Source of the DNA: Patescibacteria group bacterium
GTDB taxonomy: Bacteria; Patescibacteriota; Minisyncoccia; Phycocordibacterales; Phycocordibacteraceae
Length of the DNA stretch: 64,000 nucleotides
Assembly (NCBI GenBank): GCA_019744845.1
Contig: JAIETW010000002.1
Span: 69,759 to 133,758, forward strand
Reading direction: 5' to 3'
Shown here: in pieces, positions 1 to 64,000 of the stretch
How positions within the stretch are numbered: position 1 is the stretch's first letter
How the letters are laid out: each line of letters opens with the position of its first letter
The notes under the pieces: model-generated
What the model was told of the DNA's origin: nothing
Seen by the model: only the letters and a program-made list of their open reading frames with translations
Database searches by the model: none
Made by a program: the position numbers and the translations under genes

Positions 1-384
1 CGCACCAGTATCTCGCACTTCTCTTTTTCAAAGAAAAGCAGTGTGTCTCACACGATTCTGCGTTTAACGTTGATGAGGCGATCAGCGAGGCAGCACATCG
101 CATACAATCCCAGATTGGTCCGTGGGGTGACATATATCCAGAACAGGTCTCCTTTCTTCTTTATGGGGGATTCCAAGACCTTGTGTCGCAGGCACACATA
201 GACACCATACTTGCGCATCAAGAAGAAGACGGGGGATGGCGTCACGCACCGGAGGATCCAGGACCAAACCCCCACACGACCATATTGTCGGTGTGGGCAC
301 TCGCACAATGGGCAGACTTCTGTCCGTTTACGAACCAGCGCTAAGACTTTTGCGCGCGACTTCTAAAGCAGCTAAAATAGCCTG

Positions 385-1593
385 GTGACTCGCTCGTTCC
401 TCGCCTCTCTCCGTCGTTTTGGACCGCTTCTTCTTATTGTCCTCCTCATTGCCGTTGTGTGGGCAGTGATGGAATGGAAATCGTACTCATCGGATCCTAC
501 GTCGTATCCTGAAGTTCAGGAGATTGGTGTGCGATCCGATTGGCAGTTCCAAGAGTTGTCTACGTATTTTCAACGTCTTGCGGATGAGAAGGGGGCACTC
601 TACGCATATGAGGTATTGCGGTACGCCCCCTTCCCAGAAGGGGTAGATATCCATCTGCTTGGGCATGTGGTCGGAGACATGCTCTATGAGCAACAGGGAA
701 TTCAAGGGATTCACTCATGCACGCAAGAATTTAGAAATGCGTGCTCGCACTCGGTCGTGATCGGCATGCTTACCGAGTATGGGGAGGGTTCATTGTCTGA
801 CATTGCAGCAACCTGCATGGAAGCACCGGGAGGAAAGGGTGCATACACCATGTGTTTCCACGGTCTTGGTCACGGCGTGCTTGCATTTAATGGATACGAT
901 TTTGAGAAGGCAGTCGGTATGTGTGAGAGGACAGGAACGCCCGCCTACAACAACCGTGAAGCACATGAGTGCATTGGCGGCATGATGATGGAGATGATTG
1001 CAGGCGTACATGATAGGGAGGTATGGCAAACGCAAGTTGCACAATACTTCAAGAAGAATGACCCACTCTATCCATGTAATGCAGACTTCGTACCTGATGA
1101 GGCGCGATACACGTGTTACTCCTATCTCACTCCGTATTTATTTGGTCAGGCAAGTATAGATTTGGATGCACCTGATCCGGCACTTTATTCAACTGCGTTT
1201 TCATACTGCGAACCACTCTCTGGTTCCTCGCGAGAAGCATGCTATGGCGGGTTTGGGAAGGAATTCATCGTCCTCGCAAATGATCGCGATATTCGTACCG
1301 TTGGTGCACTTAGCACCGAACAACTTCAGAAGGTGCATGAGTGGTGTGAGTCTGCAGGTGTAGCTGACGGCGAGGTGTTTTGTAAGTCATCGGCACTTGC
1401 GTCTCTCTTTTGGGGAGGAGAAAGCGACCCGGAGGTTTCATTCGCATTTTGTGCACTTTCAGAACAGTCTACCCAAGAATCCTGCTATCGCGAGTTAGGG
1501 TCCGCCATTCGGTACTATCTTGGGAATACTGTTCGTGGAGACGCACTCTGTAGAAAGATGCCTGACCAGTATCGTAATTTCTGCAGTATATGA
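385..1593 (+). CDS. Exported/membrane-anchored Cys/His-rich protein, paralog 1 of six-member tandem family (C-x-H-G-x-G-H-G core)
   Basis: Long ORF with a GTG start and an N-terminal hydrophobic anchor (FGPLLLIVLLIAVVWAV). Contains CFHGLGHGVLAF and an upstream HLLGHVVG motif shared with the five downstream paralogs, and many conserved Cys. Confidence 0.6.
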   Translation: MTRSFLASLRRFGPLLLIVLLIAVVWAVMEWKSYSSDPTSYPEVQEIGVRSDWQFQELSTYFQRLADEKGALYAYEVLRYAPFPEGVDIHLLGHVVGDMLYEQQGIQGIHSCTQEFRNACSHSVVIGMLTEYGEGSLSDIAATCMEAPGGKGAYTMCFHGLGHGVLAFNGYDFEKAVGMCERTGTPAYNNREAHECIGGMMMEMIAGVHDREVWQTQVAQYFKKNDPLYPCNADFVPDEARYTCYSYLTPYLFGQASIDLDAPDPALYSTAFSYCEPLSGSSREACYGGFGKEFIVLANDRDIRTVGALSTEQLQKVHEWCESAGVADGEVFCKSSALASLFWGGESDPEVSFAFCALSEQSTQESCYRELGSAIRYYLGNTVRGDALCRKMPDQYRNFCSI

Positions 1594-2582
1594 ACCGTCT
1601 GTCGTATCTGATTCTTTTTGCTTTTCTTGTCGGCGTAGGAGTTTTTCTCTTCAGAGAAGTTCCGACGACTCGCTTTGGGGAGATTACTCCCATCACCGCG
1701 CAAGAAGTGCGGGCAGCAATAATTGCGTACACTGACGCACATGGTGCGAACAAGATGATGGAGGTGTTTCGGGAGTCATACAGCGCATCACATCCGAACA
1801 TACAACACAATGCGTCGCATCTTCTTGGAGAAGCGCTGTATCTTGCACTGGGGAGTAATGGTGTGTCTGAGTGTACGAGTGAGTATAACTTCGGGTGTTA
1901 TCATGGCCTCTTTGCAAAGGCGATTGCCACAGAAGGACTTGAAGTGGTGAAGGCTTTTGACGTCGCGTGCGCGAACTCTGATCGTGTGAGCGCATGTCAG
2001 CATGGACTTGGTCACGGGATTCTTGAGTACATGAGTGCAAAGAAGTTGGTGGACGCACTCAATGTATGCAGAGATCTCACGACGCCATCGGGTCCACTCG
2101 GAGGATGTGCCTCTGGAGTGTTTATGGAATATAACCACCCTCTTGTGTCAGAAGATGGGAATCAGCGTATTGAGGTGCGTCCGCTTGAGGACGAAGAGTT
2201 TCTTTACACGCCTTGTGAAGACGTGCCGTCAGAATTCAAAGCGGCTTGTTATCATTCGCTTCCACAGTGGTGGCGGCAGGTGGTGACTGCAAACGATTAT
2301 GCGCGTATGGCCGAACTCTGTGCGGTAATCCCGAATCAGTCGCACCAGCACGCGTGTATTGCAGGGCTTGGGTCAGTGATCCCTCCATCTCTTGATTACG
2401 ATGTGTCGTCTTCAATTGCGGCGTGCGACACTGTACCTTCCGAGCTGCTTCGTATTCAGTGCCTTGAAAGTGCATCTGGGGTGTTCTGGGGAAACATTAA
2501 TGATGTAGAAGGGGCGCAAGAGATATGTGAGGCGATGCCAGACGCAGATCGTACACGATGTCTGAATCTCATATATGAATGA
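1590..2582 (+). CDS. Exported Cys/His-rich protein, paralog 2 (GCYHGLF ... CQHGLGHGILEY ... GCASGVFMEYN)
   Basis: ATG overlaps the upstream stop (ATGA). Has an N-terminal TM/signal anchor. Motif order matches paralog 3 almost position by position. Confidence 0.65.
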   Translation: MNRLSYLILFAFLVGVGVFLFREVPTTRFGEITPITAQEVRAAIIAYTDAHGANKMMEVFRESYSASHPNIQHNASHLLGEALYLALGSNGVSECTSEYNFGCYHGLFAKAIATEGLEVVKAFDVACANSDRVSACQHGLGHGILEYMSAKKLVDALNVCRDLTTPSGPLGGCASGVFMEYNHPLVSEDGNQRIEVRPLEDEEFLYTPCEDVPSEFKAACYHSLPQWWRQVVTANDYARMAELCAVIPNQSHQHACIAGLGSVIPPSLDYDVSSSIAACDTVPSELLRIQCLESASGVFWGNINDVEGAQEICEAMPDADRTRCLNLIYE

Positions 2583-3585
2583 TGTTTCTTTGAAGCAGTA
2601 TGTGATTCTGACTATCGCGATACTTGTCATTGGCGGAATACTATTTGGCTCTCGCTTTTTCGGTCCTCAGTATGATCCACAAGACGAAGCGTATAACGCT
2701 TCGTACTGGTCGTACTCTATTCAGCGCTCTGGCGCGCCGAGCGCCTACCAAGAGTTCCTTGTTAGAAATTCAAGCACCGATTCTACGCGTCAGCATCTTG
2801 CCGCACACGTCTTTGGCGAAGTGCTATTCAAAATAGAAGGAGAGGAGGGCATTTCAGTGTGCGACGCCCAGTTTGGATTCGGGTGTTACCACGGCTTCTT
2901 TGGTCGTGCGATTTCGGAAGGGGGAGTGGAGTCAATCGCACGCCTTGATGCAGCATGTGTAAAGACGCACGGTACTCTTGGCACTGGATGTCAGCATGGA
3001 GTTGGGCACGGGATTCTTGAATACGTGGGCTATGACGCACTAGATGAGGCACTAGCCCTTTGTGCAGAAACCACACAGCTCACCTCGCGACTTGGCTGCA
3101 CCTCAGGCGTGTTCATGGAATACAATTCACCGCTTGCGGGTATTTCAGATGGACTTGTCCCGACGACACGTGCGCTTGATCCTTTGAACCTCTATGAGCC
3201 TTGTAATGAGGTGGAGGAGAAATATAAAGAGTCTTGTTTCCATGAACTTGGCGCATGGGTACTCTCTCATCATGCAGATGCTGCACGTGCAGGGTTCTGT
3301 GAAGGAATTGAAGGGAGAGGGCGTGAGTCATGTTTTGTGGGGATGGGTTCTGCCATTGCACACAAGGTTGGCCCATATCCAACACAGGGAATAGAGATGT
3401 GTGCGATGTTTGGGGAAAACGATATGCGTTCCTGCCGCGCAGGGCTTTCGTGGGGCTTTTTTACGGTCCCGGAGACCCGACTCCACGCACTGGAGGCGTG
3501 CGGGTATACTGAGGAGACACAGAAGAATGCATGCCTGCGCCTCGGCGATCTCACTGAAGGCCTGGATCCCACCTTTCCCTCATGA
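2575..3585 (+). CDS. Exported Cys/His-rich protein, paralog 3 (GCYHGFF ... CQHGVGHGILEY ... GCTSGVFMEYN)
   Basis: N-terminal hydrophobic anchor. Clear paralog of 1590-2582, sharing YxPCxxV and CxHxLxxWW/AW blocks. Confidence 0.65.
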   Translation: MNDVSLKQYVILTIAILVIGGILFGSRFFGPQYDPQDEAYNASYWSYSIQRSGAPSAYQEFLVRNSSTDSTRQHLAAHVFGEVLFKIEGEEGISVCDAQFGFGCYHGFFGRAISEGGVESIARLDAACVKTHGTLGTGCQHGVGHGILEYVGYDALDEALALCAETTQLTSRLGCTSGVFMEYNSPLAGISDGLVPTTRALDPLNLYEPCNEVEEKYKESCFHELGAWVLSHHADAARAGFCEGIEGRGRESCFVGMGSAIAHKVGPYPTQGIEMCAMFGENDMRSCRAGLSWGFFTVPETRLHALEACGYTEETQKNACLRLGDLTEGLDPTFPS

Positions 3586-4811
3586 CACCTGAACTTAGAA
3601 ATCTTGGCATAGGAATTCTCTTGCTCGTTGCCATTTTTGGCGGGTCCTACGCGTACGAGACTGCATTGTTTGGTCTTCTTCCACGCTCTCTTGAGCAACA
3701 TGCAACGGCGGTTATTTCTACCTGTGCATCAGAGTCATACCCGCCAAGTTGCTACGATCTGGAAATACCAAAACTCATGGATCAAGGTCTTTCAATGGAA
3801 GAAACTTTTGAGGTGACGAGATTGATACAGAACCAAGTTGATAACTACTTCTATTGTCACGTGCTTGGTCATAACGTGTCGGCAAAAGAGACCGCCAAGG
3901 ACCCACTCGCATGGACGGACGTGGTGGCCCGATGTCCGACTGGCATGTGTAGCAATGGATGCCTTCACGGTGCCGCACAGGAACGCTTTCGCGACGATGC
4001 ACTCACCGATGCGGAGATTCAGGAATTGATTCCTGAATTGAGTCAGATTTGTGAGCCAGGCAGTGGTCGTGATTTTACTGGTCTTGAACAGGCGAGTTGC
4101 TATCACTCACTTGGTCATCTCACCATGTACATAGGTGGAGGAAATATCACCACAGCGGTCGGCGTGTGTGATCAGATCGCAGTGAAAGATACGCATGACT
4201 ATACGCAGACCTGTTACGAGGGTGCATACATGCAGATCTTCCAACCACTTGAGCCGGAAGATTTTGCGCTCGTACAAGATGTCCCCGCAACGACGACCGT
4301 AGATGCCAAGGTGTTTTGTGATGGATTCAGCGGAGAACGTCGTGCCGCTTGTCACCGAGAGTCATGGCCTCTCTACCGAGACTCATTCTCTGAACCAGGA
4401 GGTATTGAAACCTTCTGTACGCTCGTTCCTGACCGAGTCTCACAGCAACGTTGTTACAATGCCATCTTCTATGTCCTGACCGCACAGTATTCATTTGACG
4501 AAGAGAAGGTCACGAATATGTGCGAGAGTGTGCCGGAAAAGCGCATGGGGCAGTGTTTTGGAAATGCAGCCTCACGAATGGTGGAGACCGATTATCGGTT
4601 GACGCCCAACGCCGTGCGTATCTGTGAGCGCGCACAAGAGCACGGAGTAGGTGATAGATGCTACGAGGAACTTGTGTTCTACTCCACGTTTAATTTTCAC
4701 GAAGGTTCAGAGGCGTTCCTCACACTTTGCCGCTCGCTTCCTGAGCCATGGCAGACGCAATGTGTAAACGGAGAGGGGAAGACGTTTCAGCCAAGTAAGA
4801 ACGATTATTAA
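3582..4811 (+). CDS. Exported Cys/His-rich protein, paralog 4 (divergent: CHVLGH ... GCLHGAAQERF ... CYHSLGHLTMY)
   Basis: N-terminal anchor (LGIGILLLVAIFGG). Retains the H-x-x-G-H and C-x-H-x-x-G-H modules of the family; 409 aa. Confidence 0.6.
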   Translation: MTPELRNLGIGILLLVAIFGGSYAYETALFGLLPRSLEQHATAVISTCASESYPPSCYDLEIPKLMDQGLSMEETFEVTRLIQNQVDNYFYCHVLGHNVSAKETAKDPLAWTDVVARCPTGMCSNGCLHGAAQERFRDDALTDAEIQELIPELSQICEPGSGRDFTGLEQASCYHSLGHLTMYIGGGNITTAVGVCDQIAVKDTHDYTQTCYEGAYMQIFQPLEPEDFALVQDVPATTTVDAKVFCDGFSGERRAACHRESWPLYRDSFSEPGGIETFCTLVPDRVSQQRCYNAIFYVLTAQYSFDEEKVTNMCESVPEKRMGQCFGNAASRMVETDYRLTPNAVRICERAQEHGVGDRCYEELVFYSTFNFHEGSEAFLTLCRSLPEPWQTQCVNGEGKTFQPSKNDY

Positions 4812-4814
4812 TAT

Positions 4815-6278
4815 ATGAAAGAGTTTCTTACTCGTCGGAACATACTCATCGCGTTAGTTATCATCGCGGGGGGAGTGGCATACTACCTTTCACAAGTCCC
4901 ACCACCAAATACAATTATCTTGAGGGAAGATGGATGGCATCCGGAGTCACTTGTGGTAGAGCCAGACACGACGGTGATCTTCGTGAATAAGACATCTCAC
5001 TCATTCTGGCCCGCATCAAATAGCCACCCACAGCACGAACGGTATCCTGAGTTTGATGCAGGTCGCCCGATGGCACCCGGAGAGTCGTGGTCGTTCACAT
5101 TTACGCGACCCGGGAAGTGGGTATTCCATGATCACCTTCGTTCTTCGTATGTGGGGAGTATTGCGGTTGGGCAAGAGTACGCAGATTACGATTGTTTGAC
5201 TGATATTGCCGATGCATCTGTCTCAGAGAAGCGTGTGTGTTGGGGTGAGAAGTTGTATGAAGAGCTGCGAGAGAATGGCGCAGCCGCCGCTTTTCGCTTA
5301 TTCGCGAATTTCTATGAGTCAGACCCAGATTTCACGAAAGTAGGGTGCCATGTAATTGCACACCAGCTTGGTGACAATGCGTATGGAGAGTATCTGCGAC
5401 AGGGGAAGAAACTTTCGGTGCTTGAGTTTCCACCAGAGTCAGTGTATTGCGGGTATGGGTATTACCACGGTATTTTTGAACACCTCATTCGCGACAATCC
5501 AGACTTTGAAATGGCAAATGCGTTTTGTCAGGATCTCGTGGCTACGTATGAAGATACGGTGCCACGAATTCGTCTCAATTGTTATCACGCGATAGGGCAC
5601 GGGTTTGTGCCGGAGCCGAGCGATGTGGAGCAATGGGGGGATGTACAAAAGATGACTGAACCCGCGATTGCCGCCTGCGCACGACTCCCTGTGTATGATG
5701 AGCGATCTGAGTGTTTCCAAGGAACATTCAATGTGATTGGAGATTGGATGTGGAACAATCAGTTTGGCTTACGGTTTAGTGAAAGTGATCCGCTTTCAGT
5801 CTGTCGCTTGTATGAAGGGGAGATTTCAGAGGCATGTTATTACGAAGTCGCGATGCGTCTTCTTCCGTACGGTGACGATGATCTTTCACGCATCTACAAT
5901 CTCTATGTGGCGCAGATAGAAAATGATCAGATTGCAGGAATGGTAATTAACTCTGCTGCAGCCGGAGTCATTGGAACGAATATTACTGACGACAATTTCA
6001 TCCCATTTCTCCATACCTGCCGTACGTTGCCCGCACGTGTGCAAGAGGACTGTCTCAAAGGGCTTACCGGAGGGTTCGTGGCACATGGAGAGCCGGAAAA
6101 CGAATATATAAAGGCAATTGATTTCTGTAGTGACGAAGAGCTCACTCCCGACGAGAAAGATATTTGTTATTGGAATATTACTCGTACCTTCAAGGACTCA
6201 TACTCAAAAGAAAAGGTGGAGCAGGTATGTACCGGAGTTGAGGTTGAATACCAGCACTATTGCTCCTACGAATCATGA
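4815..6278 (+). CDS. Exported protein: N-terminal Cys-less cupredoxin-like His-rich domain fused to Cys/His-rich family module (paralog 5; CYHAIGHGF)
   Basis: N-terminal anchor. Residues ~35-115 carry FWPASNSHPQHERYPEFD ... WVFHDHL, the same domain as 7694-8080. The C-terminal part has CHVIAHQLG, YYHGIF and CYHAIGHG. Confidence 0.65.
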   Translation: MKEFLTRRNILIALVIIAGGVAYYLSQVPPPNTIILREDGWHPESLVVEPDTTVIFVNKTSHSFWPASNSHPQHERYPEFDAGRPMAPGESWSFTFTRPGKWVFHDHLRSSYVGSIAVGQEYADYDCLTDIADASVSEKRVCWGEKLYEELRENGAAAAFRLFANFYESDPDFTKVGCHVIAHQLGDNAYGEYLRQGKKLSVLEFPPESVYCGYGYYHGIFEHLIRDNPDFEMANAFCQDLVATYEDTVPRIRLNCYHAIGHGFVPEPSDVEQWGDVQKMTEPAIAACARLPVYDERSECFQGTFNVIGDWMWNNQFGLRFSESDPLSVCRLYEGEISEACYYEVAMRLLPYGDDDLSRIYNLYVAQIENDQIAGMVINSAAAGVIGTNITDDNFIPFLHTCRTLPARVQEDCLKGLTGGFVAHGEPENEYIKAIDFCSDEELTPDEKDICYWNITRTFKDSYSKEKVEQVCTGVEVEYQHYCSYES

Positions 6279-7681
6279 AGCGAGTCGCTATTGTAGCCGG
6301 GCTTCTTGTACTGATCGCGCTGCTCGCATTCATCCCTCCTCAAAACACCATCGTCCTTAAGGACGATGGTTTTCACCCTCGCGTTCTCACCGTATCGGTG
6401 GGGGACACGGTTACGTTCACGAATGCACGTGACAAGTACTTCTGGCCTGCATCAGACTTTCATCCCACACATGCGCTGTACCCTGAGTTTGATGCGAAGG
6501 AGCCGCTTGCGCCTGGTCAGTCCTATGCCATTACCTTTACCGAGCCAGGCACCTATCCTTTTCATGATCATCTTGCTGCGTTCTATTTTGGCATCGTACA
6601 AGTACAAGACGCAGATGGCCGTGTTGTAGATGACTGTATGGAGAAAGGAGGGCAGTTCCAGTGTTGGCAGAACAAGCTGTTTCTTACACTTGCCACTGAA
6701 GGTATAGATCGTACATATGAAGAAGTCGCCACACTTTACGAAGAAGATCCGGCATTCTCAGGTTCATGCCATTACGCAGCGCACAATATAGGACTCGCAA
6801 GCTACCAGTTTTATCAGAAAGATACGGATTTTATTCTCTCCCCACGAGCCACTGCATGTGCCGCCGGTTTCTATCATGGATTCATGGAGGGATACATAGG
6901 TGCTACCGGAGACATAGAGGGCGCTGCGGAAGTTTGCGATACCATCGGCGCACGCATAGGTGAAGAAGCTCCCGATGCGCGCCTCCAGTGCTATCACGGC
7001 ATTGGACACGGTGCGGTAGAAAGTGCGGTTGCGACTTCAGGTTCGTTTGGGAGTCAGCAAAGCTTTGTGGACGCCGCACTTTCTTCGTGTGAGGAGGTGG
7101 CAGACGGAGAGCAAGAACTCTACCGCTGCGTATCTGGGGTATTCAATGGAATCGCAAATTTCTACATCATCGGTGCCTACGGTCTTTCGGTGAAGGATGA
7201 CCCTCTGTTGCTCTGCGCGAATCAGCCAGAAGTATACAAAGAAGCGTGCTACGGAAACATGAACTCAGTAGTGTATTACGAAGCCAGGGGAGAGTTTACC
7301 CCTGCAGTGGAAGAAGTATTTTCTATTCCTGACGTCACCGAACGTCCGAAAGCACTTGAGTACCTTCTTCTTCTGTTCGCGCTTAATCACATTCAGGATG
7401 AGTCGCTCGCACCGCTCATACAAGAGTGTCAGGCGCTGCCGGATTCCTATGTCGCCTCATGTCTTGGTGGGTTGGTACGCGGGCTTCTTGAACACGGTAT
7501 TCCAGGGAAAGAGTATGAAAAAGCCTTGAATCTGTGCCGTGAATCAACTCTCACCGCAGCAGAGCGTGATGCGTGTTATGCCATCGTACTTACGGGCGCG
7601 GATGGATGGTACGGGGCTGAGAAAGTGAAGGAGATTTGTGCCTCCGTACCAGTGCAGGAACAGGCGTATTGCACGCCGTGA
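6275..7681 (+). CDS. Exported protein: N-terminal cupredoxin-like His-rich domain fused to Cys/His-rich family module (paralog 6; CYHGIGHGAVE)
   Basis: Start set at the internal ATG (MKRVAIV...) that overlaps the upstream stop as ATGA; the track ORF begins at 6260. Carries FWPASDFHPTHALYPEFD ... YPFHDHL, then CHYAAHNIG, FYHGFMEGY and CYHGIGHG. Confidence 0.65.
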   Translation: MKRVAIVAGLLVLIALLAFIPPQNTIVLKDDGFHPRVLTVSVGDTVTFTNARDKYFWPASDFHPTHALYPEFDAKEPLAPGQSYAITFTEPGTYPFHDHLAAFYFGIVQVQDADGRVVDDCMEKGGQFQCWQNKLFLTLATEGIDRTYEEVATLYEEDPAFSGSCHYAAHNIGLASYQFYQKDTDFILSPRATACAAGFYHGFMEGYIGATGDIEGAAEVCDTIGARIGEEAPDARLQCYHGIGHGAVESAVATSGSFGSQQSFVDAALSSCEEVADGEQELYRCVSGVFNGIANFYIIGAYGLSVKDDPLLLCANQPEVYKEACYGNMNSVVYYEARGEFTPAVEEVFSIPDVTERPKALEYLLLLFALNHIQDESLAPLIQECQALPDSYVASCLGGLVRGLLEHGIPGKEYEKALNLCRESTLTAAERDACYAIVLTGADGWYGAEKVKEICASVPVQEQAYCTP

Positions 7682-7693
7682 TAGAGTAGTTCC

Positions 7694-8080
7694 ATGAATA
7701 CAAAAGTGGCAATTGTGGTCGGTGTGCTCATACTCGCGGCTGCGGGATGGTACGTGTCACAGGAAAAACCTGTCACACCACAGGTACAGGTAAAAGTGCC
7801 AGAAGGGGCGATAGTAGTAGAGCTGACAAAAGAGGGCTTTTCTCCGTCAGAGCTTACTATCGCGAAAGGAGAGAGCGTGACATTTCGTACCACCGGAACG
7901 GATCTGTACTGGCCTGCATCAAATCTCCACCCGTCTCACGGAATCTATCCAGAGTTTGATCCTTTGAAGCCACTTCAACCGACCGAAGTGTGGAGTTTTA
8001 CCTTTGATCAGGTAGGGGAGTGGAAGTACCACGATCATCTTGCGCCCTATTTTACCGGCGTCATAACAGTGACTGAATAA
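7694..8080 (+). CDS. Membrane-anchored standalone cupredoxin-like His-rich domain protein (128 aa)
   Basis: N-terminal TM (VAIVVGVLILAAAGWYV). YWPASNLHPSHGIYPEFD ... WKYHDHLAPYFTGVITV aligns with the N-terminal domains of the two preceding genes. The beta-sandwich cupredoxin ligand positions are occupied by His/Asp rather than Cys/Met. Confidence 0.6.
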   Translation: MNTKVAIVVGVLILAAAGWYVSQEKPVTPQVQVKVPEGAIVVELTKEGFSPSELTIAKGESVTFRTTGTDLYWPASNLHPSHGIYPEFDPLKPLQPTEVWSFTFDQVGEWKYHDHLAPYFTGVITVTE

Positions 8081-8565
8081 TGCGCTCAATCGTACTTCTT
8101 TTGCTCGTGTTCCCATTGTCGGTCAGCGCACATGCGTTTGGCTTTTCTCACGAGACGACGGTAAACGGATATCAAGTTGATATTGGTTACAGTACCGCGG
8201 CGCCGACACCTAATGAGTCAGTGATCTTTGACTTCAATCTCCCGGCGGTTCATGCAGAGGTGCCATATTCGGATGTATGGGTACGAGTGACCAAAGAAGA
8301 TGGCACAGTGGTACTTGCGACTGGGCTCTACAACGCTCGCTTCGGTGGTCCACGTCTGAGCTACATGTTCCCTGAAGACGGACGCTACACTATAAGTGTG
8401 AGGTACGAGCAGGAATCAGAGGTTCTGCTTGAAACAGAGTTTCCCATCACGGTTGTGCCTGCATCTTCAGGTTCTATTCCGTATACCGAGCACATTCCGG
8501 GCCTTGTCGTAGGCCTCCTCCTCAGTGTGGGGGTACTGACCTGGTGGCAAAGGGGAAAGAAGTAG
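8080..8565 (+). CDS. Small secreted protein with C-terminal sorting-signal-like tail (IPYTEH + hydrophobic segment + RGKK)
   Basis: Signal peptide (MRSIVLLLLVFPLSVSAHA). The C-terminus reads SIPYTEHIPGLVVGLLLSVGVLTWWQRGKK-stop. ATG overlaps the upstream stop. Confidence 0.5.
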   Translation: MRSIVLLLLVFPLSVSAHAFGFSHETTVNGYQVDIGYSTAAPTPNESVIFDFNLPAVHAEVPYSDVWVRVTKEDGTVVLATGLYNARFGGPRLSYMFPEDGRYTISVRYEQESEVLLETEFPITVVPASSGSIPYTEHIPGLVVGLLLSVGVLTWWQRGKK

Positions 8566-8588
8566 GAAGAGGATGCTACACTAGCGGC

Positions 8589-9608
8589 ATGAAAAAAATA
8601 CGCGTCGCAATTAATGGATTTGGTCGTATCGGTCGTGCGTTTGTCCGTCAGGTGTGGAATCGTCCGGAAATTGAGTTAGTGGCTATTAATGATCTGGGGT
8701 CTCCAGAAACCGCCGCCTATCTTTTGAAATACGACACCGTGTACGGACGTGCACCATTTTCGGTTGAGCGTCGCGATGGCGTATTGGTGATTAACGGGGC
8801 AGACGTAAAACTTTTTGCAGAAAAGGATCCCATGGCGCTTCCATGGAAGGATCTGGCGATTGATGTGGTGGTTGAAGCGACTGGCGTATTTAACGATTAC
8901 GAAAAGGCGACTGTCCATATTAATGCAGGCGCACGTCGCGTCGTCATTACCGCACCCGCCAAGGGAGATGAAGGGCCAGGGAAGGGAGCAACGGTGCTCA
9001 TGGGAGTAAACGAAGAACTGTTGAAGACCTGTCCAGTGACGAGTAACGCGTCATGTACCACTAACTCAGGCAGTCCGGTAATTGCGATCTTGGATGAGAC
9101 GGTAGGCATTGAGCACGCCATGCTCTCCACCACTCATGCCTATACAGCAACGCAGGCAATTGTAGATGGCGCGTCTAAGAAAGATTTGCGTGAAGGACGT
9201 GCGGCTGCACAAAACATCATTCCATCCTCTACGGGTGCAGCGATTGCGGTGACGAAGGCGTATCCATCACTTGCGGGGAAGTTTGATGGCATCTCACTTC
9301 GTGTGCCAGTACCCGTTGGCTCTATTGCTGATATCACTTTTGTTGCAAAGCGTGATACGAGCGCAGAAGAGATCAATGACATTCTTCGCACAGCTGCAGG
9401 GGAGGCACGTTGGCAGGGTATCTTTGCGGCAACCGATGAGCCGCTTGTTTCAAGTGACATCATTGATGACCGCCATGCGTCTATCGCAGATCTTGCGATG
9501 ACACGCGTCGTTGATAAGCGACTTGTAAAAGTGCTTGCATGGTACGACAACGAAGCAGGATATACGCACACGCTTGTGGAGCATGTGATTAAGGCAGCGA
9601 ATGCGTAG
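8589..9608 (+). CDS. gap: Glyceraldehyde-3-phosphate dehydrogenase
   Basis: MKKIRVAINGFGRIGR Rossmann N-terminus, active-site SNASCTTNS, and the C-terminal WYDNEAGY motif. Start moved to the internal ATG at 8589. Confidence 0.92.
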   Translation: MKKIRVAINGFGRIGRAFVRQVWNRPEIELVAINDLGSPETAAYLLKYDTVYGRAPFSVERRDGVLVINGADVKLFAEKDPMALPWKDLAIDVVVEATGVFNDYEKATVHINAGARRVVITAPAKGDEGPGKGATVLMGVNEELLKTCPVTSNASCTTNSGSPVIAILDETVGIEHAMLSTTHAYTATQAIVDGASKKDLREGRAAAQNIIPSSTGAAIAVTKAYPSLAGKFDGISLRVPVPVGSIADITFVAKRDTSAEEINDILRTAAGEARWQGIFAATDEPLVSSDIIDDRHASIADLAMTRVVDKRLVKVLAWYDNEAGYTHTLVEHVIKAANA

Positions 9609-9613
9609 ACCGT

Positions 9614-10081
9614 ATGAAATTGTTCATCGCCACTGATCACGGGGGATACGAACTCAAGGAAAGCTTGAAGCCGTTTCTTACGGGCTTGGGCCATGAGGTG
9701 GAAGATTGCGGTGCGTTCACGTTTGATAAGGAAGACGATTATCCTGACTTCATTACGCCCTGTGCAGAAAAGGTGGCAGCGACTCCTGGAAGTATGGGCA
9801 TCATCATTGGTGGTTCCGGCCAGGGAGAAGCCATGGCCGCAAACCGGGTGAAGGGTGCTCGTGCAGCCGTGTTTTATGGAGAACCAACTCGGAAACAGAC
9901 GGATAGCGAAGGAAAAGAGATAGATATGATTGCCTCCACTCGGGACCATAACGATGCCAACATCCTTTCTCTAGGAGCTCGGTTTCTGACTGAGGAGGAG
10001 ATACGGGGGAAAATTGAGCAATTCCTTGCCACTCCGTTTTCCAACCATCCTCGCCACCAGCGTCGGATCAATAAGTTCTAA
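9614..10081 (+). CDS. rpiB: Ribose-5-phosphate isomerase B (RpiB/LacAB family)
   Basis: MKLFIATDHGGYELKE N-terminus, an internal GIIIGGSGQGEAMAANR motif, ~155 aa. Confidence 0.85.
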   Translation: MKLFIATDHGGYELKESLKPFLTGLGHEVEDCGAFTFDKEDDYPDFITPCAEKVAATPGSMGIIIGGSGQGEAMAANRVKGARAAVFYGEPTRKQTDSEGKEIDMIASTRDHNDANILSLGARFLTEEEIRGKIEQFLATPFSNHPRHQRRINKF

Positions 10082-10088
10082 GAATATG

Positions 10089-10124
10089 GATACCGTACGA
10101 ATGATGGAGGTACGGTATACTTTT
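10089..10124 (+). terminator. Perfect 9-bp stem hairpin (ATACCGTAC/GTACGGTAT) followed by ACTTTT between rpiB and the first rpe-like gene; possible weak terminator or attenuator
   Basis: Inverted repeat read directly from the sequence, with an 11-nt loop and a short T-run. Confidence 0.3.
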
Positions 10125-10129
10125 AAGCA

Positions 10130-10855
10130 ATGGACGTGAAGGTCGTCCCCGCCGTGCTCCCCACGTCTCGCGACGATCTCGAGCGGCAGCTTAGTGAACT
10201 CTCTGGTGTCACTGACGAAGTGCAGTTGAATATTGTAGATGGAAAGTTCGCCGCTCCGGCGACGTGGCCATACGTGCTTCAAAGTCATGACCTAGAACAT
10301 TTGATTGCACAGCATCGCATGCTGCCAGGGTGGGGGAAGTTTCGCTTTGAAGTAGAGTTGCAGGTGAAGCGTCCTGAAGATGTAGTGGGGACCTGGATTG
10401 CACTTGGCGCGACGCGGCTCACTATTCACGTAGATAGTATTGGTACCCCTGATCGCGTTCTTCGTGATCTTGAGGTGCACTACGGGCACGATAAAGATTT
10501 TGCACCGGATCTTCTCTCCGTAGGATTTGCGCTTGGTGTTGATACTGATTTTAAAGTGGTTGAACCATACATTGATCGTTTGGATTATGTGCAGTTCATG
10601 GGTGTGTCTCGTCTTGGGAAGCATGGGGAACCATTTGAATCAAAAATCATTGATCGCATTAAAGAGTTCCGTAAGAAGCATCCAAGTGTCGCAGTACAGG
10701 TAGATGGGGGAGTATCACGCGCGACGGCCCCTGCGCTTCTTGCCGCAGGGGTCTCTCGTTTGATTGTGGGAAGTGATCTGTGGCGTGCGGAAGATAAGAT
10801 GACTCGGTACAAGGAAATCAAAGTACTTGCTGAGCAGTACGGTATTTATGAGTAG
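10130..10855 (+). CDS. Ribulose-phosphate 3-epimerase family protein (divergent paralog)
   Basis: N-terminal VVPAVLP ... QLNIVDGKFAAP and C-terminal VQVDGGVS follow the Rpe TIM-barrel layout and parallel the next gene. Confidence 0.6.
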   Translation: MDVKVVPAVLPTSRDDLERQLSELSGVTDEVQLNIVDGKFAAPATWPYVLQSHDLEHLIAQHRMLPGWGKFRFEVELQVKRPEDVVGTWIALGATRLTIHVDSIGTPDRVLRDLEVHYGHDKDFAPDLLSVGFALGVDTDFKVVEPYIDRLDYVQFMGVSRLGKHGEPFESKIIDRIKEFRKKHPSVAVQVDGGVSRATAPALLAAGVSRLIVGSDLWRAEDKMTRYKEIKVLAEQYGIYE

Positions 10856-10902
10856 CATGGGGATTTCGGTATTCGTGGTCATGCAGGTAGAATGGCGGCA
10901 AC

Positions 10903-11559
10903 ATGATTGAGATAGTCCCGACGGTCGTCCCGGAGTCTCTACAGGACATCGTTGATACGGTGAATCGGTATAAGTCATTCGCGACTCGTATTCACGTAGA
11001 CGTAGCAGATGGAGTGTTCGCACCGAACACCACCTGGATGCCAGGAGAGGGAGAGATGCTTCCTGAGGGAATGGAGTACGAGATCCACATGATGGTGGCG
11101 GACCCGCATACCATGGGACTTCAGTATGCAAAGGCAGGAGCACATTCTTTGATTGGACACGTAGAAGCGTTTGACGGCGCAGAGAATGCGGCACGTGCAT
11201 ATGACGCCTGGCGCGCGGCAGGTATTTCTGAAGTACAGGCAGCGGCCCTCTTCCAGACCAAGGTAGAGGATCTTGCTGCGTACGTGCCGATCAGTGACCT
11301 GATTCTTCTTATGACTATTGCCTCTATCGGGGTACAGGGCATTCCGTTTGAAGAAGAGGGCATTACCCGTATACAGAAGTTCCATGCACTCTGTCCCGAC
11401 ACCAAGATTGCCGTAGATGGGGGAGTGTCCATGAAAAACATTGATCGCTTGGTAGGAGCCGGCGCACGACACTGCTGTGTGGGCTCTGCGATCTCTCGCA
11501 CCGAGGACCCTGCAAAGTCCTACCAGGACCTCATCGCACTCGGGAACACTGCGCTATAA
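10903..11559 (+). CDS. rpe: Ribulose-phosphate 3-epimerase
   Basis: IHVDVADGVFAPNTT (the H-x-D-x-x-D-G-x-F-x-P-N motif), a C-terminal IAVDGGVS, and ~218 aa. Confidence 0.75.
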   Translation: MIEIVPTVVPESLQDIVDTVNRYKSFATRIHVDVADGVFAPNTTWMPGEGEMLPEGMEYEIHMMVADPHTMGLQYAKAGAHSLIGHVEAFDGAENAARAYDAWRAAGISEVQAAALFQTKVEDLAAYVPISDLILLMTIASIGVQGIPFEEEGITRIQKFHALCPDTKIAVDGGVSMKNIDRLVGAGARHCCVGSAISRTEDPAKSYQDLIALGNTAL

Positions 11560-11569
11560 TCCTTTCTAT

Positions 11570-12409
11570 ATGGCCCTCACCGACGAGACCCTACAGGCAC
11601 TTGAAGACAAGGCGCGAGAGATTCGCATTACTGTCCTCCGGATGTTGAATGCCGCAAAGAGCGGCCACACGTCGGGACCTCTCGGCATGGCTGATATTTT
11701 CACTGCGCTCTATTTTCATAGCGCAAAACATGATCCGAAGAATCCTGACTGGGCAGAGCGTGACCGCATCGTGCTTTCAAACGGACACATCACGCCGATT
11801 CGTTACGCCACTATGGCGCATGCAGGATACTTCCCAGTTGAAGAGTGTTTGACGCTTCGTAAGCTCGGCAGTCGTCTTCAGGGACATCCTGAGCGCGAAA
11901 AGCTTCCTGGTCTTGAAAGCACCTCAGGTCCACTTGGCTCAGGACTTTCGCAGGCATCTGGTATGGCGTACGCGCTTCGCATGGATAAAAATAATGCACG
12001 CGTCTTCTGTTTGACCTCAGACGGAGAACAGCAGGAAGGAAACACCTGGGAGGGTGCAATGTTTGCAGGCAAGTATCGCCTCTACAACCTCATCCAGATC
12101 ATGGACCGTAACAACATTCAGATTGAAGGAAACACAGAGGACATCATGCCGCTTGAACCCCTTGCGGATAAGTATCGTGCATTCAATTGGCACGTGATTG
12201 AAATTGATGGGCACAACATGCGTGACATCATTGATGCGATTGATGAAGCAAAAGCAGTGCGCGAGAAGCCAACACTTATTCTTGCCCGCACCATTCCTGG
12301 TAAGGGAGTGAAAGATATTGAGTACGATTACAAATGGCACGGGAAGCCACCGTCTGATGAAGAGCTTCCGCGCTTCATTGAGCAGGTAGAAGCCACCAAA
12401 ACCGTATGA
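11570..12409 (+). CDS. Transketolase, N-terminal (TPP-binding) subunit of split enzyme
   Basis: GHTSGPLGMADIFTALYF and GSRLQGHPE motifs; GDGEQQEGNTWEGAMFAGKY TPP-binding region. Start moved to the ATG at 11570 just after the upstream stop. Confidence 0.9.
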   Translation: MALTDETLQALEDKAREIRITVLRMLNAAKSGHTSGPLGMADIFTALYFHSAKHDPKNPDWAERDRIVLSNGHITPIRYATMAHAGYFPVEECLTLRKLGSRLQGHPEREKLPGLESTSGPLGSGLSQASGMAYALRMDKNNARVFCLTSDGEQQEGNTWEGAMFAGKYRLYNLIQIMDRNNIQIEGNTEDIMPLEPLADKYRAFNWHVIEIDGHNMRDIIDAIDEAKAVREKPTLILARTIPGKGVKDIEYDYKWHGKPPSDEELPRFIEQVEATKTV

Positions 12410-13392
12410 TTAATCCACTCGCAAAACTTGTTCCAGGACTTCTTGAGGGGAAGCCGGAAAAGAAACCGACCCGTGATGGGTTTGGAAACGGTACGGTAGA
12501 AGCAGGGAAGGAGAATCCAAATGTGGTGGTGCTCTCTGCAGACCTCGGTGACTCTACGCGTGCCGCGTGGTTCCAGAAGGAATTCCCTGACCGCTATGTA
12601 GAAGTAGGGGTCGCAGAACAGAACCTTGCGACGGTGGGTTCTGGCATGGCAAATGAAGGAAAGATTCCTTTCATTGCGTCATACGCTGCTTTTTCTCCCG
12701 GACGTAACTGGGAGCAGATTCGCACCACGATTGCGCTCAATAATATGCCGGTAAAAGTGTGTGGTATGCATGCCGGGATTCAAACGGGTCCCGATGGCGC
12801 AACGCACCAGATGCTTGAAGACATCGCGCTTATGCGTGCGATGCCAAACATGATCGTGATGGTGCCAGGAGATGCAGAGGAAGGAAAGAAATGTGCCGTT
12901 GCGGCTGCGCGCAACAATCGTCCGACCTACATTCGCTATGGACGTGCAAGTGAGCCTGTATTCACGACCCCTGAAACACCGTTTGAGGTAGGGAAGGCAC
13001 TCAACCTTTGGGAGAGTGCGAATCCAAAGGTTGCGATTTTTACGACGGGCTCTATTGCATACCAGGCACTTGTTGCCGCAAAGACGCTCGCTGAACAAGG
13101 GGTGGACGTCATCGTCACCCATTTCCACACAGTGAAGCCGATTGATCGTGAGGCGATTATCACTGCCGCAAAGAACATTGGGAAGATTATTACTCTGGAA
13201 GAGCACCAGACCACCGGAGGATTTGGAAGTGCGGTCGCGGAGGTGGTGACTGAAGAATATCCCGTGCAGGTGATTCGTATGGGAGTACAGGATGAGTTCG
13301 GGCAGTCGGGAGAAGCGGACGAACTTATGGAGCACTACAAACTCACCGCTCCCCACATCGTGGCGAAAGTGAAGAGTGTGACGGGCGTATAA
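12406..13392 (+). CDS. Transketolase, C-terminal (pyrimidine-binding) subunit
   Basis: Pyrimidine-binding and C-terminal domain motifs (GVAEQNLATVGSGMA; IRYGRASEP). ATG overlaps the upstream stop. Confidence 0.9.
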   Translation: MINPLAKLVPGLLEGKPEKKPTRDGFGNGTVEAGKENPNVVVLSADLGDSTRAAWFQKEFPDRYVEVGVAEQNLATVGSGMANEGKIPFIASYAAFSPGRNWEQIRTTIALNNMPVKVCGMHAGIQTGPDGATHQMLEDIALMRAMPNMIVMVPGDAEEGKKCAVAAARNNRPTYIRYGRASEPVFTTPETPFEVGKALNLWESANPKVAIFTTGSIAYQALVAAKTLAEQGVDVIVTHFHTVKPIDREAIITAAKNIGKIITLEEHQTTGGFGSAVAEVVTEEYPVQVIRMGVQDEFGQSGEADELMEHYKLTAPHIVAKVKSVTGV

Positions 13393-13399
13393 TATCGCT

Positions 13400-13570
13400 A
13401 TGGGAAAACAGCGCGTTGATCCACACGTAGAGAAAGGGTTTGCGCTTCTCTTGGTAGTCATGGTTTCTCTTGCGATTGGATATCTTATTTCGCAGGCAAT
13501 GACACACAATAAATTTGAACGCTCGGAGCAGACTGTAGAAGAGAAGATTAAAGAGAGCGATAAGGAATAG
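13400..13570 (+). CDS. Possible small single-TM protein (56 aa) filling the tkt-fbp gap
   Basis: ATG-to-TAG ORF fits exactly between two genes, with a hydrophobic core LLLVVMVSLAIGYLI. It is below the 60-aa track cutoff and has no homology signal. Confidence 0.25.
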   Translation: MGKQRVDPHVEKGFALLLVVMVSLAIGYLISQAMTHNKFERSEQTVEEKIKESDKE

Positions 13571-13571
13571 T

Positions 13572-14495
13572 ATGGCGACCTTGAAAGAGCATCTTATAGA
13601 ACTTGGTATAGACGCAGGACTCACGTCTATTCTTCTTGATCTTGCGAAGGTAGAGGTAGAGATCTACGACTCTATTCGTATGCGCGACATGGTGAAGAGG
13701 GGAGACACGAATGCGACGGGCGACACACAGTCCGCGCTTGATCTTACGTCTGAAGAACTCATTGCAAAAACCCTTGATGCAAATAGCCATGTCTGTTCGC
13801 ACCTCTCTGAAGAGTGTGTGGATCTGAAGACCTGTTCGGCGACTGGTACCTACTTTGTCTCGTATGATCCGTATGACGGCGGGTCGGTCGGAGATGCCGA
13901 TATTACCGTCGGCTCTATCTTTGGTGTCTGGAGCGAGCCACCAATGCTTGGAGACGCCGCAGGGAAGAACATTATCTGTGGTGCATACACGCTCTGGGGA
14001 CCGAACCTCGCGTTTGCGTTTGCGACGCGTGAGTATGGTGCGTTTTGGTATGAGTATGACGGAAGCGAGTATCAGCTCATTGGTCCTCTTAACTTTGACC
14101 AGGAAGGACTCCACAAAGGAATCTTCTGTCCTGGAGATAGTCCTGCGATGCTTACGAGTGCTGCGTATGAAGGATTGTTTAAATACGCAATGGAGCAAAA
14201 GTTCCGTCTTCGCTACACCGGCTGCTGCATGACCGACACACACCATGTCCTTCATAAGAAGGGAATGTTCTGGTATCCACCAGGTAAGAAGGGAGGGCTT
14301 CGTCTTATGTACGAAGCCGTTCCACTTGGATTTATGGTGATTGCCGCAGGGGGCACCGCGATAGATCACACGGGCGCGAATCTCTTAGAGGTACCGTTGA
14401 ACGAATGGCACCAGCGCTCCTCACTTATGTTTGTGTCTCCTGGATACGAAAAGGAAGCGACCGAGCGCTTCCTTGAAGTAGGGAAAGGAAATTAA
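13572..14495 (+). CDS. fbp: Fructose-1,6-bisphosphatase class 1
   Basis: SYDPYDGGSVGDADITVGSIFGVW matches the FBPase class I metal-binding/active-site block (DPLDGSSN ... GTIF), ~307 aa. Confidence 0.85.
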   Translation: MATLKEHLIELGIDAGLTSILLDLAKVEVEIYDSIRMRDMVKRGDTNATGDTQSALDLTSEELIAKTLDANSHVCSHLSEECVDLKTCSATGTYFVSYDPYDGGSVGDADITVGSIFGVWSEPPMLGDAAGKNIICGAYTLWGPNLAFAFATREYGAFWYEYDGSEYQLIGPLNFDQEGLHKGIFCPGDSPAMLTSAAYEGLFKYAMEQKFRLRYTGCCMTDTHHVLHKKGMFWYPPGKKGGLRLMYEAVPLGFMVIAAGGTAIDHTGANLLEVPLNEWHQRSSLMFVSPGYEKEATERFLEVGKGN

Positions 14496-15481
14496 ATTTC
14501 CTTAATTGCGTACTCCGTCGGTGCTTTGGCGAGATATTCTTCCAATGCTTTTCTCGGAAGGAGTCCGCGCTGTGCACCGATGTCCTGCACGACGGACATA
14601 GAGTTCACTGGGCCCCAGAGAAGTGCTTCCTGAAGTGTCTTACCGAGGGTGAGTGCTGCAGCCACAGTGGAAGCGAATGCGTCTCCTGCACCGGTGCGTT
14701 CTTTGGGAGCGCGAACATCTGGATACATAGGAACAAAGAATGTCTTGGTGCCATCATACGCGTACGCACCATTACGTCCGTCGGTGATAAGTGCAATTTT
14801 TGGACCAAGCGCGCGCATCTTCTCTAGAAGTTCTTTGATGTCTTGAGGGCCGGAGAGACCGAGAATGCGCTCCGCTTCTTCTTTATTGACGACGACAAAG
14901 TCTGCGCGCTTGTAGATACGCGCAAGCTTTTCAATACCAAGTTTCATCTGGAAGGTGCCAGGTTGAAACGCAAAGAATACTTCAGGATGCGCTTCTGCGT
15001 ATGCAGCAACCTGGTCGTGATATTCCTCTGTGCCTTCTCCAAGAGAAGAGAGATAAATGGTCTTTGGCTTGGGAAGCTTGGGAAGCGCGTAGGGGTAGTG
15101 CTCGTGCTTCACGAGGATGGTGCGCTCACTTTCAAAGGAGAGCACATAGTGATGATTCGTCGGGATACCCGCGTGCAGCTTCACGAACTTCGTATCAATC
15201 TTTTCTTTTTTGAATACGTTCAAGATCTCTTTCCCGTAGGCATCCTTTCCGGTGTTTGTGACAAAGGCCGTCTTAAGGCCAAGGCGAGCCGCAGACACCG
15301 CGGCATTTGCGGCATTACCCACGCCGGCGACCATGACTGCGGATTTAAAGGGGATCTTATCGCCCCATCGCATAGAAATCTCACACTCTTCATCATCAAT
15401 CTTGCAGTGTACGCGTGCGTCCTGCAGCTCAATAAACTCATCAACAACCGTATCACCAATGGAAATAAATTCTGTAGTCAT
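14492..15481 (-). CDS. PfkB-family carbohydrate kinase (ribokinase-like)
   Basis: C-terminal TGAGDAFASTVAAAL PfkB signature 2 and a GVGNAANAAV-type N-terminal region, ~329 aa. It is the only minus-strand gene in the sugar-phosphate cluster. Confidence 0.8.
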   Translation of the reverse strand: MTTEFISIGDTVVDEFIELQDARVHCKIDDEECEISMRWGDKIPFKSAVMVAGVGNAANAAVSAARLGLKTAFVTNTGKDAYGKEILNVFKKEKIDTKFVKLHAGIPTNHHYVLSFESERTILVKHEHYPYALPKLPKPKTIYLSSLGEGTEEYHDQVAAYAEAHPEVFFAFQPGTFQMKLGIEKLARIYKRADFVVVNKEEAERILGLSGPQDIKELLEKMRALGPKIALITDGRNGAYAYDGTKTFFVPMYPDVRAPKERTGAGDAFASTVAAALTLGKTLQEALLWGPVNSMSVVQDIGAQRGLLPRKALEEYLAKAPTEYAIKEI

Positions 15482-15513
15482 AGGGAAAAGTGTAGCATGC
15501 TATCCTTTTAGTA

Positions 15514-16494
15514 ATGATTGATCTTGAAGCCTGCGCACGGTCTCTCGTCGCCGAAGGGAAGGGACTTCTTGCGCTTGATGAAAGCGATGAGGCACTTGAT
15601 GCGCGATTTTCCGCGGTGGGGATCACACCATCTGCACCACTTAGAAAGAAATACCATGATCTGCTTCTTCAGACGCCTGGTATAGAAGAGTGTATTTCAG
15701 GTGTCCTGCTCTCTAAAGGAGGTGTAACAACCTATGCAAAGACTCTTCACGACCGGAACATCGTTCCTGGAATTCGTGCAGATGAAGGAGCAGAGCCAAT
15801 GGGCGAGAGTGAGCACGAGTGTCTCACCAAAGGGCTTATTAGCCTTCCAGAGCTACTTACCGAGTCTCGGAAAATGCATCACACAGGCTTTGCGAAGTGG
15901 CGTGCACTTATTCGTATTAACGGGGATCATCTGCCGACCGCGAATGCAGTCGTGGAGAACGCAAAACGACTTGCGATGTATGCACGCCAGGTACAGGAAC
16001 ACGGAATGGTGCCTATCGTAGAGATGGAAGTAAGCAGCGAAGGATCGCATAGTCGTCTTCGTGCAAAAGCAGTGACTGAGGAAGCGCTGTCTGCCCTCGT
16101 GCACGCGCTTGAAGATCAGGCGATTGATCTTTCCGGCGTGCTTGTAGAGACGTCTATGGTGCGTTCGGGAAAAGAGAGTGGACGAATAGACTCACCAGAA
16201 GAAGTGGCTGCAGATACCCTTGAGGTACTTCAAAAGGTCGTTCCTCGTCATGTACTTGGGATCGTCTTTCTTTCCGGAGGACAGACACCAGACCAGGCCA
16301 CTGACAATCTGCGTGCGATCGTACAGGCCGGAAAGAAGGGAAATGCGCCCTGGCCGCTCACGTTTTGCTATGCTCGTGCCCTTCAGGAAGAGGCACTCGC
16401 CATATGGGGAGGAAAGGAGGAGCATGCGGGTGCCGCCGAGGAAGCCTTCCTCACACGCCTACGGAAAGTAGGGGCCGCTGCCCGTGGGGAGTAG
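15514..16494 (+). CDS. fba: Fructose-bisphosphate aldolase class I
   Basis: GKGLLALDESDEALDARFSAVGI ... LLLQTPGIEECISGVLL parallels the class I FBA N-terminal block (GKGILAADES ... RQLL ... GVIL); 326 aa. Confidence 0.8.
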   Translation: MIDLEACARSLVAEGKGLLALDESDEALDARFSAVGITPSAPLRKKYHDLLLQTPGIEECISGVLLSKGGVTTYAKTLHDRNIVPGIRADEGAEPMGESEHECLTKGLISLPELLTESRKMHHTGFAKWRALIRINGDHLPTANAVVENAKRLAMYARQVQEHGMVPIVEMEVSSEGSHSRLRAKAVTEEALSALVHALEDQAIDLSGVLVETSMVRSGKESGRIDSPEEVAADTLEVLQKVVPRHVLGIVFLSGGQTPDQATDNLRAIVQAGKKGNAPWPLTFCYARALQEEALAIWGGKEEHAGAAEEAFLTRLRKVGAAARGE

Positions 16495-16540
16495 GGAGCG
16501 CTTGATTTTATGGGGTTGGTAGGGCATACTCGCCCCTATC

Positions 16541-17185
16541 ATGCTTACGCTTACAGTTACGAAACGAGAGGAGACCGGCAAGCGCTCAAAGCGCCTTTTG
16601 AATGACGGATTCATGCCGGCAGTGGTTTATGGACCAAAGCAGGAGGCCACGGCAATCACCGTGCCACTTTCTGACTTTGTGAAGATGCTTAAGAAGGCAG
16701 GAGAGTCCTCAGTGATTGAGCTCTCAGGTCTCGGCGCATCAATGCAGGTGCTTGTGCACGAGGTAGACCGCGATCCAATTACGGACGCACCTCGCCACGC
16801 AGACTTCTATGCAATTGAGAAGGGTGCCAAGGTTGAAGTTGCGGTACCACTTACCTACGTTGGTGAGTCTCCAGCGGTGAAGGCAGGCGCAAACCTTGTG
16901 AAGGTGCTTCACGAGCTTGAGATTAAGGCGGATGCTGCAAACCTTCCTCATGACATTGAGGTAGACATCTCTGGTCTTGCTGCGATTGGTGATCAGGTTC
17001 TTGTATCTGACCTTACGATTCCTGCAGGTGTTGGAGTTGAGGTAGAGGCAGATCAGGTGGTTGCGGTCATCCAGGAGCTCACCGTTGAAGAGGAGGCACC
17101 AGTTGCCGGTCCTGACATGGCATCTATTGAAGTAGAGAAGAAAGGAAAGACTGAAGAGGAAGGAGGAGACGCCCCGAAGGAATAA
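16541..17185 (+). CDS. rplY: 50S ribosomal protein L25 (general stress protein Ctc form)
   Basis: TVTKREETGKRSKRLLNDGFMPAVVYG N-terminus and an acidic C-terminal extension. Confidence 0.85.
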   Translation: MLTLTVTKREETGKRSKRLLNDGFMPAVVYGPKQEATAITVPLSDFVKMLKKAGESSVIELSGLGASMQVLVHEVDRDPITDAPRHADFYAIEKGAKVEVAVPLTYVGESPAVKAGANLVKVLHELEIKADAANLPHDIEVDISGLAAIGDQVLVSDLTIPAGVGVEVEADQVVAVIQELTVEEEAPVAGPDMASIEVEKKGKTEEEGGDAPKE

Positions 17186-17197
17186 TCTTCATGAACA

Positions 17198-17220
17198 CGC
17201 CGGTCACACCGGCGTTTTTT
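17198..17220 (+). terminator. Rho-independent terminator after rplY
   Basis: CGCCGG-TCACA-CCGGCG stem-loop followed by TTTTTT. Confidence 0.6.
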
Positions 17221-17265
17221 GTAATCCAGACGACAAAAGGTCGTCTGTTATACTGAAAGACATAT

Positions 17266-18612
17266 ATGGCGTTTCGCGCTCTTTTCGGTGGCTTCCTCAT
17301 CGTTCTTGTCTTCGTGACGAGTGGCATATTTGTCGCACCCACAAGCGCCCAGGAACTTTCGGAGAGTGAGCGCGAAGAACTTGAAGAGGAGTATGACAAG
17401 CTTCAAGAAGAAATTGCACAATGGGAAAAGATACTTGCCGAGACTCGTGCGCAAAAAGGCACACTCCAGGGAGACGTGACGGCACTCAATGCGCAGATTC
17501 GCGAGGCGGAGGCCCAGATCAAAGCAAAGAACAATGCCATTTCACGTTTGGGTGGAGAAATTAAGCAGCGCAATACTCGGATTGGGGAACTGGAAACGAA
17601 GATTGGATCGGGGCAACAATCGCTTGCGGCGATGCTTCGTCGTCAGAATCAAGTAGATGATCTTACGCTGTTTGAGATTGCGCTTGCGACCGAGAATGCA
17701 TTCTCCCTTTTTGAAGACGTAGACAACATGATTTCCGTACAGATTGGACTCCATGAGGAGTTTGCCGAGCTTCGTGGTGTGAAAGCAGAAACGGAAGCAG
17801 AGCGAGAAGCACTTGCGGCACGACAGGATGCAGAGCTTGATGCACGCTACGTGGTGGAAACAAAGAAAGCCCAAGTTGCCAAAGATGAAGCAGAGAAGCA
17901 GCGACTTCTTGCAATTAAGGCAAACGAAGAGGCTGCATACAACCAAGTACTGGTGGAGCGTCAGGCACAGGCCGCGGCAATCCGTGCACGTTTGTTCCCA
18001 CTGCGCGATACGGAAGGAATTGAATTCGGGGACGCCGTTGCGTATGCACAGCAGGCGTCGGCAAAGACCGGAGTGCGTCCGGCACTTATTCTTGCCATCC
18101 TTTCGCAGGAGTCTGCGCTCGGCACAAATGTGGGTAACTGTTATGTCACCGATCTCACCACTGGAGACGGAAAGGGGAAGAATACTGGCACGCCATTTCT
18201 TGGGGTGATGAAAGTGCCGCGCGACACCGTACCGTTTGAGCGGATTACGACCGCGCTTGGAAAAGATTGGTCAACGACTCCCGTGTCATGTCCGCAGCCT
18301 GGTGGATACGGGGGAGCGATGGGTCCAACCCAGTTCATTCCTTCTACCTGGGAAATGTTTGAAGGACGCTTGAAGACTGCACTTGGAGTGTCAGCCACCA
18401 ACCCATGGAATGCAGGGCACGCCATTATGGCCACCGGTATTTATCTTGCAGATGTCGGTGCAAGTGCAGGAGGATACAGCGCCGAACATCGCGCTGCAGC
18501 GACCTACTATGCAGGATCAGGATGGGCCACACGCGGCCAGACCTACGCAAACTCGGTGATGGCAAAGGCAACCAAGTTCCAGGAAGATATTGATTTCCTC
18601 GCGGACAACTAA
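17266..18612 (+). CDS. Secreted coiled-coil protein with C-terminal lytic transglycosylase-like (SLT-type) domain
   Basis: Signal peptide, then ~230 aa of heptad-rich Glu/Lys/Ala sequence. The C-terminal region has ILSQESALG ... GAMGPTQFIPSTW, like SLT E-S ... GLMQ blocks. Confidence 0.6.
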   Translation: MAFRALFGGFLIVLVFVTSGIFVAPTSAQELSESEREELEEEYDKLQEEIAQWEKILAETRAQKGTLQGDVTALNAQIREAEAQIKAKNNAISRLGGEIKQRNTRIGELETKIGSGQQSLAAMLRRQNQVDDLTLFEIALATENAFSLFEDVDNMISVQIGLHEEFAELRGVKAETEAEREALAARQDAELDARYVVETKKAQVAKDEAEKQRLLAIKANEEAAYNQVLVERQAQAAAIRARLFPLRDTEGIEFGDAVAYAQQASAKTGVRPALILAILSQESALGTNVGNCYVTDLTTGDGKGKNTGTPFLGVMKVPRDTVPFERITTALGKDWSTTPVSCPQPGGYGGAMGPTQFIPSTWEMFEGRLKTALGVSATNPWNAGHAIMATGIYLADVGASAGGYSAEHRAAATYYAGSGWATRGQTYANSVMAKATKFQEDIDFLADN

Positions 18613-18669
18613 GAGTTATCCCCGTTATATACAAAATCGTAGAAAAATCCTGCGTACAATAGAAGGTAC

Positions 18670-19635
18670 ATGGAAAGTACCAAGCCGAATTCGTTGGTAG
18701 TGGCTGCGGGCGTGATTATTCTAATTGTGCTTCTCGTTCTTGCCGTTGCCTATCTGCCGTTTTTGAGTGGAGTGAAAAGTTGGTGGGATGTGGTGACTGC
18801 GCCTGCTGCAGTAAAAGAAGTGGGATACCTTGGACTTGAAGACGGGAAGGGAGTGGTCTACACCGTCGGCATGTTCGGCATTCACACACGTTCATTTGAA
18901 GGAATGTCCGTCATAGACTATGTGGCGAAGGGGTCATCTCAAGTGGCAGTACTTAAATCAGGAGATGTTTACGATGTGTACGACGTCTCATCTTCTGAGC
19001 CGGTGAAGCTTACGACTGATGGACGCCAGAAAGACTCACTAGATATTTCATCTGATGGATTGAAGGTGGTGTATGGCGTGAAAGTACGCGCAACCACATT
19101 TGCGGGAGCGGGCGAGAATGATCAGATATACAATCTTCCTGATTGGGAAGTGCATGAGATAGATATGCTCTCTCGCACGTCTCGTGTTGTTGGGCCAGGC
19201 AATCACCCTCGCTTTTATGCAGACGGGATTCTTTACCCAGCCCCTGCAGGATTCGTGTACCGTGTAGCGGGTGACAATGGCATCTTTGATGCGCTTGATA
19301 CCTGGAGCATCTATCCCGATGTGATGGCGTATCGTGTCCTTCGTCTTCCGGTACTGACGGACGCAGGGCTCATGGCATTCCCAAGTGTCGCCACCTCTGC
19401 CTATGATGCAGTATCGGTAACTTCAGTGGCACCACTCGCATTTGCAGCAGCACCCGACGCACCGATTGACGTACCGCCAGGCACCTACGACCTTATGATT
19501 CGTGGAGATCATGAGTATGTCCTTCTTCAAGGTGCGAGGGGAGCCGTAGTCGCGAAACTTACTGACGGAGCTATGAGGCAGGTCTTCACCTTCCCTGCGT
19601 CCTATGCCCCGCAGCGGTTCGCTCACATTCGTTAG
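18670..19635 (+). CDS. Membrane-anchored hypothetical protein (possible beta-propeller-like ectodomain)
   Basis: N-terminal TM (LVVAAGVIILIVLLVLAVAYL). DISSDGLKVVY-type segments. Sits directly upstream of a giant secreted protein. Confidence 0.5.
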   Translation: MESTKPNSLVVAAGVIILIVLLVLAVAYLPFLSGVKSWWDVVTAPAAVKEVGYLGLEDGKGVVYTVGMFGIHTRSFEGMSVIDYVAKGSSQVAVLKSGDVYDVYDVSSSEPVKLTTDGRQKDSLDISSDGLKVVYGVKVRATTFAGAGENDQIYNLPDWEVHEIDMLSRTSRVVGPGNHPRFYADGILYPAPAGFVYRVAGDNGIFDALDTWSIYPDVMAYRVLRLPVLTDAGLMAFPSVATSAYDAVSVTSVAPLAFAAAPDAPIDVPPGTYDLMIRGDHEYVLLQGARGAVVAKLTDGAMRQVFTFPASYAPQRFAHIR

Positions 19636-19637
19636 TT

Positions 19638-21470
19638 ATGAACTTATCTATGAAAACTTCACACCTCTCAGTTGCTGGGCTCGTGTTTCTCGCCGTTGTG
19701 GCGATCGTGCAGTTCTCTCCGACACAGCTCGCGATGGCGCAGTGTGGCGGGGCGGGGAGCTTCAGTGGATTTAGTGGGCCAAGCTACATCGTGATAGATG
19801 GGATTATGGGTGATGTGTATTACTCGGGGAATATGGGTGGAGGGGTGGAGTGGGATCCAGTATTCCATGCCATGTTTGGAGATACTGTTAATCAACTTCC
19901 TTCAAAAGACTTCTTCAGCTTTCTCTTCCCAGAGAATATCTTTGCGCAGTGTGGGAACATCAACCCTCCTCCCTCATCTCCATCCGTATCGTTGACCGCA
20001 ACCCCCGGATCAATTAATTCTGGAGGAAACTCAGTACTCACCTGGAGCGGACAAAATGTGGTGTCTTGTACGGGGACTGGTTTCTCCACGGGAGGTAATA
20101 CCTCTGGTTCCGTGAACGTATCCCCTGATGACACCACGACCTACAGCATTACGTGTTCCACCACCGGCGGCGGATCAGGGAACTGGGAACTCAGTGACTC
20201 ATACACGACTGATTACTCGTGTCCTTTGTCGAGCGACAGAGTGGATCGTCCACACCGCCATGTCCCAGACTGTCCGACAGGCTCACCTGAAGGAAATGCG
20301 TGTAGCCCAGGTGGCACCAGTTGTAAGGTGAACTATGCGTCGGGGTGTAACGTAATTTCCGATATTTATTCATGTGAGGCAGATGGTGGTGTAGGTCAAA
20401 CAGTCAGTGATACCGCAACCGTTACCGTGAGTGCGTGTACGCCTTCGTACAACTCCTCACGGTGGTACACCGGTGGTACAGAAGTCGCAGTCTCCTCTCT
20501 TGAGATGGGAAATAGCGCAGCTGACTGTCGCACAATAACTCCAGGCAATATTGAGTACACATCCTGGAATCGTCAGGTGCAGTACCAAGACGGAGGTGTT
20601 GCTACGTATGATCCAGTGCGGACCATGTGTTGGTACTACAATGGTGCCACAGGCACGGAAAGCAAGCCAGGACAGAGTCAGGGTGATTGGTACTTCCACT
20701 ACGACTCAGGAAGTACGTGTACAGTTCCGGCAGTACCGCAGTGTTCAAACGGCGCGGACGATGATGGCGACGGGTACGTTGACTATACGGAGGACGGAGG
20801 ATGTGAGGACGGACTTGATGACGATGAAATTGGCGATACGCTGCCGCAGTGTAGCGATGGACAAGATAACAACAGCGCAGGCGGATCAGATTATCCAAAC
20901 GATCCATCATGTACCAGTGCAGATGATGATAGCGAAGATGGAGTGACTGCAGGCGTATCTTGTTCTGTAGATTCTTCATCAGTTAGCGTGGGCGGTACGA
21001 CCACCTATCGTGCAACGGCAAATAATGGCGCAAGCGCACCATTTACTTGGACCCCTTCGGGTCAGACACTTTGTACCGGAGGTGCAAACAACACCTGTAC
21101 CTTCCCAGGCACTGGTCCGTACACCATGTCAGTACGCGCGCAGGGTGCCACGAGCCCTGCCTCGTGTCCGATTGTGACTGCAGGATGTGCAGGCCCAACC
21201 GAAGTCTCTATCACTGCAAATGGAGAAGGGGATGATGTGCGTGTGAAAGATGGGGCTGCGGCGCTCATTGAATGGGAGGTTACGACGGCAGCAGCAAGCT
21301 GTACCGTGACGGAGAACGGTGCACTTCTCACGACGCTTACACCAAACGCATGTAATGCGACTGGACAGATGAGTCGCACGATTAGTACGCAGACTACCTA
21401 CCTTCTCACCTGTGGAAGTGAGACGGACCTAGTGATCGTGAACGTAGATACGAGCCTGCTTGAGTTCTAG
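19638..21470 (+). CDS. Large secreted Cys-rich protein with MopE-like C-x-D-G-x-D-N-D repeats and conserved C-terminal module (paralog A)
   Basis: Signal peptide. CSNGADDDGDGYVDY ... CSDGQDNNSAGGSDYPNDPSC repeats. The C-terminal ~180 aa are highly similar to the C-terminus of 23563-25755. Confidence 0.6.
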   Translation: MNLSMKTSHLSVAGLVFLAVVAIVQFSPTQLAMAQCGGAGSFSGFSGPSYIVIDGIMGDVYYSGNMGGGVEWDPVFHAMFGDTVNQLPSKDFFSFLFPENIFAQCGNINPPPSSPSVSLTATPGSINSGGNSVLTWSGQNVVSCTGTGFSTGGNTSGSVNVSPDDTTTYSITCSTTGGGSGNWELSDSYTTDYSCPLSSDRVDRPHRHVPDCPTGSPEGNACSPGGTSCKVNYASGCNVISDIYSCEADGGVGQTVSDTATVTVSACTPSYNSSRWYTGGTEVAVSSLEMGNSAADCRTITPGNIEYTSWNRQVQYQDGGVATYDPVRTMCWYYNGATGTESKPGQSQGDWYFHYDSGSTCTVPAVPQCSNGADDDGDGYVDYTEDGGCEDGLDDDEIGDTLPQCSDGQDNNSAGGSDYPNDPSCTSADDDSEDGVTAGVSCSVDSSSVSVGGTTTYRATANNGASAPFTWTPSGQTLCTGGANNTCTFPGTGPYTMSVRAQGATSPASCPIVTAGCAGPTEVSITANGEGDDVRVKDGAAALIEWEVTTAAASCTVTENGALLTTLTPNACNATGQMSRTISTQTTYLLTCGSETDLVIVNVDTSLLEF

Positions 21471-22510
21471 CGTTCGTACTGAGAGAGTCCCGTACGCAAG
21501 AGTGCGTGCGGGATTTTCTCGTTCTCAAACAGCCATCTGTTCACCGTCTCAACTGCGTCAGCAGGGAGATGCGTCTCAAGAAGAGTAAAGAACATCTGCT
21601 CTGGCTGGTTGTGAAGCGTGGCAAAAAGATCGGCCACCGTTACATCCGCGCCATAGATCTCGAGCAATCCTTCAATCGCGACCATCACGAGTGGTCCAAG
21701 GATGTAATGGTCGTACTCTACTTCTCTGTAGGGAGGCATTGGTTCAGGGTACGCATGGTGGAGCTCATAGAGTGTGGAGAAGCGTGCGTGTCTCCGCTCG
21801 TTTGAAGGGAGTAGGGCAAGTTCAAGCCAACTTGCCTCAAGCTCTTGTATATCGGTACTGGAGAGAGGTGGTTGTTCGGGAAGCGGATAACTAAAGCGAT
21901 TATAGAGATGTCCCACCGCGTGGATGAAGAGCTCTTCTCCTCGTGGATTTTCAGGAGGAAGAATCAAATAACTCACGCGCTCATTGGGGTCTGGATAGAT
22001 ACTTCCTTCCTCAGTGTGAATGAATCCGAGCGCTGCTGTGACTACGACCGTGTGTGCGATTGCTTCTTCATGATCATAGAAGGCACCAATGCGTTCAAAG
22101 GCATGCCGCACCATCGCTTCATAGGCACCAGGATTTTCAATTTCCGTTGGGATAAGAAGAGAGACGGTGTAGGCACTGTCGGAGAAAGTGAGTGTGGTGG
22201 ATGCAAATGCGTCAGTTCGGATCATGACTGCGGTTTGTCCGGGAAGAAACTCAGCCCAGTCCGCGCCCTCCGCTTGAGCGCCTACCGCCATCCAACCCGA
22301 AGGGACGCACACCCGTTCTCCGGCCGTAATTGAGCTCATAAGTACGGTGCTATACCAGGTGCGATAGCCATGAGCACCAGTCTCAGGGCGCGCAGAGGGG
22401 AACGGTTCACAGGAGGAAGGGGATGCGACGACCGTGAAAACGACTCCGAGAAAAAGAACTGCAGGGATCAAAAATACACGCATGGCCTTTAGTATACGCC
22501 CGCTATACAC
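21467..22510 (-). CDS. Secreted hypothetical protein
   Basis: Signal peptide (MRVFLIPAVLFLGVVFTVVASP), 347 aa. Convergent with, and overlapping the stop of, the upstream large gene. Confidence 0.5.
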   Translation of the reverse strand: MYSGRILKAMRVFLIPAVLFLGVVFTVVASPSSCEPFPSARPETGAHGYRTWYSTVLMSSITAGERVCVPSGWMAVGAQAEGADWAEFLPGQTAVMIRTDAFASTTLTFSDSAYTVSLLIPTEIENPGAYEAMVRHAFERIGAFYDHEEAIAHTVVVTAALGFIHTEEGSIYPDPNERVSYLILPPENPRGEELFIHAVGHLYNRFSYPLPEQPPLSSTDIQELEASWLELALLPSNERRHARFSTLYELHHAYPEPMPPYREVEYDHYILGPLVMVAIEGLLEIYGADVTVADLFATLHNQPEQMFFTLLETHLPADAVETVNRWLFENEKIPHALLRTGLSQYER

Positions 22511-22555
22511 ATAGCTTGGCCCTCAGAGAGGGAACAGGCACTACAATAGATACAT

Positions 22556-23551
22556 ATGACGCGAACCCGTATCATCGTGCTCACGGTACTCATTATTATA
22601 ATTCTCGGCGTGCTTGGGTACCTCGGCCTCATGTTCTTTGGTTACCAGCGTGCGGAGAATGCGCTCCCAGAGCAGGGAAGTGAGATATTGTTTGTGGATC
22701 GTGGAGTGGGCGAGCGCTATGTCATGGAAGGCAAGGCACTGGTTCTCGCCATGCCTGAACCACTCCCTGACGGCATTGTCGTTCATGAGAGTGTGCCATC
22801 TCCACTGGTTGCGGGTGAGTCAGTCATTCTTGCGACTGCACCGGGCGTGCCAGGGATGATTGCGGGTATCGCACACACCGATGGTGATGTCACTCTTCTT
22901 GCTGCAGGAGGTACCAGCAAGTCTAATCTCCTTGTGCGTGAGGACGGCCGTGCAATTTTTGTCACGAATCCTTCGGTTGTAATTGAAGAGGCGTCTGCGG
23001 GTGAAGAGGGGGCTGAGGATACGGTGGAAGAGACCGGGTCTGCATCAGAGCCATCCTCTCCCGCACTTGCGGCACAGGCTCCCGCATCTACTCCTTCGCA
23101 GCTCATCTCTGTGCACATTGGCACGGGTACCATCACCGCGCTCGGTGTAGGCCATGGACCGCGCCTACTTGCGGACGGATCAATACTCGCGCTTTCTAAG
23201 CAGGGTGTGGTGAAAATAAATCCAGTGACGGGTGATCGCTCCCTCATCCTTCCGTACGAAAGTACGGATACTCCTGCGGGCGGCATCTCACCATCAGGAA
23301 CAGTGGTGGCGCTTTCAGGTGCTGACGTGGGACAGCTTGAGTTCTATCGCATTAATCCAAGTGGCGCTGCCGCACCAGTGCATCTTGGATTCGTAGAGTT
23401 TGAAGGCGATATTACTCGCGTTGCCTTTACTGATGACGAACATCTCTTCTTGCGCACCAATGTACAAGTCGCACGACTGTACCAGATACCAACCGAATCG
23501 TTGCCAGTTGCGACACCACTGGCGATTCTCTTAGTCGCACAACCTGAATAA
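22556..23551 (+). CDS. Membrane-anchored hypothetical protein
   Basis: N-terminal TM (IIVLTVLIIIILGVLGYLGLMFF) and an acidic Ala/Ser-rich linker. Same position relative to a giant secreted protein as 18670-19635. Confidence 0.5.
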   Translation: MTRTRIIVLTVLIIIILGVLGYLGLMFFGYQRAENALPEQGSEILFVDRGVGERYVMEGKALVLAMPEPLPDGIVVHESVPSPLVAGESVILATAPGVPGMIAGIAHTDGDVTLLAAGGTSKSNLLVREDGRAIFVTNPSVVIEEASAGEEGAEDTVEETGSASEPSSPALAAQAPASTPSQLISVHIGTGTITALGVGHGPRLLADGSILALSKQGVVKINPVTGDRSLILPYESTDTPAGGISPSGTVVALSGADVGQLEFYRINPSGAAAPVHLGFVEFEGDITRVAFTDDEHLFLRTNVQVARLYQIPTESLPVATPLAILLVAQPE

Positions 23552-23562
23552 CATTCTCGCGT

Positions 23563-25755
23563 ATGACACATACATCTCTCATGCAGACAGTTCTAGGGAA
23601 GGCACTAATGGCGAGTGTGCTCTTCGCGGTCCTGCTCACCTTTATTGCTCCAATGACAGCACACGCTATTTTCCGTGAATCCGATCAGGAAGGCGGAGGA
23701 GGGGATTGGGGTGGCGGAGGAGGAGGTGGGGGTGGCGGTACGACCGCTGAGTGTGCCGACGGCGTTGATAACGACGGCAACGGAGTGACCGACTATCCAA
23801 GCGATCTCGGATGTACCAGTTACTCTGACACGACCGAGTCTGGGTATACGGTTGCCACACAATGTGCCGACGGCGTCGATAACGACAGGAACGGACTTAT
23901 AGATACGAACGATCCTGGCTGTTCTTCGGGGTCAGATAGTTCTGAGTCTGGATACACTACGCAATGTTCAGATGGTTCTGACAACGACGGGAACGGATAC
24001 AGAGATATTGGCGACCCAGGATGTTCCTCACTCTCAGACACGTCTGAGTCAGGATACGTTCGCCCACCTGCACCTCCTCCAGGTGTTGAAGTATATAAAA
24101 CACAGAGTAAACGTGACTACTACGTGAAAGTACAGCCAGACCAGCTTGCCAATGGTGGATTAGATGAGACGTCTGCGCACGGCTACCCTACGTATTCAAC
24201 TGGGCAAGCATCGCCAACAGGTAATCGTATTTGTTATCTCTACGATCCAACCGCCTTTATTACCGAGTGGTCGCTCGGAGGATTTAGTTCCCCAGGAAAC
24301 AACAGCATGGCTGCGTGGAATCCCTCAACGGGGAAATGGTACCGGGGGTCTGCAGGCAGCTTCGGCAACCTGCGCTATAACTATTTGACATGTAAGACGA
24401 ACGCAACCCCCGACACGTCACTCACTGCAACTGCAAACGGTACGACAGGGTCAAGCCTCTCCGTTACTTCAGGTACACCGGTTACCCTTACCTGGCTCTC
24501 ACAATGGGGGCAGACTCGTAAAGGAAGCTTCACAGCACAAAACTACAGCCTCACCACAACGACTGCGGGGTATTGGCAAACGGTAACTAATTATATCTGT
24601 GGCTATGATGGTGGAGGCGGTGGAGGAGACTCTGACTTCTTTTACGACTACGTGGCTTCTGGTCCTCAAAACACCCTAACGGCACAAGCGGGTGGTTCTT
24701 GTTGGGAAACCAGCACCGTGTGGGTAGCAGGATCAACAACGTATCGTCCATACGGTGGTACGACGGTCGTCACGCCGACCCAAACGACGACGTATACCTA
24801 CACAGGTACAAATGCGAACGGTTCTTCAAGTGCAAGCGTTACGGTGACCGTAACTGGAGAAGGTACGCTCTCCTCCAGTACATGTTCAGTAGATCCTATT
24901 GTTGCTGGAACAGGAGATAGTGTTACCTGGACGGCAGCGCCAGTTGGTGGCACTGGCACGTATAGCTACGTGTGGTCAGGAACCGACAGTTTGAGTGGTA
25001 CCACACAATCTGTGGTGAAGTCGTATAGCTCAGAAGGCGCGAAGACTGGAAGCGTACAGATCACCTCAGGTACTGAAGTTGCAAATATCAGTTGTACAAC
25101 CAGCCTCACCATCTCTAATGCTCCTGCATGTAATAACGGCGTGGATGATGATGGGGCAGGAGGAGCAGACTATCCTGCCGATCCATCCTGCAACAGTCTC
25201 ACCGATGATTCGGAAGACGGAAACGTAGTAGGCGCATCAGTGTCCTGTACGGTTGACTCTGCAGTCGTGACCGCTGGTACACAGACGACCTATCGGGTAA
25301 CCCCGGCAGGAGGAGCAACTGCACCGTACACATGGACCCCATCAAGTCAGACTGGTTGTACGGGAGGAGCAAATAACACGTGTACCTTTACCAACCCAGG
25401 TCCGTACACAATGTCAGTCCAGGCATCTAATAGTGCACCGGTGTCCTGTCCGGTCGTGACGGTGGGTTGTGTGGGTACTCCTGAAGTGTCCCTTACCGCG
25501 AATGGAGAAGCAGAAGACACTCGTGTAAACGTCGGAGAGGCAGCAACGATTGCATGGGAAGCAGAGGGAATCTCCGCTACCTCTTGTACGCTCTATGAGA
25601 ACGAGGTGGCGATCCAGACGCTGACGCCAAATGCCTGTAACGTGACTGGTTCTGTGGCACGCACGATTGATACCCAGATGGTCTATACCCTCAACTGTGA
25701 TGGGGAGACCTCAACGGTGATCGTGAACATAGACGCGGGTCCTGAGGAGTTCTAG
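23563..25755 (+). CDS. Large secreted protein with poly-Gly tract, three tandem MopE-like putative metal-binding repeats and conserved C-terminal module (paralog B)
   Basis: Signal peptide. GGGGDWGGGGGGGGGG. Repeats CADGVDNDGNGVTDYPSDLGCTS, CADGVDNDRNGLIDTNDPGCSS and CSDGSDNDGNGYRDIGDPGCSS. The C-terminus is shared with 19638-21470. Confidence 0.65.
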   Translation: MTHTSLMQTVLGKALMASVLFAVLLTFIAPMTAHAIFRESDQEGGGGDWGGGGGGGGGGTTAECADGVDNDGNGVTDYPSDLGCTSYSDTTESGYTVATQCADGVDNDRNGLIDTNDPGCSSGSDSSESGYTTQCSDGSDNDGNGYRDIGDPGCSSLSDTSESGYVRPPAPPPGVEVYKTQSKRDYYVKVQPDQLANGGLDETSAHGYPTYSTGQASPTGNRICYLYDPTAFITEWSLGGFSSPGNNSMAAWNPSTGKWYRGSAGSFGNLRYNYLTCKTNATPDTSLTATANGTTGSSLSVTSGTPVTLTWLSQWGQTRKGSFTAQNYSLTTTTAGYWQTVTNYICGYDGGGGGGDSDFFYDYVASGPQNTLTAQAGGSCWETSTVWVAGSTTYRPYGGTTVVTPTQTTTYTYTGTNANGSSSASVTVTVTGEGTLSSSTCSVDPIVAGTGDSVTWTAAPVGGTGTYSYVWSGTDSLSGTTQSVVKSYSSEGAKTGSVQITSGTEVANISCTTSLTISNAPACNNGVDDDGAGGADYPADPSCNSLTDDSEDGNVVGASVSCTVDSAVVTAGTQTTYRVTPAGGATAPYTWTPSSQTGCTGGANNTCTFTNPGPYTMSVQASNSAPVSCPVVTVGCVGTPEVSLTANGEAEDTRVNVGEAATIAWEAEGISATSCTLYENEVAIQTLTPNACNVTGSVARTIDTQMVYTLNCDGETSTVIVNIDAGPEEF

Positions 25756-25797
25756 GCAATTGCATAGCCCTCTGGTGCGTGGTAAAGTGCCCGGATT

Positions 25798-26046
25798 ATG
25801 AAGGCAGACATTCATCCAGCAGACTACCGTACCGTCCTTTTTGAGGATATCTCCTCTGGTGCTCAGTTCCTTATCGGGTCTACGATCCGCACTGATGAGA
25901 CTGGTACCTACGAAGGGAAGGAGTACCCAAAGGTATTGATTGAAATCTCCTCAAAGTCCCATCCGTTCTACACTGGTGAGGATCGCACCCTTGATAAGAC
26001 CGGTCGCGTGGAGAAGTTCAAGCAGCGCGCACTCAAGAAGAAATAA
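25798..26046 (+). CDS. rpmE2: 50S ribosomal protein L31 type B (Cys-less)
   Basis: MKADIHPADYRTVLF ... SSKSHPFYTG ... GRVEKFKQR with no CxxC zinc ribbon. Confidence 0.85.
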   Translation: MKADIHPADYRTVLFEDISSGAQFLIGSTIRTDETGTYEGKEYPKVLIEISSKSHPFYTGEDRTLDKTGRVEKFKQRALKKK

Positions 26047-26060
26047 CGACGTTCATGAAA

Positions 26061-26083
26061 AGCCCCGCTCCGCGGGGTTTTTC
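26061..26083 (+). terminator. Rho-independent terminator after rpmE2
   Basis: CCCCGC-loop-GCGGGG stem followed by TTTTT. Confidence 0.65.
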
Positions 26084-26099
26084 GCGTTATCATTGATCC

Positions 26100-27050
26100 A
26101 TGGAATATTCGTCCGAATTTAAAAAGAACTTTGCCACCGCCTATCTTGCGGAGGAGTATGAACGCCTTGAAGAAGAGCGCCTGTCTTCCGTTGAGGCTGC
26201 AGGCACCGATCCTGATCTCATTGCCATGGCCGCAGAGGATGAGACTCGCATACGCCTACGTCAGGAAGAAATACTTGGTGACATAGAGCGCATTTTGAGT
26301 AAAGAGAAGGAGGAAGAAGCGAAACCGAAGGCAGTGGTACTTGAGTTTCGTGCCGCCGCAGGAGGGGACGAAGCGACGCTCTTTGCAAGCGAGCTTAAGG
26401 ATATGTACCTCAAGTATGCAGAGGGCAAAGGATGGAAGGTGCGCCTTATAGACGAGCTCACGATTGAGATTGCGGGGGAGCAGGCATATGATGCGCTCCG
26501 CTACGAGACTGGGGTGCACCGCGTTCAGCGCGTCCCTCTTACCGAAAAGTCAGGTCGTATTCACACCTCCACTGCATCGGTGGCCGTACTCCCGATACGC
26601 ACCAAGCCGAAGTTTGAGATCAATCCTGCAGATATTGAAATGGAGTTCTCTCGTTCAGGTGGGGCAGGAGGTCAGAACGTGAACAAGGTGGAATCTGCGG
26701 TTCGTCTCATTCATAAGCCGACGGGTATTGATGTGCGGTCTACCAGCGAACGAAGTCAGATTGCCAACCGCGAAAAGGCGATGCAGATCCTCTCTGCGAA
26801 GTTGGATAGCCTATACGAAGAAGAAGAGGCAAAGAAACACGCCGCAGAGCGTAAGGATCAGATTGGGACAGGGAGTCGGTCTGAAAAAATACGCACCTAC
26901 AACTATCTTCAGGACCGTATTACCGATCACCGCATCAAGGAATCCTGGCATAACCTTCCTAAGATCCTGCTTGGGGGTCTGGACCCTATTGTGGAGACCC
27001 TACAGGAGCGGGCAGCGGCAGGAGGGATAGGAGCGGCCGAGGAGGATTGA
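26100..27050 (+). CDS. prfA: Peptide chain release factor 1
   Basis: GGQ motif ([18 protein letters not shown]) and [18 protein letters not shown], which aligns to the RF1 P-x-T region rather than RF2 SPF. C-terminal RTYNY ... DHRI. Confidence 0.88.
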
Positions 27051-27091
27051 ACCCCAGAACAAGGCATGGTAGACTCCTCCCTAATTGGCAT

Positions 27092-27793
27092 ATGACAGCA
27101 ACTGACCTCAAAGGCCCAGGTGTGGACCGTCTGTTTTCTACAGGCGCTCATTTTGCGCAGCTTAAGAGCCGCCGCCATCCATCTATGAAGAAGTTCATCG
27201 TGGGTATGAAGTCTCGTGTAGAGATCTTTGACCTCGCAAAGACTGATGAGCAGCTTGCAGCTGCAAAGGAGGCAATTGCCGCGATGGCCCGCGATGGAAA
27301 GGTGGTTATGTTTGTCGGAGGGAAGCGTGAGGTATCTGAGGCCGTTCGTCGTGTCGGAGAGCGCCTGAACGTTCCGTACGTAGACGGCCGCTGGCTCGGA
27401 GGCACTATCTCTAACTTCGTAGAGATCAAGAAGCGTATTGAGCGCCTTGCTGACCTTCTTGGAAAGCGTGAGAGTGGTGAGCTTGCAAAGCTTCACACCA
27501 AGCTTGAGCGTGTGTTTATTGACCGCGAGATCGCACGTCTTGATGAGCGCCTCCACGGCATTGCAGAGCTTCAGAAGCGTCCTGACGCCATGGTTGTTGT
27601 AGACACTCGCCAGGAGGCATACGCAGTGAAGGAGGCCCGTGCCGTTGGCATTCCCGTCATCGGTATCATGAGCTCTGACTGTGATGTGGCTGATGCGACC
27701 TTCCCAATCGTTACTAACGATGCGTCTCGTGCAACAGTAGGCCTTGTGCTTGATGAGCTTGCATCCGCATACGAGGCAGGCAAGAAGGCGTAA
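27092..27793 (+). CDS. rpsB: 30S ribosomal protein S2
   Basis: GAHFAQLKSRRHPSMKKFIVG ... YVDGRWLGGTISNF, classic S2 blocks. Start moved to an internal ATG; the track ORF begins at 27047. Confidence 0.9.
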   Translation: MTATDLKGPGVDRLFSTGAHFAQLKSRRHPSMKKFIVGMKSRVEIFDLAKTDEQLAAAKEAIAAMARDGKVVMFVGGKREVSEAVRRVGERLNVPYVDGRWLGGTISNFVEIKKRIERLADLLGKRESGELAKLHTKLERVFIDREIARLDERLHGIAELQKRPDAMVVVDTRQEAYAVKEARAVGIPVIGIMSSDCDVADATFPIVTNDASRATVGLVLDELASAYEAGKKA

Positions 27794-27831
27794 CTACGCC
27801 TTCGTTCTGTTCGCTTTAACCTTTTCTTTTT

Positions 27832-28413
27832 ATGGATATATCTACTGACGTACTTAAAACTCTCCGTGATAAGACCGGCGTTTCGGTCATGCAGTGCAAG
27901 AAGGCACTTGAAGAGGCAGGCGGTGATGTAGATAAGGCAGAAGTGATTCTTCGTAAGAAGAGCGGTGCCGCTGCAGAGAAGAAGGGAGATCGTGAGCTCG
28001 GTGCTGGCTGGATTGGTTCCTACGTACACGACGGAACCATTGGCGCCATGGTGCTTCTTTCTTCAGAGACTGACTTCGTCGCAAAGAACGAGGAATTTGG
28101 CGCACTCGCACGCGAAATCGCGATGCAGGTTGCGGCAGGAAACCCTACCTATCTTTCTGATAGCGAGATTCCTCAGGATGCAAAGGACGCCGCCAATGCA
28201 GTCTTTATGACTGAGCTTGAAGGGAAGCCAGAGGAAATGAAGGCAAAGATTCTTGAAGGAAAGCTTGCCGCATACTTCCAGAGCCAGGTGCTGTTGAATC
28301 AGCTCTATATCAAGGACGACAGCAAGACCATCAAGGATCTGTTGTCTGAGGCCACACAGAAGTTTGGAGAGCGTATTGAAGTCTCTAAGTTTGCGCGCTT
28401 CTCCGCCCGCTAA
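27832..28413 (+). CDS. tsf: Elongation factor Ts (short form)
   Basis: LRDKTGVSVMQCKKALEEAGGDVDKAEVILRKKSGAAAEKKGDRELGAGWIGSYVH N-terminal UBA-like region plus the core. Confidence 0.88.
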   Translation: MDISTDVLKTLRDKTGVSVMQCKKALEEAGGDVDKAEVILRKKSGAAAEKKGDRELGAGWIGSYVHDGTIGAMVLLSSETDFVAKNEEFGALAREIAMQVAAGNPTYLSDSEIPQDAKDAANAVFMTELEGKPEEMKAKILEGKLAAYFQSQVLLNQLYIKDDSKTIKDLLSEATQKFGERIEVSKFARFSAR

Positions 28414-28417
28414 TTAA

Positions 28418-28834
28418 ATGATCTACCTCGCGATATTCGTCATCGCGCTCGTGCTGTTCTTTGGGTTCCTTTTCTTGACCAGTGTAGAACAGAAGAAGGG
28501 AGCTCGCGTGTTGTCAGGAATACGCAGTGCACTTGATGCGCGCGTTGCTCGGGCGACCGGAGTGGTTGCACACGTAGACTTCAGTGCCTTCATGTGGAAT
28601 CTTTCTAAGGATGTAGCGGGACGTGTGGTACATGATATTGCGCACATCTCACTCATTGCAGTGCGTTCGCTTGAACGTCTGCTCACGCGGCTCGTGCGCT
28701 TTATCCGCAGTCGGGTGCACGCACCACAGACCGTGGAAGGGAAGCGCTCTGCATTCGTAGAAACGATCACCTACTTCAAGAAAACACTCCGTCGCTCCAA
28801 GGAGACGACAGAACAGGAAGAACGTGTAAAATAG
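28418..28834 (+). CDS. Hypothetical membrane protein
   Basis: N-terminal TM helix. Coding periodicity is supported only by ORF length and its tight fit between tsf and the tRNA. Confidence 0.45.
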   Translation: MIYLAIFVIALVLFFGFLFLTSVEQKKGARVLSGIRSALDARVARATGVVAHVDFSAFMWNLSKDVAGRVVHDIAHISLIAVRSLERLLTRLVRFIRSRVHAPQTVEGKRSAFVETITYFKKTLRRSKETTEQEERVK

Positions 28835-28842
28835 GGCACATT

Positions 28843-28918
28843 GCCGAGATAGCTCAGTTGGTAGAGCAACGCACTTGTAATGCGTAGGTCGCGAGTTCGA
28901 ATCTCGCTCTCGGCTCCA
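28843..28918 (+). tRNA. tRNA-Thr (anticodon UGU), CCA encoded
   Basis: Folded by eye as a cloverleaf. Acceptor GCCGAGA/TCTCGGC, D-arm GCTC-AGTTGGTA-GAGC, anticodon stem ACGCA/TGCGT with loop CTTGTAA, T-arm GCGAG-TTCGAAT-CTCGC, then T-CCA; 76 nt. Confidence 0.9.
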
Positions 28919-28923
28919 AAGGA

Positions 28924-29445
28924 TTAGGTGCCACGCATTGAAACGGTCAGCACGAGAAGTGCGAATACAAGGAAGACGAGACTCGTGGTAAGGATGAGAA
29001 ATAGGAGCCGCTTTGGTTGGAGAGACATGGGTTCAATAGTGATGGAAGACGTTAGACGATGTGCGACAAGGCGTCCAAGTAAGGTACCCATCGCTACACC
29101 TGCACCCACAAGTGCAAGGACTCTTGTCCCTATTTCAGAGGCGCCCAGGAAAGGACCGAGGAGTGCGAGGAGCTCAAGCACGACAAGTATAACGACAACG
29201 AGAGGAATGTTGTCTCCAAAGGAGCGGAGCATTCGTGCGCGGGCATAAAGGAAATATCCGAGCGTGGCACAGAAAAGAAAGAGGAGTAGCTCATATTGCG
29301 TACGAGTATTTATTGCAACAATTGCGACTGCAAGTGCAGTAGTGAGGTATGTGTGTGTACCTACGTGAACCAGCACGGATTTCACCTCTTTTATTTGCGA
29401 AGACAAATCACCCATAGATCTAGTATACGTCTCACGTGGACTCAC
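28924..29445 (-). CDS. Hypothetical multi-pass membrane protein
   Basis: About four hydrophobic helices; no recognisable family motif. Confidence 0.45.
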   Translation of the reverse strand: MSPRETYTRSMGDLSSQIKEVKSVLVHVGTHTYLTTALAVAIVAINTRTQYELLLFLFCATLGYFLYARARMLRSFGDNIPLVVVILVVLELLALLGPFLGASEIGTRVLALVGAGVAMGTLLGRLVAHRLTSSITIEPMSLQPKRLLFLILTTSLVFLVFALLVLTVSMRGT

Positions 29446-29462
29446 CTAGTAAACGTTGTTTA

Positions 29463-30149
29463 CTACTCATCAGATGTTGAAGTTGCGGTTGAGCTTGCAG
29501 GAACAAGGAGTCCTTCAGGGAAGGAATCTTCAAGGTCCTCAAGGGTCGTGAAGCCGTATGCGCGGGTGCCCTGGATCACGAATGCAGGAAGTTCTGCGTT
29601 TACCTTCTCTACCGCGATAAGGGTCTTGAGTGCCGCGAGGTCTAGGTTGTAGTCAAAGGAGTACACACGAAGGTCAGGGTACGTCTGACGAAGGTAGGAG
29701 AGGGCGTAGCCGGCACGATCACAGTCCTCACACTGTCCTGGGACGTTGCTGTAGAAGTAGAGAGCAACCACTGGTTCAAGATCACAAGTGCGGGCAAGGC
29801 GCTTGGTGAGAAGGTAGTCGCGAATCTGAAGAAGGGTGTAGCGTTCCTTAAGGCGAAGCACTTCAGGGTCGGTCGCGCCAAGGCGCTCCTCAGCAAAGGC
29901 AAGACGGTCACCAAGACCTCCAAGCTCAGTGGTGAATGCATTGCTGCCTTCAAGGCCTTCACATGGCGCTTCTGCAAGCAGTGCGTACTGCGTTTCAATA
30001 GAAAGGGTGTCGGTGGCAAGCTGGTCTTCAATGGCGCGAAGTTCAGCCACGCGCTGCTCGTTCAAGAAGTTTACTGCGTACAAGACGGTCGCAATGATGG
30101 CGACGGTAATGAGAAGTGCGATGAGTGCATTACGAAGGTAGAAAGGCAT
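29463..30149 (-). CDS. Membrane-anchored thioredoxin-fold-like protein with CxxC (possible DsbA-like thiol-disulfide oxidoreductase)
   Basis: N-terminal TM, then LYFYSNVPGQCEDCDRAG, a beta-strand-then-CxxC arrangement typical of the thioredoxin fold. Tentative. Confidence 0.45.
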   Translation of the reverse strand: MPFYLRNALIALLITVAIIATVLYAVNFLNEQRVAELRAIEDQLATDTLSIETQYALLAEAPCEGLEGSNAFTTELGGLGDRLAFAEERLGATDPEVLRLKERYTLLQIRDYLLTKRLARTCDLEPVVALYFYSNVPGQCEDCDRAGYALSYLRQTYPDLRVYSFDYNLDLAALKTLIAVEKVNAELPAFVIQGTRAYGFTTLEDLEDSFPEGLLVPASSTATSTSDE

Positions 30150-30155
30150 GAAGGA

Positions 30156-31406
30156 TTAGCGCCAGGAACGGCGGGTAGAGGTAGCGACGTCAGCAACAGA
30201 GCGCACGAGCCAGAGTGGTGCGATAAGACCATACACGAACATATAGCCCAAGATTCCGACGCCAAGATTTGCAGGGGTGTGAGAGATCTTGCGACCCACG
30301 AGTACGAAAAGGATGCTGCCCACCACTGCCACGACCGCAAGAAGGGTGAAGAGGGTGAGAGGGAAGTAGAACCACTCAATGGCATTAAGTTTTGGCACGA
30401 TGGTGCTTACGGTGTAATCAAGCGGAACGCCTGACGCAATCAAGAAGGTGTTTACTCCTTCTTTGACGAGCTGATAGATCACAATACCGAACATAAGGAT
30501 ACCGCCGATGATAGCGAAGAATCCAAGAGGAAGGACGATAAGGCCGAGTGCACCATAACGAGGGTTACCCACGAGGCCACGATACTCGTAGAGCATGTTG
30601 CGGAGGAAGCCGGTGGTCCAGCGGGTGCGCTGCTTCACGAGAGAGGGAACGGAGCGTGGAGTAGCAGTCTCTACGCGTGCCTTTGGAGCGCTATCAATCT
30701 TGTAGCCTGCCTGCTGCATACGGAGTGCCATCTCCATGTCTTCGGTGTTGTGTCCGTGGCGGAACCCACCAATCTTTTCAATGATGTCGCGGCGGTAGAG
30801 AGAGAATGGTCCTGGTGTCACGTAGATGCCGTTCACTGCCGCAAGAATGTGACGAAGGGCAATACCCATGATGTATTCGGCATTCTGCATCCGCTCAAGA
30901 ATGTTCTTTGGTTTGTGGACTGACATGGCGGCGGTAGTAGCGCCCACCTCAGGATCATCAAAACAGGAGATCATCTCACGAAGTGCATCTGTATGTACGA
31001 AAGAGTCTGCATCAAGACAGCCCACAATCTCGGCGTCTTTTGCGGCGTCTATACCCGCGTTAAGCGCAACGTGCTTTCCACCATTTTCCTGATGAATGAC
31101 GGTGACCTGTGCGTAGTGCGCAAAGCTGTCCATCACTTTTCCAGTCGCATCAGTAGAGCCATCGTTCACGAGAATGATCTGGAGCTTCTCCTTTGGATAC
31201 TCAAGGGCGAGAAGGGACTCCACAGTGCCGCCGACCGTCTTCTCTTCGTTGAAGCAGGGCACAATCATCGCAACCATGGGGGTCTTCTTTGAGATCGCAC
31301 GATCTCGTGCGTCTTTGGCAGGCTGGGACAGGAAGGTTACGAGCAAAAAGGCCTCAAAGTAGATGGCCGCAAAGAGAAAAGGATACGCGAGTACCGTAAG
31401 ATCCAT
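30156..31406 (-). CDS. Processive family-2 glycosyltransferase (PgaC/NodC/cellulose-synthase-like) with C-terminal TM bundle
   Basis: IVPCFNEE ... ILVNDGSTDAT, a DAD-type motif, the QRTRW (Q-x-x-R-W) motif, and four C-terminal TM helices. Confidence 0.8.
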   Translation of the reverse strand: MDLTVLAYPFLFAAIYFEAFLLVTFLSQPAKDARDRAISKKTPMVAMIVPCFNEEKTVGGTVESLLALEYPKEKLQIILVNDGSTDATGKVMDSFAHYAQVTVIHQENGGKHVALNAGIDAAKDAEIVGCLDADSFVHTDALREMISCFDDPEVGATTAAMSVHKPKNILERMQNAEYIMGIALRHILAAVNGIYVTPGPFSLYRRDIIEKIGGFRHGHNTEDMEMALRMQQAGYKIDSAPKARVETATPRSVPSLVKQRTRWTTGFLRNMLYEYRGLVGNPRYGALGLIVLPLGFFAIIGGILMFGIVIYQLVKEGVNTFLIASGVPLDYTVSTIVPKLNAIEWFYFPLTLFTLLAVVAVVGSILFVLVGRKISHTPANLGVGILGYMFVYGLIAPLWLVRSVADVATSTRRSWR

Positions 31407-31437
31407 ATGCCGTAATTTGTGTTGAAGTATAGCAAAT

Positions 31438-32184
31438 TTGGCCTATTTTCTCTATACTGGGCGGATGAACGAGGGGAAACTCCATCCTATTACGGTCGCG
31501 ACTCGTGACATAGCTGATATCTTCGGTCGCATGGGGTTTTCTGTTGAATACGGTCCCGAACTTGAGGACGACTGGCATAACTTCACTGCGCTTAACATTC
31601 CCGCCGATCACCCTGCGCGCGATATGCAGGATACTTTCTGGACCAAGGAGGAGACTCCCCGTGTACCGCGCACACATACCACGGCGGTGTCTATTCGCTG
31701 TCTCGAGAAGATGGCAAGGGAAGGGCTCACGTCCTATCGTGCCATTTCTCCTGCAAAAGTATTTCGTAACGAGCGAACCGACCTCACGCACGAGGCGCAG
31801 TTCTATCAGCTTGATGGATTTGCCGTCGGTCCTGACATAACCCTTGCACATTTGAAAGGAACCTTTGAAACATTCTTCCGGGAATTTCTTGGTCCGGAAG
31901 CAAAGATTAGATTCCGTCCAAGCTTCTTCGGGTTTACCGAGCCCTCAGTAGAAGTAGATATGTGGTTCCAGCCGGAAGGGAAGGAAGGTCGCTGGCTTGA
32001 GTACTGTGGCGCCGGCATGCTGCATCCGAACGTGATTCGCAATGCAGGCCTCGACCCCGCGAAGGTACAAGGCTTTGCATGGGGTGGGGGGCTTGAGCGC
32101 CTCATTATGATTAAGTCTGGGGTACCGGATGTACGCATGTTCCATAACGGAGACATTCGTTTCGTGCACGGATTTTCAAAATAG
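31438..32184 (+). CDS. pheS: Phenylalanine--tRNA ligase alpha subunit (short form)
   Basis: FTALNIPADHPARDMQDTFW motif 1/2 region, a class II core, and C-terminal GFAWGGGLERL. Confidence 0.9.
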   Translation: MAYFLYTGRMNEGKLHPITVATRDIADIFGRMGFSVEYGPELEDDWHNFTALNIPADHPARDMQDTFWTKEETPRVPRTHTTAVSIRCLEKMAREGLTSYRAISPAKVFRNERTDLTHEAQFYQLDGFAVGPDITLAHLKGTFETFFREFLGPEAKIRFRPSFFGFTEPSVEVDMWFQPEGKEGRWLEYCGAGMLHPNVIRNAGLDPAKVQGFAWGGGLERLIMIKSGVPDVRMFHNGDIRFVHGFSK

Positions 32185-32186
32185 AT

Positions 32187-34052
32187 ATGAAAGTCTCACG
32201 TACCTGGCTGCAGAAATATTTTGATACTGAACTTCCTTCAGCAGAGGAGCTTGGCAATGCGCTTACCTTCCATGCGTTTGAGATAGAGGAGATAGAAGGA
32301 GACATGCTTGATGTAAAAGTGCTTCCTGATCGTGCCTGCTATGCACTCTCACATCGTGGTATTGCAAAAGAGATCTCCGCGATTCTGAGTATTCCAATGA
32401 AGTTAGACCCGCTTCGTGAGGCGGTGCCTGCGGTTGCAACGACTAAGAATCTTGTGGTGACTGCAGATCCTGAGTATGTGCGGCGCCACACGGGAGCATT
32501 GGTGCGCGGTGTAAAGGTGGGCCCTTCACCAGAGTGGCTCCGCACCGCACTTGAAGCAGTGGGGCAGCGCTCCATCAATAACGTGGTAGATATTTCTAAC
32601 TACGTAATGCTTGATATTGGGCAACCATCTGGTGCATTTGATCTTGCGAAACTGAAGCCAGAGAATGACGTCTACAAGATTGATATTCGTCGCGCTACAC
32701 AGGGTGAGAAGTTTCTTGCGCTCACCGGAGAAACCTATGAACTCTCTGACACCATGTTCGTATTCTCTGATGCAGTTGGTGGGTTAGTAATGGATGTGGC
32801 GGGTGTGAAGGGTGGAAAAGAGTCTGGAGTCACAGAAGCAACCACCGACATTTTCCTTTCGGTTGGAAACTATGACGGCACACTGATTCGCCGCACTGCA
32901 CAGAAACTCCACCTCTTCACGGATGCAAGCTCACGGTATCAGAATCGTCCATCACCAGAACTCACCGCGTACGGTATGCGCGATATTCTTGCGCTTCTTG
33001 CTGAGGTGACGGGAGGAACCGTAGAAGGTGTGGTTGATTTCTATCCGTCACCAGTACCTATGCCAACGGTGTCCTTCTCTCCTGAATTTGTTAACAAGAA
33101 ACTTGGTACGTCTTTCAGCGCACCTGACATACTTGGCGCACTGACTCGTCTCGGACTTTCGCATACCAAAGAAGGGGAGTCAGTTATTGTGACGCCACCG
33201 TATGAGCGGGGTGATATTAGTATCCCTGAAGATCTTGTAGAAGAAGTGGGACGCATCATTGGATATGATCAGGTGACACCGGTACCGATGCCAGAGATTC
33301 CGGCACCTCCACAGTTGAAATATCGTGGCATTGAGCGTATACGCGATCTTCTGGTTGCACGTGGCTTTACCGAAATCTCCACGCCTTCGTTTGCAGTGAA
33401 GGGTGACATTCTTCTTTCAAATCCGCTTCAGGAGGATAAACCGTACCTTCGTCCTAATTTTCGCGTGAACATGGAAGAGGCACTTACGCGTGCAGTGAAT
33501 GTGGCGCCACGCGTCCTTGGTCCGGTGTCAGAAGTAAAGCTTTTTGAGCTTGGAACTATCTTCACTAAGGAAGGAGAGAAGATGGCACTTGCGGTTGGAA
33601 GCAAGATCGTGACTGGTAAGAAGCGCCCACTCACGATTGAGAACATAGAAGAATTCTCAGGCATGCTCTCAGGGAGTGCAGACGAAGTGCTTGAGGTTAC
33701 GCTTGATGATGCGGCGCTAGAGACATTTGGCGCGGGATACGAGCCAAAGAAAGAGGGGCTTGGTGCGTTTGGACAGTTCTCGGTATATCCTTTTGCCCTT
33801 CGCGATGTCGCCGTGTGGACTCCTGAGGGAACAAGGGAAGAGACAGTTGCAGGCATAATCCGTGAAGGTTCCGGCTCTCTTCTCGTGCGGCTTGATTGCT
33901 TTGATAGTTTTGCGAAAGAAGGCCGCGTATCGTATGCGTTCCGTTTGGTGCTTGAGGCAGCCGACCACACGCTTACAGATGTGGAGCTTGGAGAGGTCAT
34001 GGGAAAGGTGACAAAGGCACTCCAGGAAACCTTAGGCTACGAGGTGCGGTAG
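32187..34052 (+). CDS. pheT: Phenylalanine--tRNA ligase beta subunit (lacks N-terminal tRNA-binding domain)
   Basis: B3/B4 and B5-like regions and a C-terminal FDAS-like fold. Starts 3 nt after the pheS stop; 621 aa. Confidence 0.88.
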   Translation: MKVSRTWLQKYFDTELPSAEELGNALTFHAFEIEEIEGDMLDVKVLPDRACYALSHRGIAKEISAILSIPMKLDPLREAVPAVATTKNLVVTADPEYVRRHTGALVRGVKVGPSPEWLRTALEAVGQRSINNVVDISNYVMLDIGQPSGAFDLAKLKPENDVYKIDIRRATQGEKFLALTGETYELSDTMFVFSDAVGGLVMDVAGVKGGKESGVTEATTDIFLSVGNYDGTLIRRTAQKLHLFTDASSRYQNRPSPELTAYGMRDILALLAEVTGGTVEGVVDFYPSPVPMPTVSFSPEFVNKKLGTSFSAPDILGALTRLGLSHTKEGESVIVTPPYERGDISIPEDLVEEVGRIIGYDQVTPVPMPEIPAPPQLKYRGIERIRDLLVARGFTEISTPSFAVKGDILLSNPLQEDKPYLRPNFRVNMEEALTRAVNVAPRVLGPVSEVKLFELGTIFTKEGEKMALAVGSKIVTGKKRPLTIENIEEFSGMLSGSADEVLEVTLDDAALETFGAGYEPKKEGLGAFGQFSVYPFALRDVAVWTPEGTREETVAGIIREGSGSLLVRLDCFDSFAKEGRVSYAFRLVLEAADHTLTDVELGEVMGKVTKALQETLGYEVR

Positions 34053-34065
34053 TATAGGGAAGACA

Positions 34066-35088
34066 ATGGAACCTGCTCCCGGACTCCGTATCGCGATCGT
34101 CACTGACGCCTACTTCCCGCACATAAGCGGGGTAGCGACGACGCTCAAGGCTACCTGCGAAGAGCTAGAGAAGCAGGGCAATATCGTAAAGATCATCGCA
34201 CCACGTGATTTCCCGTTGGTAATTCCTGCGCCGACGTACCCAGAGATTAAGCTGACTCTTTTTCCATACAAGCGTCTAGAAAAGATGCTTGATGAATTCA
34301 AGCCTGATTCTATTCACGTCGCTGTTGAAGGGCCTCTTGGTCTTGCCGCGCGTAAGTATGCAAAGAAGCGGAAGATGTGTTACACCACCGCGTACCACAC
34401 ACGCTTCCCAGAATATGTGCACTGTCGTACCGGCATTCCAACCTCATGGGTATATGCCTTTGCCCGCTGGTTCCATAACGGTGGATCAGGAGTGATGGTG
34501 GCAGCACACTCGCTCATAAAAGAGCTTGAGGGGCATGGTTTTAAGAATCTTCGCTATTGGCCGCGTGGCGTAGACAGTGAACTGTTTAATCCTGAGAATC
34601 CAATTGCGCTTACCGGAGAGCGTCCCATCTTTATGTACATGGGTCGCGTGTCGGTAGAGAAGAACCTTGATGCGTTTCTCTCACTAGATCTTCCGGGTAC
34701 TAAATATATTGTCGGAGATGGTCCGGCACGAAAGGCTCTTGAGAAGAAGTATCCAAACGTTATCTTTACCGGCTACAAATTCGGCAAAGAGCTCGCACAG
34801 CATGTAGCCGCTGCGGATGTGTTTGTCTTTCCGTCCCTCACCGATACGCTCGGGCTCGTGATGCTAGAGGCGAACGCGTGCGGAGTACCGGTTGCGGCGC
34901 TTCCATCACAAGCCTCTTCTACCGTCATCAAGGAGGGCGAGAACGGCATCGTGTCTGCCGATCTTAAGGATGCCTGCCTTCGTGCACTCACACTCTCACG
35001 TGAGCGCGCTCGTGCCATTGCAATTGAATCTGGATGGAAGGAGCCCGGCGAACTCTTTTTGAAGAATCTCGTGTGCGCGGTAGAGTAG
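34066..35088 (+). CDS. Glycosyltransferase family 4 (GT-B)
   Basis: RIAIVTDAYFPHISGVATT N-terminus, and a C-terminal E-x7-E-like region with GVPVAALP. Confidence 0.75.
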   Translation: MEPAPGLRIAIVTDAYFPHISGVATTLKATCEELEKQGNIVKIIAPRDFPLVIPAPTYPEIKLTLFPYKRLEKMLDEFKPDSIHVAVEGPLGLAARKYAKKRKMCYTTAYHTRFPEYVHCRTGIPTSWVYAFARWFHNGGSGVMVAAHSLIKELEGHGFKNLRYWPRGVDSELFNPENPIALTGERPIFMYMGRVSVEKNLDAFLSLDLPGTKYIVGDGPARKALEKKYPNVIFTGYKFGKELAQHVAAADVFVFPSLTDTLGLVMLEANACGVPVAALPSQASSTVIKEGENGIVSADLKDACLRALTLSRERARAIAIESGWKEPGELFLKNLVCAVE

Positions 35089-35091
35089 GGT

Positions 35092-35490
35092 ATGGCTGAA
35101 AACGTACAAGAAACAAAGGAGAGTGGTCCGAAGTGGGAGAAGATAACCGCACAACAGTTTCTTCTTGAAGTAGAACGCTGTGCAAACAATGCACGTCAGC
35201 AAAAGCTAGATCCGATGCATGCAGAACAATTCTCCTATGAGTTTGATGAGATACACATCGTCCCTCCTGCTGGTATAGAGCTTTCGTTTACCAATGCGGC
35301 ATACACCATGGATCCTGACCGCAGGTTTGTCATTATAGGGAATCGGGGACACGGTATGAAAGACGCCCGTCAGCAATCACTTGTCGGTGGGGCAATCGTA
35401 CGAGAGATCTCCGTATTCGTCAGTTCTATTGAGGATCCTTCCACCGTGATCAAAGTAAAGCGTGCACCCATAAAGAGGACGGGGTGGTAG
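35092..35490 (+). CDS. Hypothetical protein
   Basis: ORF is translationally coupled to the upstream GT4; no recognisable motif. Confidence 0.45.
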   Translation: MAENVQETKESGPKWEKITAQQFLLEVERCANNARQQKLDPMHAEQFSYEFDEIHIVPPAGIELSFTNAAYTMDPDRRFVIIGNRGHGMKDARQQSLVGGAIVREISVFVSSIEDPSTVIKVKRAPIKRTGW

Positions 35491-35574
35491 ATTTTGGGGC
35501 GTAGCTAAGCCGTAGATTTCCACTTCTGGACGCGCAAAATAGGGCCTCCCGTGCTATACTTTTGGTAACACTAC

Positions 35575-37668
35575 ATGGCAAAGAAGGCAGAGAAAGAGGT
35601 GAAAGCACGCGGCGCCAAGAGCGCCGGTGCTGCTAATAAGGGGTACGACGCCTCTTCCATTACTGTCCTTGAAGGACTTGACCCGGTGCGTAAGCGCCCG
35701 GGTATGTACATTGGTACCACCGGTCCCGATGGTCTCCATCACCTCATTTGGGAGGTGTTTGATAACTCACGCGACGAAGCGATGGGTGGGTTTGCAGACG
35801 ATATTGAAGTGGCGCTTCTTCCAGGGAACCGCATTCGTGTTGTAGACAACGGTCGCGGTATTCCAGTTGATAAGCACCCTGCAACTAAGGTCTCTGCACT
35901 TGAGACCATCATGACCACCCTTCACGCGGGAGGTAAGTTCGGTGGGGAAGCGTCGGGATACAAAGTGTCTGGAGGTTTGCACGGCGTGGGTGTGTCGGTG
36001 GTGAATGCGCTTTCTGTATGGACTCGTGCAGAAGTACATCGTGATGGCGCCTCACACTTTCAGGAGTACAAGATTGGTAAGGCGCAGGCGTCCGTAAAAA
36101 AGATCGGTTCCTCCAACAATCAGGGAACCATCATCACTTTTGAGGCTGATGCAACGATTTTCAATGAAGTGAAATATGACTGGAACCGTATCGTCGCGCA
36201 CCTCCGTCAGCAGGCATACCTCGTAAAGGGAACCCGCATCACGGTCATTGACGCACGTGGTCTTGAGAAGGTGAACGATCAAGAGGCCTTCTATCTCCGT
36301 GAGCTCGGTCTTGAGACTCCTTCCATGTCGTTCTACTTTGAAGGAGGTCTTCGCTCTCTTGTTGCGTTCTATAACCAGCATCAGACTGTAGGACACAAGA
36401 ATATTTTTTACGCAGATGCAGAGAAGGATGGAGTCGCAGTGGAGGTTGCGCTTCAGTACACTGACGACATTACGCCGCGCTTGATGGCGTTTGCAAACAA
36501 CATCTACAACCCAGAGCATGGCACGCATGTGACTGGCTTTAAGACCGCACTCACACGCACGCTTAACTCCTATGGTCGTTCCGCAGGTATTTTGAAAGAC
36601 AGCGAAGAGAACTTTACTGGAGACGATGTGCTTGAGGGTATTACCGCAGTCATTTCAGTGAAGATGCCGGAGATTCAGTTTGAAGGTCAGACGAAAGGAA
36701 AGCTTGGGTCTGTTGAGGCTCGTGGTGCCGTAGAGGCAGTGTTCGGTGAGCAGTTCGCATCCTTCCTTGAAGAAAATCCGGATGATGGACGTGCCATCGT
36801 CAACAAAGTACTTCTCGCACTTAAGGCTCGTAAGGCCGCAAAAGCCGCAAAGGATTCTGTGCTTCGTAAGGGAGCGCTTGAGGGCATGACGCTTCCAGGC
36901 AAGCTTGCCGACTGTCAGACCAAGGATGCCTCAGAATCAGAGCTCTTTATCGTAGAGGGAGATTCTGCAGGCGGTACTGCAAAGACCGGACGCGATCGCC
37001 GCACCCAGGCCATCCTTCCGCTTCGTGGAAAGATTTTGAACATTGAGCGCGCACGTCTTGATAAGATGCTCGCCTCTGAGCAGATTAAGAATCTCGTGAT
37101 TGCACTTGGAACCGCCATTGGCGACGTGTTTGATATTACGAAGCTCCGCTACCACAAGGTCATTATCGCAACCGACGCCGACGTGGACGGCGCACACATT
37201 CGTACGCTTATTTTGACCCTTTTGTATCGCCATTTCCGTCCGGTGATTGATGGAGGATTTATCTACATTGCGCAGCCACCGCTCTACAAGATTAAGCGTG
37301 GGAAGGAAGTTTATTATGCGTACACTGACGAAGAGAAGTTTAAGATAGTGGGTAAGGACGCAGAGATAGAAGAGCCACAGGCAGGCACAGAAGAGGAGCC
37401 TGAAGAAGAAGGAGAAGAGGAAGAGACGAAAGCAAAGAGCAAGAAACCTGCGAAGTTCTCTCTCCAGCGGTACAAAGGTCTCGGAGAGATGAATGCATCT
37501 GAGCTATGGGAAACCACCATGGACCCTGCACGTCGCATCTTGAAGCGTGTCACGGTGGAAGATGCGTCAGAAGCAGATCGTATCTTTGATGTACTCATGG
37601 GTAACGATGTTGCCAGCCGCAAGTCCTTTATTCAGAGCAACGCCAAGCTCGCCAACATTGATGTCTAA
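35575..37668 (+). CDS. gyrB: DNA gyrase subunit B
   Basis: GLDPVRKRPGMYIGTTG, a GHKL ATPase fold, a TOPRIM region EGDSAGG, and PLRGKILN. Has an acidic low-complexity insert EEPEEEGEEEETK near the C-terminus. Confidence 0.95.
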   Translation: MAKKAEKEVKARGAKSAGAANKGYDASSITVLEGLDPVRKRPGMYIGTTGPDGLHHLIWEVFDNSRDEAMGGFADDIEVALLPGNRIRVVDNGRGIPVDKHPATKVSALETIMTTLHAGGKFGGEASGYKVSGGLHGVGVSVVNALSVWTRAEVHRDGASHFQEYKIGKAQASVKKIGSSNNQGTIITFEADATIFNEVKYDWNRIVAHLRQQAYLVKGTRITVIDARGLEKVNDQEAFYLRELGLETPSMSFYFEGGLRSLVAFYNQHQTVGHKNIFYADAEKDGVAVEVALQYTDDITPRLMAFANNIYNPEHGTHVTGFKTALTRTLNSYGRSAGILKDSEENFTGDDVLEGITAVISVKMPEIQFEGQTKGKLGSVEARGAVEAVFGEQFASFLEENPDDGRAIVNKVLLALKARKAAKAAKDSVLRKGALEGMTLPGKLADCQTKDASESELFIVEGDSAGGTAKTGRDRRTQAILPLRGKILNIERARLDKMLASEQIKNLVIALGTAIGDVFDITKLRYHKVIIATDADVDGAHIRTLILTLLYRHFRPVIDGGFIYIAQPPLYKIKRGKEVYYAYTDEEKFKIVGKDAEIEEPQAGTEEEPEEEGEEEETKAKSKKPAKFSLQRYKGLGEMNASELWETTMDPARRILKRVTVEDASEADRIFDVLMGNDVASRKSFIQSNAKLANIDV

Positions 37669-38431
37669 TCGCGACGCGCACCGACCACCACGAATGATCG
37701 GGGGAGGCACTCTTCCTGAAATGCCTGCTGCATACAAGACTGCAATTACCTCCATGTTCCCGTATGGCGTTGAAGATTACGATGGTCGTCGTGGACGGTC
37801 GCTTGAGCGGTATCTTGAACGTACTGGCCTTACTTTGGAAGAGCTATTCACTGCCGATATCATCCTTGATCTTGGATCAGGACCAGAAGCACGTTTTCGT
37901 GATGAACTTATGGAAGCAGCAAAAAAGGCCGGAGTAAGTCCGCTCCCTCACGTTATTTCAGTGAGTCTTGCGTATGCAGATCCAGAGATCCGTAAAAACT
38001 TACTTGATAAATCAGGAAGCGCAGAGGGTGTGGTGGCGGCAGACGTAGAAAAGCTTCCATTTAAGGACGGTACCTTTACGAAAATTGTGGCAGTGCATCT
38101 TTTTACACACCTTGCAGAAGAAAAGCTTGCAGGAGCAGTTGCGGAGGTAGAGCGTATTCTTGCGCCTAATGGAACTCTGGTCATCGTTCCTGTACTTGCT
38201 CCAAAAGAAAAGGGAGACTACGCGTTTGATCTTACCCAGGCTGAGGCGGACAATCTCAAAGGACGTGCAATGGAAGATGCCTGGGTGCGCCGATCAGTAC
38301 ACCTCTCAGGACTTATCAGTCATCAGTTTTTTGGGAAGGGGAAAGTGCGGGTGAGCGATCTTACTCCCGAGATGGGCTCAGAAGTACAGCTGTATAAACT
38401 TCGTCGTATTACGGCTGAGAAAGGAGAATAA
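37661..38431 (+). CDS. Class I SAM-dependent methyltransferase
   Basis: ILDLGSGPEA (motif I) ... VAADVEKLPFKDGTFTKIVAVHLFTHL. Start chosen at the ATG that overlaps the gyrB stop; the track ORF extends further upstream inside gyrB. Confidence 0.7.
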   Translation: MSNRDAHRPPRMIGGGTLPEMPAAYKTAITSMFPYGVEDYDGRRGRSLERYLERTGLTLEELFTADIILDLGSGPEARFRDELMEAAKKAGVSPLPHVISVSLAYADPEIRKNLLDKSGSAEGVVAADVEKLPFKDGTFTKIVAVHLFTHLAEEKLAGAVAEVERILAPNGTLVIVPVLAPKEKGDYAFDLTQAEADNLKGRAMEDAWVRRSVHLSGLISHQFFGKGKVRVSDLTPEMGSEVQLYKLRRITAEKGE

Positions 38432-38434
38432 AAA

Positions 38435-38462
38435 CACCCGCGTCTAGCGGGTGTGTCTTTTA
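38435..38462. terminator. Hairpin terminator between convergent genes, possibly bidirectional
   Basis: CACCCGC-GTCTA-GCGGGTG stem-loop followed by TGTCTTTT. Confidence 0.55.
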
Positions 38463-39245
38463 ACTCTCTACGTCAATTCGTGCGGAGTCGTCGTTGTTGC
38501 GTTCGTTAGACTCAGTGATGGCATCGTTGTAGTCAACCTCAATCTCAATGACTCGGTTACGTCCTTCGTCTGGATCATCAAAGCCGATGGTAAAAATCTT
38601 AGAAGCGCCCGGGACTAGAGAAGACTGCCATGCGGACGTGTAGACATCATCATCGTTATCCTGGGTAGGGAGCTCTGCGCGGAAGCGCCAGAGGCCAGAA
38701 ACGTTAGTGCCGATATTGCGTACGGTAAAGCGGAAGGCACCACGCTCACCCTCAGGCACCTCGTCATCTTCGCGGAAAGAGGAGGCAGAAGAGGTGCGAA
38801 GGTATCCGACCTCAATAATTTCTACGGTGAGGTCAGGAAGACCGTAGTTGGAAGGAGTGCGAGGATAGTTGTAGTAGTACGTTGGGTACTGAACGATATT
38901 GGGCCCGCCCGTTGATGGGGGAAGAGTAGTTGGCGTTGTAGGAGTCGTGGTTGCGACAGGGGTGGTCGTTGCAGGAACTGGAACAAACACGGTTACAGTC
39001 GTGGTTGCAGGGCGGGTACCAGTGGTCGTTGCAGGCTCATTCGTTGGTTCAGACGAAAGATATACCGCAGAGGTGAGGCGAGAGATCGTGTCTGGTACAA
39101 AACGTGCGCCGTAAATGGCGAGCATGATGCCAAGGAAGACGAGTGCAAGAAAACCAACAACGGCAAGACCGTTTACGGCAGCGCGCTTTGCGGCCTGCTT
39201 TGTATCAGTTTCCTCTACGTGTGCGTCGTGATGTGGCGCGTTCAT
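38460..39245 (-). CDS. Membrane-anchored protein with Thr/Pro-rich linker and C-terminal globular domain
   Basis: Start placed at the internal ATG; the track ORF opens with TTG at 39326. TM helix LAVVGFLALVFLGIMLAIY, a TTTPVATTTPTTPTT linker, and a ~150-aa C-terminal domain. Confidence 0.55.
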   Translation of the reverse strand: MNAPHHDAHVEETDTKQAAKRAAVNGLAVVGFLALVFLGIMLAIYGARFVPDTISRLTSAVYLSSEPTNEPATTTGTRPATTTVTVFVPVPATTTPVATTTPTTPTTLPPSTGGPNIVQYPTYYYNYPRTPSNYGLPDLTVEIIEVGYLRTSSASSFREDDEVPEGERGAFRFTVRNIGTNVSGLWRFRAELPTQDNDDDVYTSAWQSSLVPGASKIFTIGFDDPDEGRNRVIEIEVDYNDAITESNERNNDDSARIDVES

Positions 39246-39319
39246 TAAAGAGCAAGTTACCACACGAATTTGATTTGTCAATAGCACCCTCAGACTAGGC
39301 AGGCTATCCCCAGAAGAGC

Positions 39320-39348
39320 TTGACAATGCTATGTTTTATGCGTATAAT
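39320..39348 (+). promoter_or_regulatory. Consensus sigma70-type promoter (TTGACA-17 nt-TATAAT) placed 11 nt upstream of the sortase ATG with no Shine-Dalgarno; implies a leaderless/near-leaderless mRNA
   Basis: Perfect -35 and -10 hexamers with a 17-nt spacer, read directly from the sequence. The -10 ends at 39348 and the ATG is at 39360. Confidence 0.5.
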
Positions 39349-39359
39349 CATTTTTAATT

Positions 39360-40013
39360 ATGGCCACCCTCGCAAAACAGGTGATCAAGGCCGCACGCCG
39401 CGCATACGCAAAGAAGTATGTCTTCCTTGGCGTATACTCATTCGTACTCTTTTTTGCACTCGTGATGCTTCAGGAACTTGGCGTCGCACCGTATCAGCTC
39501 GTGGATGCACGTGGCATGGCACCGATTGTGATTGATCGCAGTGAAGAAATTCGCGTTCCTGCAGATGCGGTAGGACAGAAGCCACTTCGCATTGAGATCC
39601 CAAAGGTAGGCATTGAGGCGTCAGTAAACAATCCTGAGTCTACGGATATCGCGGTCCTTGATGACGCGCTCCTTTCGGGCACCGTTCGTTACCCCACCTC
39701 CGCTACTCTTGGTGAAGAGGGGAATGTGGTGATTTTCGGCCATTCAAGTCACCTCCCTGTGGTACACAATCAGGCATTTAAGGCCTTTAACGACATTGAA
39801 AAGCTCGTAGAAGGGGACACGATTATTGTCTATGGTGAGACCTATCGTTATATCTACGCGGTAGAAACGGTAGAGCAAGCAGACGCCAACTCTGACCTCA
39901 TCCCCCTTGCGGTGGAGGGCTCAAAACTGACCCTTTCTACTTGTGACACCTTCCGGGCGAAGAGTGCTCGGTTCGTAGTTACTGCCACGCTCGTCCTCAC
40001 GGAGGCCGTTTGA
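39360..40013 (+). CDS. Sortase-family transpeptidase
   Basis: N-terminal TM. Conserved His in VVIFGHSSH, a catalytic Cys in LTLSTCDTF (the TLxTC motif), and Arg shortly after (RAKSAR). Confidence 0.75.
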   Translation: MATLAKQVIKAARRAYAKKYVFLGVYSFVLFFALVMLQELGVAPYQLVDARGMAPIVIDRSEEIRVPADAVGQKPLRIEIPKVGIEASVNNPESTDIAVLDDALLSGTVRYPTSATLGEEGNVVIFGHSSHLPVVHNQAFKAFNDIEKLVEGDTIIVYGETYRYIYAVETVEQADANSDLIPLAVEGSKLTLSTCDTFRAKSARFVVTATLVLTEAV

Positions 40014-40984
40014 CGGAGCGGAGGAAGAGGTATACTTATCACACAAGCTTAAAATTTATACTTATGTCATCAGGACACGGAGCAGGAGGAGATCGGGTAC
40101 CACGTGAGTGGTCTACACAGAACATCAATCACAACGAACGTGGTGATGGCAGCTACGACACCAATATCACGTATGAACGTGGAGGAGGTGATGATGGCCA
40201 CGGAGGAGGACATAAAGAAAGTGGTCTTAAGACCGCGCTTGCCTGGGTAGGTGGTGCGGTTGTCGTGGTCGGCCTTCTTGGTGCTGCAGCAGCCGGAGGC
40301 TGGTTCGCACGTCCTGCAGGAACTAATGCGGCGGTAGAGGATGCGCGTGGTGACCGTGGGCAGACCCGTCGTGAAGATCCTGCCGCTGGAGGTGCTGAAG
40401 ACGGAGATGAAGATGCTGAAGAGGTGCCAGAGGTTGAGGTTTCCATGAGTGGAGAGCGTGTCCGCCTCGCACTTGAAGGACTTGATCCAGGAGAGGAGGT
40501 AACTGTAATAGTGGTTTCTGAAGGCTCGGAGAGCGAAGTGTGTCCGCTTGAGGGAGGTTGCGGGCAGCTTGAAGATTTTGCCGGTGATGTCCGCGCACGC
40601 ACTCGCGACGAGGTTATGGCAATGCTTACCCGCCCAAATCGTCAACCTCGTCTTACACGCGAAGAAGCGGAGCGACAGGACGCTTATCTCGCCGTAGAAT
40701 CCATGCGTCTTGGGGGTGCCATCATTACTCTCACCGCAGATAATGAAGGCCAGCTCTCAATTCCTGCCACGATTACAGTAGATCGTGGAGACGAGTCTGA
40801 AGCGGAAATTATTCACGTGAATGATCGCGCTTCTGTTCGTGTCATGGTCCCGCTTGATGTACGTGTGGATGGTAACCAGGAAATCACTACCACCATCCCG
40901 TACAGTGTTATGTTGGGTGGCACCTACCCCCAGGGAGCACTGCTCCGTATCCGTCGGGATGGAACGGTCAACGTTGAGCGCTAA
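40010..40984 (+). CDS. Membrane-anchored acidic protein with His/Gly-rich N-terminus
   Basis: GHGAGG ... DDGHGGGHKESG, then a TM helix (LAWVGGAVVVVGLLGAAAAGGW) and an acidic ectodomain. Start overlaps the sortase stop. Confidence 0.5.
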   Translation: MTERRKRYTYHTSLKFILMSSGHGAGGDRVPREWSTQNINHNERGDGSYDTNITYERGGGDDGHGGGHKESGLKTALAWVGGAVVVVGLLGAAAAGGWFARPAGTNAAVEDARGDRGQTRREDPAAGGAEDGDEDAEEVPEVEVSMSGERVRLALEGLDPGEEVTVIVVSEGSESEVCPLEGGCGQLEDFAGDVRARTRDEVMAMLTRPNRQPRLTREEAERQDAYLAVESMRLGGAIITLTADNEGQLSIPATITVDRGDESEAEIIHVNDRASVRVMVPLDVRVDGNQEITTTIPYSVMLGGTYPQGALLRIRRDGTVNVER

Positions 40985-41045
40985 AACAACAAATTAGGTC
41001 CGAAATGGAGAAAAGCACCCTTGACGGGGTGCTTTTTGCATGTGC

Positions 41046-41074
41046 TTGACAAATATGTTGCTATGTGCTAGGAT
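41046..41074 (+). promoter_or_regulatory. Candidate sigma70-like promoter (TTGACA-17-TAGGAT) upstream of 41144
   Basis: Exact -35 hexamer and a 4/6 -10 hexamer at 17-nt spacing in a 160-nt AT-richer intergenic region. Confidence 0.35.
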
Positions 41075-41143
41075 ACTCTTAACTATGGAGGAACTCCGTA
41101 GGGGGCCAAAAAACCAATTAATTACTTATTTATCAAACATTCT

Positions 41144-42556
41144 ATGACTATCACGAACCGTGTGCTCTCCGTGCTTCTCGTGCCGGTATTTGTGGTTACG
41201 GCGTTTGCATTCGCAACGCCAGTGCTTGCCGATGACGGCTACAGTGCGCCAGGACAGGCGTGGGCAGGAAGCCCAACGACCAGCTCTAAGCCTCGTACGT
41301 CTTCTGTGCCTACGTATTACGGCGGAAGCTCAAGTGGTAAAAAGCCTACCTCTTCCTACTGTTACACCTGTGGTGGCGGTGGATACAGTAACTATGGCTC
41401 CCTCTCTTCTACGCGCTCCCTCTATCTCTCCCTCGACTTCTCTCGCAATGACATTGATCAGAGCGTAGACAACAGCATCACGAACAACGTGAACGTGAAC
41501 GGTAACAACAACAACGTTGGTATCAACAACAGCCAGGAGACTAATCAGAATGCAGGTATTACCACGAGCCGTGGATACTACGAGCACTCTGATCGCAGCT
41601 CCTACTACGACTACTTCCGTCGCTTCAACAGCTCTTCAAGCTACAACAGCAACTCAAGTGGGGACGCAGGTCAGACCAACAACACGCACCAGTCAAACAT
41701 CTTTAACAGCAACAAGAACAATGATGATGATGACGATGATGACAACGATAACGATGATCTATGGTGTGAAATTGATGCCTCTGATACCTCAGTAGACGAA
41801 GGCGATCGTATCACTCTTGAATGGGATACTCGCGGTGCAGAAGATGCTCGTATCAACCAGGGTATTGGTTCAGTAGATGAGGACGGTGGTACCGAACGTG
41901 TTGAGATTGACCGCACCACGACCTTCCGCCTTACGGTTGAAGACGAGGATGGTGATGAAGAGGATTGTTCAGTCACGGTGCGTGTGAACGACGAAAATGA
42001 GTTCTCTAACATCGTGATTGATGAGGAGCCAACCTACGTTCCTCCTCAGTATTACTCCGGTGTGTACCTCTCAGATATTCCGTACACCGGTCTTGATATG
42101 GGTCCTTACGCATGGGCATACTGGGCAGCCCTTGCTGCTCTCGGTGCCGCAGGAACCTACGTGTTCTTCTTCATGGGCCTTCCGTTCGTCCTCCGTCGTG
42201 CAGGTGCACTCAGTGAGGAAGTAGAGGCAGAGCTCTCTGAAGAGAATGCATCACCGGTTCAGCAGTCAACGATGACCATGCCGGTAGCAGCCACTTCAAC
42301 GGGAACCGCCGTCATTGCCTCTCAGTCAGATATTACGAAGTTCGTTGCCGCACTTCTTTCAGCCGACAACGACACTGCCTCTGATATCCTTGAGGACGCA
42401 ACGAAGGATGGTGCAAGTGCCTCAGTGTTCCTTAACCGCGCAAGCGCAATGCTTCGCTCTGAGGTAGCCGCCCCTACGATTGCCGCAGGAATTGATACTT
42501 CAGTTCTTGAAGCCCTTGTAGATTCTCTTGAGGCAGCAGCAAAGGCCCGCGCCTAA
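41144..42556 (+). CDS. Secreted low-complexity (Asn/Ser/Asp-rich) protein with acidic beta-rich module, internal IPYTG-hydrophobic-RR segment and C-terminal helical tail
   Basis: Signal peptide. Asn/Ser-rich low complexity, with one Cys in the Gly-rich YCYTCGGGG stretch. NNDDDDDDDNDNDD. A ~75-aa module like those in 19638 and 23563. DIPYTGLD + 30 hydrophobic aa + RR, then ~130 further aa. Confidence 0.55.
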   Translation: MTITNRVLSVLLVPVFVVTAFAFATPVLADDGYSAPGQAWAGSPTTSSKPRTSSVPTYYGGSSSGKKPTSSYCYTCGGGGYSNYGSLSSTRSLYLSLDFSRNDIDQSVDNSITNNVNVNGNNNNVGINNSQETNQNAGITTSRGYYEHSDRSSYYDYFRRFNSSSSYNSNSSGDAGQTNNTHQSNIFNSNKNNDDDDDDDNDNDDLWCEIDASDTSVDEGDRITLEWDTRGAEDARINQGIGSVDEDGGTERVEIDRTTTFRLTVEDEDGDEEDCSVTVRVNDENEFSNIVIDEEPTYVPPQYYSGVYLSDIPYTGLDMGPYAWAYWAALAALGAAGTYVFFFMGLPFVLRRAGALSEEVEAELSEENASPVQQSTMTMPVAATSTGTAVIASQSDITKFVAALLSADNDTASDILEDATKDGASASVFLNRASAMLRSEVAAPTIAAGIDTSVLEALVDSLEAAAKARA

Positions 42557-42577
42557 GCCAGGCCTCACATAAGAAAA

Positions 42578-42605
42578 CGCCCCCACCCGGGGGCGTTTTC
42601 TTTTT
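42578..42605 (+). terminator. Rho-independent terminator
   Basis: CGCCCCC-ACCC-GGGGGCG stem followed by TTTTCTTTTT. Confidence 0.65.
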
Positions 42606-42632
42606 GCCTATGCCAAGTACAATAGACGCATT

Positions 42633-42908
42633 ATGAGTGCCCTTGTTCTTTATTGGATTCTTCTCCTTGTCTGGGTTGCGGTCGTTGCCTACTTCATTGT
42701 CTTTGACCTCTTTCCGCTTCTCTTTGGGCATGGCCATGGAAAGAAGGAGCATGGAGGAGGGCATGGTCACGGACATGATGACCATGCGCCAGAGGCATCA
42801 AGTGGCTACTCAGTCTATAGCGGCTTCAAATCCTTTGCTGATAAGGATGGGAAACTTACCCCAAACGATATTGTGAAAGGACTTTCTCGGGAAGAGAAGG
42901 ACATATGA
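42633..42908 (+). CDS. Small membrane protein with His/Gly-rich metal-binding-like tract
   Basis: Two TM helices, then GHGHGKKEHGGGHGHGHDDH. Begins 25 nt after the terminator. Confidence 0.5.
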   Translation: MSALVLYWILLLVWVAVVAYFIVFDLFPLLFGHGHGKKEHGGGHGHGHDDHAPEASSGYSVYSGFKSFADKDGKLTPNDIVKGLSREEKDI

Positions 42909-43603
42909 GTTCTAGGGGAACACCAGCTGAAGTGCCGGCACCGGCACGTTCAAAAGGAGAGAGGCTCAGAGAGGCAGAACGGGATCCGCGCCTTGAGCGT
43001 CGGCGATTTGTACTTTCTCGCGTGCCAGAACTTCGTGAGAGAATCTTTCATCTCCAGAAAGTGTTTTCTGATCTCCAGAAAGAACATCCCGAATTGGTTG
43101 GTCTTTCACTCTATGGATCGCATACGAAAGGATATGCAGATTTTCTTTCTGATATTGATGGCGTCGTGTTTGTTGATTTTGACGAAGCGCAGAAGCGAGG
43201 GACAGATAAGCTTGAGCTTCGGCGCCTGGTACAGGAAACAGTACGGAAAGAATTAGGGCTCACTTCTGAACATGTTTCCATAGATGCTGTTAGTATTTCT
43301 CTTCAAAACAATAGTGTTACTACGCTCCGGACTCCGCGCCTCTTCCATCTCGCGATTGGTGACAAGCTGCGTCCATACCGTGACGCAGCTATCCGGTCCT
43401 ACGAAGAGAAAGGCGAAGAAGGAGAGAGGGAATGGGCACGTCTCGTATTTGAACTTGTGCTCCATGAGAATCACACTTTCTCTGACGAGTTTGTAGAGAA
43501 GCGTCTACACCTCTATCCGTGGTCGCTCAAGAAGGCGCGAGCGTATTATGCACCGGAGCGAGGAAGCGACTACACAGAATCTTCCGTAGAGGATTCCGCA
43601 TAA
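42905..43603 (+). CDS. Minimal nucleotidyltransferase (Pol-beta superfamily) domain protein, tandem paralog 1
   Basis: LSLYGSHTKGYADFLSDIDGVVFVD matches the G-S-x(9-13)-D-x-D NTase motif, followed by a helical C-terminal domain. Clear paralog of the next gene. Confidence 0.65.
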   Translation: MSSRGTPAEVPAPARSKGERLREAERDPRLERRRFVLSRVPELRERIFHLQKVFSDLQKEHPELVGLSLYGSHTKGYADFLSDIDGVVFVDFDEAQKRGTDKLELRRLVQETVRKELGLTSEHVSIDAVSISLQNNSVTTLRTPRLFHLAIGDKLRPYRDAAIRSYEEKGEEGEREWARLVFELVLHENHTFSDEFVEKRLHLYPWSLKKARAYYAPERGSDYTESSVEDSA

Positions 43604-43606
43604 AAT

Positions 43607-44248
43607 ATGGCTGACGAGGGGATGCGTAAGTTTGAGCGAATAGACGCGATAGAGAACGATACACGTCTGGTGCATCACCGATTCCTTCTTTCTGAAGACC
43701 CTGCACTCCGGGAGAAGCTCCGTATACTGCAAGATTCGTTCAAGCAACTTCAATCCAAATTTCCTGAGATCATCAGTCTACAAGTATTTGGATCACACAC
43801 GAAAGGGTATGCCTCCCCTGATTCGGATTTTGACTTAGGGCTGGCGCTAGATTCAAATAAACTTGAGGCAGCAAAACGTACTAGCGTTCAAGTGTCTAGC
43901 GAAGTGCGGAATTATTTGCATACAAAGCTTAGCGTGAACAAAAGAGATATCGCTCTTGAGTACTACGAACTCGGTGGACCAGAAAGTTACGCGCGGTATG
44001 AACCCTTTCTATTATCCCTCGGTAACGGGATGCGCCCGTATCGTGAGGCGATTATCCGGAAGCTTGAACAGCAGCCTGACGGTGAACGGGTATGGATGCA
44101 CATCGTCGGACAGCTATGGGAGCGAGAAAATCTCTATTTCAGTGCTGCGCTCTTACGTGAGCGAAAGAAGCTATACCCACAGACGCTCGCTGAGGCGCGT
44201 GCGTACTTTCTTCCCGAACCGAAGCAAGAGACTACGAGCGATTCCTAA
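43607..44248 (+). CDS. Minimal nucleotidyltransferase domain protein, tandem paralog 2
   Basis: LQVFGSHTKGYASPDSDFDLGLALD. Shares RPYRxAxIR ... LYP ... ARAY blocks with paralog 1. Confidence 0.65.
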   Translation: MADEGMRKFERIDAIENDTRLVHHRFLLSEDPALREKLRILQDSFKQLQSKFPEIISLQVFGSHTKGYASPDSDFDLGLALDSNKLEAAKRTSVQVSSEVRNYLHTKLSVNKRDIALEYYELGGPESYARYEPFLLSLGNGMRPYREAIIRKLEQQPDGERVWMHIVGQLWERENLYFSAALLRERKKLYPQTLAEARAYFLPEPKQETTSDS

Positions 44249-45977
44249 TCTCGTCGGTAAGGCGTGCAGCGAATGCCTCTACTGCTTCTGCGGCCTCTGA
44301 CTTTCCGTGGTCACGGCTCTCTACAGAAACCGTTCCATCGGTTACTTCCTTTTCTCCAACCACAAGAAGGTACGGAATCTTCTTCTCCTTGGCAGCACGG
44401 ATCTTCTTTCCGAGAGATTCGTTTGCGGCGTCTACTTCTACGCGAATACCGCCCGTCTTAAGAATCTTCTCCACTTCCGATGCATACTGATTGAACTTCT
44501 CTGACACAGGGAGAATGCGGGCCTGCACCGGGGAGAGCCAGGTAGGGAAGGCGCCTGCGTAGTGTTCCATGAGAATGCCCATGAAGCGGTCGGGGGACCC
44601 CACGAGCGCACGATGAATCATGCTTGGGGTCTTCTTATTTCCATCCTCTGCAATGTAGGAAAGTCCAAAGCGTGCAGGCTGGTTGAAATCAAGCTGAATG
44701 GTAGAGATCTGCCACTCACGCTTTAGCGCGTCCACTGCCATGATATCTATCTTTGGCCCATAGAAGGCTGCTTCGCCTAGTGCTTCTTTGTGTGGAATCT
44801 TCTGTGACACAAGGAGGTTGCGCATAATACCTTCTGCCTTCTCCCAAATTGCGTCCTCGCCGAGATACTTTTCCTTCTTTGCGGGATCGCGAAGGGAGAG
44901 ACGCATCCAGTAATCAATCTTATATACGGCAAGTGCTTTCTGGATTGCCTTCAATACGTTTGAGATCTCTGACTCTATTTGATCCTCACGGCAGAAGATG
45001 TGGCCATCGTCCTGGGAGAATGCGCGAAGGCGAGTGAGGCCAGAGAGTTCTCCTGGACGCTCATCACGGTAGAGCACGGCGAAGTCTGCGTAACGAATAG
45101 GGAGGTCACGGTAACTACGAAGTTCGCTGTCAAAGATCTGCGTGTGCTGCGGACAGTTCATGGGCTTTAGGAACATCTCATCGTCCACGTACTGACTCTT
45201 CGCCTGGAGCATGTCTTCTTTGTACTGATCGTAGTGTCCAGAGATCTTGAAGAGCTCACCTTTGTTGATGTTGGGGGTATGCACCTCACCAAAGCCAAGT
45301 TCGGCATTGAGCTCACGAGAGAACCTAATGATTTCTGAGCGGATGATATTGCCCTTAGGGGTAAATAGGGGCATACCGGAGCCCACAAGATCCGAGAACA
45401 CCAAGAGTCCCTGCTCTCGTGCGATCTTACGGTGGTCACGCTTCTTCGCCTCCTCTCGGTTTGCGATGTACTCGTCTAACTCTTCCTTCGTATCAAAGGC
45501 AAGGCCGTAGATACGAGTGAGCATCGTATTCTTCTCATCGCCACGCCAGTACGCGCCTGCAATGCGATCTAGCTTAAAAGAGTCAGGAGCTATTTCATGC
45601 GCAGGATTTTCACAGTGTCCACCACGACAGAGATCCCAATACTCACCAGACTTGTAGAAGGAGAGAGTGCCACCATCTTTTGAAAACTCATCTATGAGTT
45701 CGTGCTTGTAGGGGTTTTGAGGGTACTCTGCCTTTGCATCCTCTGGAGAAAGTTCGTGACGATCCATAGAGGTCCAGGACGGAAGGATGCGACGCATCTG
45801 CTTTTCAATCTTCTCTAGATCCTTCTCGTTGATTGGAGTAGGGAACTCAAAGTCAAAGTAGAAGCCGTCATCAATGGCCGGACCAATAGTGCGCTTGGCA
45901 TCAGGACGTACGGTAAGTACCGCAGCGGCAAGAAGGTGGGCGAGCGTATGGCGTTTATGTTCTAGGTCCTGGTTCAT
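44232..45977 (-). CDS. thrS: Threonine--tRNA ligase (lacks N-terminal TGS domain)
   Basis: HxxxH/RDHRKI editing-domain remnant, class II motifs, and a C-terminal anticodon-binding domain (PYLLVVGEKE); 581 aa. Confidence 0.93.
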   Translation of the reverse strand: MNQDLEHKRHTLAHLLAAAVLTVRPDAKRTIGPAIDDGFYFDFEFPTPINEKDLEKIEKQMRRILPSWTSMDRHELSPEDAKAEYPQNPYKHELIDEFSKDGGTLSFYKSGEYWDLCRGGHCENPAHEIAPDSFKLDRIAGAYWRGDEKNTMLTRIYGLAFDTKEELDEYIANREEAKKRDHRKIAREQGLLVFSDLVGSGMPLFTPKGNIIRSEIIRFSRELNAELGFGEVHTPNINKGELFKISGHYDQYKEDMLQAKSQYVDDEMFLKPMNCPQHTQIFDSELRSYRDLPIRYADFAVLYRDERPGELSGLTRLRAFSQDDGHIFCREDQIESEISNVLKAIQKALAVYKIDYWMRLSLRDPAKKEKYLGEDAIWEKAEGIMRNLLVSQKIPHKEALGEAAFYGPKIDIMAVDALKREWQISTIQLDFNQPARFGLSYIAEDGNKKTPSMIHRALVGSPDRFMGILMEHYAGAFPTWLSPVQARILPVSEKFNQYASEVEKILKTGGIRVEVDAANESLGKKIRAAKEKKIPYLLVVGEKEVTDGTVSVESRDHGKSEAAEAVEAFAARLTDEIRNRS

Positions 45978-46001
45978 GATGTGTGTAAGTATACCGTTCT
46001 G

Positions 46002-46029
46002 AAATAAAAAACCCCGCAGGTGGCGGGGG
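46002..46029 (-). terminator. Rho-independent terminator downstream of dnaE (minus strand)
   Basis: On the minus strand, CCCCCGCC-ACCT-GCGGGG followed by TTTTTTATTTC. Confidence 0.6.
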
Positions 46030-46131
46030 TAATAGTGTGTGAGGCTAGGACCACCGCCGGAGGCGCTACGAGGTAGTAGTGGTGGTCGTGGTCACGAATA
46101 CCATAGGGAGAAGTATAGGACGCCGTACGAC

Positions 46132-49100
46132 TTATGCAAGTGCCTTCAGGTTATCTACCGCAAGGGTAGTCTCACCGTTTCTAATAGACACCTTCGCCTT
46201 CAGAAGCACACAGGAACCCTCTATAAGTGCGGCACCTTGCTCCTTGTAGAGCTTGGGGAACACAACTCCTTCAATGGAGTCGGTCTTATCTTCAAAGCGC
46301 ACGAAGGACATCTTCTCTCCATTTTTAGTAAGAAGCGTACGCACGCTCGCAACGAGGGCCGGAATAATCACGGGAAGACTTTGCTGCGGCGCTTCCTTGA
46401 TCTTTGCAATAGTCATAGTCGCCTTACTTACGACGGTACTGTGCGAATCAAGAGGATGTCCTGAGACATAGATACCAAGAAGTTCCTTCTCCCATGCGAG
46501 CTTATCGCGAAGCGTGGTCTTGAGGTCGCTTGGGGGGAGATTCAGGCTTGGTGCGGCAGAGGCAAAGAGAGAATCCTGGGTTGCAGGCGCAGTTGCGTCT
46601 CTATGGAAGGTGAGAAGTGTTTCTATATGTTCTAGAAGCTGCGCGCGCTCACCAAAGCGATCAAGTGCACCGCACTTAATGAGTGACTCCAGTGACTTAC
46701 GATTCAAGTTCCTGTTGCCGATTCTACAGAGGAAGTCAGAGAGGGAAGTGAACGGTCCTGCATTTCCACGCTCGGTGATGATCGCTTCTGATATACCTTC
46801 ACCGAAGTTCTTGATGGACGATAGTCCAAAGCGAATCGTGTTCTTGCCTTCACCAGCGACCGTAAACACCGAACCTGATTCGTTTACGTCGGGAGGGAGC
46901 ACGGGAACTTTAAGTCGCTCACACTCAGCGACCATGACCGCGATCTGATCTACGTTTCCGGAGTCGGCGGTGAGCACGGCAGCCATATACTCCACAGGAT
47001 AGTGCGCCTTCATGTAGGCGGTTTGGTATGCGACTTTTCCGTAGGAGGCAGCATGCGCCTTGTTAAATCCGTAGGCAGCAAACGGTTCAATCAATTTCCA
47101 GAGTGCTTCTGCGTTTGGTTTAGAAAGCTTTGCGTGGTCCATGAATCCTGCGATGAGTTTTTCTTTCTGTGCCTCCATCTGTTCAGGAATCTTTTTACCC
47201 ATAGCCTTACGAAGTGCGTCCGCTTCAAGCCATGAATAGCCGCCAAGACGCACTGCGATCAAAAGCACGTCGTCCTGATACGTCACCACGCCGTAGGAAC
47301 GATCGAGAATTTCTTCTAGGCGAGGATCTAGATACTTCACCAGTTTTGGATTTCGCTTACGTTCAATATAGGAAGGAATAGATTCAATCGGGCCTGGACG
47401 ATACAAGGCCACCATAGCGTTGATGTCGTGAATGGTGGTAGGGCGGAGTTCCTTCAAGTATCGGGTCATACCGCTTCCGGCGAGCTGGAAGAGTCCTTCG
47501 GTTTCGCCGCGCGCAAGCATGGCAAAGGTCTCTGCGTCATCTAGAGGAATCTTTTCAATATCAATCCAGGTGTCGCGTGTTTCTTTTACGCGCTCCACCG
47601 AGTCCGCGAGGATCGCGAGGTTTTTAATACCAAGGAAGTCAAACTTCAAAAGTCCCACACCGCCGTATTCATCAGTGATGGAGTACATGTCGTACTGCGT
47701 GATGAGTGCACCGTTCTCGTCTTCACTCTTTGGGTCGTACTGAAGTGGTGCCCATTCCACAAGTGGGGAAGGCGCAATCACGACACCCGCGGCGTGCACA
47801 CCCACATGGCGTACACAGCCTTCAATACGTTTCGCAAGGTCTATCACTTCTCGTACGTCATCATCTTCGTCATAGAGTTTCTTTAGATCCTCTTCAAGGG
47901 TCATGGCGCGTTCTATAGTCATAGGGAATCCTTGAGAGCCAACCGGAATCAGTTTCGCGATGCGGTCACCCGTGCCGTATGAGTGTCCGAGTGCACGTGC
48001 GACGTCACGCACGGCGGCACGTGCGAGCATGGTGCCGAAAGTGCCGATCTGTGCGACACGATCCTCGCCATACTTACGTTTTGCATACGCGATCACCTCA
48101 CCGCGACGATTATCGGCGAAGTCCATATCAATATCTGGTGCTTTCGGACGCTCTGGGTTCAAGAAGCGCTCGAAGGGAAGTTTATAGAAGATGGGATCTA
48201 CGTTTGTGACGCCTGCGAGATAGGAGACGAGCGATCCTCCTGCAGACCCACGAGTGGTGGTGAGGATACCTTCCTTACGCGCAAAGGTAAGGAGGTCAGA
48301 CACGATGAGGAAGTACGGGGCAAAATTTTTGTCTTTAATAATCTGGAGTTCATATTCTATGCGCTCTTCTACCTCTTTCGTCTTCTCCATGCCGCGCATA
48401 GAAAGACCAGCATAGGCACGATCCTTGAGTTCTTCGTCGTGGGTTTTCCCACTTTCTACCTTGAACTCAGGAAACACCCATTCACCAAGAGTGAAGGAAA
48501 GATTGCAACGCTCTGCAATCTCGCCACTGCGATCTACCGCATCTTCCATATCCTTAAACCACTTTCGCATATCTTTCTCGCTGGTGAAGGAGAAGTCCTC
48601 GTCTTCGTTAAATCCTTTTTCACCATGCTGAATACGACGAAGCACTGCGCACGCTTCGCGATCTTCGGGATCAAGGAAATACACATCGTGCTGTGCAACG
48701 AGGGGCACCCCTGAAGATTTGGAGAGCGTAACCAGTGCGTCCATCTTTTTCTGATGCCCCTCTACCTTTGGGTGGTAGGTGATCTCAAGGAACACATTAT
48801 TTTTTCCAAAAATACTTACGTATTCTTCAAGCAGAGCAGATGCGGCCTTCAGATCTCCTGCGGCAACTGCCTGGACTACTTCACCTGAGAATGAAGGGAT
48901 AAGTGCGATGATGCCTTCTTTGTGTTCACGAAGTAACTCCTTATCTATCCGTGGCTTCTCGTTCAATCCTTCGGTGAACGACTTCGTGACCATTGCAAGC
49001 AGGTTTTTGTATCCCTTTTCATTCTCTGCAAGAAGCACGAGACGCGCACGCTTCTCATCGCGATTCTTTTCATGACGTGAACGAGGGGCCAGGTATGCAT

Positions 49101-49305
49101 CTACGCCAAGAATTGGTTTGATACCCGCTTTTGTGGCGGACTTATAGAAATCAATGGCGCCATGGAGGTTCCCAGCGTCGGTGAGTGCGACTGCCGGCAT
49201 ACCTGCCTTCTTTGCTGCCTCCACGAGCTCATCAGCCTTTGGGAGTGCCTGAAGGAAGGAGTAGTGGCTATGGGTATGAAGGTGCACAAACTTGCTCATA
49301 CCCAC
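46132..49305 (-). CDS. dnaE: DNA polymerase III alpha subunit
   Basis: PHP domain N-terminus (FVHLHTHSHYS), a polymerase core, and an OB fold; 1057 aa. Confidence 0.95.
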   Translation of the reverse strand: MGMSKFVHLHTHSHYSFLQALPKADELVEAAKKAGMPAVALTDAGNLHGAIDFYKSATKAGIKPILGVDAYLAPRSRHEKNRDEKRARLVLLAENEKGYKNLLAMVTKSFTEGLNEKPRIDKELLREHKEGIIALIPSFSGEVVQAVAAGDLKAASALLEEYVSIFGKNNVFLEITYHPKVEGHQKKMDALVTLSKSSGVPLVAQHDVYFLDPEDREACAVLRRIQHGEKGFNEDEDFSFTSEKDMRKWFKDMEDAVDRSGEIAERCNLSFTLGEWVFPEFKVESGKTHDEELKDRAYAGLSMRGMEKTKEVEERIEYELQIIKDKNFAPYFLIVSDLLTFARKEGILTTTRGSAGGSLVSYLAGVTNVDPIFYKLPFERFLNPERPKAPDIDMDFADNRRGEVIAYAKRKYGEDRVAQIGTFGTMLARAAVRDVARALGHSYGTGDRIAKLIPVGSQGFPMTIERAMTLEEDLKKLYDEDDDVREVIDLAKRIEGCVRHVGVHAAGVVIAPSPLVEWAPLQYDPKSEDENGALITQYDMYSITDEYGGVGLLKFDFLGIKNLAILADSVERVKETRDTWIDIEKIPLDDAETFAMLARGETEGLFQLAGSGMTRYLKELRPTTIHDINAMVALYRPGPIESIPSYIERKRNPKLVKYLDPRLEEILDRSYGVVTYQDDVLLIAVRLGGYSWLEADALRKAMGKKIPEQMEAQKEKLIAGFMDHAKLSKPNAEALWKLIEPFAAYGFNKAHAASYGKVAYQTAYMKAHYPVEYMAAVLTADSGNVDQIAVMVAECERLKVPVLPPDVNESGSVFTVAGEGKNTIRFGLSSIKNFGEGISEAIITERGNAGPFTSLSDFLCRIGNRNLNRKSLESLIKCGALDRFGERAQLLEHIETLLTFHRDATAPATQDSLFASAAPSLNLPPSDLKTTLRDKLAWEKELLGIYVSGHPLDSHSTVVSKATMTIAKIKEAPQQSLPVIIPALVASVRTLLTKNGEKMSFVRFEDKTDSIEGVVFPKLYKEQGAALIEGSCVLLKAKVSIRNGETTLAVDNLKALA

Positions 49306-49374
49306 AGAATACCAAGCGGAGGAGCCATGCGCCTAATGTTGGTATACTGTCCCTATACTCATATTTTGTAGATT

Positions 49375-49557
49375 ATGTCTGATTCAATGGAAGCGGGTGG
49401 GAAGCCCCTTAAGCTTAACGAAACTCCTGAGGCGGCGTTGAAACGTCTGCAAGGCGCTGAGCGTTTGATGAGACTCAACCCATTTAAAGATCAGAATAAG
49501 TTAGCGGCCCTTCAGGCAGAGATTGCACGCCTCGGTGCGGAGATACGAGGAGAGTAA
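49375..49557 (+). CDS. Small hypothetical protein (60 aa)
   Basis: ORF ends 2 nt before the rnhB start; predicted helical with a coiled-coil-like C-terminus. No recognisable family. Confidence 0.35.
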   Translation: MSDSMEAGGKPLKLNETPEAALKRLQGAERLMRLNPFKDQNKLAALQAEIARLGAEIRGE

Positions 49558-49559
49558 AC

Positions 49560-50147
49560 ATGTCGTGCCTCATTCTCGGCGTTGATGAGGCAGGCCGTGG
49601 ACCGCTCGCAGGTCCCGTTGCGGTGGGTGTCGTATTGGTAGAAGAGGGATTTGATCTTCTTGCGACGTTTCCGTACCTCAATGATTCTAAGAAGCTTTCT
49701 GAGAAAAAGCGCGAAGCAATCTTTGAGCAGCTTTTGGTATGTGAAAAAGAGGGAAGTGTATCGTTTTGTGTGAAGTCGGTAGATGCGGCAACCATTGATA
49801 AAGCAGGGATCAGTCCCTCAGTACGCAGCGCGGTACATGCCGGTATTCGCGCGCTTACGCCAGATCCTACGGGAGTGAAGGTGTATTTAGATGGTCTTCT
49901 TCACGCGCCAAATGAGTATGAACAGGAGACAGTGGTCGGAGGAGATGCGCTCATACCTGCGATCATGCTCGCCTCTATTGCAGCGAAGGTCTCTCGGGAC
50001 CGTTTGATGGTCCGATTGGCAGAGGAATATCCGGAGTATGGGTTTGAGGCCCATAAGGGGTACGGCACGAAGGCGCACCAGGCTGCCATCCGTACCCACG
50101 GTCTTTCACCGCTGCACCGGAGGAGCTTTTGTCGGGCATTTGCCTAG
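49560..50147 (+). CDS. rnhB: Ribonuclease HII
   Basis: ILGVDEAGRGPLAGPV with the DEAGRG catalytic motif, and DDSKKLS. Confidence 0.9.
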   Translation: MSCLILGVDEAGRGPLAGPVAVGVVLVEEGFDLLATFPYLNDSKKLSEKKREAIFEQLLVCEKEGSVSFCVKSVDAATIDKAGISPSVRSAVHAGIRALTPDPTGVKVYLDGLLHAPNEYEQETVVGGDALIPAIMLASIAAKVSRDRLMVRLAEEYPEYGFEAHKGYGTKAHQAAIRTHGLSPLHRRSFCRAFA

Positions 50148-50189
50148 GCCCCGTTGCGGGAAACGGCTATATACGGTAAGGTAGCGCCT

Positions 50190-50534
50190 ATGTCTGTACG
50201 AATGCGCCACACGAGCTCCCACACGAAGAATCGTCGGAGTCATCATGCCCTTAAGAACAAGAAAATAGTGACGGATAAGGAGACCGGAAATCTCCGTCTT
50301 CCGCACCGTCTTGATGAAAAGACCGGTATGTACCGCGGTAAGCTTATCGTCCCTCCAAAGGTAAAGAAGGCAAAGAAGGACTATGCTAAGGCGGATAAGA
50401 TCGGCCCTGCAGAAGGAAAGGTGCACCTAGAAAAGGTAGATGAGCCAAAGATAGAGAAGAAGGAAAAGGGTCTTCTCGGTCGCATGACCAAAGGAAAGGC
50501 AAAGGCACGTTCAGGAATGGGAGGAGGAGTATAA
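50190..50534 (+). CDS. rpmF: 50S ribosomal protein L32 with long Lys-rich C-terminal extension
   Basis: MRHTSSHTKNRRSHHAL ... LPHR parallels the L32 N-terminus (KKSRSRRDMRRSHDAL ... PH). Start moved to an internal ATG. Confidence 0.7.
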   Translation: MSVRMRHTSSHTKNRRSHHALKNKKIVTDKETGNLRLPHRLDEKTGMYRGKLIVPPKVKKAKKDYAKADKIGPAEGKVHLEKVDEPKIEKKEKGLLGRMTKGKAKARSGMGGGV

Positions 50535-50614
50535 ATCCTGTCCCCACTGTACACAGGCCCACGCACGTGCGTGGGCTTTTTTGTCTGGTACTCTCATGAG
50601 AGTTCTTTCTATAT

Positions 50615-51514
50615 ATGGCCAATCGGCATCTCGCGCGTTCTCTTGTCCTTCAGTCCCTCTTTGAGTGGGATACGGCAGGTGTGCCTGTAGCGGAGGTGAA
50701 GAACATCCTTGCGCGTAACACCCGTGAGTTTGGAGGGGATGATACTGAAGGGCCATTTATGGAATCTCTCCTTGAAGGCGTGCTCGCAAAGCACGACGAT
50801 CTAGATTTGATTATTCAGAAGGCGGCACCCGACTGGCCGTTGAATCGCATTGCACCGATTGACCGAAACATTCTTCGGTTGGGACTCTATGAGCTTTTGT
50901 TTGCGGACCGTGACCAGGTACCACCGAAGGTGGCAATCAACGAAGCAATTGAGCTTGCAAAGATCTTTGGCGGGGAATCGTCAGGACGTTTTATTAACGG
51001 CGTGCTCGGTGCCGTGTACAAGGAGATGGGTGAGCCAGGAAAGGAAGATGGCGCTAAGAAGAAGGAGCGGATAGATCCGCGCACGCTTCCGGTGGAAGAA
51101 CTTGCAGGTGCGATCGTGTACGCGCCACACGAGGGTCAGTGCTACGTGGCACTGGTGCATGACGTCTTTGGACGCTGGACTCTGTCTAAGGGGCACATCA
51201 ATGAAGAAGAGACTCCGCAGCAGGGTGTGATTCGTGTGATTCAGGAGGAGCTTGGACTCACCGGTACGGTAGAAGAAGTGGTGGGAGAGAACGAATACAT
51301 CGCCTCACACCCTGAGAAAGGGAAGGTCCGTAAGCACGTGTACTTCTTTTTGGTAAAGACCGAGTTCTCAAAACTCTCTTTGAAGCAGAGTGGAGGCCTT
51401 GATGATGCCCGCTGGTTCCGGCTTGCGGATATTCGGGCCCTTAACTTCTACGACGACATGCTCCCAATCGTCACCTCGGCCGTCCAAAAGCTCCTTGATA
51501 AGGCTTTGAAGTAG
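50615..51514 (+). CDS. nusB: NusB (transcription antitermination) fused to C-terminal NUDIX hydrolase domain
   Basis: The first ~140 aa are NusB-like (LVLQSLFEWD ... LAKIFGGESSGRFINGVLG). The C-terminus has the Nudix box GHINEEETPQQGVIRVIQEELGL (G-x5-E-x7-REUxEExGU). Confidence 0.8.
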   Translation: MANRHLARSLVLQSLFEWDTAGVPVAEVKNILARNTREFGGDDTEGPFMESLLEGVLAKHDDLDLIIQKAAPDWPLNRIAPIDRNILRLGLYELLFADRDQVPPKVAINEAIELAKIFGGESSGRFINGVLGAVYKEMGEPGKEDGAKKKERIDPRTLPVEELAGAIVYAPHEGQCYVALVHDVFGRWTLSKGHINEEETPQQGVIRVIQEELGLTGTVEEVVGENEYIASHPEKGKVRKHVYFFLVKTEFSKLSLKQSGGLDDARWFRLADIRALNFYDDMLPIVTSAVQKLLDKALK

Positions 51515-51535
51515 TTGGGGTATACTCCCTGATAT

Positions 51536-52219
51536 ATGGAGTTTACTGACGCCGCAGAGAAGCTAGGGCTTCCGTTTCGTGATCTCGCGCTTCTAGAGGA
51601 GGCGCTCACGCACCGTTCCTATCTGAATGAGAATAGAAGCTCCAAGGCACACAATGAGCGCCTTGAGTTTCTTGGGGATGCAGTGCTTGAGCTTGCGACG
51701 ACACGCTTTCTTTTTGATAAGTTTCCAAAGAAACCAGAAGGGGAATTGACCGCGTATCGTGCCGCACTCGTGAATACGTATTCCATTGCTGCCGTGGCGC
51801 AGGAGCTTGGGGTAAACGACATGCTCCTTCTTTCAAAGGGAGAGAAACGGGATACGGGACGTGCGCGTCAGATCATTCTTGCGAACGCGTTTGAAGCAAT
51901 TGTGGGTGCGGTCTATCTTGACCAGGGGTATGACGCGGCAGAAGTATTTCTTGCGAAGCATCTCTATCCAAAACTAGAGAGTGTGCTTGAAGAGCGAAGC
52001 TATCAGGATGCAAAGAGTCGTTTCCAAGAACTCGCCCAGGAACATGATGGGGTGACGCCGAAGTACAAGACACTAGAGGAGACGGGACCTGACCACGACC
52101 GTCAGTTCACGGTCGGTGTATTTATAGGAGATGAGGAGATTGCGCAGGGAGAAGGGAAGAGCAAGCAGGAGGCAGAGCAGGATGCAGCCAAGAAGGGGTT
52201 AGAGAAGAAGAAGTGGTAG
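51536..52219 (+). CDS. rnc: Ribonuclease III
   Basis: HRSY ... ERLEFLGDAVLEL signature and a C-terminal dsRBD. Confidence 0.92.
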   Translation: MEFTDAAEKLGLPFRDLALLEEALTHRSYLNENRSSKAHNERLEFLGDAVLELATTRFLFDKFPKKPEGELTAYRAALVNTYSIAAVAQELGVNDMLLLSKGEKRDTGRARQIILANAFEAIVGAVYLDQGYDAAEVFLAKHLYPKLESVLEERSYQDAKSRFQELAQEHDGVTPKYKTLEETGPDHDRQFTVGVFIGDEEIAQGEGKSKQEAEQDAAKKGLEKKKW

Positions 52220-52243
52220 GTTCGAGTCCTGGACAGCCAGCAC
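52219..52243 (+). repeat. Degenerate copy of intergenic repeat (GGTTC ... GGACAGCCAGCACGTG) at rnc end, 16 nt upstream of next ATG
   Basis: Shares the GACAGCCAGCAC core and a downstream -10-like GATAGCAT with the three full copies. Confidence 0.35.
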
Positions 52244-52259
52244 GTGATAGCATTACTTC

Positions 52260-52754
52260 ATGAGTGAGCCGACGTTCCCAACACCCAAGCAGCCCGTGCC
52301 TACCGAAGTACCAGAAGAGGCGACCTCACGCGTTTTGCAAGACGTCTTCACTAGTTACTTATTTGATCTAAACGACGCAGGTGGGTCTAGTTCAACCGCT
52401 ACAAGCGCGATTTTCTATCGCTCAAAACTTCCTAGAGTGCTGGCAAGACAGATGGGAGCGATGTCAGGGTTACGCGCCGCCCTCCATGATCCCAGAGTAT
52501 CCAGGGCGAAAGCAGACTCTCTTCCCCCCGCCTACTTCGACAATCTTGATCAGATTATATTGTTCTTTACGCAAGCAGCCCATGACGAAGGTCTGCAAGA
52601 CAAGCTTTGGGCAAAAATGTGCGCAATTTGTGAACTTCCTCCAGAAACAAAGGAAATCCAGTTTAGTCAGGTTTTTGACACACTTAGAGCCAAGGGCTAC
52701 GGGCAATTAAAGATAGATAAGCGTGATGGCAGCAATTCATCTGAGGAGACATAG
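52260..52754 (+). CDS. Hypothetical protein (164 aa)
   Basis: ORF only; no family motif recognised. Confidence 0.5.
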   Translation: MSEPTFPTPKQPVPTEVPEEATSRVLQDVFTSYLFDLNDAGGSSSTATSAIFYRSKLPRVLARQMGAMSGLRAALHDPRVSRAKADSLPPAYFDNLDQIILFFTQAAHDEGLQDKLWAKMCAICELPPETKEIQFSQVFDTLRAKGYGQLKIDKRDGSNSSEET

Positions 52755-52784
52755 GGTTCCAACATCGTCCAAGACAGCCAGCAC
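52755..52784 (+). repeat. Intergenic ~32-bp repeat copy A (GGTTCCAACATCGTCCAAGACAGCCAGCAC) + TGATATACT, 15 nt upstream of ATG 52800
   Basis: Near-identical to the copies at 53361 and 53713, and followed by an extended -10-like box. Confidence 0.7.
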
Positions 52785-52799
52785 TGATATACTCGTTTT

Positions 52800-53357
52800 A
52801 TGAAAGTAATACTTTTTGACTTCTTTGGAGTGTTCTCCACCCCTGTATATAAAAAAGTAATAGATACATACATCCCTGAGTCAGAACGAGAGACATGGAT
52901 GAAGAAGCTTGATGTGCTTGATACTGGTGAACTTTCGGAAGAAGATTTGCGCAAGCAACTTGCCGAAAGAGCCGGAGTGGAAGAAGGTGAAATACGCGCA
53001 GCCGTTGATGGCGCACCAGTGCGAAATACTGAGCTCTTTAACTATGTTGAAGAGAATCTAAAAGGGAAGTATGTAGTCGGCTTGCTGACCAATATTCCAC
53101 GTTCTCTATTTGAAAGAATAGCCGCAGATAAGGCGTCGCTTTTTGATCCGCTCCTTATTTCATCTGACTTAAAACTTATTAAACCAAGTAGAGAAATATT
53201 TGAAGAAGCAATTCGTAGATGTGGTGTCCTGCCAGAAGAAATACTGTTCATAGACGACGGAGAAAAGAATATTGCTGCTGCCAAAGCGGTTGGACTAAAT
53301 GGCTTTGTCTATACGGACTTTCCCTCGTTTTTAGAAAACATAGCTCCTTATTTGTAG
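52800..53357 (+). CDS. HAD-superfamily hydrolase (subfamily IA-like)
   Basis: Motif I (VILFDFFGV), a cap domain, and motif IV (FIDDGEKNIAAAKAVG). Confidence 0.8.
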   Translation: MKVILFDFFGVFSTPVYKKVIDTYIPESERETWMKKLDVLDTGELSEEDLRKQLAERAGVEEGEIRAAVDGAPVRNTELFNYVEENLKGKYVVGLLTNIPRSLFERIAADKASLFDPLLISSDLKLIKPSREIFEEAIRRCGVLPEEILFIDDGEKNIAAAKAVGLNGFVYTDFPSFLENIAPYL

Positions 53358-53360
53358 GAA

Positions 53361-53391
53361 GGTGGTTCCAACATCGTCCAAGACAGCCAGC
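53361..53391 (+). repeat. Intergenic repeat copy B (GGTGGTTCCAACATCGTCCAAGACAGCCAGC) + AGCTATACT, upstream of ATG 53409
   Basis: 31/31 identity with copy C apart from one indel; -10-like TATACT 9 nt before the ATG. Confidence 0.7.
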
Positions 53392-53408
53392 CAAGCTATA
53401 CTTTTCCC

Positions 53409-53711
53409 ATGCTTGATAGTTTTCTTCTAACTAGACTCAAGAAAACAAATTACCCGCTCTATGTACTATGGCGGGCGATTCTTCATGTCGCTAGCTCCCT
53501 GGTTCTTCTCTTCGTTTCGCACCTTGTGGCGTTAGAGTACGGGTATAATGCGCCCGCGTACGTATTTGCCGCATTGCTTATTTTCATAACCTACCTAGAG
53601 TTTTATCTGCATCCAAAGCTCTATCACCAAAAGCTCTCAAAAGGCATCATAGATTGGCTCTCCTGGATCCTACCGTTCATACTGTATTTTCTCTTTCTTG
53701 GAATCCTGTAA
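53409..53711 (+). CDS. Small multi-pass membrane protein (100 aa)
   Basis: Three hydrophobic helices. Confidence 0.45.
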   Translation: MLDSFLLTRLKKTNYPLYVLWRAILHVASSLVLLFVSHLVALEYGYNAPAYVFAALLIFITYLEFYLHPKLYHQKLSKGIIDWLSWILPFILYFLFLGIL

Positions 53712-53712
53712 A

Positions 53713-53746
53713 GGTGGTTCCAACATCGTCCAGAGACAGCCAGCAC
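53713..53746 (+). repeat. Intergenic repeat copy C (GGTGGTTCCAACATCGTCCAGAGACAGCCAGCAC) lying between convergent gene ends
   Basis: Same element. No plus-strand gene of 60 aa or more follows it; the region encodes the C-terminus of the minus-strand channel gene. Confidence 0.7.
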
Positions 53747-53751
53747 GTATT

Positions 53752-54462
53752 TCAATTCTCTCGCTTTGTGCCAATAAGCACTTTGCGAAGGAGGGGGCTC
53801 ATGAGTCCAACCAGTAAACCAAGCAACAAAAGCCCCACAAAACGTCCCAATATCATAACGGCTTTTCCCGCTTCGGTTGCAGGCTCGGAATACGGCACGT
53901 CTCCAAGAATGATCAGAAGCGACCAGAACATGCCAGACGGTATGTCGTGTGCACTTGATCCAGCACCCTCGAATATATAGAGCAAGGTGCCTAGCAACAA
54001 AAGCGCTATGAGCATAGCGACAAAATAAATTTGAATATTCACGATATAGAGCGAACGTTCTCCGTGATGCTGTTCTATTCTGGCAACCTTTGCGAGCCGT
54101 ATCATCCTTAGGAGGCGAAGAATACGGAGTGCGCGTGTCGTTTTAAGAAACGTAAAGTTCCCAAGCGCAAGGAGTGAAGGAAGAATAGCCAACAAGTCTA
54201 TAATGCCGAAGAAGCTGAAGATGTATCGGAACTTGGCACGTGCGATATAGACACGCGCACCATATTCCGTAAGAAAACATACGACACTTATCCATTCAAT
54301 TGCTTTGAAGATTGCATGATACTCACTCAGTGACGGCACTGTCTCAAGAACAAGGGCAAGAACGGAGGCGATTGTGAGAAACGCCAGAAAGTCGTTAACG
54401 ATGATGAAAAGTCGTGATTGTGGATTTTCAAGTGCGTTGCGAAGTGCGTTCCCAGAGTTCAT
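53752..54462 (-). CDS. Voltage-gated ion channel family protein (single 6-TM-like unit, S4-type voltage sensor)
   Basis: S4-like RALRILRLLRMIRLAKVAR with Arg at every third position, preceded by ~3 TM helices and followed by a pore-like segment and TM (SLLIILGDVPYSE). Confidence 0.7.
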   Translation of the reverse strand: MNSGNALRNALENPQSRLFIIVNDFLAFLTIASVLALVLETVPSLSEYHAIFKAIEWISVVCFLTEYGARVYIARAKFRYIFSFFGIIDLLAILPSLLALGNFTFLKTTRALRILRLLRMIRLAKVARIEQHHGERSLYIVNIQIYFVAMLIALLLLGTLLYIFEGAGSSAHDIPSGMFWSLLIILGDVPYSEPATEAGKAVMILGRFVGLLLLGLLVGLMSPLLRKVLIGTKREN

Positions 54463-54533
54463 ATGGTAGATAAACTATAACACTTGCCGCTATGTGGAGA
54501 GACAGTCTGTAAGTTGGTTGTATACTGTTCTCT

Positions 54534-54851
54534 ATGTCTGAAGATCTAAAACAGTCAGGTGAAGCCCTTCCCAAGGAGCTTCAAAATCTTATTACCACAT
54601 ACGAGGGAGCCTCAGAAGATCGTTGGATTGAATGGTCCAAAGAGTGGGATCTAGAAACCACTCGCCTTATCAGAAATACGGCCGTCGCCGTGCTGCAGCT
54701 TGGGGAAGAGAGCAGAAAAGCAAAACGCAAAGAGGGCATTGACCTTCATAACGATGGATCTCCAGAGTCTGCACTTACCGCTCCTCTGTTCTTTATTTCT
54801 GAAGCCGCATTGAAGCGCATTGAGTCGGGCCTCAACCAAGTCATCACCTAA
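54534..54851 (+). CDS. Hypothetical protein (105 aa)
   Basis: ORF only. Confidence 0.4.
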   Translation: MSEDLKQSGEALPKELQNLITTYEGASEDRWIEWSKEWDLETTRLIRNTAVAVLQLGEESRKAKRKEGIDLHNDGSPESALTAPLFFISEAALKRIESGLNQVIT

Positions 54852-54882
54852 GACTGCGTCGGTAGGGTATAATTTTGAGTAA

Positions 54883-57072
54883 ATGTTGAAGCGACTAGAA
54901 ATCGCCGGATTCAAATCATTCGCGAAGAAAACTTCGCTTGATTTCTCGTCGTCGGTAACCGCAATTGTGGGCCCAAACGGTTCTGGTAAATCAAACGTCG
55001 CTGAAGCCTTTCGTTTTGCACTTGGTGAGCAGTCTATGAAAAGCATGCGTGGAAAGCGCAGTGAGGATCTTATCTGGAGCGGGTCTAACACCTCTCCTCG
55101 TTCTAACCGCGCGTCTGTTGCGGTGGTGTTTGATAACCGAAAGAAGATTTTCCCAAAGATGGAGTTTGATGAGGTGTCTATTGAGCGCGCCGTATTCCGC
55201 GATGGTGCGAGCGAATATTCAGTGAACGGATCTAAAGTACGCCTTCGTGATGTGCAGGAACTCCTTGCAAGCGCCAACATTGGTGACACGGGGCACCACA
55301 TCATTTCGCAAGGAGAAGCAGATCGTATTCTTCTCTCTGCACCTCGCGAACGTCGTGCCATGCTTGAGGATGCACTTGGTCTTCGTGTCTTTGAATTTAA
55401 GAAACAAGAGGCAGAGAAGAAGCTTGAGAAGACGGAAGAGAATGTAAAGCAAGTGGAGGCACTTCGTCGGGAGATTCTTCCGCATATTAAATTCCTTTCA
55501 AAGCAGGTGGAGAAGCTGGAGCGTGCAGAAGAACTCATTAAAGAGCTCACCGCTGCCGCGCGTGAATACTTTGCAATAGAAGAGCTCTACATTCGCTCAG
55601 AGAAAGCGACGTCTACCACGCGTCTTAAAGATGCGACAGAGCGTCTTGCAACTGTGTCTGCAGAACTCGCACCACTCCAAGACCGTGCCGCTATGGATTC
55701 TGAGGGAATGAAGCGTGCAGAAGCCGTACGGAATGCTGAGCGTGAGCTTGATCGTGCACTTGGGGAACACGCCACACTGTCTCGTGAGATTGGACGCATA
55801 GAGGGTGCACTTGAAGGAGCACGTAAGCGCGCAGACGCTGCTGCGCAAGAGCCATACGTGAAGGTATCTCGTGAAGACCTGTCTGCATTGAAGAGTGAAG
55901 TAGAGGCACAGACACGCATTGGAGATGGGAGCCCTGAAGCGATTCGTGCTGCCTTCATGGCCATTAAGTCTGCCCTCACAGCGTTCTTTGACCGCTTTGC
56001 AGGAGGAAGTGAGCGAATGGCGGAAGAAGAGCGTGAAGTGTATGCGCTAGAAGAAGAGAGGAAGAATCTCGTGGCGCGTGAAGAAGAACTTGCTGCTGCG
56101 TCTGAGAAAGCTCGCCACGCGCTCGTTCGTGCACGTGAAGAGTCTGCTGCGCACGAGGAGACCGGACGTGAGAATCAGTATCGTGTGCTTGATATGGCAG
56201 AAGCTAAAGCACGGGAGGAAGCAACGGTCGCTCGAGAAGAGGGTCGCCAGCGTGAACTCGCTATGCTTGCAGAAGAGCTTGAGCGTGACCGTGCGGAAGT
56301 CATGGCGCTTGCAGGCACTGCGGCACTTTCATACGCGCCCCTGTCTTCACTTCCAGAGGAAGAACGTCGTGTGCAGGAAGATCGTAAGCGCAGTATGGAG
56401 CGTCTTAAGATTCGCGTAGAAGAAGCGGGAGGAACCGGAGAGGACGTGCGTGCTGAATACAATGACGCGACTGAACGTGAGCAGTTCCTTACCCGTGAGC
56501 TTGAGGATCTTGCGAAGTCTGCCGAAGGACTCCGTGCTCTTATCAGTGATCTTGATGAGGAGCTTGGAAAGACTTTTGCGGAAGGGCTTGCCAAGGTGAA
56601 CGCATCGTTCACTGAATTCTTTGCAATTATGTTCGGAGGAGGAAGTGCACGTTTGATACTTGAAGAACCAGAGGAACCAGATGAGGAGGATGAAGAAGGA
56701 GTAGTACGCGAAGGGAAGCCAGGCATTGAAATTGCAGTGAATCTTCCAAAGAAGCGGGTGCAGGCACTCATGCAGCTTTCTGGAGGAGAGCGTGCCTTGA
56801 CCAGCATCGCGCTTATCTTTGCGATGAGTCAGGTGAATCCGCCCCCATTCCTTATTCTTGATGAAACGGATGCCGCACTTGATGAGGCGAACTCTCGCCG
56901 CTATGGCGACATGATTGAAGGACTGGCGAAGAAATCACAGCTCGTCGTCATTACCCACAATCGTGAGACCATGAGCCGTGCAGGTATACTCTACGGAGTC
57001 ACCATGGGAAATGATGGAATTAGTAAGTTGTTATCCGTTAAATTTGAAGAAGCGATGATGGTCGCTAAATAG
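54883..57072 (+). CDS. SMC-family chromosome-associated ATPase, unusually short and without an obvious hinge
   Basis: N-terminal AIVGPNGSGKSNVAEAFRFALGEQS (Walker A, SMC N-terminus), a long Ala/Glu/Arg coiled coil, a C-terminal signature LSGGERALTSIALIFAM, and Walker B ILDETDAALD. Confidence 0.8.
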   Translation: MLKRLEIAGFKSFAKKTSLDFSSSVTAIVGPNGSGKSNVAEAFRFALGEQSMKSMRGKRSEDLIWSGSNTSPRSNRASVAVVFDNRKKIFPKMEFDEVSIERAVFRDGASEYSVNGSKVRLRDVQELLASANIGDTGHHIISQGEADRILLSAPRERRAMLEDALGLRVFEFKKQEAEKKLEKTEENVKQVEALRREILPHIKFLSKQVEKLERAEELIKELTAAAREYFAIEELYIRSEKATSTTRLKDATERLATVSAELAPLQDRAAMDSEGMKRAEAVRNAERELDRALGEHATLSREIGRIEGALEGARKRADAAAQEPYVKVSREDLSALKSEVEAQTRIGDGSPEAIRAAFMAIKSALTAFFDRFAGGSERMAEEEREVYALEEERKNLVAREEELAAASEKARHALVRAREESAAHEETGRENQYRVLDMAEAKAREEATVAREEGRQRELAMLAEELERDRAEVMALAGTAALSYAPLSSLPEEERRVQEDRKRSMERLKIRVEEAGGTGEDVRAEYNDATEREQFLTRELEDLAKSAEGLRALISDLDEELGKTFAEGLAKVNASFTEFFAIMFGGGSARLILEEPEEPDEEDEEGVVREGKPGIEIAVNLPKKRVQALMQLSGGERALTSIALIFAMSQVNPPPFLILDETDAALDEANSRRYGDMIEGLAKKSQLVVITHNRETMSRAGILYGVTMGNDGISKLLSVKFEEAMMVAK

Positions 57073-57074
57073 GT

Positions 57075-57422
57075 ATGCCCCTACATACTGGAAGTTGTCA
57101 TTGTCAGAATGTGCGTTATGAGGTGGATATAGATCTGACGCAGCCAGTGATTGAGTGCAATTGCTCATACTGTGAGCCAAAAGGATTTCTTCTTTCATTT
57201 GTACCTGCAGCATCTTTCTCTGCACAAGGAGAGGAGAATCTTACCGAATATCGCTTTAATACTGAGAAGCTCCAGCATCTCTTTTGTAAGACCTGTGGCG
57301 TGCAGCCATTTTGTCGTGGTGAGGGTAAGGCTGGTCCTACGGTCGCGGTGAACGTCCGAACCATTGATGGCATAGAGCTTGGGAATCTGACCCGTCTCCC
57401 GTTTGATGGCAGGAGTGCCTAG
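57075..57422 (+). CDS. GFA-family (CENP-V/glutathione-dependent formaldehyde-activating-like) zinc protein
   Basis: CHCQNVRYEV ... CNCSYCEPKG ... CKTCGVQPF, matching the GFA C-x-C ... C-x-x-C pattern; 115 aa. Confidence 0.7.
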   Translation: MPLHTGSCHCQNVRYEVDIDLTQPVIECNCSYCEPKGFLLSFVPAASFSAQGEENLTEYRFNTEKLQHLFCKTCGVQPFCRGEGKAGPTVAVNVRTIDGIELGNLTRLPFDGRSA

Positions 57423-57470
57423 ATATCCCCAGGTCTAAATGGAATAACAGGCGTATGCTATATCCCAACC

Positions 57471-58697
57471 ATGGGAGCGTTTGATTACTACAAGTACTAC
57501 ACGGGCAAAGCGGCGGATCTTCTTGATCTGTCAGAGGGAGAGCGCATTAAACTTACGACCCCCGATCGTGTACTCAAAGCAGATCTCACCATTCCGCTTG
57601 ATGCCGGCGGGACGGCAACCTTTCCCGCATATCGCGTGCAGTTTAATAATGCGCGTGGTCCATACAAAGGCGGCATTCGTTTTCATACGAGCGCAGACGA
57701 GGATGAGGTGATGGCGCTGTCCGCAATGATGGCCATTAAGTGCGCCGTCGTTGATATTCCGTTTGGCGGAGGAAAGGGAGGAGTGAACGTAGACACGAAG
57801 AAACTTTCACAGAAGGAAATACATGAAGTGGCGCGTGCCTACGTGCGTGCATTCGGAGAACACTTTGGTCCTGATGTAGATGTGCCCGCACCCGACATGT
57901 ACACCAACCCAGAGATCATGGCCGTGATGCTTGATGAGTACGAGACACTTACGGGCACCAAGGCTCCTGCCTTCATCACGGGCAAACCACTAGATAAGGG
58001 AGGAAGCGTGGGACGCGACACCGCAACGGCTGATGGAGCAATCGCGGTATTGAAAGCACTTTTGAATGATCGTCACGTGTCTGCACATACACTTCGTGCT
58101 GCCATACAAGGAGCAGGAAACGCTGGAGCGCAGGCTGCAAAGCTGTTGTGTGACATGGGAACAAAAGTAGTTGCTATGTCTGACTCCAAGGGCACGCTTG
58201 CGGGAGATGAGGTTGATGTTGCAAAAGTATGCGACATCAAGGAAAAGGGAGGTTCAGTATGCGACGACATCAGTTGTGGTGGACAGAACGCACGCATTCT
58301 TTCTCCCGAAGCAGTTATTGAAGAAGAGGCGGAGATTCTCGTTCCTGCAGCGCTTGAAGATCAGATCCGAAAAGACAACGTAGACCGTGTGAAGGCGGGC
58401 ATAGTGCTTGAGATTGCGAACGGACCTACCACTCCAGAAGCGGATGACATTCTTGCGGCTCAGGGAGTTGCGGTGGTGCCTGACGTACTTGCAAACGCAG
58501 GGGGCGTCACCGTCTCATACTTTGAATGGCTTCAGAACAAGAGTGGCGAGACATGGACCAAGGATCAGGTATCTGATCGTCTGTCTGACACTATGCAGGA
58601 GGCATATCGTGATGTGGCTGACTTCGCACTTGATCGGGGCGTTTCTCTTCGTGAGGCAGCCTACGCACTCGCGCTTCTGCGCATTCTTGGGAAGTAG
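57471..58697 (+). CDS. Glu/Leu/Phe/Val dehydrogenase family protein (glutamate dehydrogenase-like)
   Basis: KCAVVDIPFGGGKGGVNVD catalytic-lysine region and a C-terminal Rossmann fold GAGNAG; 408 aa. Confidence 0.85.
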   Translation: MGAFDYYKYYTGKAADLLDLSEGERIKLTTPDRVLKADLTIPLDAGGTATFPAYRVQFNNARGPYKGGIRFHTSADEDEVMALSAMMAIKCAVVDIPFGGGKGGVNVDTKKLSQKEIHEVARAYVRAFGEHFGPDVDVPAPDMYTNPEIMAVMLDEYETLTGTKAPAFITGKPLDKGGSVGRDTATADGAIAVLKALLNDRHVSAHTLRAAIQGAGNAGAQAAKLLCDMGTKVVAMSDSKGTLAGDEVDVAKVCDIKEKGGSVCDDISCGGQNARILSPEAVIEEEAEILVPAALEDQIRKDNVDRVKAGIVLEIANGPTTPEADDILAAQGVAVVPDVLANAGGVTVSYFEWLQNKSGETWTKDQVSDRLSDTMQEAYRDVADFALDRGVSLREAAYALALLRILGK

Positions 58698-58699
58698 CG

Positions 58700-60673
58700 T
58701 TACGGCACTAACTCAAAATCTAGCTCGCGTTCCATCACGCGTGCCGCGATAAGTTTTACTTTAATAGGGTCACCAAGTGCGTACTCTTTCTTCGTGCGTT
58801 CACCGACAAGGCGGTAGCGCTTCTCATCATAGATATAGTAGTCGTTTCCAATCGCAGACACACGGACCATACCGTCGGCACGGGTCTCGTTTAGCTCTAC
58901 ATAGAGACCACGATCGGTGACACCTGAGATCACCCCCTCAAATTCTTCACCAATACGTCCTGCAAGGAATTCTACCTGCTTCATCTTCACGGAATCGCGT
59001 TCTGCTTCTGCGGCAGATACTTCGCGCTCAGATGAATGCACGGCAAGACGCTCAAAATCTTCCATCTCTTTCTTGGACACTGGATCACCCGTAACATAGT
59101 GCTTCAACATGCGGTGCACGAGTACGTCAGGATAGCGACGAATAGGGGAGGTGAAGTGGGTGTAGTGATCAAAGGCAAGACCGAAGTGCCCGACGTTCTT
59201 TGTCGTATAGATCGCCTTAGACATGGAGCGAAGGGTTGCGGTCTTGATCAAGTATTCCTCTGGCTTACCCTTCACTTCACCCATAAGGCGATTCAAGTCC
59301 ACGCCGCGTACGCGACCATCAGGAGTGACGTTAAGGTCGTAGCCAAGCACCTTCAAGAACTGTGCAAGGTTTAGGATGCGCTCTGCATCCGGTGCATCGT
59401 GGATGCGGTAGACGGATGGCTGATTACCATTCTTCTTTCCAAGTGAAGACAATTCTTCAGCCACTGCGACGTTGGCAAGAAGCATAAAGTCTTCAATCAG
59501 AAGATTCGTCTCTTTGCGTTCCTTAAGACGAACGGCGATAGGCTTACCTTCCGCATCAAGCTCAATCTTTACTTCTGGAGTATCAAATTCAATCGCGCCC
59601 TTTGCGACACGGCGAACGCGAATCTTCTTTGCAAGATCACGGATGGTTGCAAGTTCTTCGTAGAGTGTGCCAGAACCGTTATCTAGTACCTCCTGTGCTT
59701 CTTCGTATGCAAAGCGCTTGTCAGAGTGTATGAGGGTTTCGCCAAACCAGCGATCTACCACATTACCCTCGGTATCAAGGGTGAAGACTGCTGCCATCGC
59801 GAGGCGATCTACATCTGGATTCAAAGAACAGAAGTTCGTAGAGAGCACATGGGGAAGCATGGGAATGGTGCGGTCCACGAGATAGACGGACGTGGCACGT
59901 GCGCGGGCCTCAGCATCAATGGTATTGCCTGGCTTTACGAAGAAGGAGACGTCTGCGATGTGTACCCCTACCTCAATCTTTCCATCAGGAAGCGTGCGTA
60001 CTGAAAGGGCATCGTCAAAGTCTTTGGCGTCTGCGGGGTCAATGGTGAAGGTGGTGATGAGACGGAAGTCACGGCGCGCCTGACTCTTCCGGTCCTCATT
60101 CCACGGAATCACGGTCTTCGTCTCTTCCGCAATCATTGCTTCACCAGTCTCTTCAAGCTTCTTGGCATCAGTAACGACACCAGGAGGGAATTCAGAGGAG
60201 AATCCCTGAGAGAGGGCAAGTGCACGCATCTCAGTTTCGTGTACGCCCGCGACCCCAATGTCTTCAATGACTTCACCAGAAGGGAACTCATTTCCTTGGC
60301 GCCAGCCGGTAAACTGGAGCACCACTTTGTGATCTAGGGGAAGAGACGCACCCGATGCTTCAAAGGGCACATACATCTTTTTCCAATCAGGAATAAGAAG
60401 GACGCGGCCACCATCCTGGACCAGTTTTCCTACAAAACGCTCGCGAGTACGAGAGACGACTTCTAGCACTTTTCCTGCGGCGCGCGCTTTGCGGGTGCGA
60501 GGATCAGCATATGCACCGGTGCGTACCACCTTCACAATATCGCCAGGGAAGGCCCCTCCAAGATCCTCTCCAGTGATGAAAAGGTCCTCCTTATCAGGGT
60601 CGTAGGCGAAGAATCCCTTACCCGTTCGGGTGATGGAAATGGGTCCTTCGTACACGGTGTCCTCTCGCTTCAT
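58700..60673 (-). CDS. rnr: Ribonuclease R (RNB family exoribonuclease)
   Basis: RNB domain IDPADAKDFDDALS, cold-shock-like N-terminal domains, and a C-terminal S1 domain. Confidence 0.9.
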   Translation of the reverse strand: MKREDTVYEGPISITRTGKGFFAYDPDKEDLFITGEDLGGAFPGDIVKVVRTGAYADPRTRKARAAGKVLEVVSRTRERFVGKLVQDGGRVLLIPDWKKMYVPFEASGASLPLDHKVVLQFTGWRQGNEFPSGEVIEDIGVAGVHETEMRALALSQGFSSEFPPGVVTDAKKLEETGEAMIAEETKTVIPWNEDRKSQARRDFRLITTFTIDPADAKDFDDALSVRTLPDGKIEVGVHIADVSFFVKPGNTIDAEARARATSVYLVDRTIPMLPHVLSTNFCSLNPDVDRLAMAAVFTLDTEGNVVDRWFGETLIHSDKRFAYEEAQEVLDNGSGTLYEELATIRDLAKKIRVRRVAKGAIEFDTPEVKIELDAEGKPIAVRLKERKETNLLIEDFMLLANVAVAEELSSLGKKNGNQPSVYRIHDAPDAERILNLAQFLKVLGYDLNVTPDGRVRGVDLNRLMGEVKGKPEEYLIKTATLRSMSKAIYTTKNVGHFGLAFDHYTHFTSPIRRYPDVLVHRMLKHYVTGDPVSKKEMEDFERLAVHSSEREVSAAEAERDSVKMKQVEFLAGRIGEEFEGVISGVTDRGLYVELNETRADGMVRVSAIGNDYYIYDEKRYRLVGERTKKEYALGDPIKVKLIAARVMERELDFELVP

Positions 60674-60736
60674 TAGTTAGTGCCACTTTAGCATCCTTTG
60701 ACTCTTAGTGCCTCATTTGCTAGTCTTCGTTAACTT

Positions 60737-61180
60737 ATGTTGATGATCCGCTTTCAGCGCATTGGCCGCAAGAACGACCCGTCGTTCCGTATGGTCGTAC
60801 TTGAGAAGGCTTCAGGCCCAAAGGCCGGGAGCAATGTAGAGGTAGTTGGTACCTATAACCCAAAGACCAAGCAGTTTGCTGCTGAGGGTGAGCGCATCCA
60901 GTACTGGATGAGCAAGGGTGCCCAGGTATCCCCATCTCTTATGAACCTTCTTATTGATAAGAAGATCGTAGAGGGTAAGAAGGTAAATGTTCTTCCAAAG
61001 AAGGCTCCTATCAAGAAGGATGAGCCTGAGGTAGCAGCTGCACCTGCAGCCGCCGCTCCTGCCGCAGAGGCTGCTCCAGAAGCAGAGGCAGTCGTAGAGG
61101 CTGCTATTGCTGAGGCAGAGCCAGCTGCAGAAGAGGTGGTCGCTGAGGCCCCAGCAGAAGAGGCTCCTGCAGCCGCGTAG
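60737..61180 (+). CDS. rpsP: 30S ribosomal protein S16 with Ala/Glu-rich C-terminal extension
   Basis: MLMIRFQRIGRKNDPSFRMVV N-terminus. Confidence 0.9.
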   Translation: MLMIRFQRIGRKNDPSFRMVVLEKASGPKAGSNVEVVGTYNPKTKQFAAEGERIQYWMSKGAQVSPSLMNLLIDKKIVEGKKVNVLPKKAPIKKDEPEVAAAPAAAAPAAEAAPEAEAVVEAAIAEAEPAAEEVVAEAPAEEAPAAA

Positions 61181-61247
61181 GTTCTTCATCACCGCTTCTT
61201 GCGGTGTGTGCTTCTATTAACTGAATATCCCGTAACGCTGACACTCT

Positions 61248-61559
61248 ATGGAACAAGATCACGCATTTCTTGAATACGTTGTTAAGGCTCTCGTTGATAA
61301 TCCTGATCAGGTAGAGATTTCTCGTACCGTTGATGAAATGGGTGTACTTCTTACACTCACCGTTGCTCCAGAAGACATGGGCAAGATTATTGGAAAGGAG
61401 GGAAATATTGCGAAGGCAATCCGCACCCTTCTTCGTGTCGTGGGTATGAAGCACAATGCCCGCGTGAATCTTAAGGTGAATGAACCAGTTGGCGGAAAGC
61501 GCGATGGCCGTCCTGAGGAAATGAAGAGCGTAGATCAGGTGGTTGAGGAGCTTGGGTAA
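61248..61559 (+). CDS. KH-domain RNA-binding protein (YlqC/UPF0109-like)
   Basis: GKIIGKEGNIAKAIRTLL, a GxxG KH motif, in the conserved position after rpsP. Confidence 0.8.
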   Translation: MEQDHAFLEYVVKALVDNPDQVEISRTVDEMGVLLTLTVAPEDMGKIIGKEGNIAKAIRTLLRVVGMKHNARVNLKVNEPVGGKRDGRPEEMKSVDQVVEELG

Positions 61560-62088
61560 GCTCTTCCAGGTATATACTGGTGCTATGAACTATCACAAAG
61601 GATTTGTGGCTGTATCGGCCCTTCTTATCGTGCTCGGCATTATTGTGGTTGGAGCTGTGGGATATGTGGCACTTAACCCAAACGTGATTCAGGCACCGAC
61701 TGAAGAGGCGGTAGAGGAAGAAAAGAAGGCGGAGACTGGATCCACAGTATCAGGAGATGCAGTTATCACATGGAAGTTTGTTGATACAGGAGAGAAAGAT
61801 TACATCCCATACACGCAGGTGTTCGTGACTGTCGGCACCAAGGTGTATGACATGGGGGAGTTCCAGGGATCATGTAGCGAAATCGGTGCGACTGGTGGCG
61901 TAGATGGGAAAGGACTTCTTGCCGGAGAGCTTTCCGCTGCACAGTGCTGGTTTGCCGGAGGAGGGGACGAGATCGGAGTCTTTGCGCACGAAGATGGTGG
62001 CTACGACATTATGGTCGGAACTCTTGAAGAGCCAATAGAAGGAAGTGCAGGATTCCGCGGGAACTTTGAGGTGAAGATCCCTATCTAA
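61543..62088 (+). CDS. Membrane-anchored hypothetical protein occupying the position normally held by rimM
   Basis: N-terminal TM (FVAVSALLIVLGIIVVGAVGYV). No PRC-barrel RimM features. Confidence 0.45.
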   Translation: MRSLGKLFQVYTGAMNYHKGFVAVSALLIVLGIIVVGAVGYVALNPNVIQAPTEEAVEEEKKAETGSTVSGDAVITWKFVDTGEKDYIPYTQVFVTVGTKVYDMGEFQGSCSEIGATGGVDGKGLLAGELSAAQCWFAGGGDEIGVFAHEDGGYDIMVGTLEEPIEGSAGFRGNFEVKIPI

Positions 62089-62093
62089 AAGCA

Positions 62094-62747
62094 ATGCTTT
62101 CGTTTCATCTCATTACGCTTTTCCCAGAGGCATGTGAAGCCTATCTTTCCGCGTCCATTCTCGGACGTGCACGAAAGAACAAGAAGATCGCGGTCGCGTA
62201 TCAGTCACCACGTGATTTTGTAGATAATAAATGGGGGAAGGTAGATGAGCGTCCATATGGTGGAGGTCCTGGCATGGTGATGACGGCGCTTCCGGTTGTG
62301 CGGGCAGTCAAGAAATCCTTGGGGCGCAAAAAGGGGAAGACCGCCATCATCTGGTTCTCTCCATCAGGAAAAGCATTTGATAACAAAGAAGCGGATGTAC
62401 TCACAAAGTTCAATAACGTGGTGCTTGTGTGTGGTCGCTACGAGGGGATTGATGAGAGGGCAAAGAAGATCATTAAGACCACGGGAACTCTTAAGACGTA
62501 CTCCGTCGGCAACGCCGTACTTACCGGAGGGGAAGTGCCTGCGCTCGCGATTGTGGATGCAGTCACGCGTCGTATTCCTGGAGTCTTGGGACGAGACGAG
62601 TCAGTGGAGGAGCGTCGTATTGCATCAAAGGAGGTGTACACCCGCCCAGAGACGATCGTATGGGAGAAGAAGAGCTACAAAGTTCCTTCGGTTCTTAAAA
62701 CCGGGCACCACGCAAAGATTGATGGTTGGAGGGGGAAGAAGCGGTAG
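62094..62747 (+). CDS. trmD: tRNA (guanine37-N1)-methyltransferase
   Basis: LITLFPE ... PYGGGPGMVM ... VCGRYEGIDER SPOUT/TrmD motifs. Confidence 0.9.
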   Translation: MLSFHLITLFPEACEAYLSASILGRARKNKKIAVAYQSPRDFVDNKWGKVDERPYGGGPGMVMTALPVVRAVKKSLGRKKGKTAIIWFSPSGKAFDNKEADVLTKFNNVVLVCGRYEGIDERAKKIIKTTGTLKTYSVGNAVLTGGEVPALAIVDAVTRRIPGVLGRDESVEERRIASKEVYTRPETIVWEKKSYKVPSVLKTGHHAKIDGWRGKKR

Positions 62748-62756
62748 AATATCTGT

Positions 62757-63698
62757 ATGGCGAAAGATGAGCTAGGGCCGAGGGGGAAGATGCGCCGCGC
62801 AATCCTCGCTGCTGGCGCAGGAGGACTCATTGCGGGCGAAATACCGCATGCAGAAACTGAAGAGGCAAGGCGCGTACGTGAATCAACGGGCAGATTTAGT
62901 GAACGAGTGCAAGCTGCGCGTGAACTGTCAGGAGAAGATAGAGGAATTGCAGGCGGGGGCATCACTGCATTTCAGCGACGTGCCTATAAAGGACCAGTGA
63001 GTGAAGCTCTCGCGCAAGGCGTAGACCCGACCTATGGAATCCCAAGGGCAACCCCTGGTGATATTGCGCCAGTACTGAGCGATTCTCTTACTGGAATTGT
63101 GCACGACAACAACACTCCTCGTTTAGAGCAAATTATTCGTGACTATGAGGAAGCAGAAGAAGACGCAATTCCACCGAGGGATAAACGATCAAGGTGGCAT
63201 ACAGTTGCCGAATTTAAGGCAAGTTGGGACGCATGGCGAATGTATCTTGGAGTGCCGCAGCAATTTTCTACATTTGAGATTTCCTCTTATAAACCAGAAA
63301 ACGGGTCTCAGGATATTTATTACTACAAACTTTCCAGGGAAGTGTTGAAAGACATCATGGTGAATATGTACGACGACAACGAAGAAGGCTTCTCGGTAGA
63401 GACTCAAGTCGTACGTCAATTTCTCTGGGACGTAGAAGTAGATTTCAATCTTTTGAGCGATCGCGATGCAGCACGTGATTTAGATAATGACCCGAATCGT
63501 GCATATCAAGAGAATCTAACCTTGGGAATATTTTTAGTGTCTAAGGGGCAAGATGAGCGTGGGCACTACGTCTCGTACTATGACCGATGGGATTTCACTC
63601 CAACCGGTAACCTCCAGGCGATAGGGCAGCCATTTGAGATATACGACCGTATTTACTATGACCCTGAGACTAAGGAAGCCCTTAATCCCCAACCTTGA
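62757..63698 (+). CDS. Hypothetical protein (313 aa), possible Tat-like N-terminus
   Basis: MRRAILAAGAGGLIAG N-terminus; the remainder is acidic and Tyr/Asp-rich; no known motif. Confidence 0.45.
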   Translation: MAKDELGPRGKMRRAILAAGAGGLIAGEIPHAETEEARRVRESTGRFSERVQAARELSGEDRGIAGGGITAFQRRAYKGPVSEALAQGVDPTYGIPRATPGDIAPVLSDSLTGIVHDNNTPRLEQIIRDYEEAEEDAIPPRDKRSRWHTVAEFKASWDAWRMYLGVPQQFSTFEISSYKPENGSQDIYYYKLSREVLKDIMVNMYDDNEEGFSVETQVVRQFLWDVEVDFNLLSDRDAARDLDNDPNRAYQENLTLGIFLVSKGQDERGHYVSYYDRWDFTPTGNLQAIGQPFEIYDRIYYDPETKEALNPQP

Positions 63699-63878
63699 CC
63701 CTTTTTAGCCCCAGGTGTATCTTTTAGGGAACCAGAACAGATTGAGTGACGGGGGCACTCTGGGGGGAAACATTCGGGCGACAATATTTTACAAGCGTCT
63801 CAAGGAACGAGGCGCAGGTCCATGCGCATATGGACCCGTTTTCCGTTCCTGTACGACATACGTTCACGGATACTACAT

Positions 63879-64000
63879 ATGCCGACAAAGAAGAACCTTG
63901 TGCAGAAGACCTTCGCTGCGTTTCGCAAGCCACGCGTGGAGTTCCCGGACTTGGTCGCCCACCAGCGCCAGTCCTTTGAGTGGCTCGTCAAAGACGGGTT
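63879..64000 (+). CDS. rpoB: Probable start of DNA-directed RNA polymerase beta subunit (3' truncated by window end)
   Basis: Translation MPTKKNLVQKTFAAFRKPRVEFPDLVAHQRQSFEWLVKDG resembles RpoB N-termini (R ... F ... LDVPNLIEIQ ... SF). Only 40 codons are visible. Confidence 0.45.
   Translation, partial: MPTKKNLVQKTFAAFRKPRVEFPDLVAHQRQSFEWLVKDG

What the first reader, a model, noticed from the sequence alone, without database searches (positions are those of the whole stretch)
385..8080. Tandem array of six paralogous exported Cys/His-rich proteins with a C-x-H-G-x-G-H-G core, plus three cupredoxin-like domains: candidate novel extracellular metal/redox system
Seven consecutive same-strand, translationally coupled genes (385-8080) form one family. 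All begin with a signal anchor. The six large ones (330-487 aa) share ordered blocks: H-x-x-G-[HE] (CHVLGH, CHVIAHQLG, HLLGHVVG); then [FY]-G-C-Y-H-G-[LF]-F; then C-x-H-G-[LVI]-G-H-G (CFHGLGHG, CQHGLGHG, CQHGVGHG, CYHAIGHG, CYHGIGHG); then G-C-x-S-G-V-F. There are 15-25 Cys per protein, suggesting disulfide- and/or metal-rich ectodomains. Two members carry an N-terminal Cys-less cupredoxin-like domain that also occurs as a standalone seventh gene. I cannot match the C-x-H-G-x-G-H-G module to any characterised family from memory; the repeated Cys-His-Gly-His spacing looks like a metal or cofactor site. The size of the expansion is notable for a small genome, about 12% of the window.
Basis: partly seen in the sequence, partly recalled or inferred. 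Interest (0 to 1): 0.85.

Follow-up and report, generated by a model that had tools for sequence, protein, structure and literature searches.

The report
Uncharacterised histidine-centre surface protein operon
Eight tightly packed genes of a tiny Patescibacteria genome encode membrane-anchored outside-facing proteins: six disulfide-stapled helical-repeat paralogs with a conserved five-histidine centre, copper-protein-like domains lacking the usual cysteine, and a small protein starting with histidine; together they look like an undescribed, phylum-wide metal-binding surface system whose function has never been tested.

Summary
Positions 385-8080 carry seven overlapping or near-abutting + strand genes. 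Six are paralogs of 330-487 aa, and there are three Cys-less cupredoxin-like domains. An eighth gene (8080-8565) belongs to the same conserved cluster.

- **No known family:** the shared module has no Pfam, NCBIfam or PDB-sequence match. Its confident AF2 model (pLDDT 93.7) resembles only generic alpha-solenoids.
- **One repeat, not four blocks:** Pairs are lost together and Cys counts are even, so they are probably disulfide staples, not metal ligands.
- **Five-His centre:** 91% of 395 members have exactly five His at six fixed positions, with a compensatory swap (H74/E82 versus Y74/H82).
- **Cupredoxin domains:** Asp sits at the blue-copper Cys position, and four His are invariant.
- **Eighth gene:** an Ig-like, membrane-anchored protein with an invariant His at the predicted mature N-terminus.
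- **Distribution:** the family has 5,840 clusters, almost all from Patescibacteria, in arrays of up to 12 with conserved paralog order.

Best reading: an extracytoplasmic histidine-ligated metal system, probably copper. This is inferred, not shown, and no paper describes it.

The parts
385..1593 (+). g1: membrane-anchored five-His helical-repeat protein, 'type A' (402 aa, 16 Cys)
   Evidence: ORF. It matches the family HMM. Orthologs in other genomes are 38-58% identical and usually come first in the array. HxxxH motifs are HLLGH and HGLGH, and the core motif is CFHGLGHG.
1590..2582 (+). g2: short five-His helical-repeat paralog (330 aa, 14 Cys in 7 pairs)
   Evidence: It is 32% identical to g3. 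This paralog is optional in other genomes.
2575..3585 (+). g3: short five-His helical-repeat protein, 'type B' (336 aa); reference member used for alignment and the AF2 model
   Evidence: 139 homologs, all 'hypothetical'. Invariant residues are 14 Cys and H74, H78, H106, H141, H145. The AF2 model has pLDDT 93.7 and is all-alpha with a TM helix at 4-28.
2794..3009 (+). Codons of the five-His centre in g3 (H74, H78, [E82], H106, H141, H145)
   Evidence: Conservation is 79-99% over 395 members. Exactly five His occur at the six positions in 361 of 395 members, and Y74 is always paired with H82.
3582..4811 (+). g4: five-His helical-repeat protein, 'type C' (409 aa, 20 Cys); Y/H-swapped variant of the centre
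   Evidence: It is found by the HMM only. Orthologs are 40-65% identical and follow the g3 type. Motifs are HVLGH and CYHSLGHL.
4815..6278 (+). g5: N-terminal Cys-less cupredoxin-like domain (about 4920-5174) fused to the five-His module (487 aa)
   Evidence: g7 matches 4920-5174 at E = 3e-21. It matches the module HMM.
6275..7681 (+). g6: N-terminal Cys-less cupredoxin-like domain (about 6350-6610) fused to the five-His module (468 aa from the ATG at 6275)
   Evidence: PF13473 E = 8e-7. NCBI names it 'cupredoxin domain-containing protein' with the start at 6275. It is 33% identical to g5.
7694..8080 (+). g7: stand-alone membrane-anchored Cys-less cupredoxin-like protein (128 aa) with four invariant His (WPAS-x2-H-P-x-H ... 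H-D-H)
   Evidence: PF13473 E = 2e-6. Conservation over 144 sequences is. The profile hits NirK and amicyanin with Asp at the Cys-ligand position.
8080..8565 (+). g8: Ig-like beta-sandwich protein (161 aa) with signal peptide, invariant His at the predicted mature N-terminus and a C-terminal membrane anchor; a conserved partner not included in the finding

Best explanation
Positions 385-8565 form one operon-like unit. It encodes a membrane-anchored, outward-facing metalloprotein system that is specific to Patescibacteria.

**Main component (g1-g6).** This is a new alpha-solenoid built from about seven ~34-residue helix-loop-helix repeats. Each repeat is stapled by a disulfide between two Cys spaced 8-13 residues apart. 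Three neighbouring helices near the N-terminal end of the solenoid display a ladder of five histidines: HxxxH, then H, then HxxxH, plus an acidic residue. I interpret this ladder as a histidine-ligated metal centre holding one or two ions.

**Partner proteins.**
- Cupredoxin-fold domains (g7 and the N-termini of g5 and g6). They have lost the blue-copper Cys-His-Met ligands but keep four invariant His plus Asp, which would make a type-2-like site.
- An Ig-like protein (g8). Signal-peptide cleavage should expose an N-terminal histidine next to a conserved Glu, a mono-histidine-brace-like chelator.

**Proposed mechanism (inferred).** The N-terminal-His protein and the cupredoxin domains capture and hand over a transition-metal ion, most probably copper, at the cell surface. 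The ion goes to, or cooperates with, the five-His centres of the solenoid paralogs. These centres act either as the catalytic or redox sites or as the metal sink.

**Oligomeric state (inferred).** The paralog types are ancient and keep a fixed order (g1 type, g3 type, g4 type). This suggests non-redundant subunits, possibly a hetero-oligomer.

**Shown versus inferred.** Shown: the genes, the family, the repeat, Cys-pair behaviour, His conservation, the folds and the synteny. Inferred: disulfides, metal binding, metal identity, hand-over and complex formation.
For: **No known family**
- Pfam and NCBIfam give no match, and neither does a PDB sequence search.
- Foldseek finds nothing at E <= 1e-3.

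**Repeat structure**
- Cys spacing alternates at about 11 and about 23 residues.
- The N-terminal half aligns to the C-terminal half at E = 0.0028.
- The AF2 model is all-alpha with pLDDT 93.7.

**Disulfides and outside location**
- Cys pairs are kept or lost together: 260 both / 111 neither / 6 single for one pair, and 296 / 95 / 0 for another.
- Cys counts are even in 366 of 395 members.
- There is no CxxC motif.
- N-terminal anchors follow the positive-inside rule.
- One family member is fused to VKOR, and DsbA-like genes neighbour the array in 7 loci.

**Five-His centre**
- The five His are invariant in 41 g3 orthologs and 79-99% conserved across all paralog classes.
- Exactly five His occur at the six positions in 361 of 395 members.
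- There is a perfect swap: Y74 is always paired with H82 (58 of 58), and H74 is paired mostly with E or D at 82.

**Cupredoxin domains**
- The Pfam match is at threshold.
- The profile hits the NirK C-terminal cupredoxin at 7e-8 and amicyanin at 1e-6.
- H-D-H aligns to amicyanin H-C-T and NirK H-C-H, and four His are invariant.

**g8**
- An invariant His follows the AxA-type cleavage site. Glu, Asp and Trp are conserved, and there is a C-terminal TM anchor.
- N-terminal His after a signal peptide is an established metal chelator whatever the fold (PMC12537917).
- YcnI uses His1 plus Glu and also has a membrane anchor (PMC8424229).

**System conservation**
- 67 of 80 loci have a cupredoxin domain within 10 kb, and 32 have g8-like genes.
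- Orthologs are 40-65% identical against 20-30% between paralogs, and the order is conserved.
- The family comprises 5,840 clusters at 50% identity.
Against: - Whether the five His actually converge in 3D was therefore not tested.
- No metal transporter, metallochaperone of a known family, or known cuproenzyme lies in the operon or the window.
- g8 resembles generic FN3 and macroglobulin domains as closely as it resembles the copper proteins CrdA and PmoD. It gives no DUF1775 or CopC Pfam hit.
- The cupredoxin Pfam scores sit at the cut-off.
- Conserved His ladders can also be catalytic or structural.
- Patescibacteria have few known copper-requiring enzymes (my own knowledge), so the need for such a large copper system is unexplained.
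- M181 and E182 next to the centre are not conserved in the g5 and g6 types.
Confidence: 0.45

Rival explanations
1. Structural or adhesive surface proteins. The disulfide-stapled solenoids would form a cell-envelope scaffold or a host-attachment layer of these episymbionts. The His ladder would be a structural hydrogen-bond or Zn site with no chemistry of its own.
For: - The fold resembles only protein-binding ARM, HEAT or TPR-like repeats.
- All members are membrane-anchored ectodomains.
- Giant proteins carry 7-14 matched stretches of the module.
- Arrays are expanded and variable, with 3-12 genes.
- The architecture parallels the disulfide-bridged Sel1-like Helicobacter cysteine-rich proteins (my own knowledge).
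Against: - Adhesin families usually vary at their surfaces. Here five His are near-invariant across ancient paralogs, with a compensatory Y74/H82 swap.
- Linkage to a four-His cupredoxin-like domain and an N-terminal-His protein is constant.
- Paralog types and their order are conserved rather than rapidly diversifying.
Confidence: 0.2
2. Metal-dependent or metal-independent enzymes acting on envelope or host polymers. Examples are a hydrolase or an LPMO-like oxidative system attacking peptidoglycan or polysaccharide. The His cluster would be the active site, and the cupredoxin and N-terminal-His proteins would be auxiliary.
For: - One giant member fuses about seven modules to a GH3 glycosidase domain, E = 6e-61.
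- An N-terminal His on a beta-sandwich is the hallmark of LPMOs (PMC8424229, PMC10952591).
- The proteins face outside.
Against: - The GH3 fusion is a single case among the four giants scanned.
- g8 lacks a second conserved His needed for a canonical brace.
- No HExxH or other known catalytic motif is present.
- No carbohydrate-binding or known catalytic Pfam domain occurs in the operon.
Confidence: 0.15
3. Thiol-disulfide redox relay. The many Cys pairs would be redox-active and shuttle electrons or oxidising equivalents at the membrane surface.
For: One family member carries an N-terminal VKOR domain, E = 2e-21. DsbA-like genes lie nearby in 7 loci.
Against: - There is no CxxC motif.
- The pairs are spaced 8-13 residues apart across helix-loop-helix hairpins.
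- Whole pairs are dispensable in some paralog classes, which fits structural staples.
- The VKOR fusion is one among 150 listed members. VKOR or DsbA nearby is equally expected for any substrate rich in disulfides.
Confidence: 0.08
4. Cofactor binding, such as haem b or another tetrapyrrole or quinone. Pairs of His on Gly-rich helices would sandwich an organic cofactor.
For: The His-bearing helices are rich in conserved Gly (G81, G103, G142, G144, G146). This is typical of tight helix packing or cofactor pockets.
Against: There is no CxxCH motif, and no similarity to any haem protein by sequence or fold. These organisms generally lack haem synthesis (my own knowledge, not tested here).
Confidence: 0.05

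Closest known systems
Helicobacter cysteine-rich proteins (Hcp) / Sel1-like repeat proteins
   Same: Both are exported alpha/alpha repeat proteins of about 34-36 residues per repeat. Each repeat carries a Cys pair thought to staple the helix hairpin (Hcp features from my own knowledge; features here).
Blue-copper cupredoxins (amicyanin, plastocyanin) and the cupredoxin domains of NirK / multicopper oxidases
   Same: The fold and sequence profile match (PF13473; amicyanin E = 1e-6, NirK E = 7e-8). The first His aligns with the upstream type-1 His ligand. The H-x-H motif aligns with the NirK H-C-H motif.
   Different: There is no Cys and no Met. Asp occupies the Cys-ligand position, and the downstream His/Met loop is absent. 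Four invariant His form H-P-x-H and H-D-H. These domains therefore cannot form a type-1 site. Databases nevertheless label many of them 'plastocyanin'.
YcnI (DUF1775), CopC and the 'anglerase' N-terminal-His metal-capture domains
   Same: All combine a signal peptide, a mature N-terminal His and a beta-sandwich. As in YcnI, there is a conserved Glu and Trp and a C-terminal membrane anchor (PMC8424229; PMC12537917).
EfeO (N-terminal cupredoxin 'Cup' domain plus helical M75 metal-binding domain)
   Same: g5 and g6 share the two-part architecture. An exported non-blue cupredoxin-like domain is followed by an all-helical domain with conserved metal-type ligands (architecture of EfeO from my own knowledge; this protein).
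   Different: There is no Peptidase_M75 match and no HxxE motif context. The helical domain here is a disulfide-stapled solenoid. No EfeU or EfeB partners are present.

Membership tests
Type-1 (blue) copper cupredoxins: plastocyanin / amicyanin | Cupredoxin beta-sandwich fold recognisable by profile | tested here: met
   PF13473 scores 29.4 and 27.9 bits against a cut-off of 27. A family profile against PDB hits amicyanin at 1.4e-6 and the NirK cupredoxin domain at 6.7e-8.
Type-1 (blue) copper cupredoxins: plastocyanin / amicyanin | His-Cys-His-Met copper ligand set | tested here: not met
   The domain has no Cys or Met column at 30% or more across 144 sequences. Asp aligns with the Cys92 ligand of amicyanin, and the C-terminal His/Met loop is not conserved.
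Sel1-like repeat / Helicobacter cysteine-rich proteins | Sequence match to the Sel1 repeat profile | tested here: not met
   No SEL1 or TPR family appears at E <= 1 in the Pfam scans of g1-g6.
Sel1-like repeat / Helicobacter cysteine-rich proteins | Alpha/alpha repeats each bridged by a disulfide | tested here: inconclusive
   The periodic Cys pairs, all-alpha model, co-loss of pairs and even Cys counts all fit. The disulfides themselves cannot be observed in silico.
YcnI (DUF1775) / CopC histidine-brace copper proteins | Mature N-terminal histidine directly after the signal-peptide cleavage site | tested here: met
   A17-H18 is invariant after an AxA-type site in 24 and in 21 homologs. The cleavage itself is predicted, not shown.
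YcnI (DUF1775) / CopC histidine-brace copper proteins | Sequence or fold membership (DUF1775 or CopC profile) | tested here: not met
YcnI (DUF1775) / CopC histidine-brace copper proteins | Binds one Cu(II) ion | not testable with these tools
   This needs ICP-MS, EPR or ITC on the purified ectodomain.
EfeO-type Cup + M75 proteins | C-terminal Peptidase_M75 / imelysin-like domain with HxxE motif | tested here: not met
   g5 and g6 give no PF09375 hit at E <= 1. Neither fold-search list contains an entry described as imelysin or EfeO.
c-type cytochromes / thioredoxin-like oxidoreductases / zincin peptidases | CxxCH, CxxC or HExxH motif | tested here: not met
   None of these motifs occurs in g1-g8.
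LanC-like alpha/alpha-barrel Zn proteins (considered because of repeated G-x-x-G and C-H-G-like motifs) | LANC_like profile match or alpha/alpha-toroid fold match | tested here: not met

The most novel reading that the evidence does not exclude
The five-His solenoid is a new metalloprotein fold carrying a histidine-only mono- or binuclear copper (or iron) centre. With the Cys-less four-His cupredoxin and the N-terminal-His protein, it would form a hitherto unknown extracellular redox enzyme complex. That complex could be an O2- or peroxide-consuming oxidase, or an oxidative polymer-cleaving machine. It would be a core, phylum-wide trait of Patescibacteria involved in oxygen protection or in attacking or feeding on the host surface.
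Probability: 0.15. Interest if true: 0.9.

Novelty: categorically new. Interest (0 to 1): 0.72.

Why it matters
- **Genome investment.** Patescibacteria make up a large share of bacterial diversity. They have genomes of about 0.6-1 Mb, and most of their surface biology is unknown. This operon takes about 8 kb here, and about 14 kb (about 2%) of a complete 721-kb genome.
- **Size and conservation of the family.** It has thousands of sequence clusters, no Pfam model, no structure and no literature. Despite that, its ligand-like residues are among the most conserved features of these proteins.
- **If the metal reading is right.** It would add a new histidine-ligated metal-binding fold and give a first handle on metal or redox chemistry at the surface of these episymbionts.
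- **Annotation consequence.** The Cys-less cupredoxins are widely labelled 'plastocyanin'. Metabolic reconstructions that treat a single-cupredoxin 'plastocyanin' as an electron carrier should check for the Cys ligand. One such paper may be affected, but whether its proteins belong to this family was not checked.
- **Testability.** The system can be tested directly with recombinant ectodomains.

Tried and rejected
**Searches that found nothing specific**
- Pfam and NCBIfam on all eight proteins gave only the cupredoxin hit.
- A profile of the paralogs against PDB sequences gave only weak plastocyanin hits from the cupredoxin part.
- The afdb50 library was unavailable.
- The g8 profile against PDB and Pfam gave only weak filamin, PKD, Big_3_5 and YtkA-like matches, meaning Ig-like and nothing more.
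- Four literature searches for the family returned nothing relevant.

**Neighbourhood and context**
- Neighbour-family mining in 76 loci found several recurrent families. These were a 176-aa two-Cys weak cupredoxin-like protein (20 loci), a 315-aa polytopic membrane protein with a 160-aa partner (11 loci), a 560-aa protein (10 loci) and a DsbA-like protein (7 loci). None is in this window, and most have no Pfam match.
- The promoter and terminator scan was uninformative. Promoter-like sites were fewer than in shuffles. Terminator-like sites were more frequent than in shuffles (15 against 7.3), but most lie within coding sequence on either strand.
- The rest of the window is housekeeping, with no metal transporter.

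**Ideas rejected**
- Haem c, a thioredoxin-like relay and a zincin peptidase: the motifs are absent.
- LanC-like and EfeO M75 membership: no profile match, and no fold-search entry whose description names them.
- The Cys as a metal-thiolate cluster: the pairs co-vary as pairs, and whole pairs are dispensable.

**Technical failure**
It was redone with database homologs.

Full report
**1. What is in the sequence**

Positions 385-8565 of the + strand hold eight consecutive ORFs:

| Gene | Coordinates | Length |
|---|---|---|
| g1 | 385-1593 | 402 aa |
| g2 | 1590-2582 | 330 aa |
| g3 | 2575-3585 | 336 aa |
| g4 | 3582-4811 | 409 aa |
| g5 | 4815-6278 | 487 aa |
| g6 | 6275-7681 | 468 aa (NCBI start; a TTG at 6260 is also open) |
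| g7 | 7694-8080 | 128 aa |
| g8 | 8080-8565 | 161 aa |

- The junctions are ATGA overlaps, an 8-nt overlap, a 1-nt overlap, or gaps of 3 and 12 nt.
- Each protein begins with one hydrophobic segment preceded by Lys or Arg.
- g1-g6 contain 14-20 Cys each. That is 3.94% Cys, against 0.90% in the 46 other long ORFs of the window.
- The window comes from a Patescibacteria MAG. NCBI calls g1-g5 'hypothetical protein' (K2Y00_03535-03555) and g6 and g7 'cupredoxin domain-containing protein'.
- The genes that follow are housekeeping: GAPDH, RpiB, two RPE paralogs, a split transketolase, FBPase, PfkB and aldolase, then translation and replication genes.

The small corrections are listed under the observation check.

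**2. The shared module is one repeat, and the Cys are pairs**

- In every paralog the Cys positions alternate with gaps of about 11 and about 23 residues. This gives seven to ten pairs with a period of about 34 residues.
- The segments around each pair read alike: a-x-x-x-C-x(6-12)-C-[YFQ]-x-G-[LVI]-G.
- An HMM-HMM comparison of the N-terminal half of the g3 alignment with its C-terminal half aligns CQHGVGHG...C...GCTSGV with CFVGMGSA...C...SCRAGL at E = 0.0028.
- AF2 on g3 with 40 homologs gives a confident all-alpha model (pLDDT 93.7, pTM 0.88). It has an N-terminal TM helix at residues 4-28. The first Cys of each pair lies at the end of one helix and the second in the first turns of the next.
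- I aligned 395 distinct family members taken from 76 loci. Pairs are kept or lost together: C96/C104 give 260 both, 111 neither and 6 single, and C242/C253 give 296, 95 and 0. In addition, 366 of 395 proteins have an even number of Cys.
- There is no CxxC motif.
- One family member is fused to a VKOR domain (E = 2e-21), and DsbA-like genes lie near the arrays in seven loci.

Together with the outside-facing topology, this points to structural disulfide staples rather than metal thiolates. This is inference, because the disulfides were not observed.

**3. The five-histidine centre**

- In 41 g3-type sequences the invariant residues are the 14 Cys, several Gly, and H74, H78, H106, H141 and H145.
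- Across all paralog classes (395 sequences), H78, H106, H141 and H145 are 94-99% conserved and H74 is 79% conserved.
- Sequences with Tyr at 74 (58 of them, the g4 type) all have His at 82. Sequences with His at 74 mostly have Glu or Asp at 82.
- 361 of 395 have exactly five His among positions 74, 78, 82, 106, 141 and 145.
- Positions 74, 78 and 82 are i, i+4 and i+8 on one helix. Positions 141 and 145 are i and i+4 on another, and 106 lies on the helix between them.
- Such a conserved ligand count with a compensatory swap is what a shared binding site would produce.
- I could not obtain model coordinates, so convergence of the side chains in 3D is not tested.
- No CxxCH or HExxH motif is present.

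**4. No known relative**

- Pfam and NCBIfam give nothing for the module. A PDB sequence-profile search gives nothing apart from the cupredoxin part.
- Foldseek has no match at E <= 1e-3, and TM-scores are about 0.2.
- The fold is thus a generic alpha-solenoid with no specific solved homolog.
- Literature searches found no description.

**5. The partner proteins**

*Cupredoxin-like domains* (g7 and the N-termini of g5 and g6)
- A profile of the domain hits the C-terminal cupredoxin domain of copper nitrite reductases (E = 7e-8), amicyanin (1e-6) and plastocyanins.
- Over 144 sequences the invariant features are W-P-A-S-x2-H-P-x-H, F-D and H-D-H, with no Cys and no Met.
- In the alignments the first His matches the upstream type-1 His ligand. 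The Asp of H-D-H matches the Cys ligand (amicyanin H-C-T, NirK H-C-H), and the downstream His/Met loop is missing.
- A blue-copper site is therefore impossible. A type-2-like His/Asp site is plausible, but this is inference.
- At least 2,449 database proteins match this profile. JGI names many of them 'plastocyanin' although they carry the Cys-less motif.

*g8*
- Homologs have an invariant Ala-His at the end of an AxA-type signal peptide. They also have a conserved S-x-E seven residues later, conserved Asp and Trp, a short linker and a C-terminal TM helix with a basic tail.
- AF2 gives an Ig-like sandwich with pLDDT 86.8.
- There is no DUF1775 or CopC profile hit.
- An N-terminal His exposed by signal-peptide cleavage is a documented chelator for Cu or Ni in several unrelated folds (PMC12537917).
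- YcnI binds Cu(II) with His1 plus a Glu, has a nearby conserved Trp, and is membrane-anchored (PMC8424229).
- g8 works like these on paper, but it is not a demonstrable member.

**6. Conservation as a system**

- The family profile finds 5,840 cluster representatives at 50% identity at E <= 1e-3, and 1,213 at E <= 1e-30. These include giants with up to 14 matched stretches.
- In one species-representative genome collection, 76 loci were recovered. Most record titles name Patescibacteria lineages: Paceibacterota, Kaiser-, Nomura-, Taylor-, Colwell-, Yanofsky-, Gottesman-, Davies- and Doudnabacteria, plus many auto-labelled 'Saccharibacteria'. About a dozen records carry other labels, which I suspect are binning or labelling artefacts.
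- Mapping with my own HMMs shows arrays of up to 12 module genes. 67 of 80 loci have a cupredoxin-like domain, and 32 have a g8-like gene, which is never present without a cupredoxin.
- Each window paralog has orthologs elsewhere at 40-65% identity, while paralogs within the window are 20-30% identical. The order g1 type, (g2), g3 type, g4 type, (fusions), cupredoxin, g8 recurs. A minimal set is g1+g3+g4+g8+g7 types, as in L002, L010 and L039.
- In the complete 721-kb genome CP174359 the array spans about 14 kb and has the same GAPDH-RpiB-RPE flank as here.
- The paralogs are therefore ancient and non-redundant, which suggests distinct subunits or specificities (inference).

**7. Most likely function**

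I commit to an extracytoplasmic, histidine-ligated metal system, probably copper.
- g8 (His1/Glu) and the four-His/Asp cupredoxin domains act as capture or relay sites.
- The five-His centres of the disulfide-stapled solenoids act as the functional sites, either catalytic or redox centres or a metal sink.
- Copper is favoured because two of the three component types resemble copper-protein classes and because histidine-only sites outside the cell are typical for Cu(II).
- Ni, Zn or Fe are not excluded. N-terminal-His proteins also bind Ni (PMC12537917).
- Confidence is about 0.45 for the metal-system reading, and lower for copper specifically.
- The rivals are a structural or adhesive layer, a polymer-attacking enzyme, a thiol-disulfide relay and organic cofactor binding. 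Each is listed with its evidence in the rival explanations. The single GH3 fusion and the single VKOR fusion are the only pointers to the enzyme and thiol rivals.

**8. Novelty and verdict**

- The main component belongs to no described family or solved structure. The three-component operon matches no described system.
- The two small partners are new variants of known kinds: a cupredoxin without a type-1 site, and an N-terminal-His Ig-like protein.
- I rate the system categorically new at the level of family and system. Two caveats apply. 'New' here rests on the absence of matches, and the eventual function may fall into a known class such as metal trafficking.
- Interest is 0.72. The system is large, conserved, phylum-wide, unannotated and experimentally tractable, but no function is shown.

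Noticed in passing
window 7694-8080; proteins P0309, P0312, P0331, P0373, P0381: Members of the Cys-less cupredoxin family (WPAS..HP.H...HDH) are named 'plastocyanin' by JGI. One paper (PMC12931201) treats a single-cupredoxin 'plastocyanin' of Patescibacteriota as the electron carrier to NirK. If those proteins belong to this family, they lack the type-1 Cys ligand and the assignment would be doubtful.
   Followed up: partly
protein P0121 (3580 aa), also P0123, P0140, P0161, P0200: Giant proteins contain 7-14 matched stretches of the five-His module in tandem. P0121 ends with a GH3 glycosidase domain (E = 6e-61) and LRV/HEAT repeats. The other giants scanned have no Pfam domain at all.
   Followed up: partly
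protein P0139 (446 aa); DsbA-like genes e.g. L028:12612-13331: A VKOR domain is fused N-terminally to a g3-type module in place of the membrane anchor. DsbA-like thioredoxins neighbour the arrays in seven loci. No VKOR search of this window was run, and the DsbA-like queries found nothing in it.
   Followed up: partly
L002:8267-8803, L014:3713-4222 and 18 further loci: A ~176-aa membrane-anchored protein with two conserved Cys and a weak cupredoxin-like signature (PF13473 E = 0.011) often lies just upstream of the first module gene. It is absent from this window, whose upstream gene is different.
   Followed up: partly
L014:9012-10471, L027:12467-13887, L031, L035 (11 loci): A gene pair is embedded in or next to the arrays. 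It encodes a ~160-aa single-anchor protein and a ~315-aa His-rich polytopic membrane protein. Neither has a Pfam match. It could be a membrane partner, such as a permease, of the system in some lineages.
   Followed up: no
window 3-343 (+): The C-terminal 112 aa of an upstream gene is cut by the window start. It contains a 'DGGW' motif and gives a very weak squalene-hopene-cyclase-repeat hit (E = 0.075). Whether the gene belongs to the same transcription unit is unknown.
   Followed up: partly
window 8544-13392: Directly downstream and partly overlapping g8 lies a sugar-phosphate block: GAPDH, RpiB, two ribulose-phosphate 3-epimerase paralogs (10130-10855, 10903-11559) and a split transketolase (11477-12409, 12406-13392). 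The same flank follows the array in CP174359, and its individual genes recur next to the array in seven to nine other loci.
   Followed up: partly
window 19638-21470, 23563-25755, 41144-42556: Three large ORFs (610, 730 and 470 aa) have no significant Pfam match.
   Followed up: no
loci L034, L036, L044, L046, L051, L054, L063, L069, L072, L076, L077: Some contigs carrying the array are labelled Gammaproteobacteria, Acidimicrobiales, Verrucomicrobiia or Nanoarchaeia MAGs. Given the identical gene arrangement, these are probably mis-binned or auto-mislabelled Patescibacteria contigs. True occurrence outside the phylum was not excluded.
   Followed up: no

Follow-up and report, generated by a model that had tools for sequence, protein, structure and literature searches.

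The question raised by this locus, part of a 64,000-nt stretch of Patescibacteria DNA (the window), is whether two neighboring gene pairs, each encoding a membrane-anchored protein and then a large secreted one, descend from a single module, and what such a module would do for the cell. Patescibacteria (CPR) account for a large share of the diversity of bacteria, and their cells appear to live attached to those of a host; to our knowledge almost nothing is known of their surface composition outside the Saccharibacteria, and we know of no attachment determinants in Paceibacterota. An earlier note on this DNA had proposed a duplicated two-gene module here, and an ORF check found the five ORFs of 18670-25755 exactly where that note had placed them. 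We designated the anchored proteins A1 and A2, the secreted proteins G1 and G2, and the reading frame between the pairs ORF C. From comparison of sequences, we conclude that the locus holds a putative two-gene surface-protein cassette in two ancient paralogous copies, so far seen in Patescibacteria only.

A variable slot between conserved genes

The features of the locus are as follows.

17197-17215: strong terminator 5' of the SLT gene
17266-18612, + strand: SLT gene, encoding a secreted coiled-coil protein with a lytic transglycosylase domain (Pfam SLT_2, 34 bits against a cutoff of 24.3)
18670-19635, + strand: A1, 321 aa, membrane-anchored
19638-21470, + strand: G1, 610 aa, secreted
20742-20912, + strand: acidic Cys-bounded repeats of G1 (aa 369-389 and 405-425; motif scan and DNA repeat family D1)
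20931-21467, + strand: C-terminal double-Ig module of G1 (aa 432-610, ending ...VIVNVDTSLLEF; family HMM 174.8 bits)
21467-22510, - strand: ORF C, 347 aa, conserved, convergent with G1 and divergent from A2
22556-23551, + strand: A2, 331 aa, membrane-anchored
23563-25755, + strand: G2, 730 aa, secreted
23752-24024, + strand: acidic repeats 1-3 of G2 (aa 64-84, 101-120 and 135-154; motif scan and NF033662)
25129-25191: fourth acidic repeat of G2 (aa 523-543)
25210-25752, + strand: C-terminal double-Ig module of G2 (aa 550-730, ending ...VIVNIDAGPEEF)
25798-26046, + strand: ribosomal protein L31 gene
26056-26084: strong terminator 3' of the L31 gene

A comparison of related loci showed that the cassette occupies a conserved slot with variable content, arranged as L25, SLT, one or two G genes with or without an A gene before them, and L31. 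The SLT gene adjoins L25 in most related loci; this conserved 5' neighbor and L31, the conserved 3' boundary, delimit the variable slot. Across the window and the related loci the neighbors of the cassette are L25, SLT, G, L31, RF1, S2 and EF-Ts. Among close relatives the copy number of G varies and the G bodies turn over fast. No transporter or metallochaperone gene was seen linked to the cassette, either in the window or in the related loci retrieved. PADLOC and PHROGs searches of the locus gave no match, so it is not a known defense system or phage module. We also considered insertion of the second module by a mobile element and rejected it, as flanking repeats were absent, the junction had no tRNA and composition did not change.

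ORF C, which overlaps G1 by 4 nt, has a hydrophobic N-terminal segment with SCEP after it and carries the motif EELF[IL]HA..HLYNRF; it had no match in Pfam, NCBIfam or PDB sequences. Its ortholog in a related locus (L029) is 42% identical and lies immediately 5' of the A2 ortholog there, in divergent orientation.

A C-terminal double-Ig module shared by secreted proteins

The similarity that the earlier note had described at the C-termini of G1 and G2 held up on alignment with compositional adjustment (211 residues, 59% identity, 4 gapped positions, E=1e-70). That note had raised the concern that low complexity might drive the similarity; since the Cys positions are conserved, the match is position-specific and does not stem from low complexity. 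The module, which we call the handle, is about 175 aa long and was predicted to fold as two Ig-like beta-sandwiches (pLDDT 94.5) followed by a less ordered tail, as the same note had expected of a structure prediction. A fold search with the handle gave generic Ig-like matches only, and matches of its first domain to PKD were below threshold.

The same note had proposed a search for the module in other CPR genomes, and it does occur there. An exhaustive HMMER search seeded with G1 and G2 recovered at least 231 cluster representatives at E<=1e-3, a family recovered by this exhaustive search only, as a word-indexed protein search gave one marginal match. All 22 of the 22 family loci retrieved were from Patescibacteria. 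The family proteins range from 114 to 1787 aa, and in nearly all 231 the match ends at the last residue, the handle having conserved Cys and a tail that ends in E-F. The tail consensus, V-N-[VIL]-[IVL]-P-x-F-x-E-F-COOH, is near-invariant: among 150 representatives we found N(-9) in 98%, E(-2) in 95%, F(-1) in 92%, V(-10) in 90% and P(-6) in 83%, and 134 of the 150 terminate in EF-COOH. The last four residues are LLEF in G1 and PEEF in G2, and both proteins are without the I-P-x-F portion. Six handle Cys are invariant or at least 90% conserved across the family, at positions in or between the two beta-sandwiches. A late TM-like segment occurs in only 3 of the 150 relatives, distant from the C-terminus, and G1 and G2 have no hydrophobic segment besides the N-terminal one. 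Literature searches found no description of this module, and by sequence the G proteins with the double-Ig, EF-COOH handle appear to form a new, unannotated family with no database accession. The handle thereby offers a simple annotation marker for proteins labeled 'hypothetical' or 'CARDB domain-containing'.

Bodies and repeats of the G proteins

Both G proteins begin with a signal-peptide-like segment, consistent with the secretion claimed in the earlier note. The predicted Sec-type signal peptide of G1 spans aa 1-34 (cut site ...AMA|QCGG) and is followed by an N-terminal domain, an Ig-like domain, a Cys-rich region, acidic repeats and the C-terminal module; that predicted for G2 spans aa 1-35 (...AHA|IFRES), and after it come a linker rich in Gly, the first three acidic repeats, a beta-rich body that is conserved, an Ig domain of PKD-like type, the fourth acidic repeat and the C-terminal module. 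The N-terminal bodies, which the earlier note had called divergent, are indeed unrelated, with only the acidic C-x-DG-x-D-N-D repeats common to both. Its description of G1 and G2 as giant Cys-rich proteins was apt as to Cys (26 in G1 and 22 in G2), but 'giant' overstates proteins of 610 and 730 aa.

The acidic repeats of G2 passed NCBIfam NF033662 (72.4 bits in four stretches against a cutoff of 41), those of G1 fell under the same cutoff at 18.3 bits, and repeats 1 and 2 of G2 are 91% identical in DNA. Neither G protein matched any Pfam family over threshold, including CARDB and PKD, and G1 gave nothing usable against Pfam, NCBIfam or PDB sequences; CARDB does exceed the Pfam gathering score in many other members of the G family. 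The wall-binding domains SLH, LysM and PGBD were absent from G1 and G2 in Pfam and NCBIfam scans, and anchoring through SLH was accordingly rejected. The exact G2 sequence was absent from the contig index.

The A proteins: a membrane anchor and a predicted propeller

A1 and A2 each have a single N-terminal hydrophobic segment and, by sequence scan, zero Cys; in A1 the TM segment covers about aa 8-30. The ectodomain of A1 was modeled as a six-bladed TolB-like beta-propeller, and in the A2 ectodomain there is a low-complexity, acidic insert (about aa 140-185). The fold matches of both A and G are to very common folds. Neither A protein gave anything usable against Pfam, NCBIfam or PDB sequences, and a TadE-like match at the A2 N-terminus (15.2 against 22.9 bits) was put down to the hydrophobic helix. 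Lys and Arg are enriched on the N-terminal flanks of the TM segments across the A family, which together with the signal peptide of G places A and G on the same side of the membrane.

The earlier note had judged the two anchored partners not obviously homologous, and this is true at the level of BLASTP, which found no similarity between them (best E=0.16), but not at the level of profiles. A jackhmmer profile seeded with A1 matched A2 at 58.6 bits, and searches from the A1 seed and from the A2 seed reached the same gene set. By hhalign, an intermediate clade (A8) matched the A1 clade with 99.3% probability (E=1e-20) and the A2 clade with 96.5% probability (E=8e-10), whereas the direct comparison of the A1 and A2 clades was weak (P=0.009). 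We take A1 and A2, which align with about 15% identity, to be remote homologs in one family, their homology resting on the intermediate sequences; by this profile-level homology the A proteins, with a TM anchor, a putative propeller and a gene lying 5' of G, constitute a new family. The proposal of a duplicated module is thus borne out, and since A1 and A2 are themselves remote homologs the duplication takes in both genes of the module, which the earlier note could not see.

Age of the duplication

The suggestion that the locus had recently diversified did not survive comparison with L029, in which all five genes (A1, G1, C, A2 and G2) have separate orthologs at 36-52% identity. The A2 ortholog there is 41% identical, and the G2 ortholog (P0014 / L029 G710) is 52% identical over 679 aa. 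Both A-G pairs are kept as pairs in L029 although their order is rearranged, and G1 orthologs lie directly 3' of A1 orthologs in L002, L004 and L029. The more distant orthologs in L004 are without the clade-specific extra Cys and keep the module. Within the window, the DNA encoding the C-termini of G1 and G2 is 61% identical, in runs of at most 12 identical nt; this and the separate L029 ortholog of each gene led us to reject recent duplication or gene conversion, and we judge from these comparisons that the duplication of the A-G module is ancient.

Linkage of A and G, and natural fusions

Every assessable A gene (17/17) was directly followed by a G gene, including in loci found through A instead of G. 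The junctions in the window are tight, with 2 nt from the A1 stop to the G1 ATG and 11 nt from the A2 stop to the G2 ATG. In addition, six proteins (P0013, P0056, P0106, P0108, P0136 and L025) are natural A-G fusions, and each fusion junction retains A-[HY]-A at the exact place of the signal-peptidase site in the unfused relative P0012. From the A-then-G adjacency, the 2-11 nt junctions and the fusions, the best-supported role for the anchored partner is that of a putative tether or assembly factor, as the earlier note had suggested.

Other observations bear on what the handle might do. The fusions retain the C-terminal handle although they would already be anchored by the TM helix of A, so its job cannot simply be to bind A for anchoring. 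A neighboring A gene is missing for about half of the G genes, from which it follows that A is dispensable for some family members, at least in cis. Four loci combine one A gene with two G genes, and in three of them the handles are 79-84% identical in protein (about 75% in DNA) and the bodies differ, L002 being the exception, a pattern that is post hoc, based on small numbers and uncorrected for phylogeny. A diverges in step with the G body no less than with the handle (A1 and A2, about 15% identity; G1 and G2 handles, 60%).

Proposed role and alternatives

On balance we favor, with guarded confidence, a reading in which G would be exported by Sec to the cell surface, where its cognate membrane-anchored propeller A would hold or assemble it. 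The Sec system would export G as a rod of beta-sandwich domains (Ig-like and PKD-like, with CARDB in relatives) and acidic Cys-bounded repeats, ending in the handle of two Ig-like domains and a flexible tail that nearly always closes with E-F-COOH. A would be a single-pass membrane protein with its N-terminus inside and the six-bladed TolB-like propeller outside; co-expressed with its own G, it would hold or assemble G at the outer face of the membrane, with the variable body of G projecting from the cell. The handle may be a docking element common to all G paralogs, read by A or by another envelope component. The A-G unit would then probably be a cell-surface display or attachment system of these tiny bacteria that depend on a host. 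Our comparisons and fold predictions show the homologies, the folds, the A-G linkage and fusions, the conserved slot and the age of the duplication; from these we infer the surface location of G, its physical binding to A, the face of G that would be bound, and the role in attachment or the envelope.

The half of G genes that lack an A gene and nonetheless keep the handle, and the fusions that retain it, would also fit A as a dedicated assembly or chaperone factor, whose propeller transiently receives exported G before G is fixed elsewhere (cell wall or S-layer) through its handle. Six-bladed TolB and YWTD propellers serve as protein-interaction platforms, and the adjacent SLT gene suggests passage through the wall; however, A and G are joined covalently in six independent fusions, which favors a stable association, and SLH, LysM and PGBD were not detected in G1 or G2, so that we regard a transient role for A as unlikely. 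Rather improbable, in our judgment, is that G forms an S-layer or other envelope lattice, with the handle as a lattice or oligomerization element and A as a membrane pedestal. The conserved core-genome position would suit a lattice protein, as would the same handle on all paralogs, kept similar within some genomes; a propeller and PKD domains occur together in the archaeal S-layer protein 1l0q, which was among the fold matches, and S-layers have been reported in Patescibacteria (bioRxiv 10.1101/2024.05.28.596244). Yet fast body turnover and variable G copy number suit variable adhesins better, and known S-layer families were unmatched by sequence in Pfam, NCBIfam and a further sequence search.

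Metal capture, the other role raised in the earlier note, has in its favor the many Cys and the acidic C-x-DG-x-DND repeats of G, but we consider it very improbable that these proteins serve to bind metals: no Pfam or NCBIfam metal-binding family matched, the six handle Cys are conserved family-wide at positions in or between beta-sandwiches, the L004 orthologs lose the clade-specific extra Cys and keep the module, and there is no linked transporter or metallochaperone gene. We give almost no credence to A and G being independent neighbors whose common C-terminus reflects ordinary shuffling of Ig-like domains. The promiscuity of such domains and the many G genes with no A would fit this, but independence sits poorly with the 17/17 A-then-G order that includes loci ascertained through A, with the existence of A-G fusions, with the retention of both pairs in L029 despite a new order, and with a tail that is near-invariant at the exact C-terminus.

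Beyond the favored reading of A as holder or assembler of G, a more speculative possibility, which we put forward tentatively and consider rather doubtful, is that the handle and its V-N-V-I-P-x-F-x-E-F-COOH tail are an unrecognized Patescibacteria surface-anchoring or sorting signal, read by the TolB-like propeller or a shared envelope receptor and marking fast-evolving surface proteins; if true, the slot would be a host- or substrate-specificity island of Paceibacterota. Now defined for testing are a widespread secreted Ig-domain family with a diagnostic C-terminal signature, its candidate cognate membrane-anchored propeller partner, and a fixed chromosomal slot in which gene number and type vary between relatives. 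These raise the questions of which proteins decorate the cell, whether the EF tail acts in targeting, and how slot variation relates to host range.

Comparison with known systems

The A proteins are predicted to have the six-bladed PD40 beta-propeller fold of TolB of the Tol-Pal system, but sequence identity to TolB is 8-10%. No PD40 repeat reached the Pfam threshold in A1 or A2, and a relative in L014 came close to it (20.6 against 20.9 bits). The N-terminal alpha/beta domain of TolB is absent from A, in which the TM helix (aa 8-43) runs straight into the propeller with no domain between, so that A is anchored by its own helix and is not soluble and periplasmic; no tolQ, tolR, tolA or pal lay near the cassette in the window or related loci.

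Several secretion and sorting systems were considered for G. By analogy, the G handle resembles the CTD of T9SS cargo in Bacteroidota: in both cases a conserved beta-sandwich closes many surface proteins that are exported by Sec, have multiple domains and are otherwise unrelated, with several such proteins in each genome. The handle differs in having two domains and the E-F-COOH tail. A T9SS CTD was rejected, as the CTD models TIGR04183 and TIGR04131 were unmatched by G1 and G2 (NCBIfam scan at E<=1; Pfam likewise gave no CTD), and no T9SS genes were seen in the window or fetched loci. Sortase, exosortase and archaeosortase signals (LPXTG, PEP-CTERM, PGF-CTERM and PEF-CTERM) are likewise short conserved C-terminal motifs that mark a set of surface proteins; however, in these a TM helix and basic tail follow the motif, whereas G ends at E-F with no hydrophobic segment, and signals of this type were rejected on that ground, with no match of such NCBIfam models to G1 or G2. 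Type 1 secretion (RTX-like) was rejected as well, since both G proteins start with a signal-peptide-like segment and contain many Cys, and no RTX model matched in Pfam or NCBIfam.

Compared with the intimin/invasin Big, CARDB and PKD adhesins, G has no beta-barrel anchor or lectin tip, and its conserved handle and propeller partner are absent from these Ig-like repeat adhesin families. The NF033662 acidic double-disulfide repeat is only an accessory element in the G proteins, and its units in G1 and G2 have two Cys where the family name implies four. Among related organisms, Paceibacteria show high expression of proteins that have a signal peptide and Ig-like and PKD folds (PMC10936435); these would be candidates for membership in the G family. 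Similar in architecture to the A-G fusions is the archaeal S-layer protein 1l0q, in which a tandem YVTN propeller and PKD/Ig domains lie in one protein, and the slot itself recalls the hypervariable module of Thermococcales (PMC8416519), which is likewise reported to be a variable locus centered on a large Ig-domain protein.

Organization of the locus

The coordinates that the earlier note had given for two membrane-anchored proteins (A1 and A2) and the secreted proteins encoded directly after them (G1 and G2) agreed with our ORF listing, which also gave the position of the ORF between the two cassettes (C).

Genes of the two cassettes (ORF listing)
18670-19635, plus strand: A1, membrane-anchored protein, 321 aa
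19638-21470, plus strand: G1, secreted Ig-domain protein, 610 aa
21467-22510, minus strand: C, 347 aa
22556-23551, plus strand: A2, membrane-anchored protein, 331 aa
23563-25755, plus strand: G2, secreted Ig-domain protein, 730 aa

NCBI K2Y00_03635 (a Patescibacteria MAG) and K2Y00_03650 are identical to A1 and A2, respectively. At 610 and 730 residues, G1 and G2 had been overstated as "giant". The remaining genes of the window were housekeeping genes (DnaE, SMC, GyrB, RNase R, ThrRS, PheT and a GT2 glycosyltransferase), and base composition was flat along its length. Strong terminator-like hairpins were found only 3' of the ribosomal protein genes L25 (17197) and L31 (26056), thus bracketing the block that runs from the lytic transglycosylase gene (SLT) upstream of the cassettes to L31. 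Gaps of 2 nt (A1-G1) and 11 nt (A2-G2) suggest that the A and G genes in the window are co-transcribed and possibly translationally coupled. The G1 and C stop codons lie in a 4-nt convergent overlap (21467-21470), and our hairpin scan of the window saw no terminator-like hairpin between these genes. We rejected a mobile-element origin, as the locus had no flanking repeats, adjacent tRNA, or phage or defence-system matches.

C was conserved alongside the A2-G2 unit (window 21467-22510, minus strand; related locus L029, 1439-2503, minus strand) and is divergent from A2, with start codons only about 20-45 nt apart. In C a hydrophobic segment at the N-terminus precedes S-C-E-P, and a motif further marks the protein, EELF[IL]HA..HLYNRF, invariant between the window and L029, whose H-x3-H hints at a candidate metal site. 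No family match to C was found in Pfam, NCBIfam or PDB sequences.

The C-terminal module of G

Over their final 211 residues, G1 and G2 were 59% identical, and the alignment had 4 gapped positions (BLASTP with compositional adjustment, E=1e-70). The C-terminal similarity, as the earlier note had proposed, is position-specific; their bodies had only short acidic Cys-bounded repeats in common. Both proteins have signal-peptide-like N-termini, ending AMA in G1 and AHA in G2, and they contain 26 and 22 Cys, respectively. The Ig/fibronectin-like modules expected of these proteins were borne out for this C-terminal double-Ig region, which we call the handle or module.

An exhaustive HMMER search with a profile of the two module sequences recovered 231 representatives of protein clusters at E≤1e-3, of which 134 reached E≤1e-10. 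(A word-indexed search of 5.8 billion proteins with the handle at 25108-25752 as query returned one marginal match and missed G1 itself.) The proteins ranged from 114 to 1787 aa, and in almost all representatives the match stopped at the last residue. Among 150 representatives the tail was strongly conserved, with V(-10) in 90%, N(-9) in 98%, P(-6) in 83%, F(-4) in 61%, E(-2) in 95% and F(-1) in 92%, and EF were the final residues in 134. The sub-clade of G1 and G2 has kept V-N-V and the terminal E-F, has lost I-P-x-F, and carries an additional Cys pair (CTGGANNTC) with an acidic repeat immediately upstream. Six Cys were invariant or nearly so family-wide, and these would pair as disulfides.

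Upstream of the module, other family members carried CARDB (well above the Pfam threshold), PKD and fn3 domains. G2 passed the 41-bit cutoff of NCBIfam NF033662, an acidic double-disulfide repeat, with 72.4 bits; G1, at 18.3 bits, did not. Within G2, the DNA of acidic repeat units 1 and 2 (23752-23784 and 23863-23895) was 91% identical, well beyond the level elsewhere in the gene, which suggests a recent internal tandem duplication.

The module was present in other CPR genomes: we recovered 22 loci from species-representative genomes, all 22 of them from Patescibacteria MAGs, mostly Paceibacterota/Parcubacteria. Family members were labelled "hypothetical protein" or "CARDB domain-containing protein", neither Pfam nor NCBIfam held a model for the module, and we found no description of the family in the literature searched. 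By these profile searches, the module represents a large family so far undescribed.

A1 and A2 are divergent relatives

A1 and A2 each have a single N-terminal hydrophobic segment and no Cys. The earlier note's remark that the anchored partners are not obviously homologous held for pairwise comparison, in which no similarity between A1 and A2 was detected, but not at the profile level. A jackhmmer search of the local set of loci seeded with A1 reached A2 at 58.6 bits, and the A1- and A2-seeded searches converged on the upstream genes of L007, L012, L014, L015, L017, L018, L020 and L023. As an independent test we compared alignments of three clades with hhalign. While the direct A1-clade to A2-clade match was weak (P=0.009, probability 4.6%), an intermediate clade matched the A1 clade over 236 columns (probability 99.3%, E=1e-20) and the A2 clade over 161 columns (probability 96.5%, E=8e-10). 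On these profile links A1 and A2 are divergent members of one family, and the duplication covers the entire two-gene unit.

The ectodomains of A are TolB-like propellers. A itself is not TolB: of the four TolB features compared, A has the propeller fold, but the TolB N-terminal domain is absent from A and the genes lie outside any tol-pal context; PD40 repeats reached the Pfam threshold in neither A1 nor A2, and a relative in L014 came just short of it (20.6 against 20.9 bits). Unlike TolB, A carries its own TM anchor. In its propeller region A2 has an acidic, Ser/Pro/Ala-rich low-complexity insert (about aa 140-185; 22970-23110), which is also found in the L029 ortholog; A1 has no such insert.

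A-G linkage, a variable slot and natural fusions

Gene-order maps made with HMMs for A, the G handle, C, SLT, L25 and L31 gave a recurrent order, L25 - SLT - [(A)-G]x1-2 - L31 - RF1 - S2 - EF-Ts. Counting distinct organisms, G lay directly after A for all 17 assessable A genes, including those of loci ascertained via A rather than G (L002, L004, L031, L032 and L035), and roughly half of the G genes had no upstream A. The number of G genes in the slot is one or two, A may be present or absent, and extra genes sometimes occur, all in a fixed core-genome setting of L25, SLT, L31, RF1, S2 and EF-Ts.

Across Paceibacterota, the L25/SLT-to-L31 interval (window 16541-26046; loci L002-L032) forms a slot that is conserved in place and variable in content. 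In L002 (5627-7075, minus strand) and L004 (6957-8345, minus strand) it contains an Lnt-like gene (CN_hydrolase, weak LNT_N), absent from this position in the window, that adjoins a lone CARDB-type G of 479 aa. Downstream synteny (window 28418-31406) was also kept in most related loci, with a TM protein of ~136 aa, two minus-strand genes, for a ~228-aa protein (no family match) and a 416-aa chitin/cellulose-synthase-like GT2 glycosyltransferase, then PheS and PheT.

Six natural A-G fusions were found (P0013, P0056, P0106, P0108, P0136 and, in the same slot, an L025 ORF of 1027 aa at 3904-6987), in each of which a TM segment at the N-terminus and a ~120-aa A-like domain precede a G body that ends in the EF tail. 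Every junction had an A-[HY]-A motif immediately before [YW]-[TS]-Y, at the position where the signal peptide of an unfused relative, P0012, ends (AHA|YTYSS). The motif seems to be a remnant of the signal peptide of G, which fits an origin of the fusions by read-through from the neighbouring A gene into G. Judged from sequence, A and G form one functional unit.

Age of the cassettes

Around P0014, the G2 ortholog in L029, the gene order was SLT - C' - A2' - G2' - A1' - G1', with identities to the window of 69% (SLT), 41% (A2), 52% (G2), 46% (A1), 36% (G1) and about 42-44% (C). Since both cassettes and C have orthologs there, they predate the split of these organisms by ortholog comparison, and order alone differs; the paralogy of the cassettes is ancient. 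The closer relatives L002 (A1 79%) and L004 (A1 48%) had the A1-G1 pair only. That the locus was "recently diversified" gains no support from these separate orthologs or from the handle DNA of G1 and G2, which was 61% identical in the window with no identical run longer than 12 nt.

Handles tended to group by lineage more than by body orthology in these comparisons. The G2 handle shared 79% identity with the handle of the G1 ortholog in L002 versus 49% with that of its own L029 ortholog, and median handle identity was 55% for within-locus pairs versus 37% between loci. Where a locus had one A and two G genes, its handle pair was 79-84% identical in protein in three of four cases (L004, L015 and L017; the exception was L002), compared with 40-61% in loci with two A genes or none (the window, L029, L018, L008, L011 and L013), a difference (Mann-Whitney p=0.02) that is post hoc, from small numbers and ignores phylogeny. 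DNA of the three close pairs was only ~75% identical, with no long identical tracts and differing bodies, which suggests, as a lead, that the handle protein is constrained by a common binding partner.

Proposed mechanism

We propose that G is exported by Sec and that A is inserted in the membrane with its N-terminus inside; in the A family, Lys and Arg abound on the N-terminal side of the TM segment. The propeller of A would then dock G on the outer side of the membrane, the conserved handle and free E-F tail serving as the docking element common to G, and the variable Ig-domain body would point outward, for attachment or envelope structure. We lean towards this tether/display arrangement, though a simple version in which A binds the tail is argued against by the number of G genes that lack an A and by fusions that retain the handle.

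Among the alternatives, A could instead be an assembly factor, which we consider unlikely, and G a lattice protein, which seems less likely again. Metal capture, raised in the earlier note, is disfavoured as very improbable, and that A and G are coincidental neighbours is the least credible of these readings.

Comparison with known systems

In its way of working, A may be likened to docking propellers of the TolB or YWTD type. The handle may similarly be compared, as a C-terminal sorting or anchoring element, to the T9SS CTD and to sortase-type signals, but it has the defining features of neither. The G bodies resemble Ig-repeat adhesins. Paceibacteria are reported to express at high levels proteins that carry a signal peptide and have Ig-like and PKD folds (PMC10936435), a likeness to G in fold. 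A joint reading, in which the handle is a new Patescibacteria-wide anchoring signal and the slot a host-specificity island, is a tentative one that we rate as possible but doubtful. As a pair, A and G would fit a known pattern, in which surface proteins share a conserved targeting module at the C-terminus and are matched with a partner in the membrane.

Follow-up and report, generated by a model that had tools for sequence, protein, structure and literature searches.

Tandem acidic repeats of a secreted Paceibacterota surface protein belong to a common bacterial repeat family and are probably calcium-binding modules

What do the acidic, cysteine-bearing repeats near the N terminus of a surface protein from a candidate-phyla (CPR) bacterium of the Paceibacterota bind, and what purpose do they serve? 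The gene occupies positions 23563..25755 of the 64,000-nucleotide stretch of DNA that we analyzed (the window), on the forward strand like the features of this gene and its paralog given below, and encodes a secreted protein of 730 amino acids (aa) with a TAG stop. An earlier note had likened the repeats to those of MopE, a copper-binding surface protein, while allowing for a calcium-binding, EGF-like, or dockerin-like module. The open reading frame list, orthologue alignment, an AF2 model, and Foldseek together gave the following order: signal peptide, Gly tract, three acidic repeats, Pro linker, conserved alpha/beta domain, Ig-like domains, a fourth repeat, two C-terminal Ig-like domains, and a terminal ...PEEF. 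In the orthologue alignment, this architecture is kept across Patescibacteria/Paceibacterota, and the Foldseek matches of the AF2 model were tandem Ig adhesion molecules.

The signal peptide (aa 1-35; 23563..23667) has a basic n-region and, in the AF2 model, a hydrophobic helix at aa 10-24, followed by AHA/IF; it is of the Sec type, with cleavage, judged by eye, likely after AHA (...APMTAHA/IF). Downstream, aa 43-61 read EGGGGDWGGGGGGGGGGTT, as previously quoted. The Gly tract GGGGDWGGGGGGGGGG (aa 44-59; 23689..23739; pLDDT <50) is a putative flexible tether, and orthologues keep a Gly-rich stretch at its position. The tract can also be summarized as GGGGDWG10. Behind the repeats come the Pro-rich linker VRPPAPPP (24058..24081), where orthologues conserve PPPxPxxG and pLDDT is <50 for aa 165-171, and a conserved alpha/beta plus beta-sandwich domain (aa 174-345; 24082..24597). 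The latter is family specific, with high pLDDT and many invariant residues; it had zero sequence matches in Pfam or the PDB and was assigned to no known family. The two C-terminal Ig-like beta-sandwich domains (25231..25752), defined by the orthologue alignment and the AF2 model, end in a conserved P-x-F-x-E-[FTE], and paralog A (gene 19638..21470) carries the same two domains at 59% identity. In the alignment, orthologues and related family members have between 0 and 5 N-terminal repeats, and the remainder of the protein is conserved; some members lacking N-terminal repeats keep the alpha/beta domain.

The three tandem repeats, each 34 to 37 aa long, follow the consensus C-x-D-G-x-D-N-D-x-N-G-x-x-D-(x)-x-x-D-x-G-C plus an S/T-rich ...D-x-x-E-S-G-Y tail and start at C64, C101, and C135 (nucleotides 23752, 23863, and 23965). 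Repeat 1 (CADGVDNDGNGVTDYPSDLGC-TSYSDTTESGY; aa 64-95; 23752..23847) comprises a C64-C84 loop and tail residues D89 and E92, with pLDDT of ~90 in a repeat-only AF2 model, and repeat 3 (CSDGSDNDGNGYRDIGDPGC-SSLSDTSESGY; aa 135-165; 23965..24057) a C135-C154 loop and tail residues D159 and E162; both rest on the NF033662 profile and the sequence itself. Repeat 2 (CADGVDNDRNGLIDTNDPGC-SSGSDSSESGY; aa 101-131; 23863..23955), with a C101-C120 loop and tail residues D125 and E128, was also matched by phmmer and hmmsearch against the PDB. The three units that the earlier note had placed after the poly-Gly tract are real, but its "perfect" repeats of ~40 aa share 57 to 71% pairwise protein identity (~66 to 70% at the DNA level) and have periods of 37 and 34 aa. 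Its additional copies were recovered: a degenerate fourth one before the C-terminal domain (aa 523-553; 25129..25221; C523-C543), with Ala at the +9 ligand position, and two in paralog A (C369-C389 and C405-C425; 20742..20942), separated by a degenerate acidic stretch. No copies beyond these four and two were present in any frame of the whole window. Tandem Repeats Finder detected only the Gly-coding stretch and missed the acidic repeats, which means that no recent duplication at the DNA level took place. Repeats of orthologues from other genomes align in register.

Counted from the first Cys, positions +2, +5, +6, +7, +9, +13, and +16(/17) and the Cys pair are conserved in repeats 1 to 3 and, family-wide, in 93 to 100% of ~1,000 units. 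In the same units, the tail Asp and tail Glu are conserved at 70 to 85% and 77 to 99%, respectively; the search pattern did not impose these two columns. Position +9 is Asn instead of Asp in repeats 1 to 3 and Ala in repeat 4 and paralog A copy 2. His, Trp, and Met each account for <0.4% in the ~1,000 units and are absent from the copies in the window, which have exactly two Cys apiece, as do 757 of 770 homologue units. The loop D-x-[DN]-x-[DN]-G-x-[ILV]-x-x-[DE], of the DxDxDG class (a motif class, not a homologous family), is present as D106-N-D108-R-N110-G111-L-I113-D114 and in equivalents across repeats 1 to 3. In the AF2 model of aa 60-177 (pLDDT 86.6), the segment has no regular secondary structure, just 3-residue turns, as expected for ion-organized loops.

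To which family do these units belong? NF033662 (acid_disulf_rpt), a curated NCBIfam repeat HMM of 32 positions named "acidic double-disulfide repeat," matched four stretches of the 730-aa protein, repeat 4 being the fourth, with 72.4 bits (curated cutoff, 41; E = 1.8e-20). Repeat 2 by itself scored 36.4 bits, and in silico replacement of both its Cys with Ser cost 13 bits (23.2 bits remaining). Given the E value, the score of this single repeat, and the in-register alignment of orthologues, the pattern is far above chance; paralog A fell below the threshold (18.3 bits). In all four copies, as in the model, two Cys (positions 7 and 26 of the HMM) frame the D-N-D-x-D-G core, and the later Asp is there as well. 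Departures from the model are the two Cys per unit, which allow one disulfide where the family name calls for two, and, among the CPR copies, Asn replacing Asp at +9 and a ...E-[SA]-G-Y tail particular to the lineage. The model mildly favors a Cys at position 21 (T115C gained 4.3 bits), where teneurin has one; when its fourth Cys was sought by in silico Cys substitution, position 32, the sole extra position tried, gave no gain. Two-Cys proteins with this unit from Myxococcota and other phyla score 187 to 264 bits. About 17,000 protein clusters make up the family, a single protein having as many as 44 copies, and the module is found on secreted proteases, adhesins, and S-layer-like proteins of Myxococcota, Patescibacteria, and other phyla, where its partners include unrelated catalytic and adhesive domains (subtilases, PKD, CARDB, and Calx-beta). 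By these profile scores, the window repeats are ordinary members of an already known, very common bacterial acidic repeat family.

The closest relatives of solved structure point to a metal. Teneurin C-rich domains were the top PDB matches by sequence (7plp, E = 0.019 with the sequence; a profile of 100 repeats lowered this to 0.0011); calmodulin EF loops came next, and repeat 2 matched teneurin-4 C838-C857 best. In hhalign, the repeats and the teneurin cores aligned with 97.2% probability (E = 3e-11), and the teneurin-4 C-rich peptide itself passes NF033662 with 42.1 bits. 7plp was also the sole Foldseek PDB match of the aa 60-177 model, though not a significant one. The likeness is limited to ~22 acidic, low-complexity residues, for which the HMMER bias term is high, and it could be convergent.

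In the human teneurin-4 C-rich domain (residues 834-871; PDB 7PLP), three Ca2+ ions are bound by the side chains of D840, D843, N844, D845, D847, D851, D854, D856, and E835 and by the backbone carbonyls of A837, K842, and L849, C838 and C857 forming a disulfide; sites I and II are coordinated like those of TSP-1 T3 (thrombospondin type 3) repeats (Meijer et al. 2022, PMC9058538). The bacterial unit shares with this domain the core C-x-D-x-x-D-N-D-x-D-G-L-x-D-x-x-D-P-x-C. Repeats 1 to 3 retain seven of the nine side-chain ligand positions (D/N at +2, +5, +6, +7, +9, +13, and +16/17), and all three backbone-ligand positions can be aligned, with the Cys spacing of 19 seen in the C838-C857 disulfide. 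The two missing equivalents are those of E835 and D856, which belong to teneurin's third, LDL-A-like Ca site. Moreover, the teneurin domain is present once and has six Cys, paired 1-3, 2-5, and 4-6, whereas the bacterial unit has only the 1-3 pair (a C852-equivalent Cys occurs in 6 of 2,920 family units), a conserved D-x-x-E tail, and a tandem arrangement.

Calcium was thus the better of the earlier note's proposals, but not through the modules that it named. The Pfam TSP_3, dockerin (PF00404), and EGF models matched neither the repeat segment (E ≤ 10) nor any of 50 family segments (E ≤ 1), and we ruled out membership in the thrombospondin type 3, dockerin, and EGF/LDL-A families on these zero HMM matches. 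EF-hand_5 weakly matched 16 of the 50 segments (best E = 1.9e-7) and EF-hand_1 weakly matched 10. What the repeats have in common with the thrombospondin type 3, EF-hand, dockerin, and Excalibur class is Asp-rich, Ca2+-wrapping loops without regular secondary structure, stabilized by a disulfide (here, both putative); unlike that class, they have no EF-hand helices, and their Cys spacing and repeat length are different.

Taken together, these comparisons make it probable that repeats 1 to 3 and the internal fourth copy are Ca2+-binding, single-disulfide modules that serve as a spacer or stalk of the surface protein. Each ~20-residue Cys-to-Cys loop, with its DxDxDG-type core D-N-D-x-[N/D]-G-x-[ILV]-D and Asp at +2 and +16/17, would be closed by a C(0)-C(+19/20) disulfide, and, if the teneurin-4 domain is a guide, its side chains and two or three backbone carbonyls would wrap around roughly two Ca2+ ions; the conserved tail D-x-x-E would probably complete the coordination. 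Loading with Ca2+ could turn an otherwise structureless acidic segment into a compact, protease-resistant bead. Three such beads in series, set between the poly-Gly tether and the Pro-rich linker, would form a spacer or stalk of variable length bearing the conserved alpha/beta "head" and the Ig-like domains. The evidence for this spacer role is the position of the repeats and their variation in copy number.

Alternatively, the repeats might not be a passive spacer but Ca2+-dependent docking or adhesive modules, that is, a functional binding surface for a partner protein or, in an episymbiont, for a host-cell polysaccharide or S-layer. Of all parts of this secreted, Ig-rich, adhesin-like protein, they lie most distally, and dockerins, too, use duplicated DxDxDG-type loops. 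Likewise, the teneurin-4 C-rich domain participates in a Ca2+-stabilized protein interface (PMC9058538). However, dockerin and cohesin were unmatched at E ≤ 10 or E ≤ 1, and flanking helices were not predicted. The free variation in copy number, down to members that have the alpha/beta domain and no N-terminal repeats, suits a spacer more than a binding head. Proteins whose other domains are unrelated carry as many as 44 copies of the module, which also speaks against this reading; we consider it unlikely.

A second alternative dispenses with metal altogether: the segment would be an acidic, S/T-rich, disordered linker, possibly glycosylated, and its Asp/Asn pattern a matter of composition only. 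The low-complexity composition and the lack of regular secondary structure in both AF2 models are consistent with this idea. Nonetheless, across ~1,000 units from distant phyla, the Cys pair, Gly at +10, Asp at +5, +7, +13, and +16-17, and the tail Glu hold strict positions, and disordered linkers display neither such conservation nor an AF2 confidence as high as that of aa 60-177. We therefore regard a metal-free linker as improbable.

The copper reading fared worst. The likeness to the PF11617 core that the earlier note had recognized is real but weak: C-x-D-G-x-D-N-D-x-D-G-x-x-D is in common, but the repeat phase differs and the preceding half of the motif, D-C-x-D-x-x-P-x-x-x-P-G-A-x-E, is missing. 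In the HMMER comparison that it had proposed, PF11617 gave nothing on the full protein at E ≤ 1, single repeats had no Pfam matches, and the Pfam search of the full protein and the paralog returned nothing relevant. Only the excised 110-aa repeat segment matched, with 17.5 bits (E = 0.0049), below the gathering cutoff of 27 and over profile positions 17 to 29 of 30; similar sub-threshold matches were seen in 21 of 50 family segments. The internal Cys of DND-C-DG, at +8, is G or R here and is Cys in 2 of 2,920 family units. The note had set a MopE-type match against a better one to thrombospondin type 3 or dockerin repeats; neither kind of model gave a significant match. MopE (2VOV) was absent from the six phmmer PDB matches and from the 60 profile matches listed.

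Facts on MopE itself, drawn from Ve et al. 2012 and Johnson et al. 2014, place its high-affinity Cu(I) site at His132, His203, and kynurenine-130 (PMC3423442; ligands also in PMC3912023). The PF11617 motif maps instead within the N-terminal 46 residues (N terminus of MopE*; PDB 2VOV chain residues 3-44), which are invisible in the crystal, being disordered or cleaved (PMC3423442). The first 24 residues of MopE*, which bear the motif, showed weak, micromolar Cu(II) retention by IMAC (PMC3423442); the motif is at best a putative copper binder. The window repeats contain no Met and no His or Trp for a His-His-kynurenine(Trp) site, which in the MopE/CorA copper-binding proteins sits in a beta-rich core domain; their sole Cys match the structural disulfide of teneurin, and the conserved ligand positions are all hard oxygen donors, typical of Ca2+. 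The neighboring genes, in conserved synteny, are for housekeeping functions (pentose-phosphate, glycolysis, L25, SLT transglycosylase, L31, RF1, S2, and Tsf), and no copper, methane, pMMO, or SACCP genes are adjacent. That these repeats capture copper at the cell surface, the role proposed for Methylococcus MopE, is accordingly very improbable, despite the partial PF11617 match, the IMAC result, and a cupredoxin-like domain protein 17 kb upstream (6260-7681), the sole copper-type domain, which we rejected as unrelated.

Tucker et al. 2012 had earlier aligned the MopE motif with the teneurin C-rich core (PMC3278476). It is conceivable, albeit doubtful, that the single-disulfide bacterial module is a prokaryotic ancestor or sister form of both and that the CPR beads form a Ca2+-dependent stalk presenting the head domain to a host cell. 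If so, Pfam would have put the wrong label, "Cu-binding," on a general extracellular Ca2+-bead fold, and the teneurin C-rich domain could stem from bacteria along with the YD shell, not from a diatom as proposed by Tucker et al. (PMC3278476). A simple pattern search for YD/RHS repeats, made to look for teneurin-like architecture in bacteria, found none that were convincing in 261 module-carrying proteins.

For annotation, the motif should not be taken for a copper site, because teneurin-4, the sole structure that resolves the core with a metal, shows Ca2+, and the motif of MopE was never resolved. Two paralogous surface proteins are encoded in this conserved housekeeping neighborhood; as one of the pair, the gene is a sensible candidate for functions in the envelope or in host contact in CPR biology. 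The ~320- to 330-aa proteins upstream in the two cassettes had no detectable relatedness to each other. Beyond this locus, the repeats represent a large family without its own Pfam model, and a biochemical test of a single fragment would serve to annotate thousands of proteins.

The ORF at 23563..25755 (+ strand) encodes a 730-aa protein, here called the target, which opens with a Sec signal peptide of typical form (hydrophobic helix at aa 10 to 24, ...MTAHA/IF) and continues with EGGGGDWGGGGGGGGGG. Three tandem repeats begin at C64, C101, and C135. Each comprises a loop of 20 to 21 residues running from Cys to Cys, C-[AS]-D-G-x-D-N-D-x-N-G-x-x-D-(x)-x-x-D-x-G-C, and an S/T-rich tail with conserved Asp and Glu, ...S-D-x-x-E-S-G-Y. 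The signal peptide, Gly tract, and three tandem units described in an earlier note were thus seen in the translation, as were the fourth copy in the target (aa 523 to 553) and the two copies in paralog A (19638..21470) that it also described. The same note had called the units perfect and given their length as ~40 aa; three tandem repeats exist, but they are not perfect (protein identity, 57 to 71%; DNA, about 66 to 70%), and successive copies start 37 and 34 aa apart, not ~40 aa. TRF detected the Gly-coding repeat only. In alignments, the repeats were kept in register in orthologues of other genomes, and the N-terminal copy number ranged from 0 to 5 among orthologues and related family members, while the remainder of the protein was conserved.

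By sequence, the repeats belong to an already known, curated family, of which the target is a newly added member. The protein passed the curated NCBIfam model NF033662 ("acidic double-disulfide repeat") with 72.4 bits (cutoff, 41), over four stretches and far over chance (E = 1.8e-20); repeat 2 by itself scored 36.4 bits. When 100 repeat units were combined into a profile and 1.84 billion cluster representatives were scanned with it, 16,931 proteins reached E ≤ 1e-3 and 7,002 reached E ≤ 1e-10; the maximum was 44 copies per protein. Given this model match and these counts, the module is common as well as curated in one library. Named carriers in the homologue search were mostly Myxococcota, Bradymonadia, and Patescibacteria, and among the domains that accompany the module are subtilases, PKD, CARDB, Calx-beta, and He_PIG. 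Some metagenomic proteins of up to about 6,000 aa carry 30 to 44 copies of this two-Cys acidic module. Exactly two Cys were present in 757 of 770 units; an inner Cys lay at +14 from the first Cys (teneurin type) in 6 of 2,920 bacterial units and at +8 (PF11617 type) in 2.

The best solved relatives by sequence were teneurin C-rich domains, led by 7PLP (E = 0.019 when the raw segment was the query, 0.0011 for the repeat profile) and followed by teneurin-m, teneurin-2, and then calmodulin EF-hand loops. Two more results link the repeats with teneurin: the single-copy teneurin-4 C-rich peptide itself passes NF033662 (42.1 bits), and the repeat alignment, compared profile to profile with nine teneurin cores, gave 97.2% probability. 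[quoted passage not shown] 2022, PMC9058538). Repeats 1 to 3 retain D(+2), D(+5), N(+6), D(+7), N(+9), D(+13), D(+16/17), and the Cys at +19/20, whereas nothing in them corresponds to E835, D856, or the remaining four Cys. In about 1,000 family units, at columns not imposed by the search pattern, D occupied +16/17 in 93 to 100%, tail D +24/25 in 70 to 85%, and tail E +27/28 in 77 to 99%. This strong conservation of the tail columns suggests that the tail supplies the ligands missing relative to teneurin. His, Trp, and Met each account for <0.4% in the family and are absent from the window copies. Calcium binding, which the earlier note had offered as an alternative, is a better reading than copper.

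A whole-protein AF2 model (22 family sequences; pLDDT, 73.7) showed a disordered Gly tract, repeats without regular secondary structure (pLDDT, 62 to 80), and a Pro-rich linker C-terminal of them. A second model, of aa 60 to 177 on 50 tri-repeat segments, reached a pLDDT of 86.6 with three-residue turns only; its sole Foldseek match in the whole PDB was 7PLP, which was not significant (E = 7.5). Beyond the linker lies a confidently modeled alpha/beta plus beta-sandwich domain (aa 174 to 345; 24082-24597), strongly conserved across orthologues (motifs TQSKRD, AHGYP, WSLGGF, and NSFGNKRYNY) and without relatives in Pfam and PDB sequence searches; it is probably the functional head. Conserved C346 and C380 flank a second Gly-rich, low-confidence loop, GGGGGGDSDFF..., within the beta-rich region (aa 346 to 378; 24598-24696). 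Ig-like sandwiches were modeled at aa 380 to 515, 557 to 625, and 632 to 723, and Foldseek against the PDB matched the target model to Ig-domain strings of adhesion molecules and bacterial adhesins. The C-terminal 211 aa, repeat 4 included, share 59% identity with paralog A. In the Patescibacteria family, this end carries a conserved [LIV]-x-P-x-F-x-E-[FTEI]-COOH (25735-25752 and 21450-21467), with an invariant penultimate Glu among 22 aligned sequences and a TAG stop immediately after; beyond it we found no TM helix and no known sorting motif. It may be a recognition or sorting signal or merely the last Ig-like strand.

We consider it reasonably likely that each repeat loop would form a doubled DxDxDG-type Ca2+ site, with a single disulfide closing it and the D-x-x-E tail as a cap. 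On Ca2+ loading, the acidic segment would fold to a compact bead, and three beads between the Gly tether and the Pro linker would make a variable-length spacer in this secreted surface protein, serving its conserved head and its Ig-like domains. That the repeat modules are themselves the binding surface seems unlikely, and a metal-free linker, which the lack of regular secondary structure might recall, is improbable beside the conserved acidic columns.

The earlier note had proposed MopE-type copper repeats. Against PF11617 (Cu-binding_MopE), the HMMER check it named gave 17.5 bits for the excised segment (cutoff, 27), with only profile positions 17 to 29 aligned, and a Pfam search with the full-length target did not recognize the repeat; MopE (2VOV) was missing from the six phmmer and 60 profile matches listed. 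The PF11617 motif lies within residues 3 to 44 of the MopE* chain, outside the high-affinity Cu(I) site. That site is formed by His132, His203, and kynurenine-130, and the N-terminal 46 residues are invisible in the crystal; the first 24 residues were credited with no more than weak retention of Cu(II) on IMAC, and CaCl2 shielded MopE* against proteolytic degradation (Ve et al. 2012, PMC3423442). CorA has, in common with MopE, the Cu site and a distinct Ca site within the beta core (PMC3912023). PF11617 had earlier been matched to the core of the teneurin C-rich domain by Tucker et al. 2012 (PMC3278476), who termed it Cu-binding; the structure of teneurin determined afterward has Ca2+ in that core, so the resemblance to MopE holds at the motif level but copper function is not transferable. 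Copper binding of the MopE type is very improbable.

The putative Ca2+-bead protein lies in a housekeeping chromosomal region, and its nearest homologues are from Patescibacteria/Candidatus Paceibacterota metagenome bins. Upstream are transketolase, FBPase, aldolase, L25, and an SLT lytic transglycosylase; downstream are L31, RF1, S2, and EF-Ts, with DNA polymerase III alpha, gyrase B, SMC, and aminoacyl-tRNA synthetases elsewhere in the window. No copper or methane-oxidation genes were found among the neighbors. A 473-aa ORF (6260-7681) has a cupredoxin-like domain (PF13473, 29.4 bits), the sole copper-type domain noticed in the window; 17 kb off, it is probably unrelated to the repeats. Two cassettes lie between the transglycosylase gene and rpmE: 18670-21470, with a ~320-aa protein and paralog A, and 21467-25755, with an ORF of ~347 aa on the minus strand, a 331-aa protein anchored at its N terminus, and the target. 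On a related 742-kb contig, the orthologue's locus (L001, 5931-12825) is flanked by the same genes with the two cassettes in swapped order, each pairing a small membrane protein with a large surface protein. The small upstream proteins of the two cassettes showed no detectable relationship. The 331-aa protein (22556-23551), encoded immediately upstream of the target, carries an N-terminal TM segment that gives a weak TadE-like match (E = 0.024) and otherwise falls into no known family; its position is conserved in the related genome.

For annotation, these data call for caution with the "Cu-binding" label of PF11617-like motifs, and the large size of the NF033662-type repeat family is a useful by-product. 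Given its link to the repeats, the teneurin C-rich domain might conceivably be of bacterial origin.
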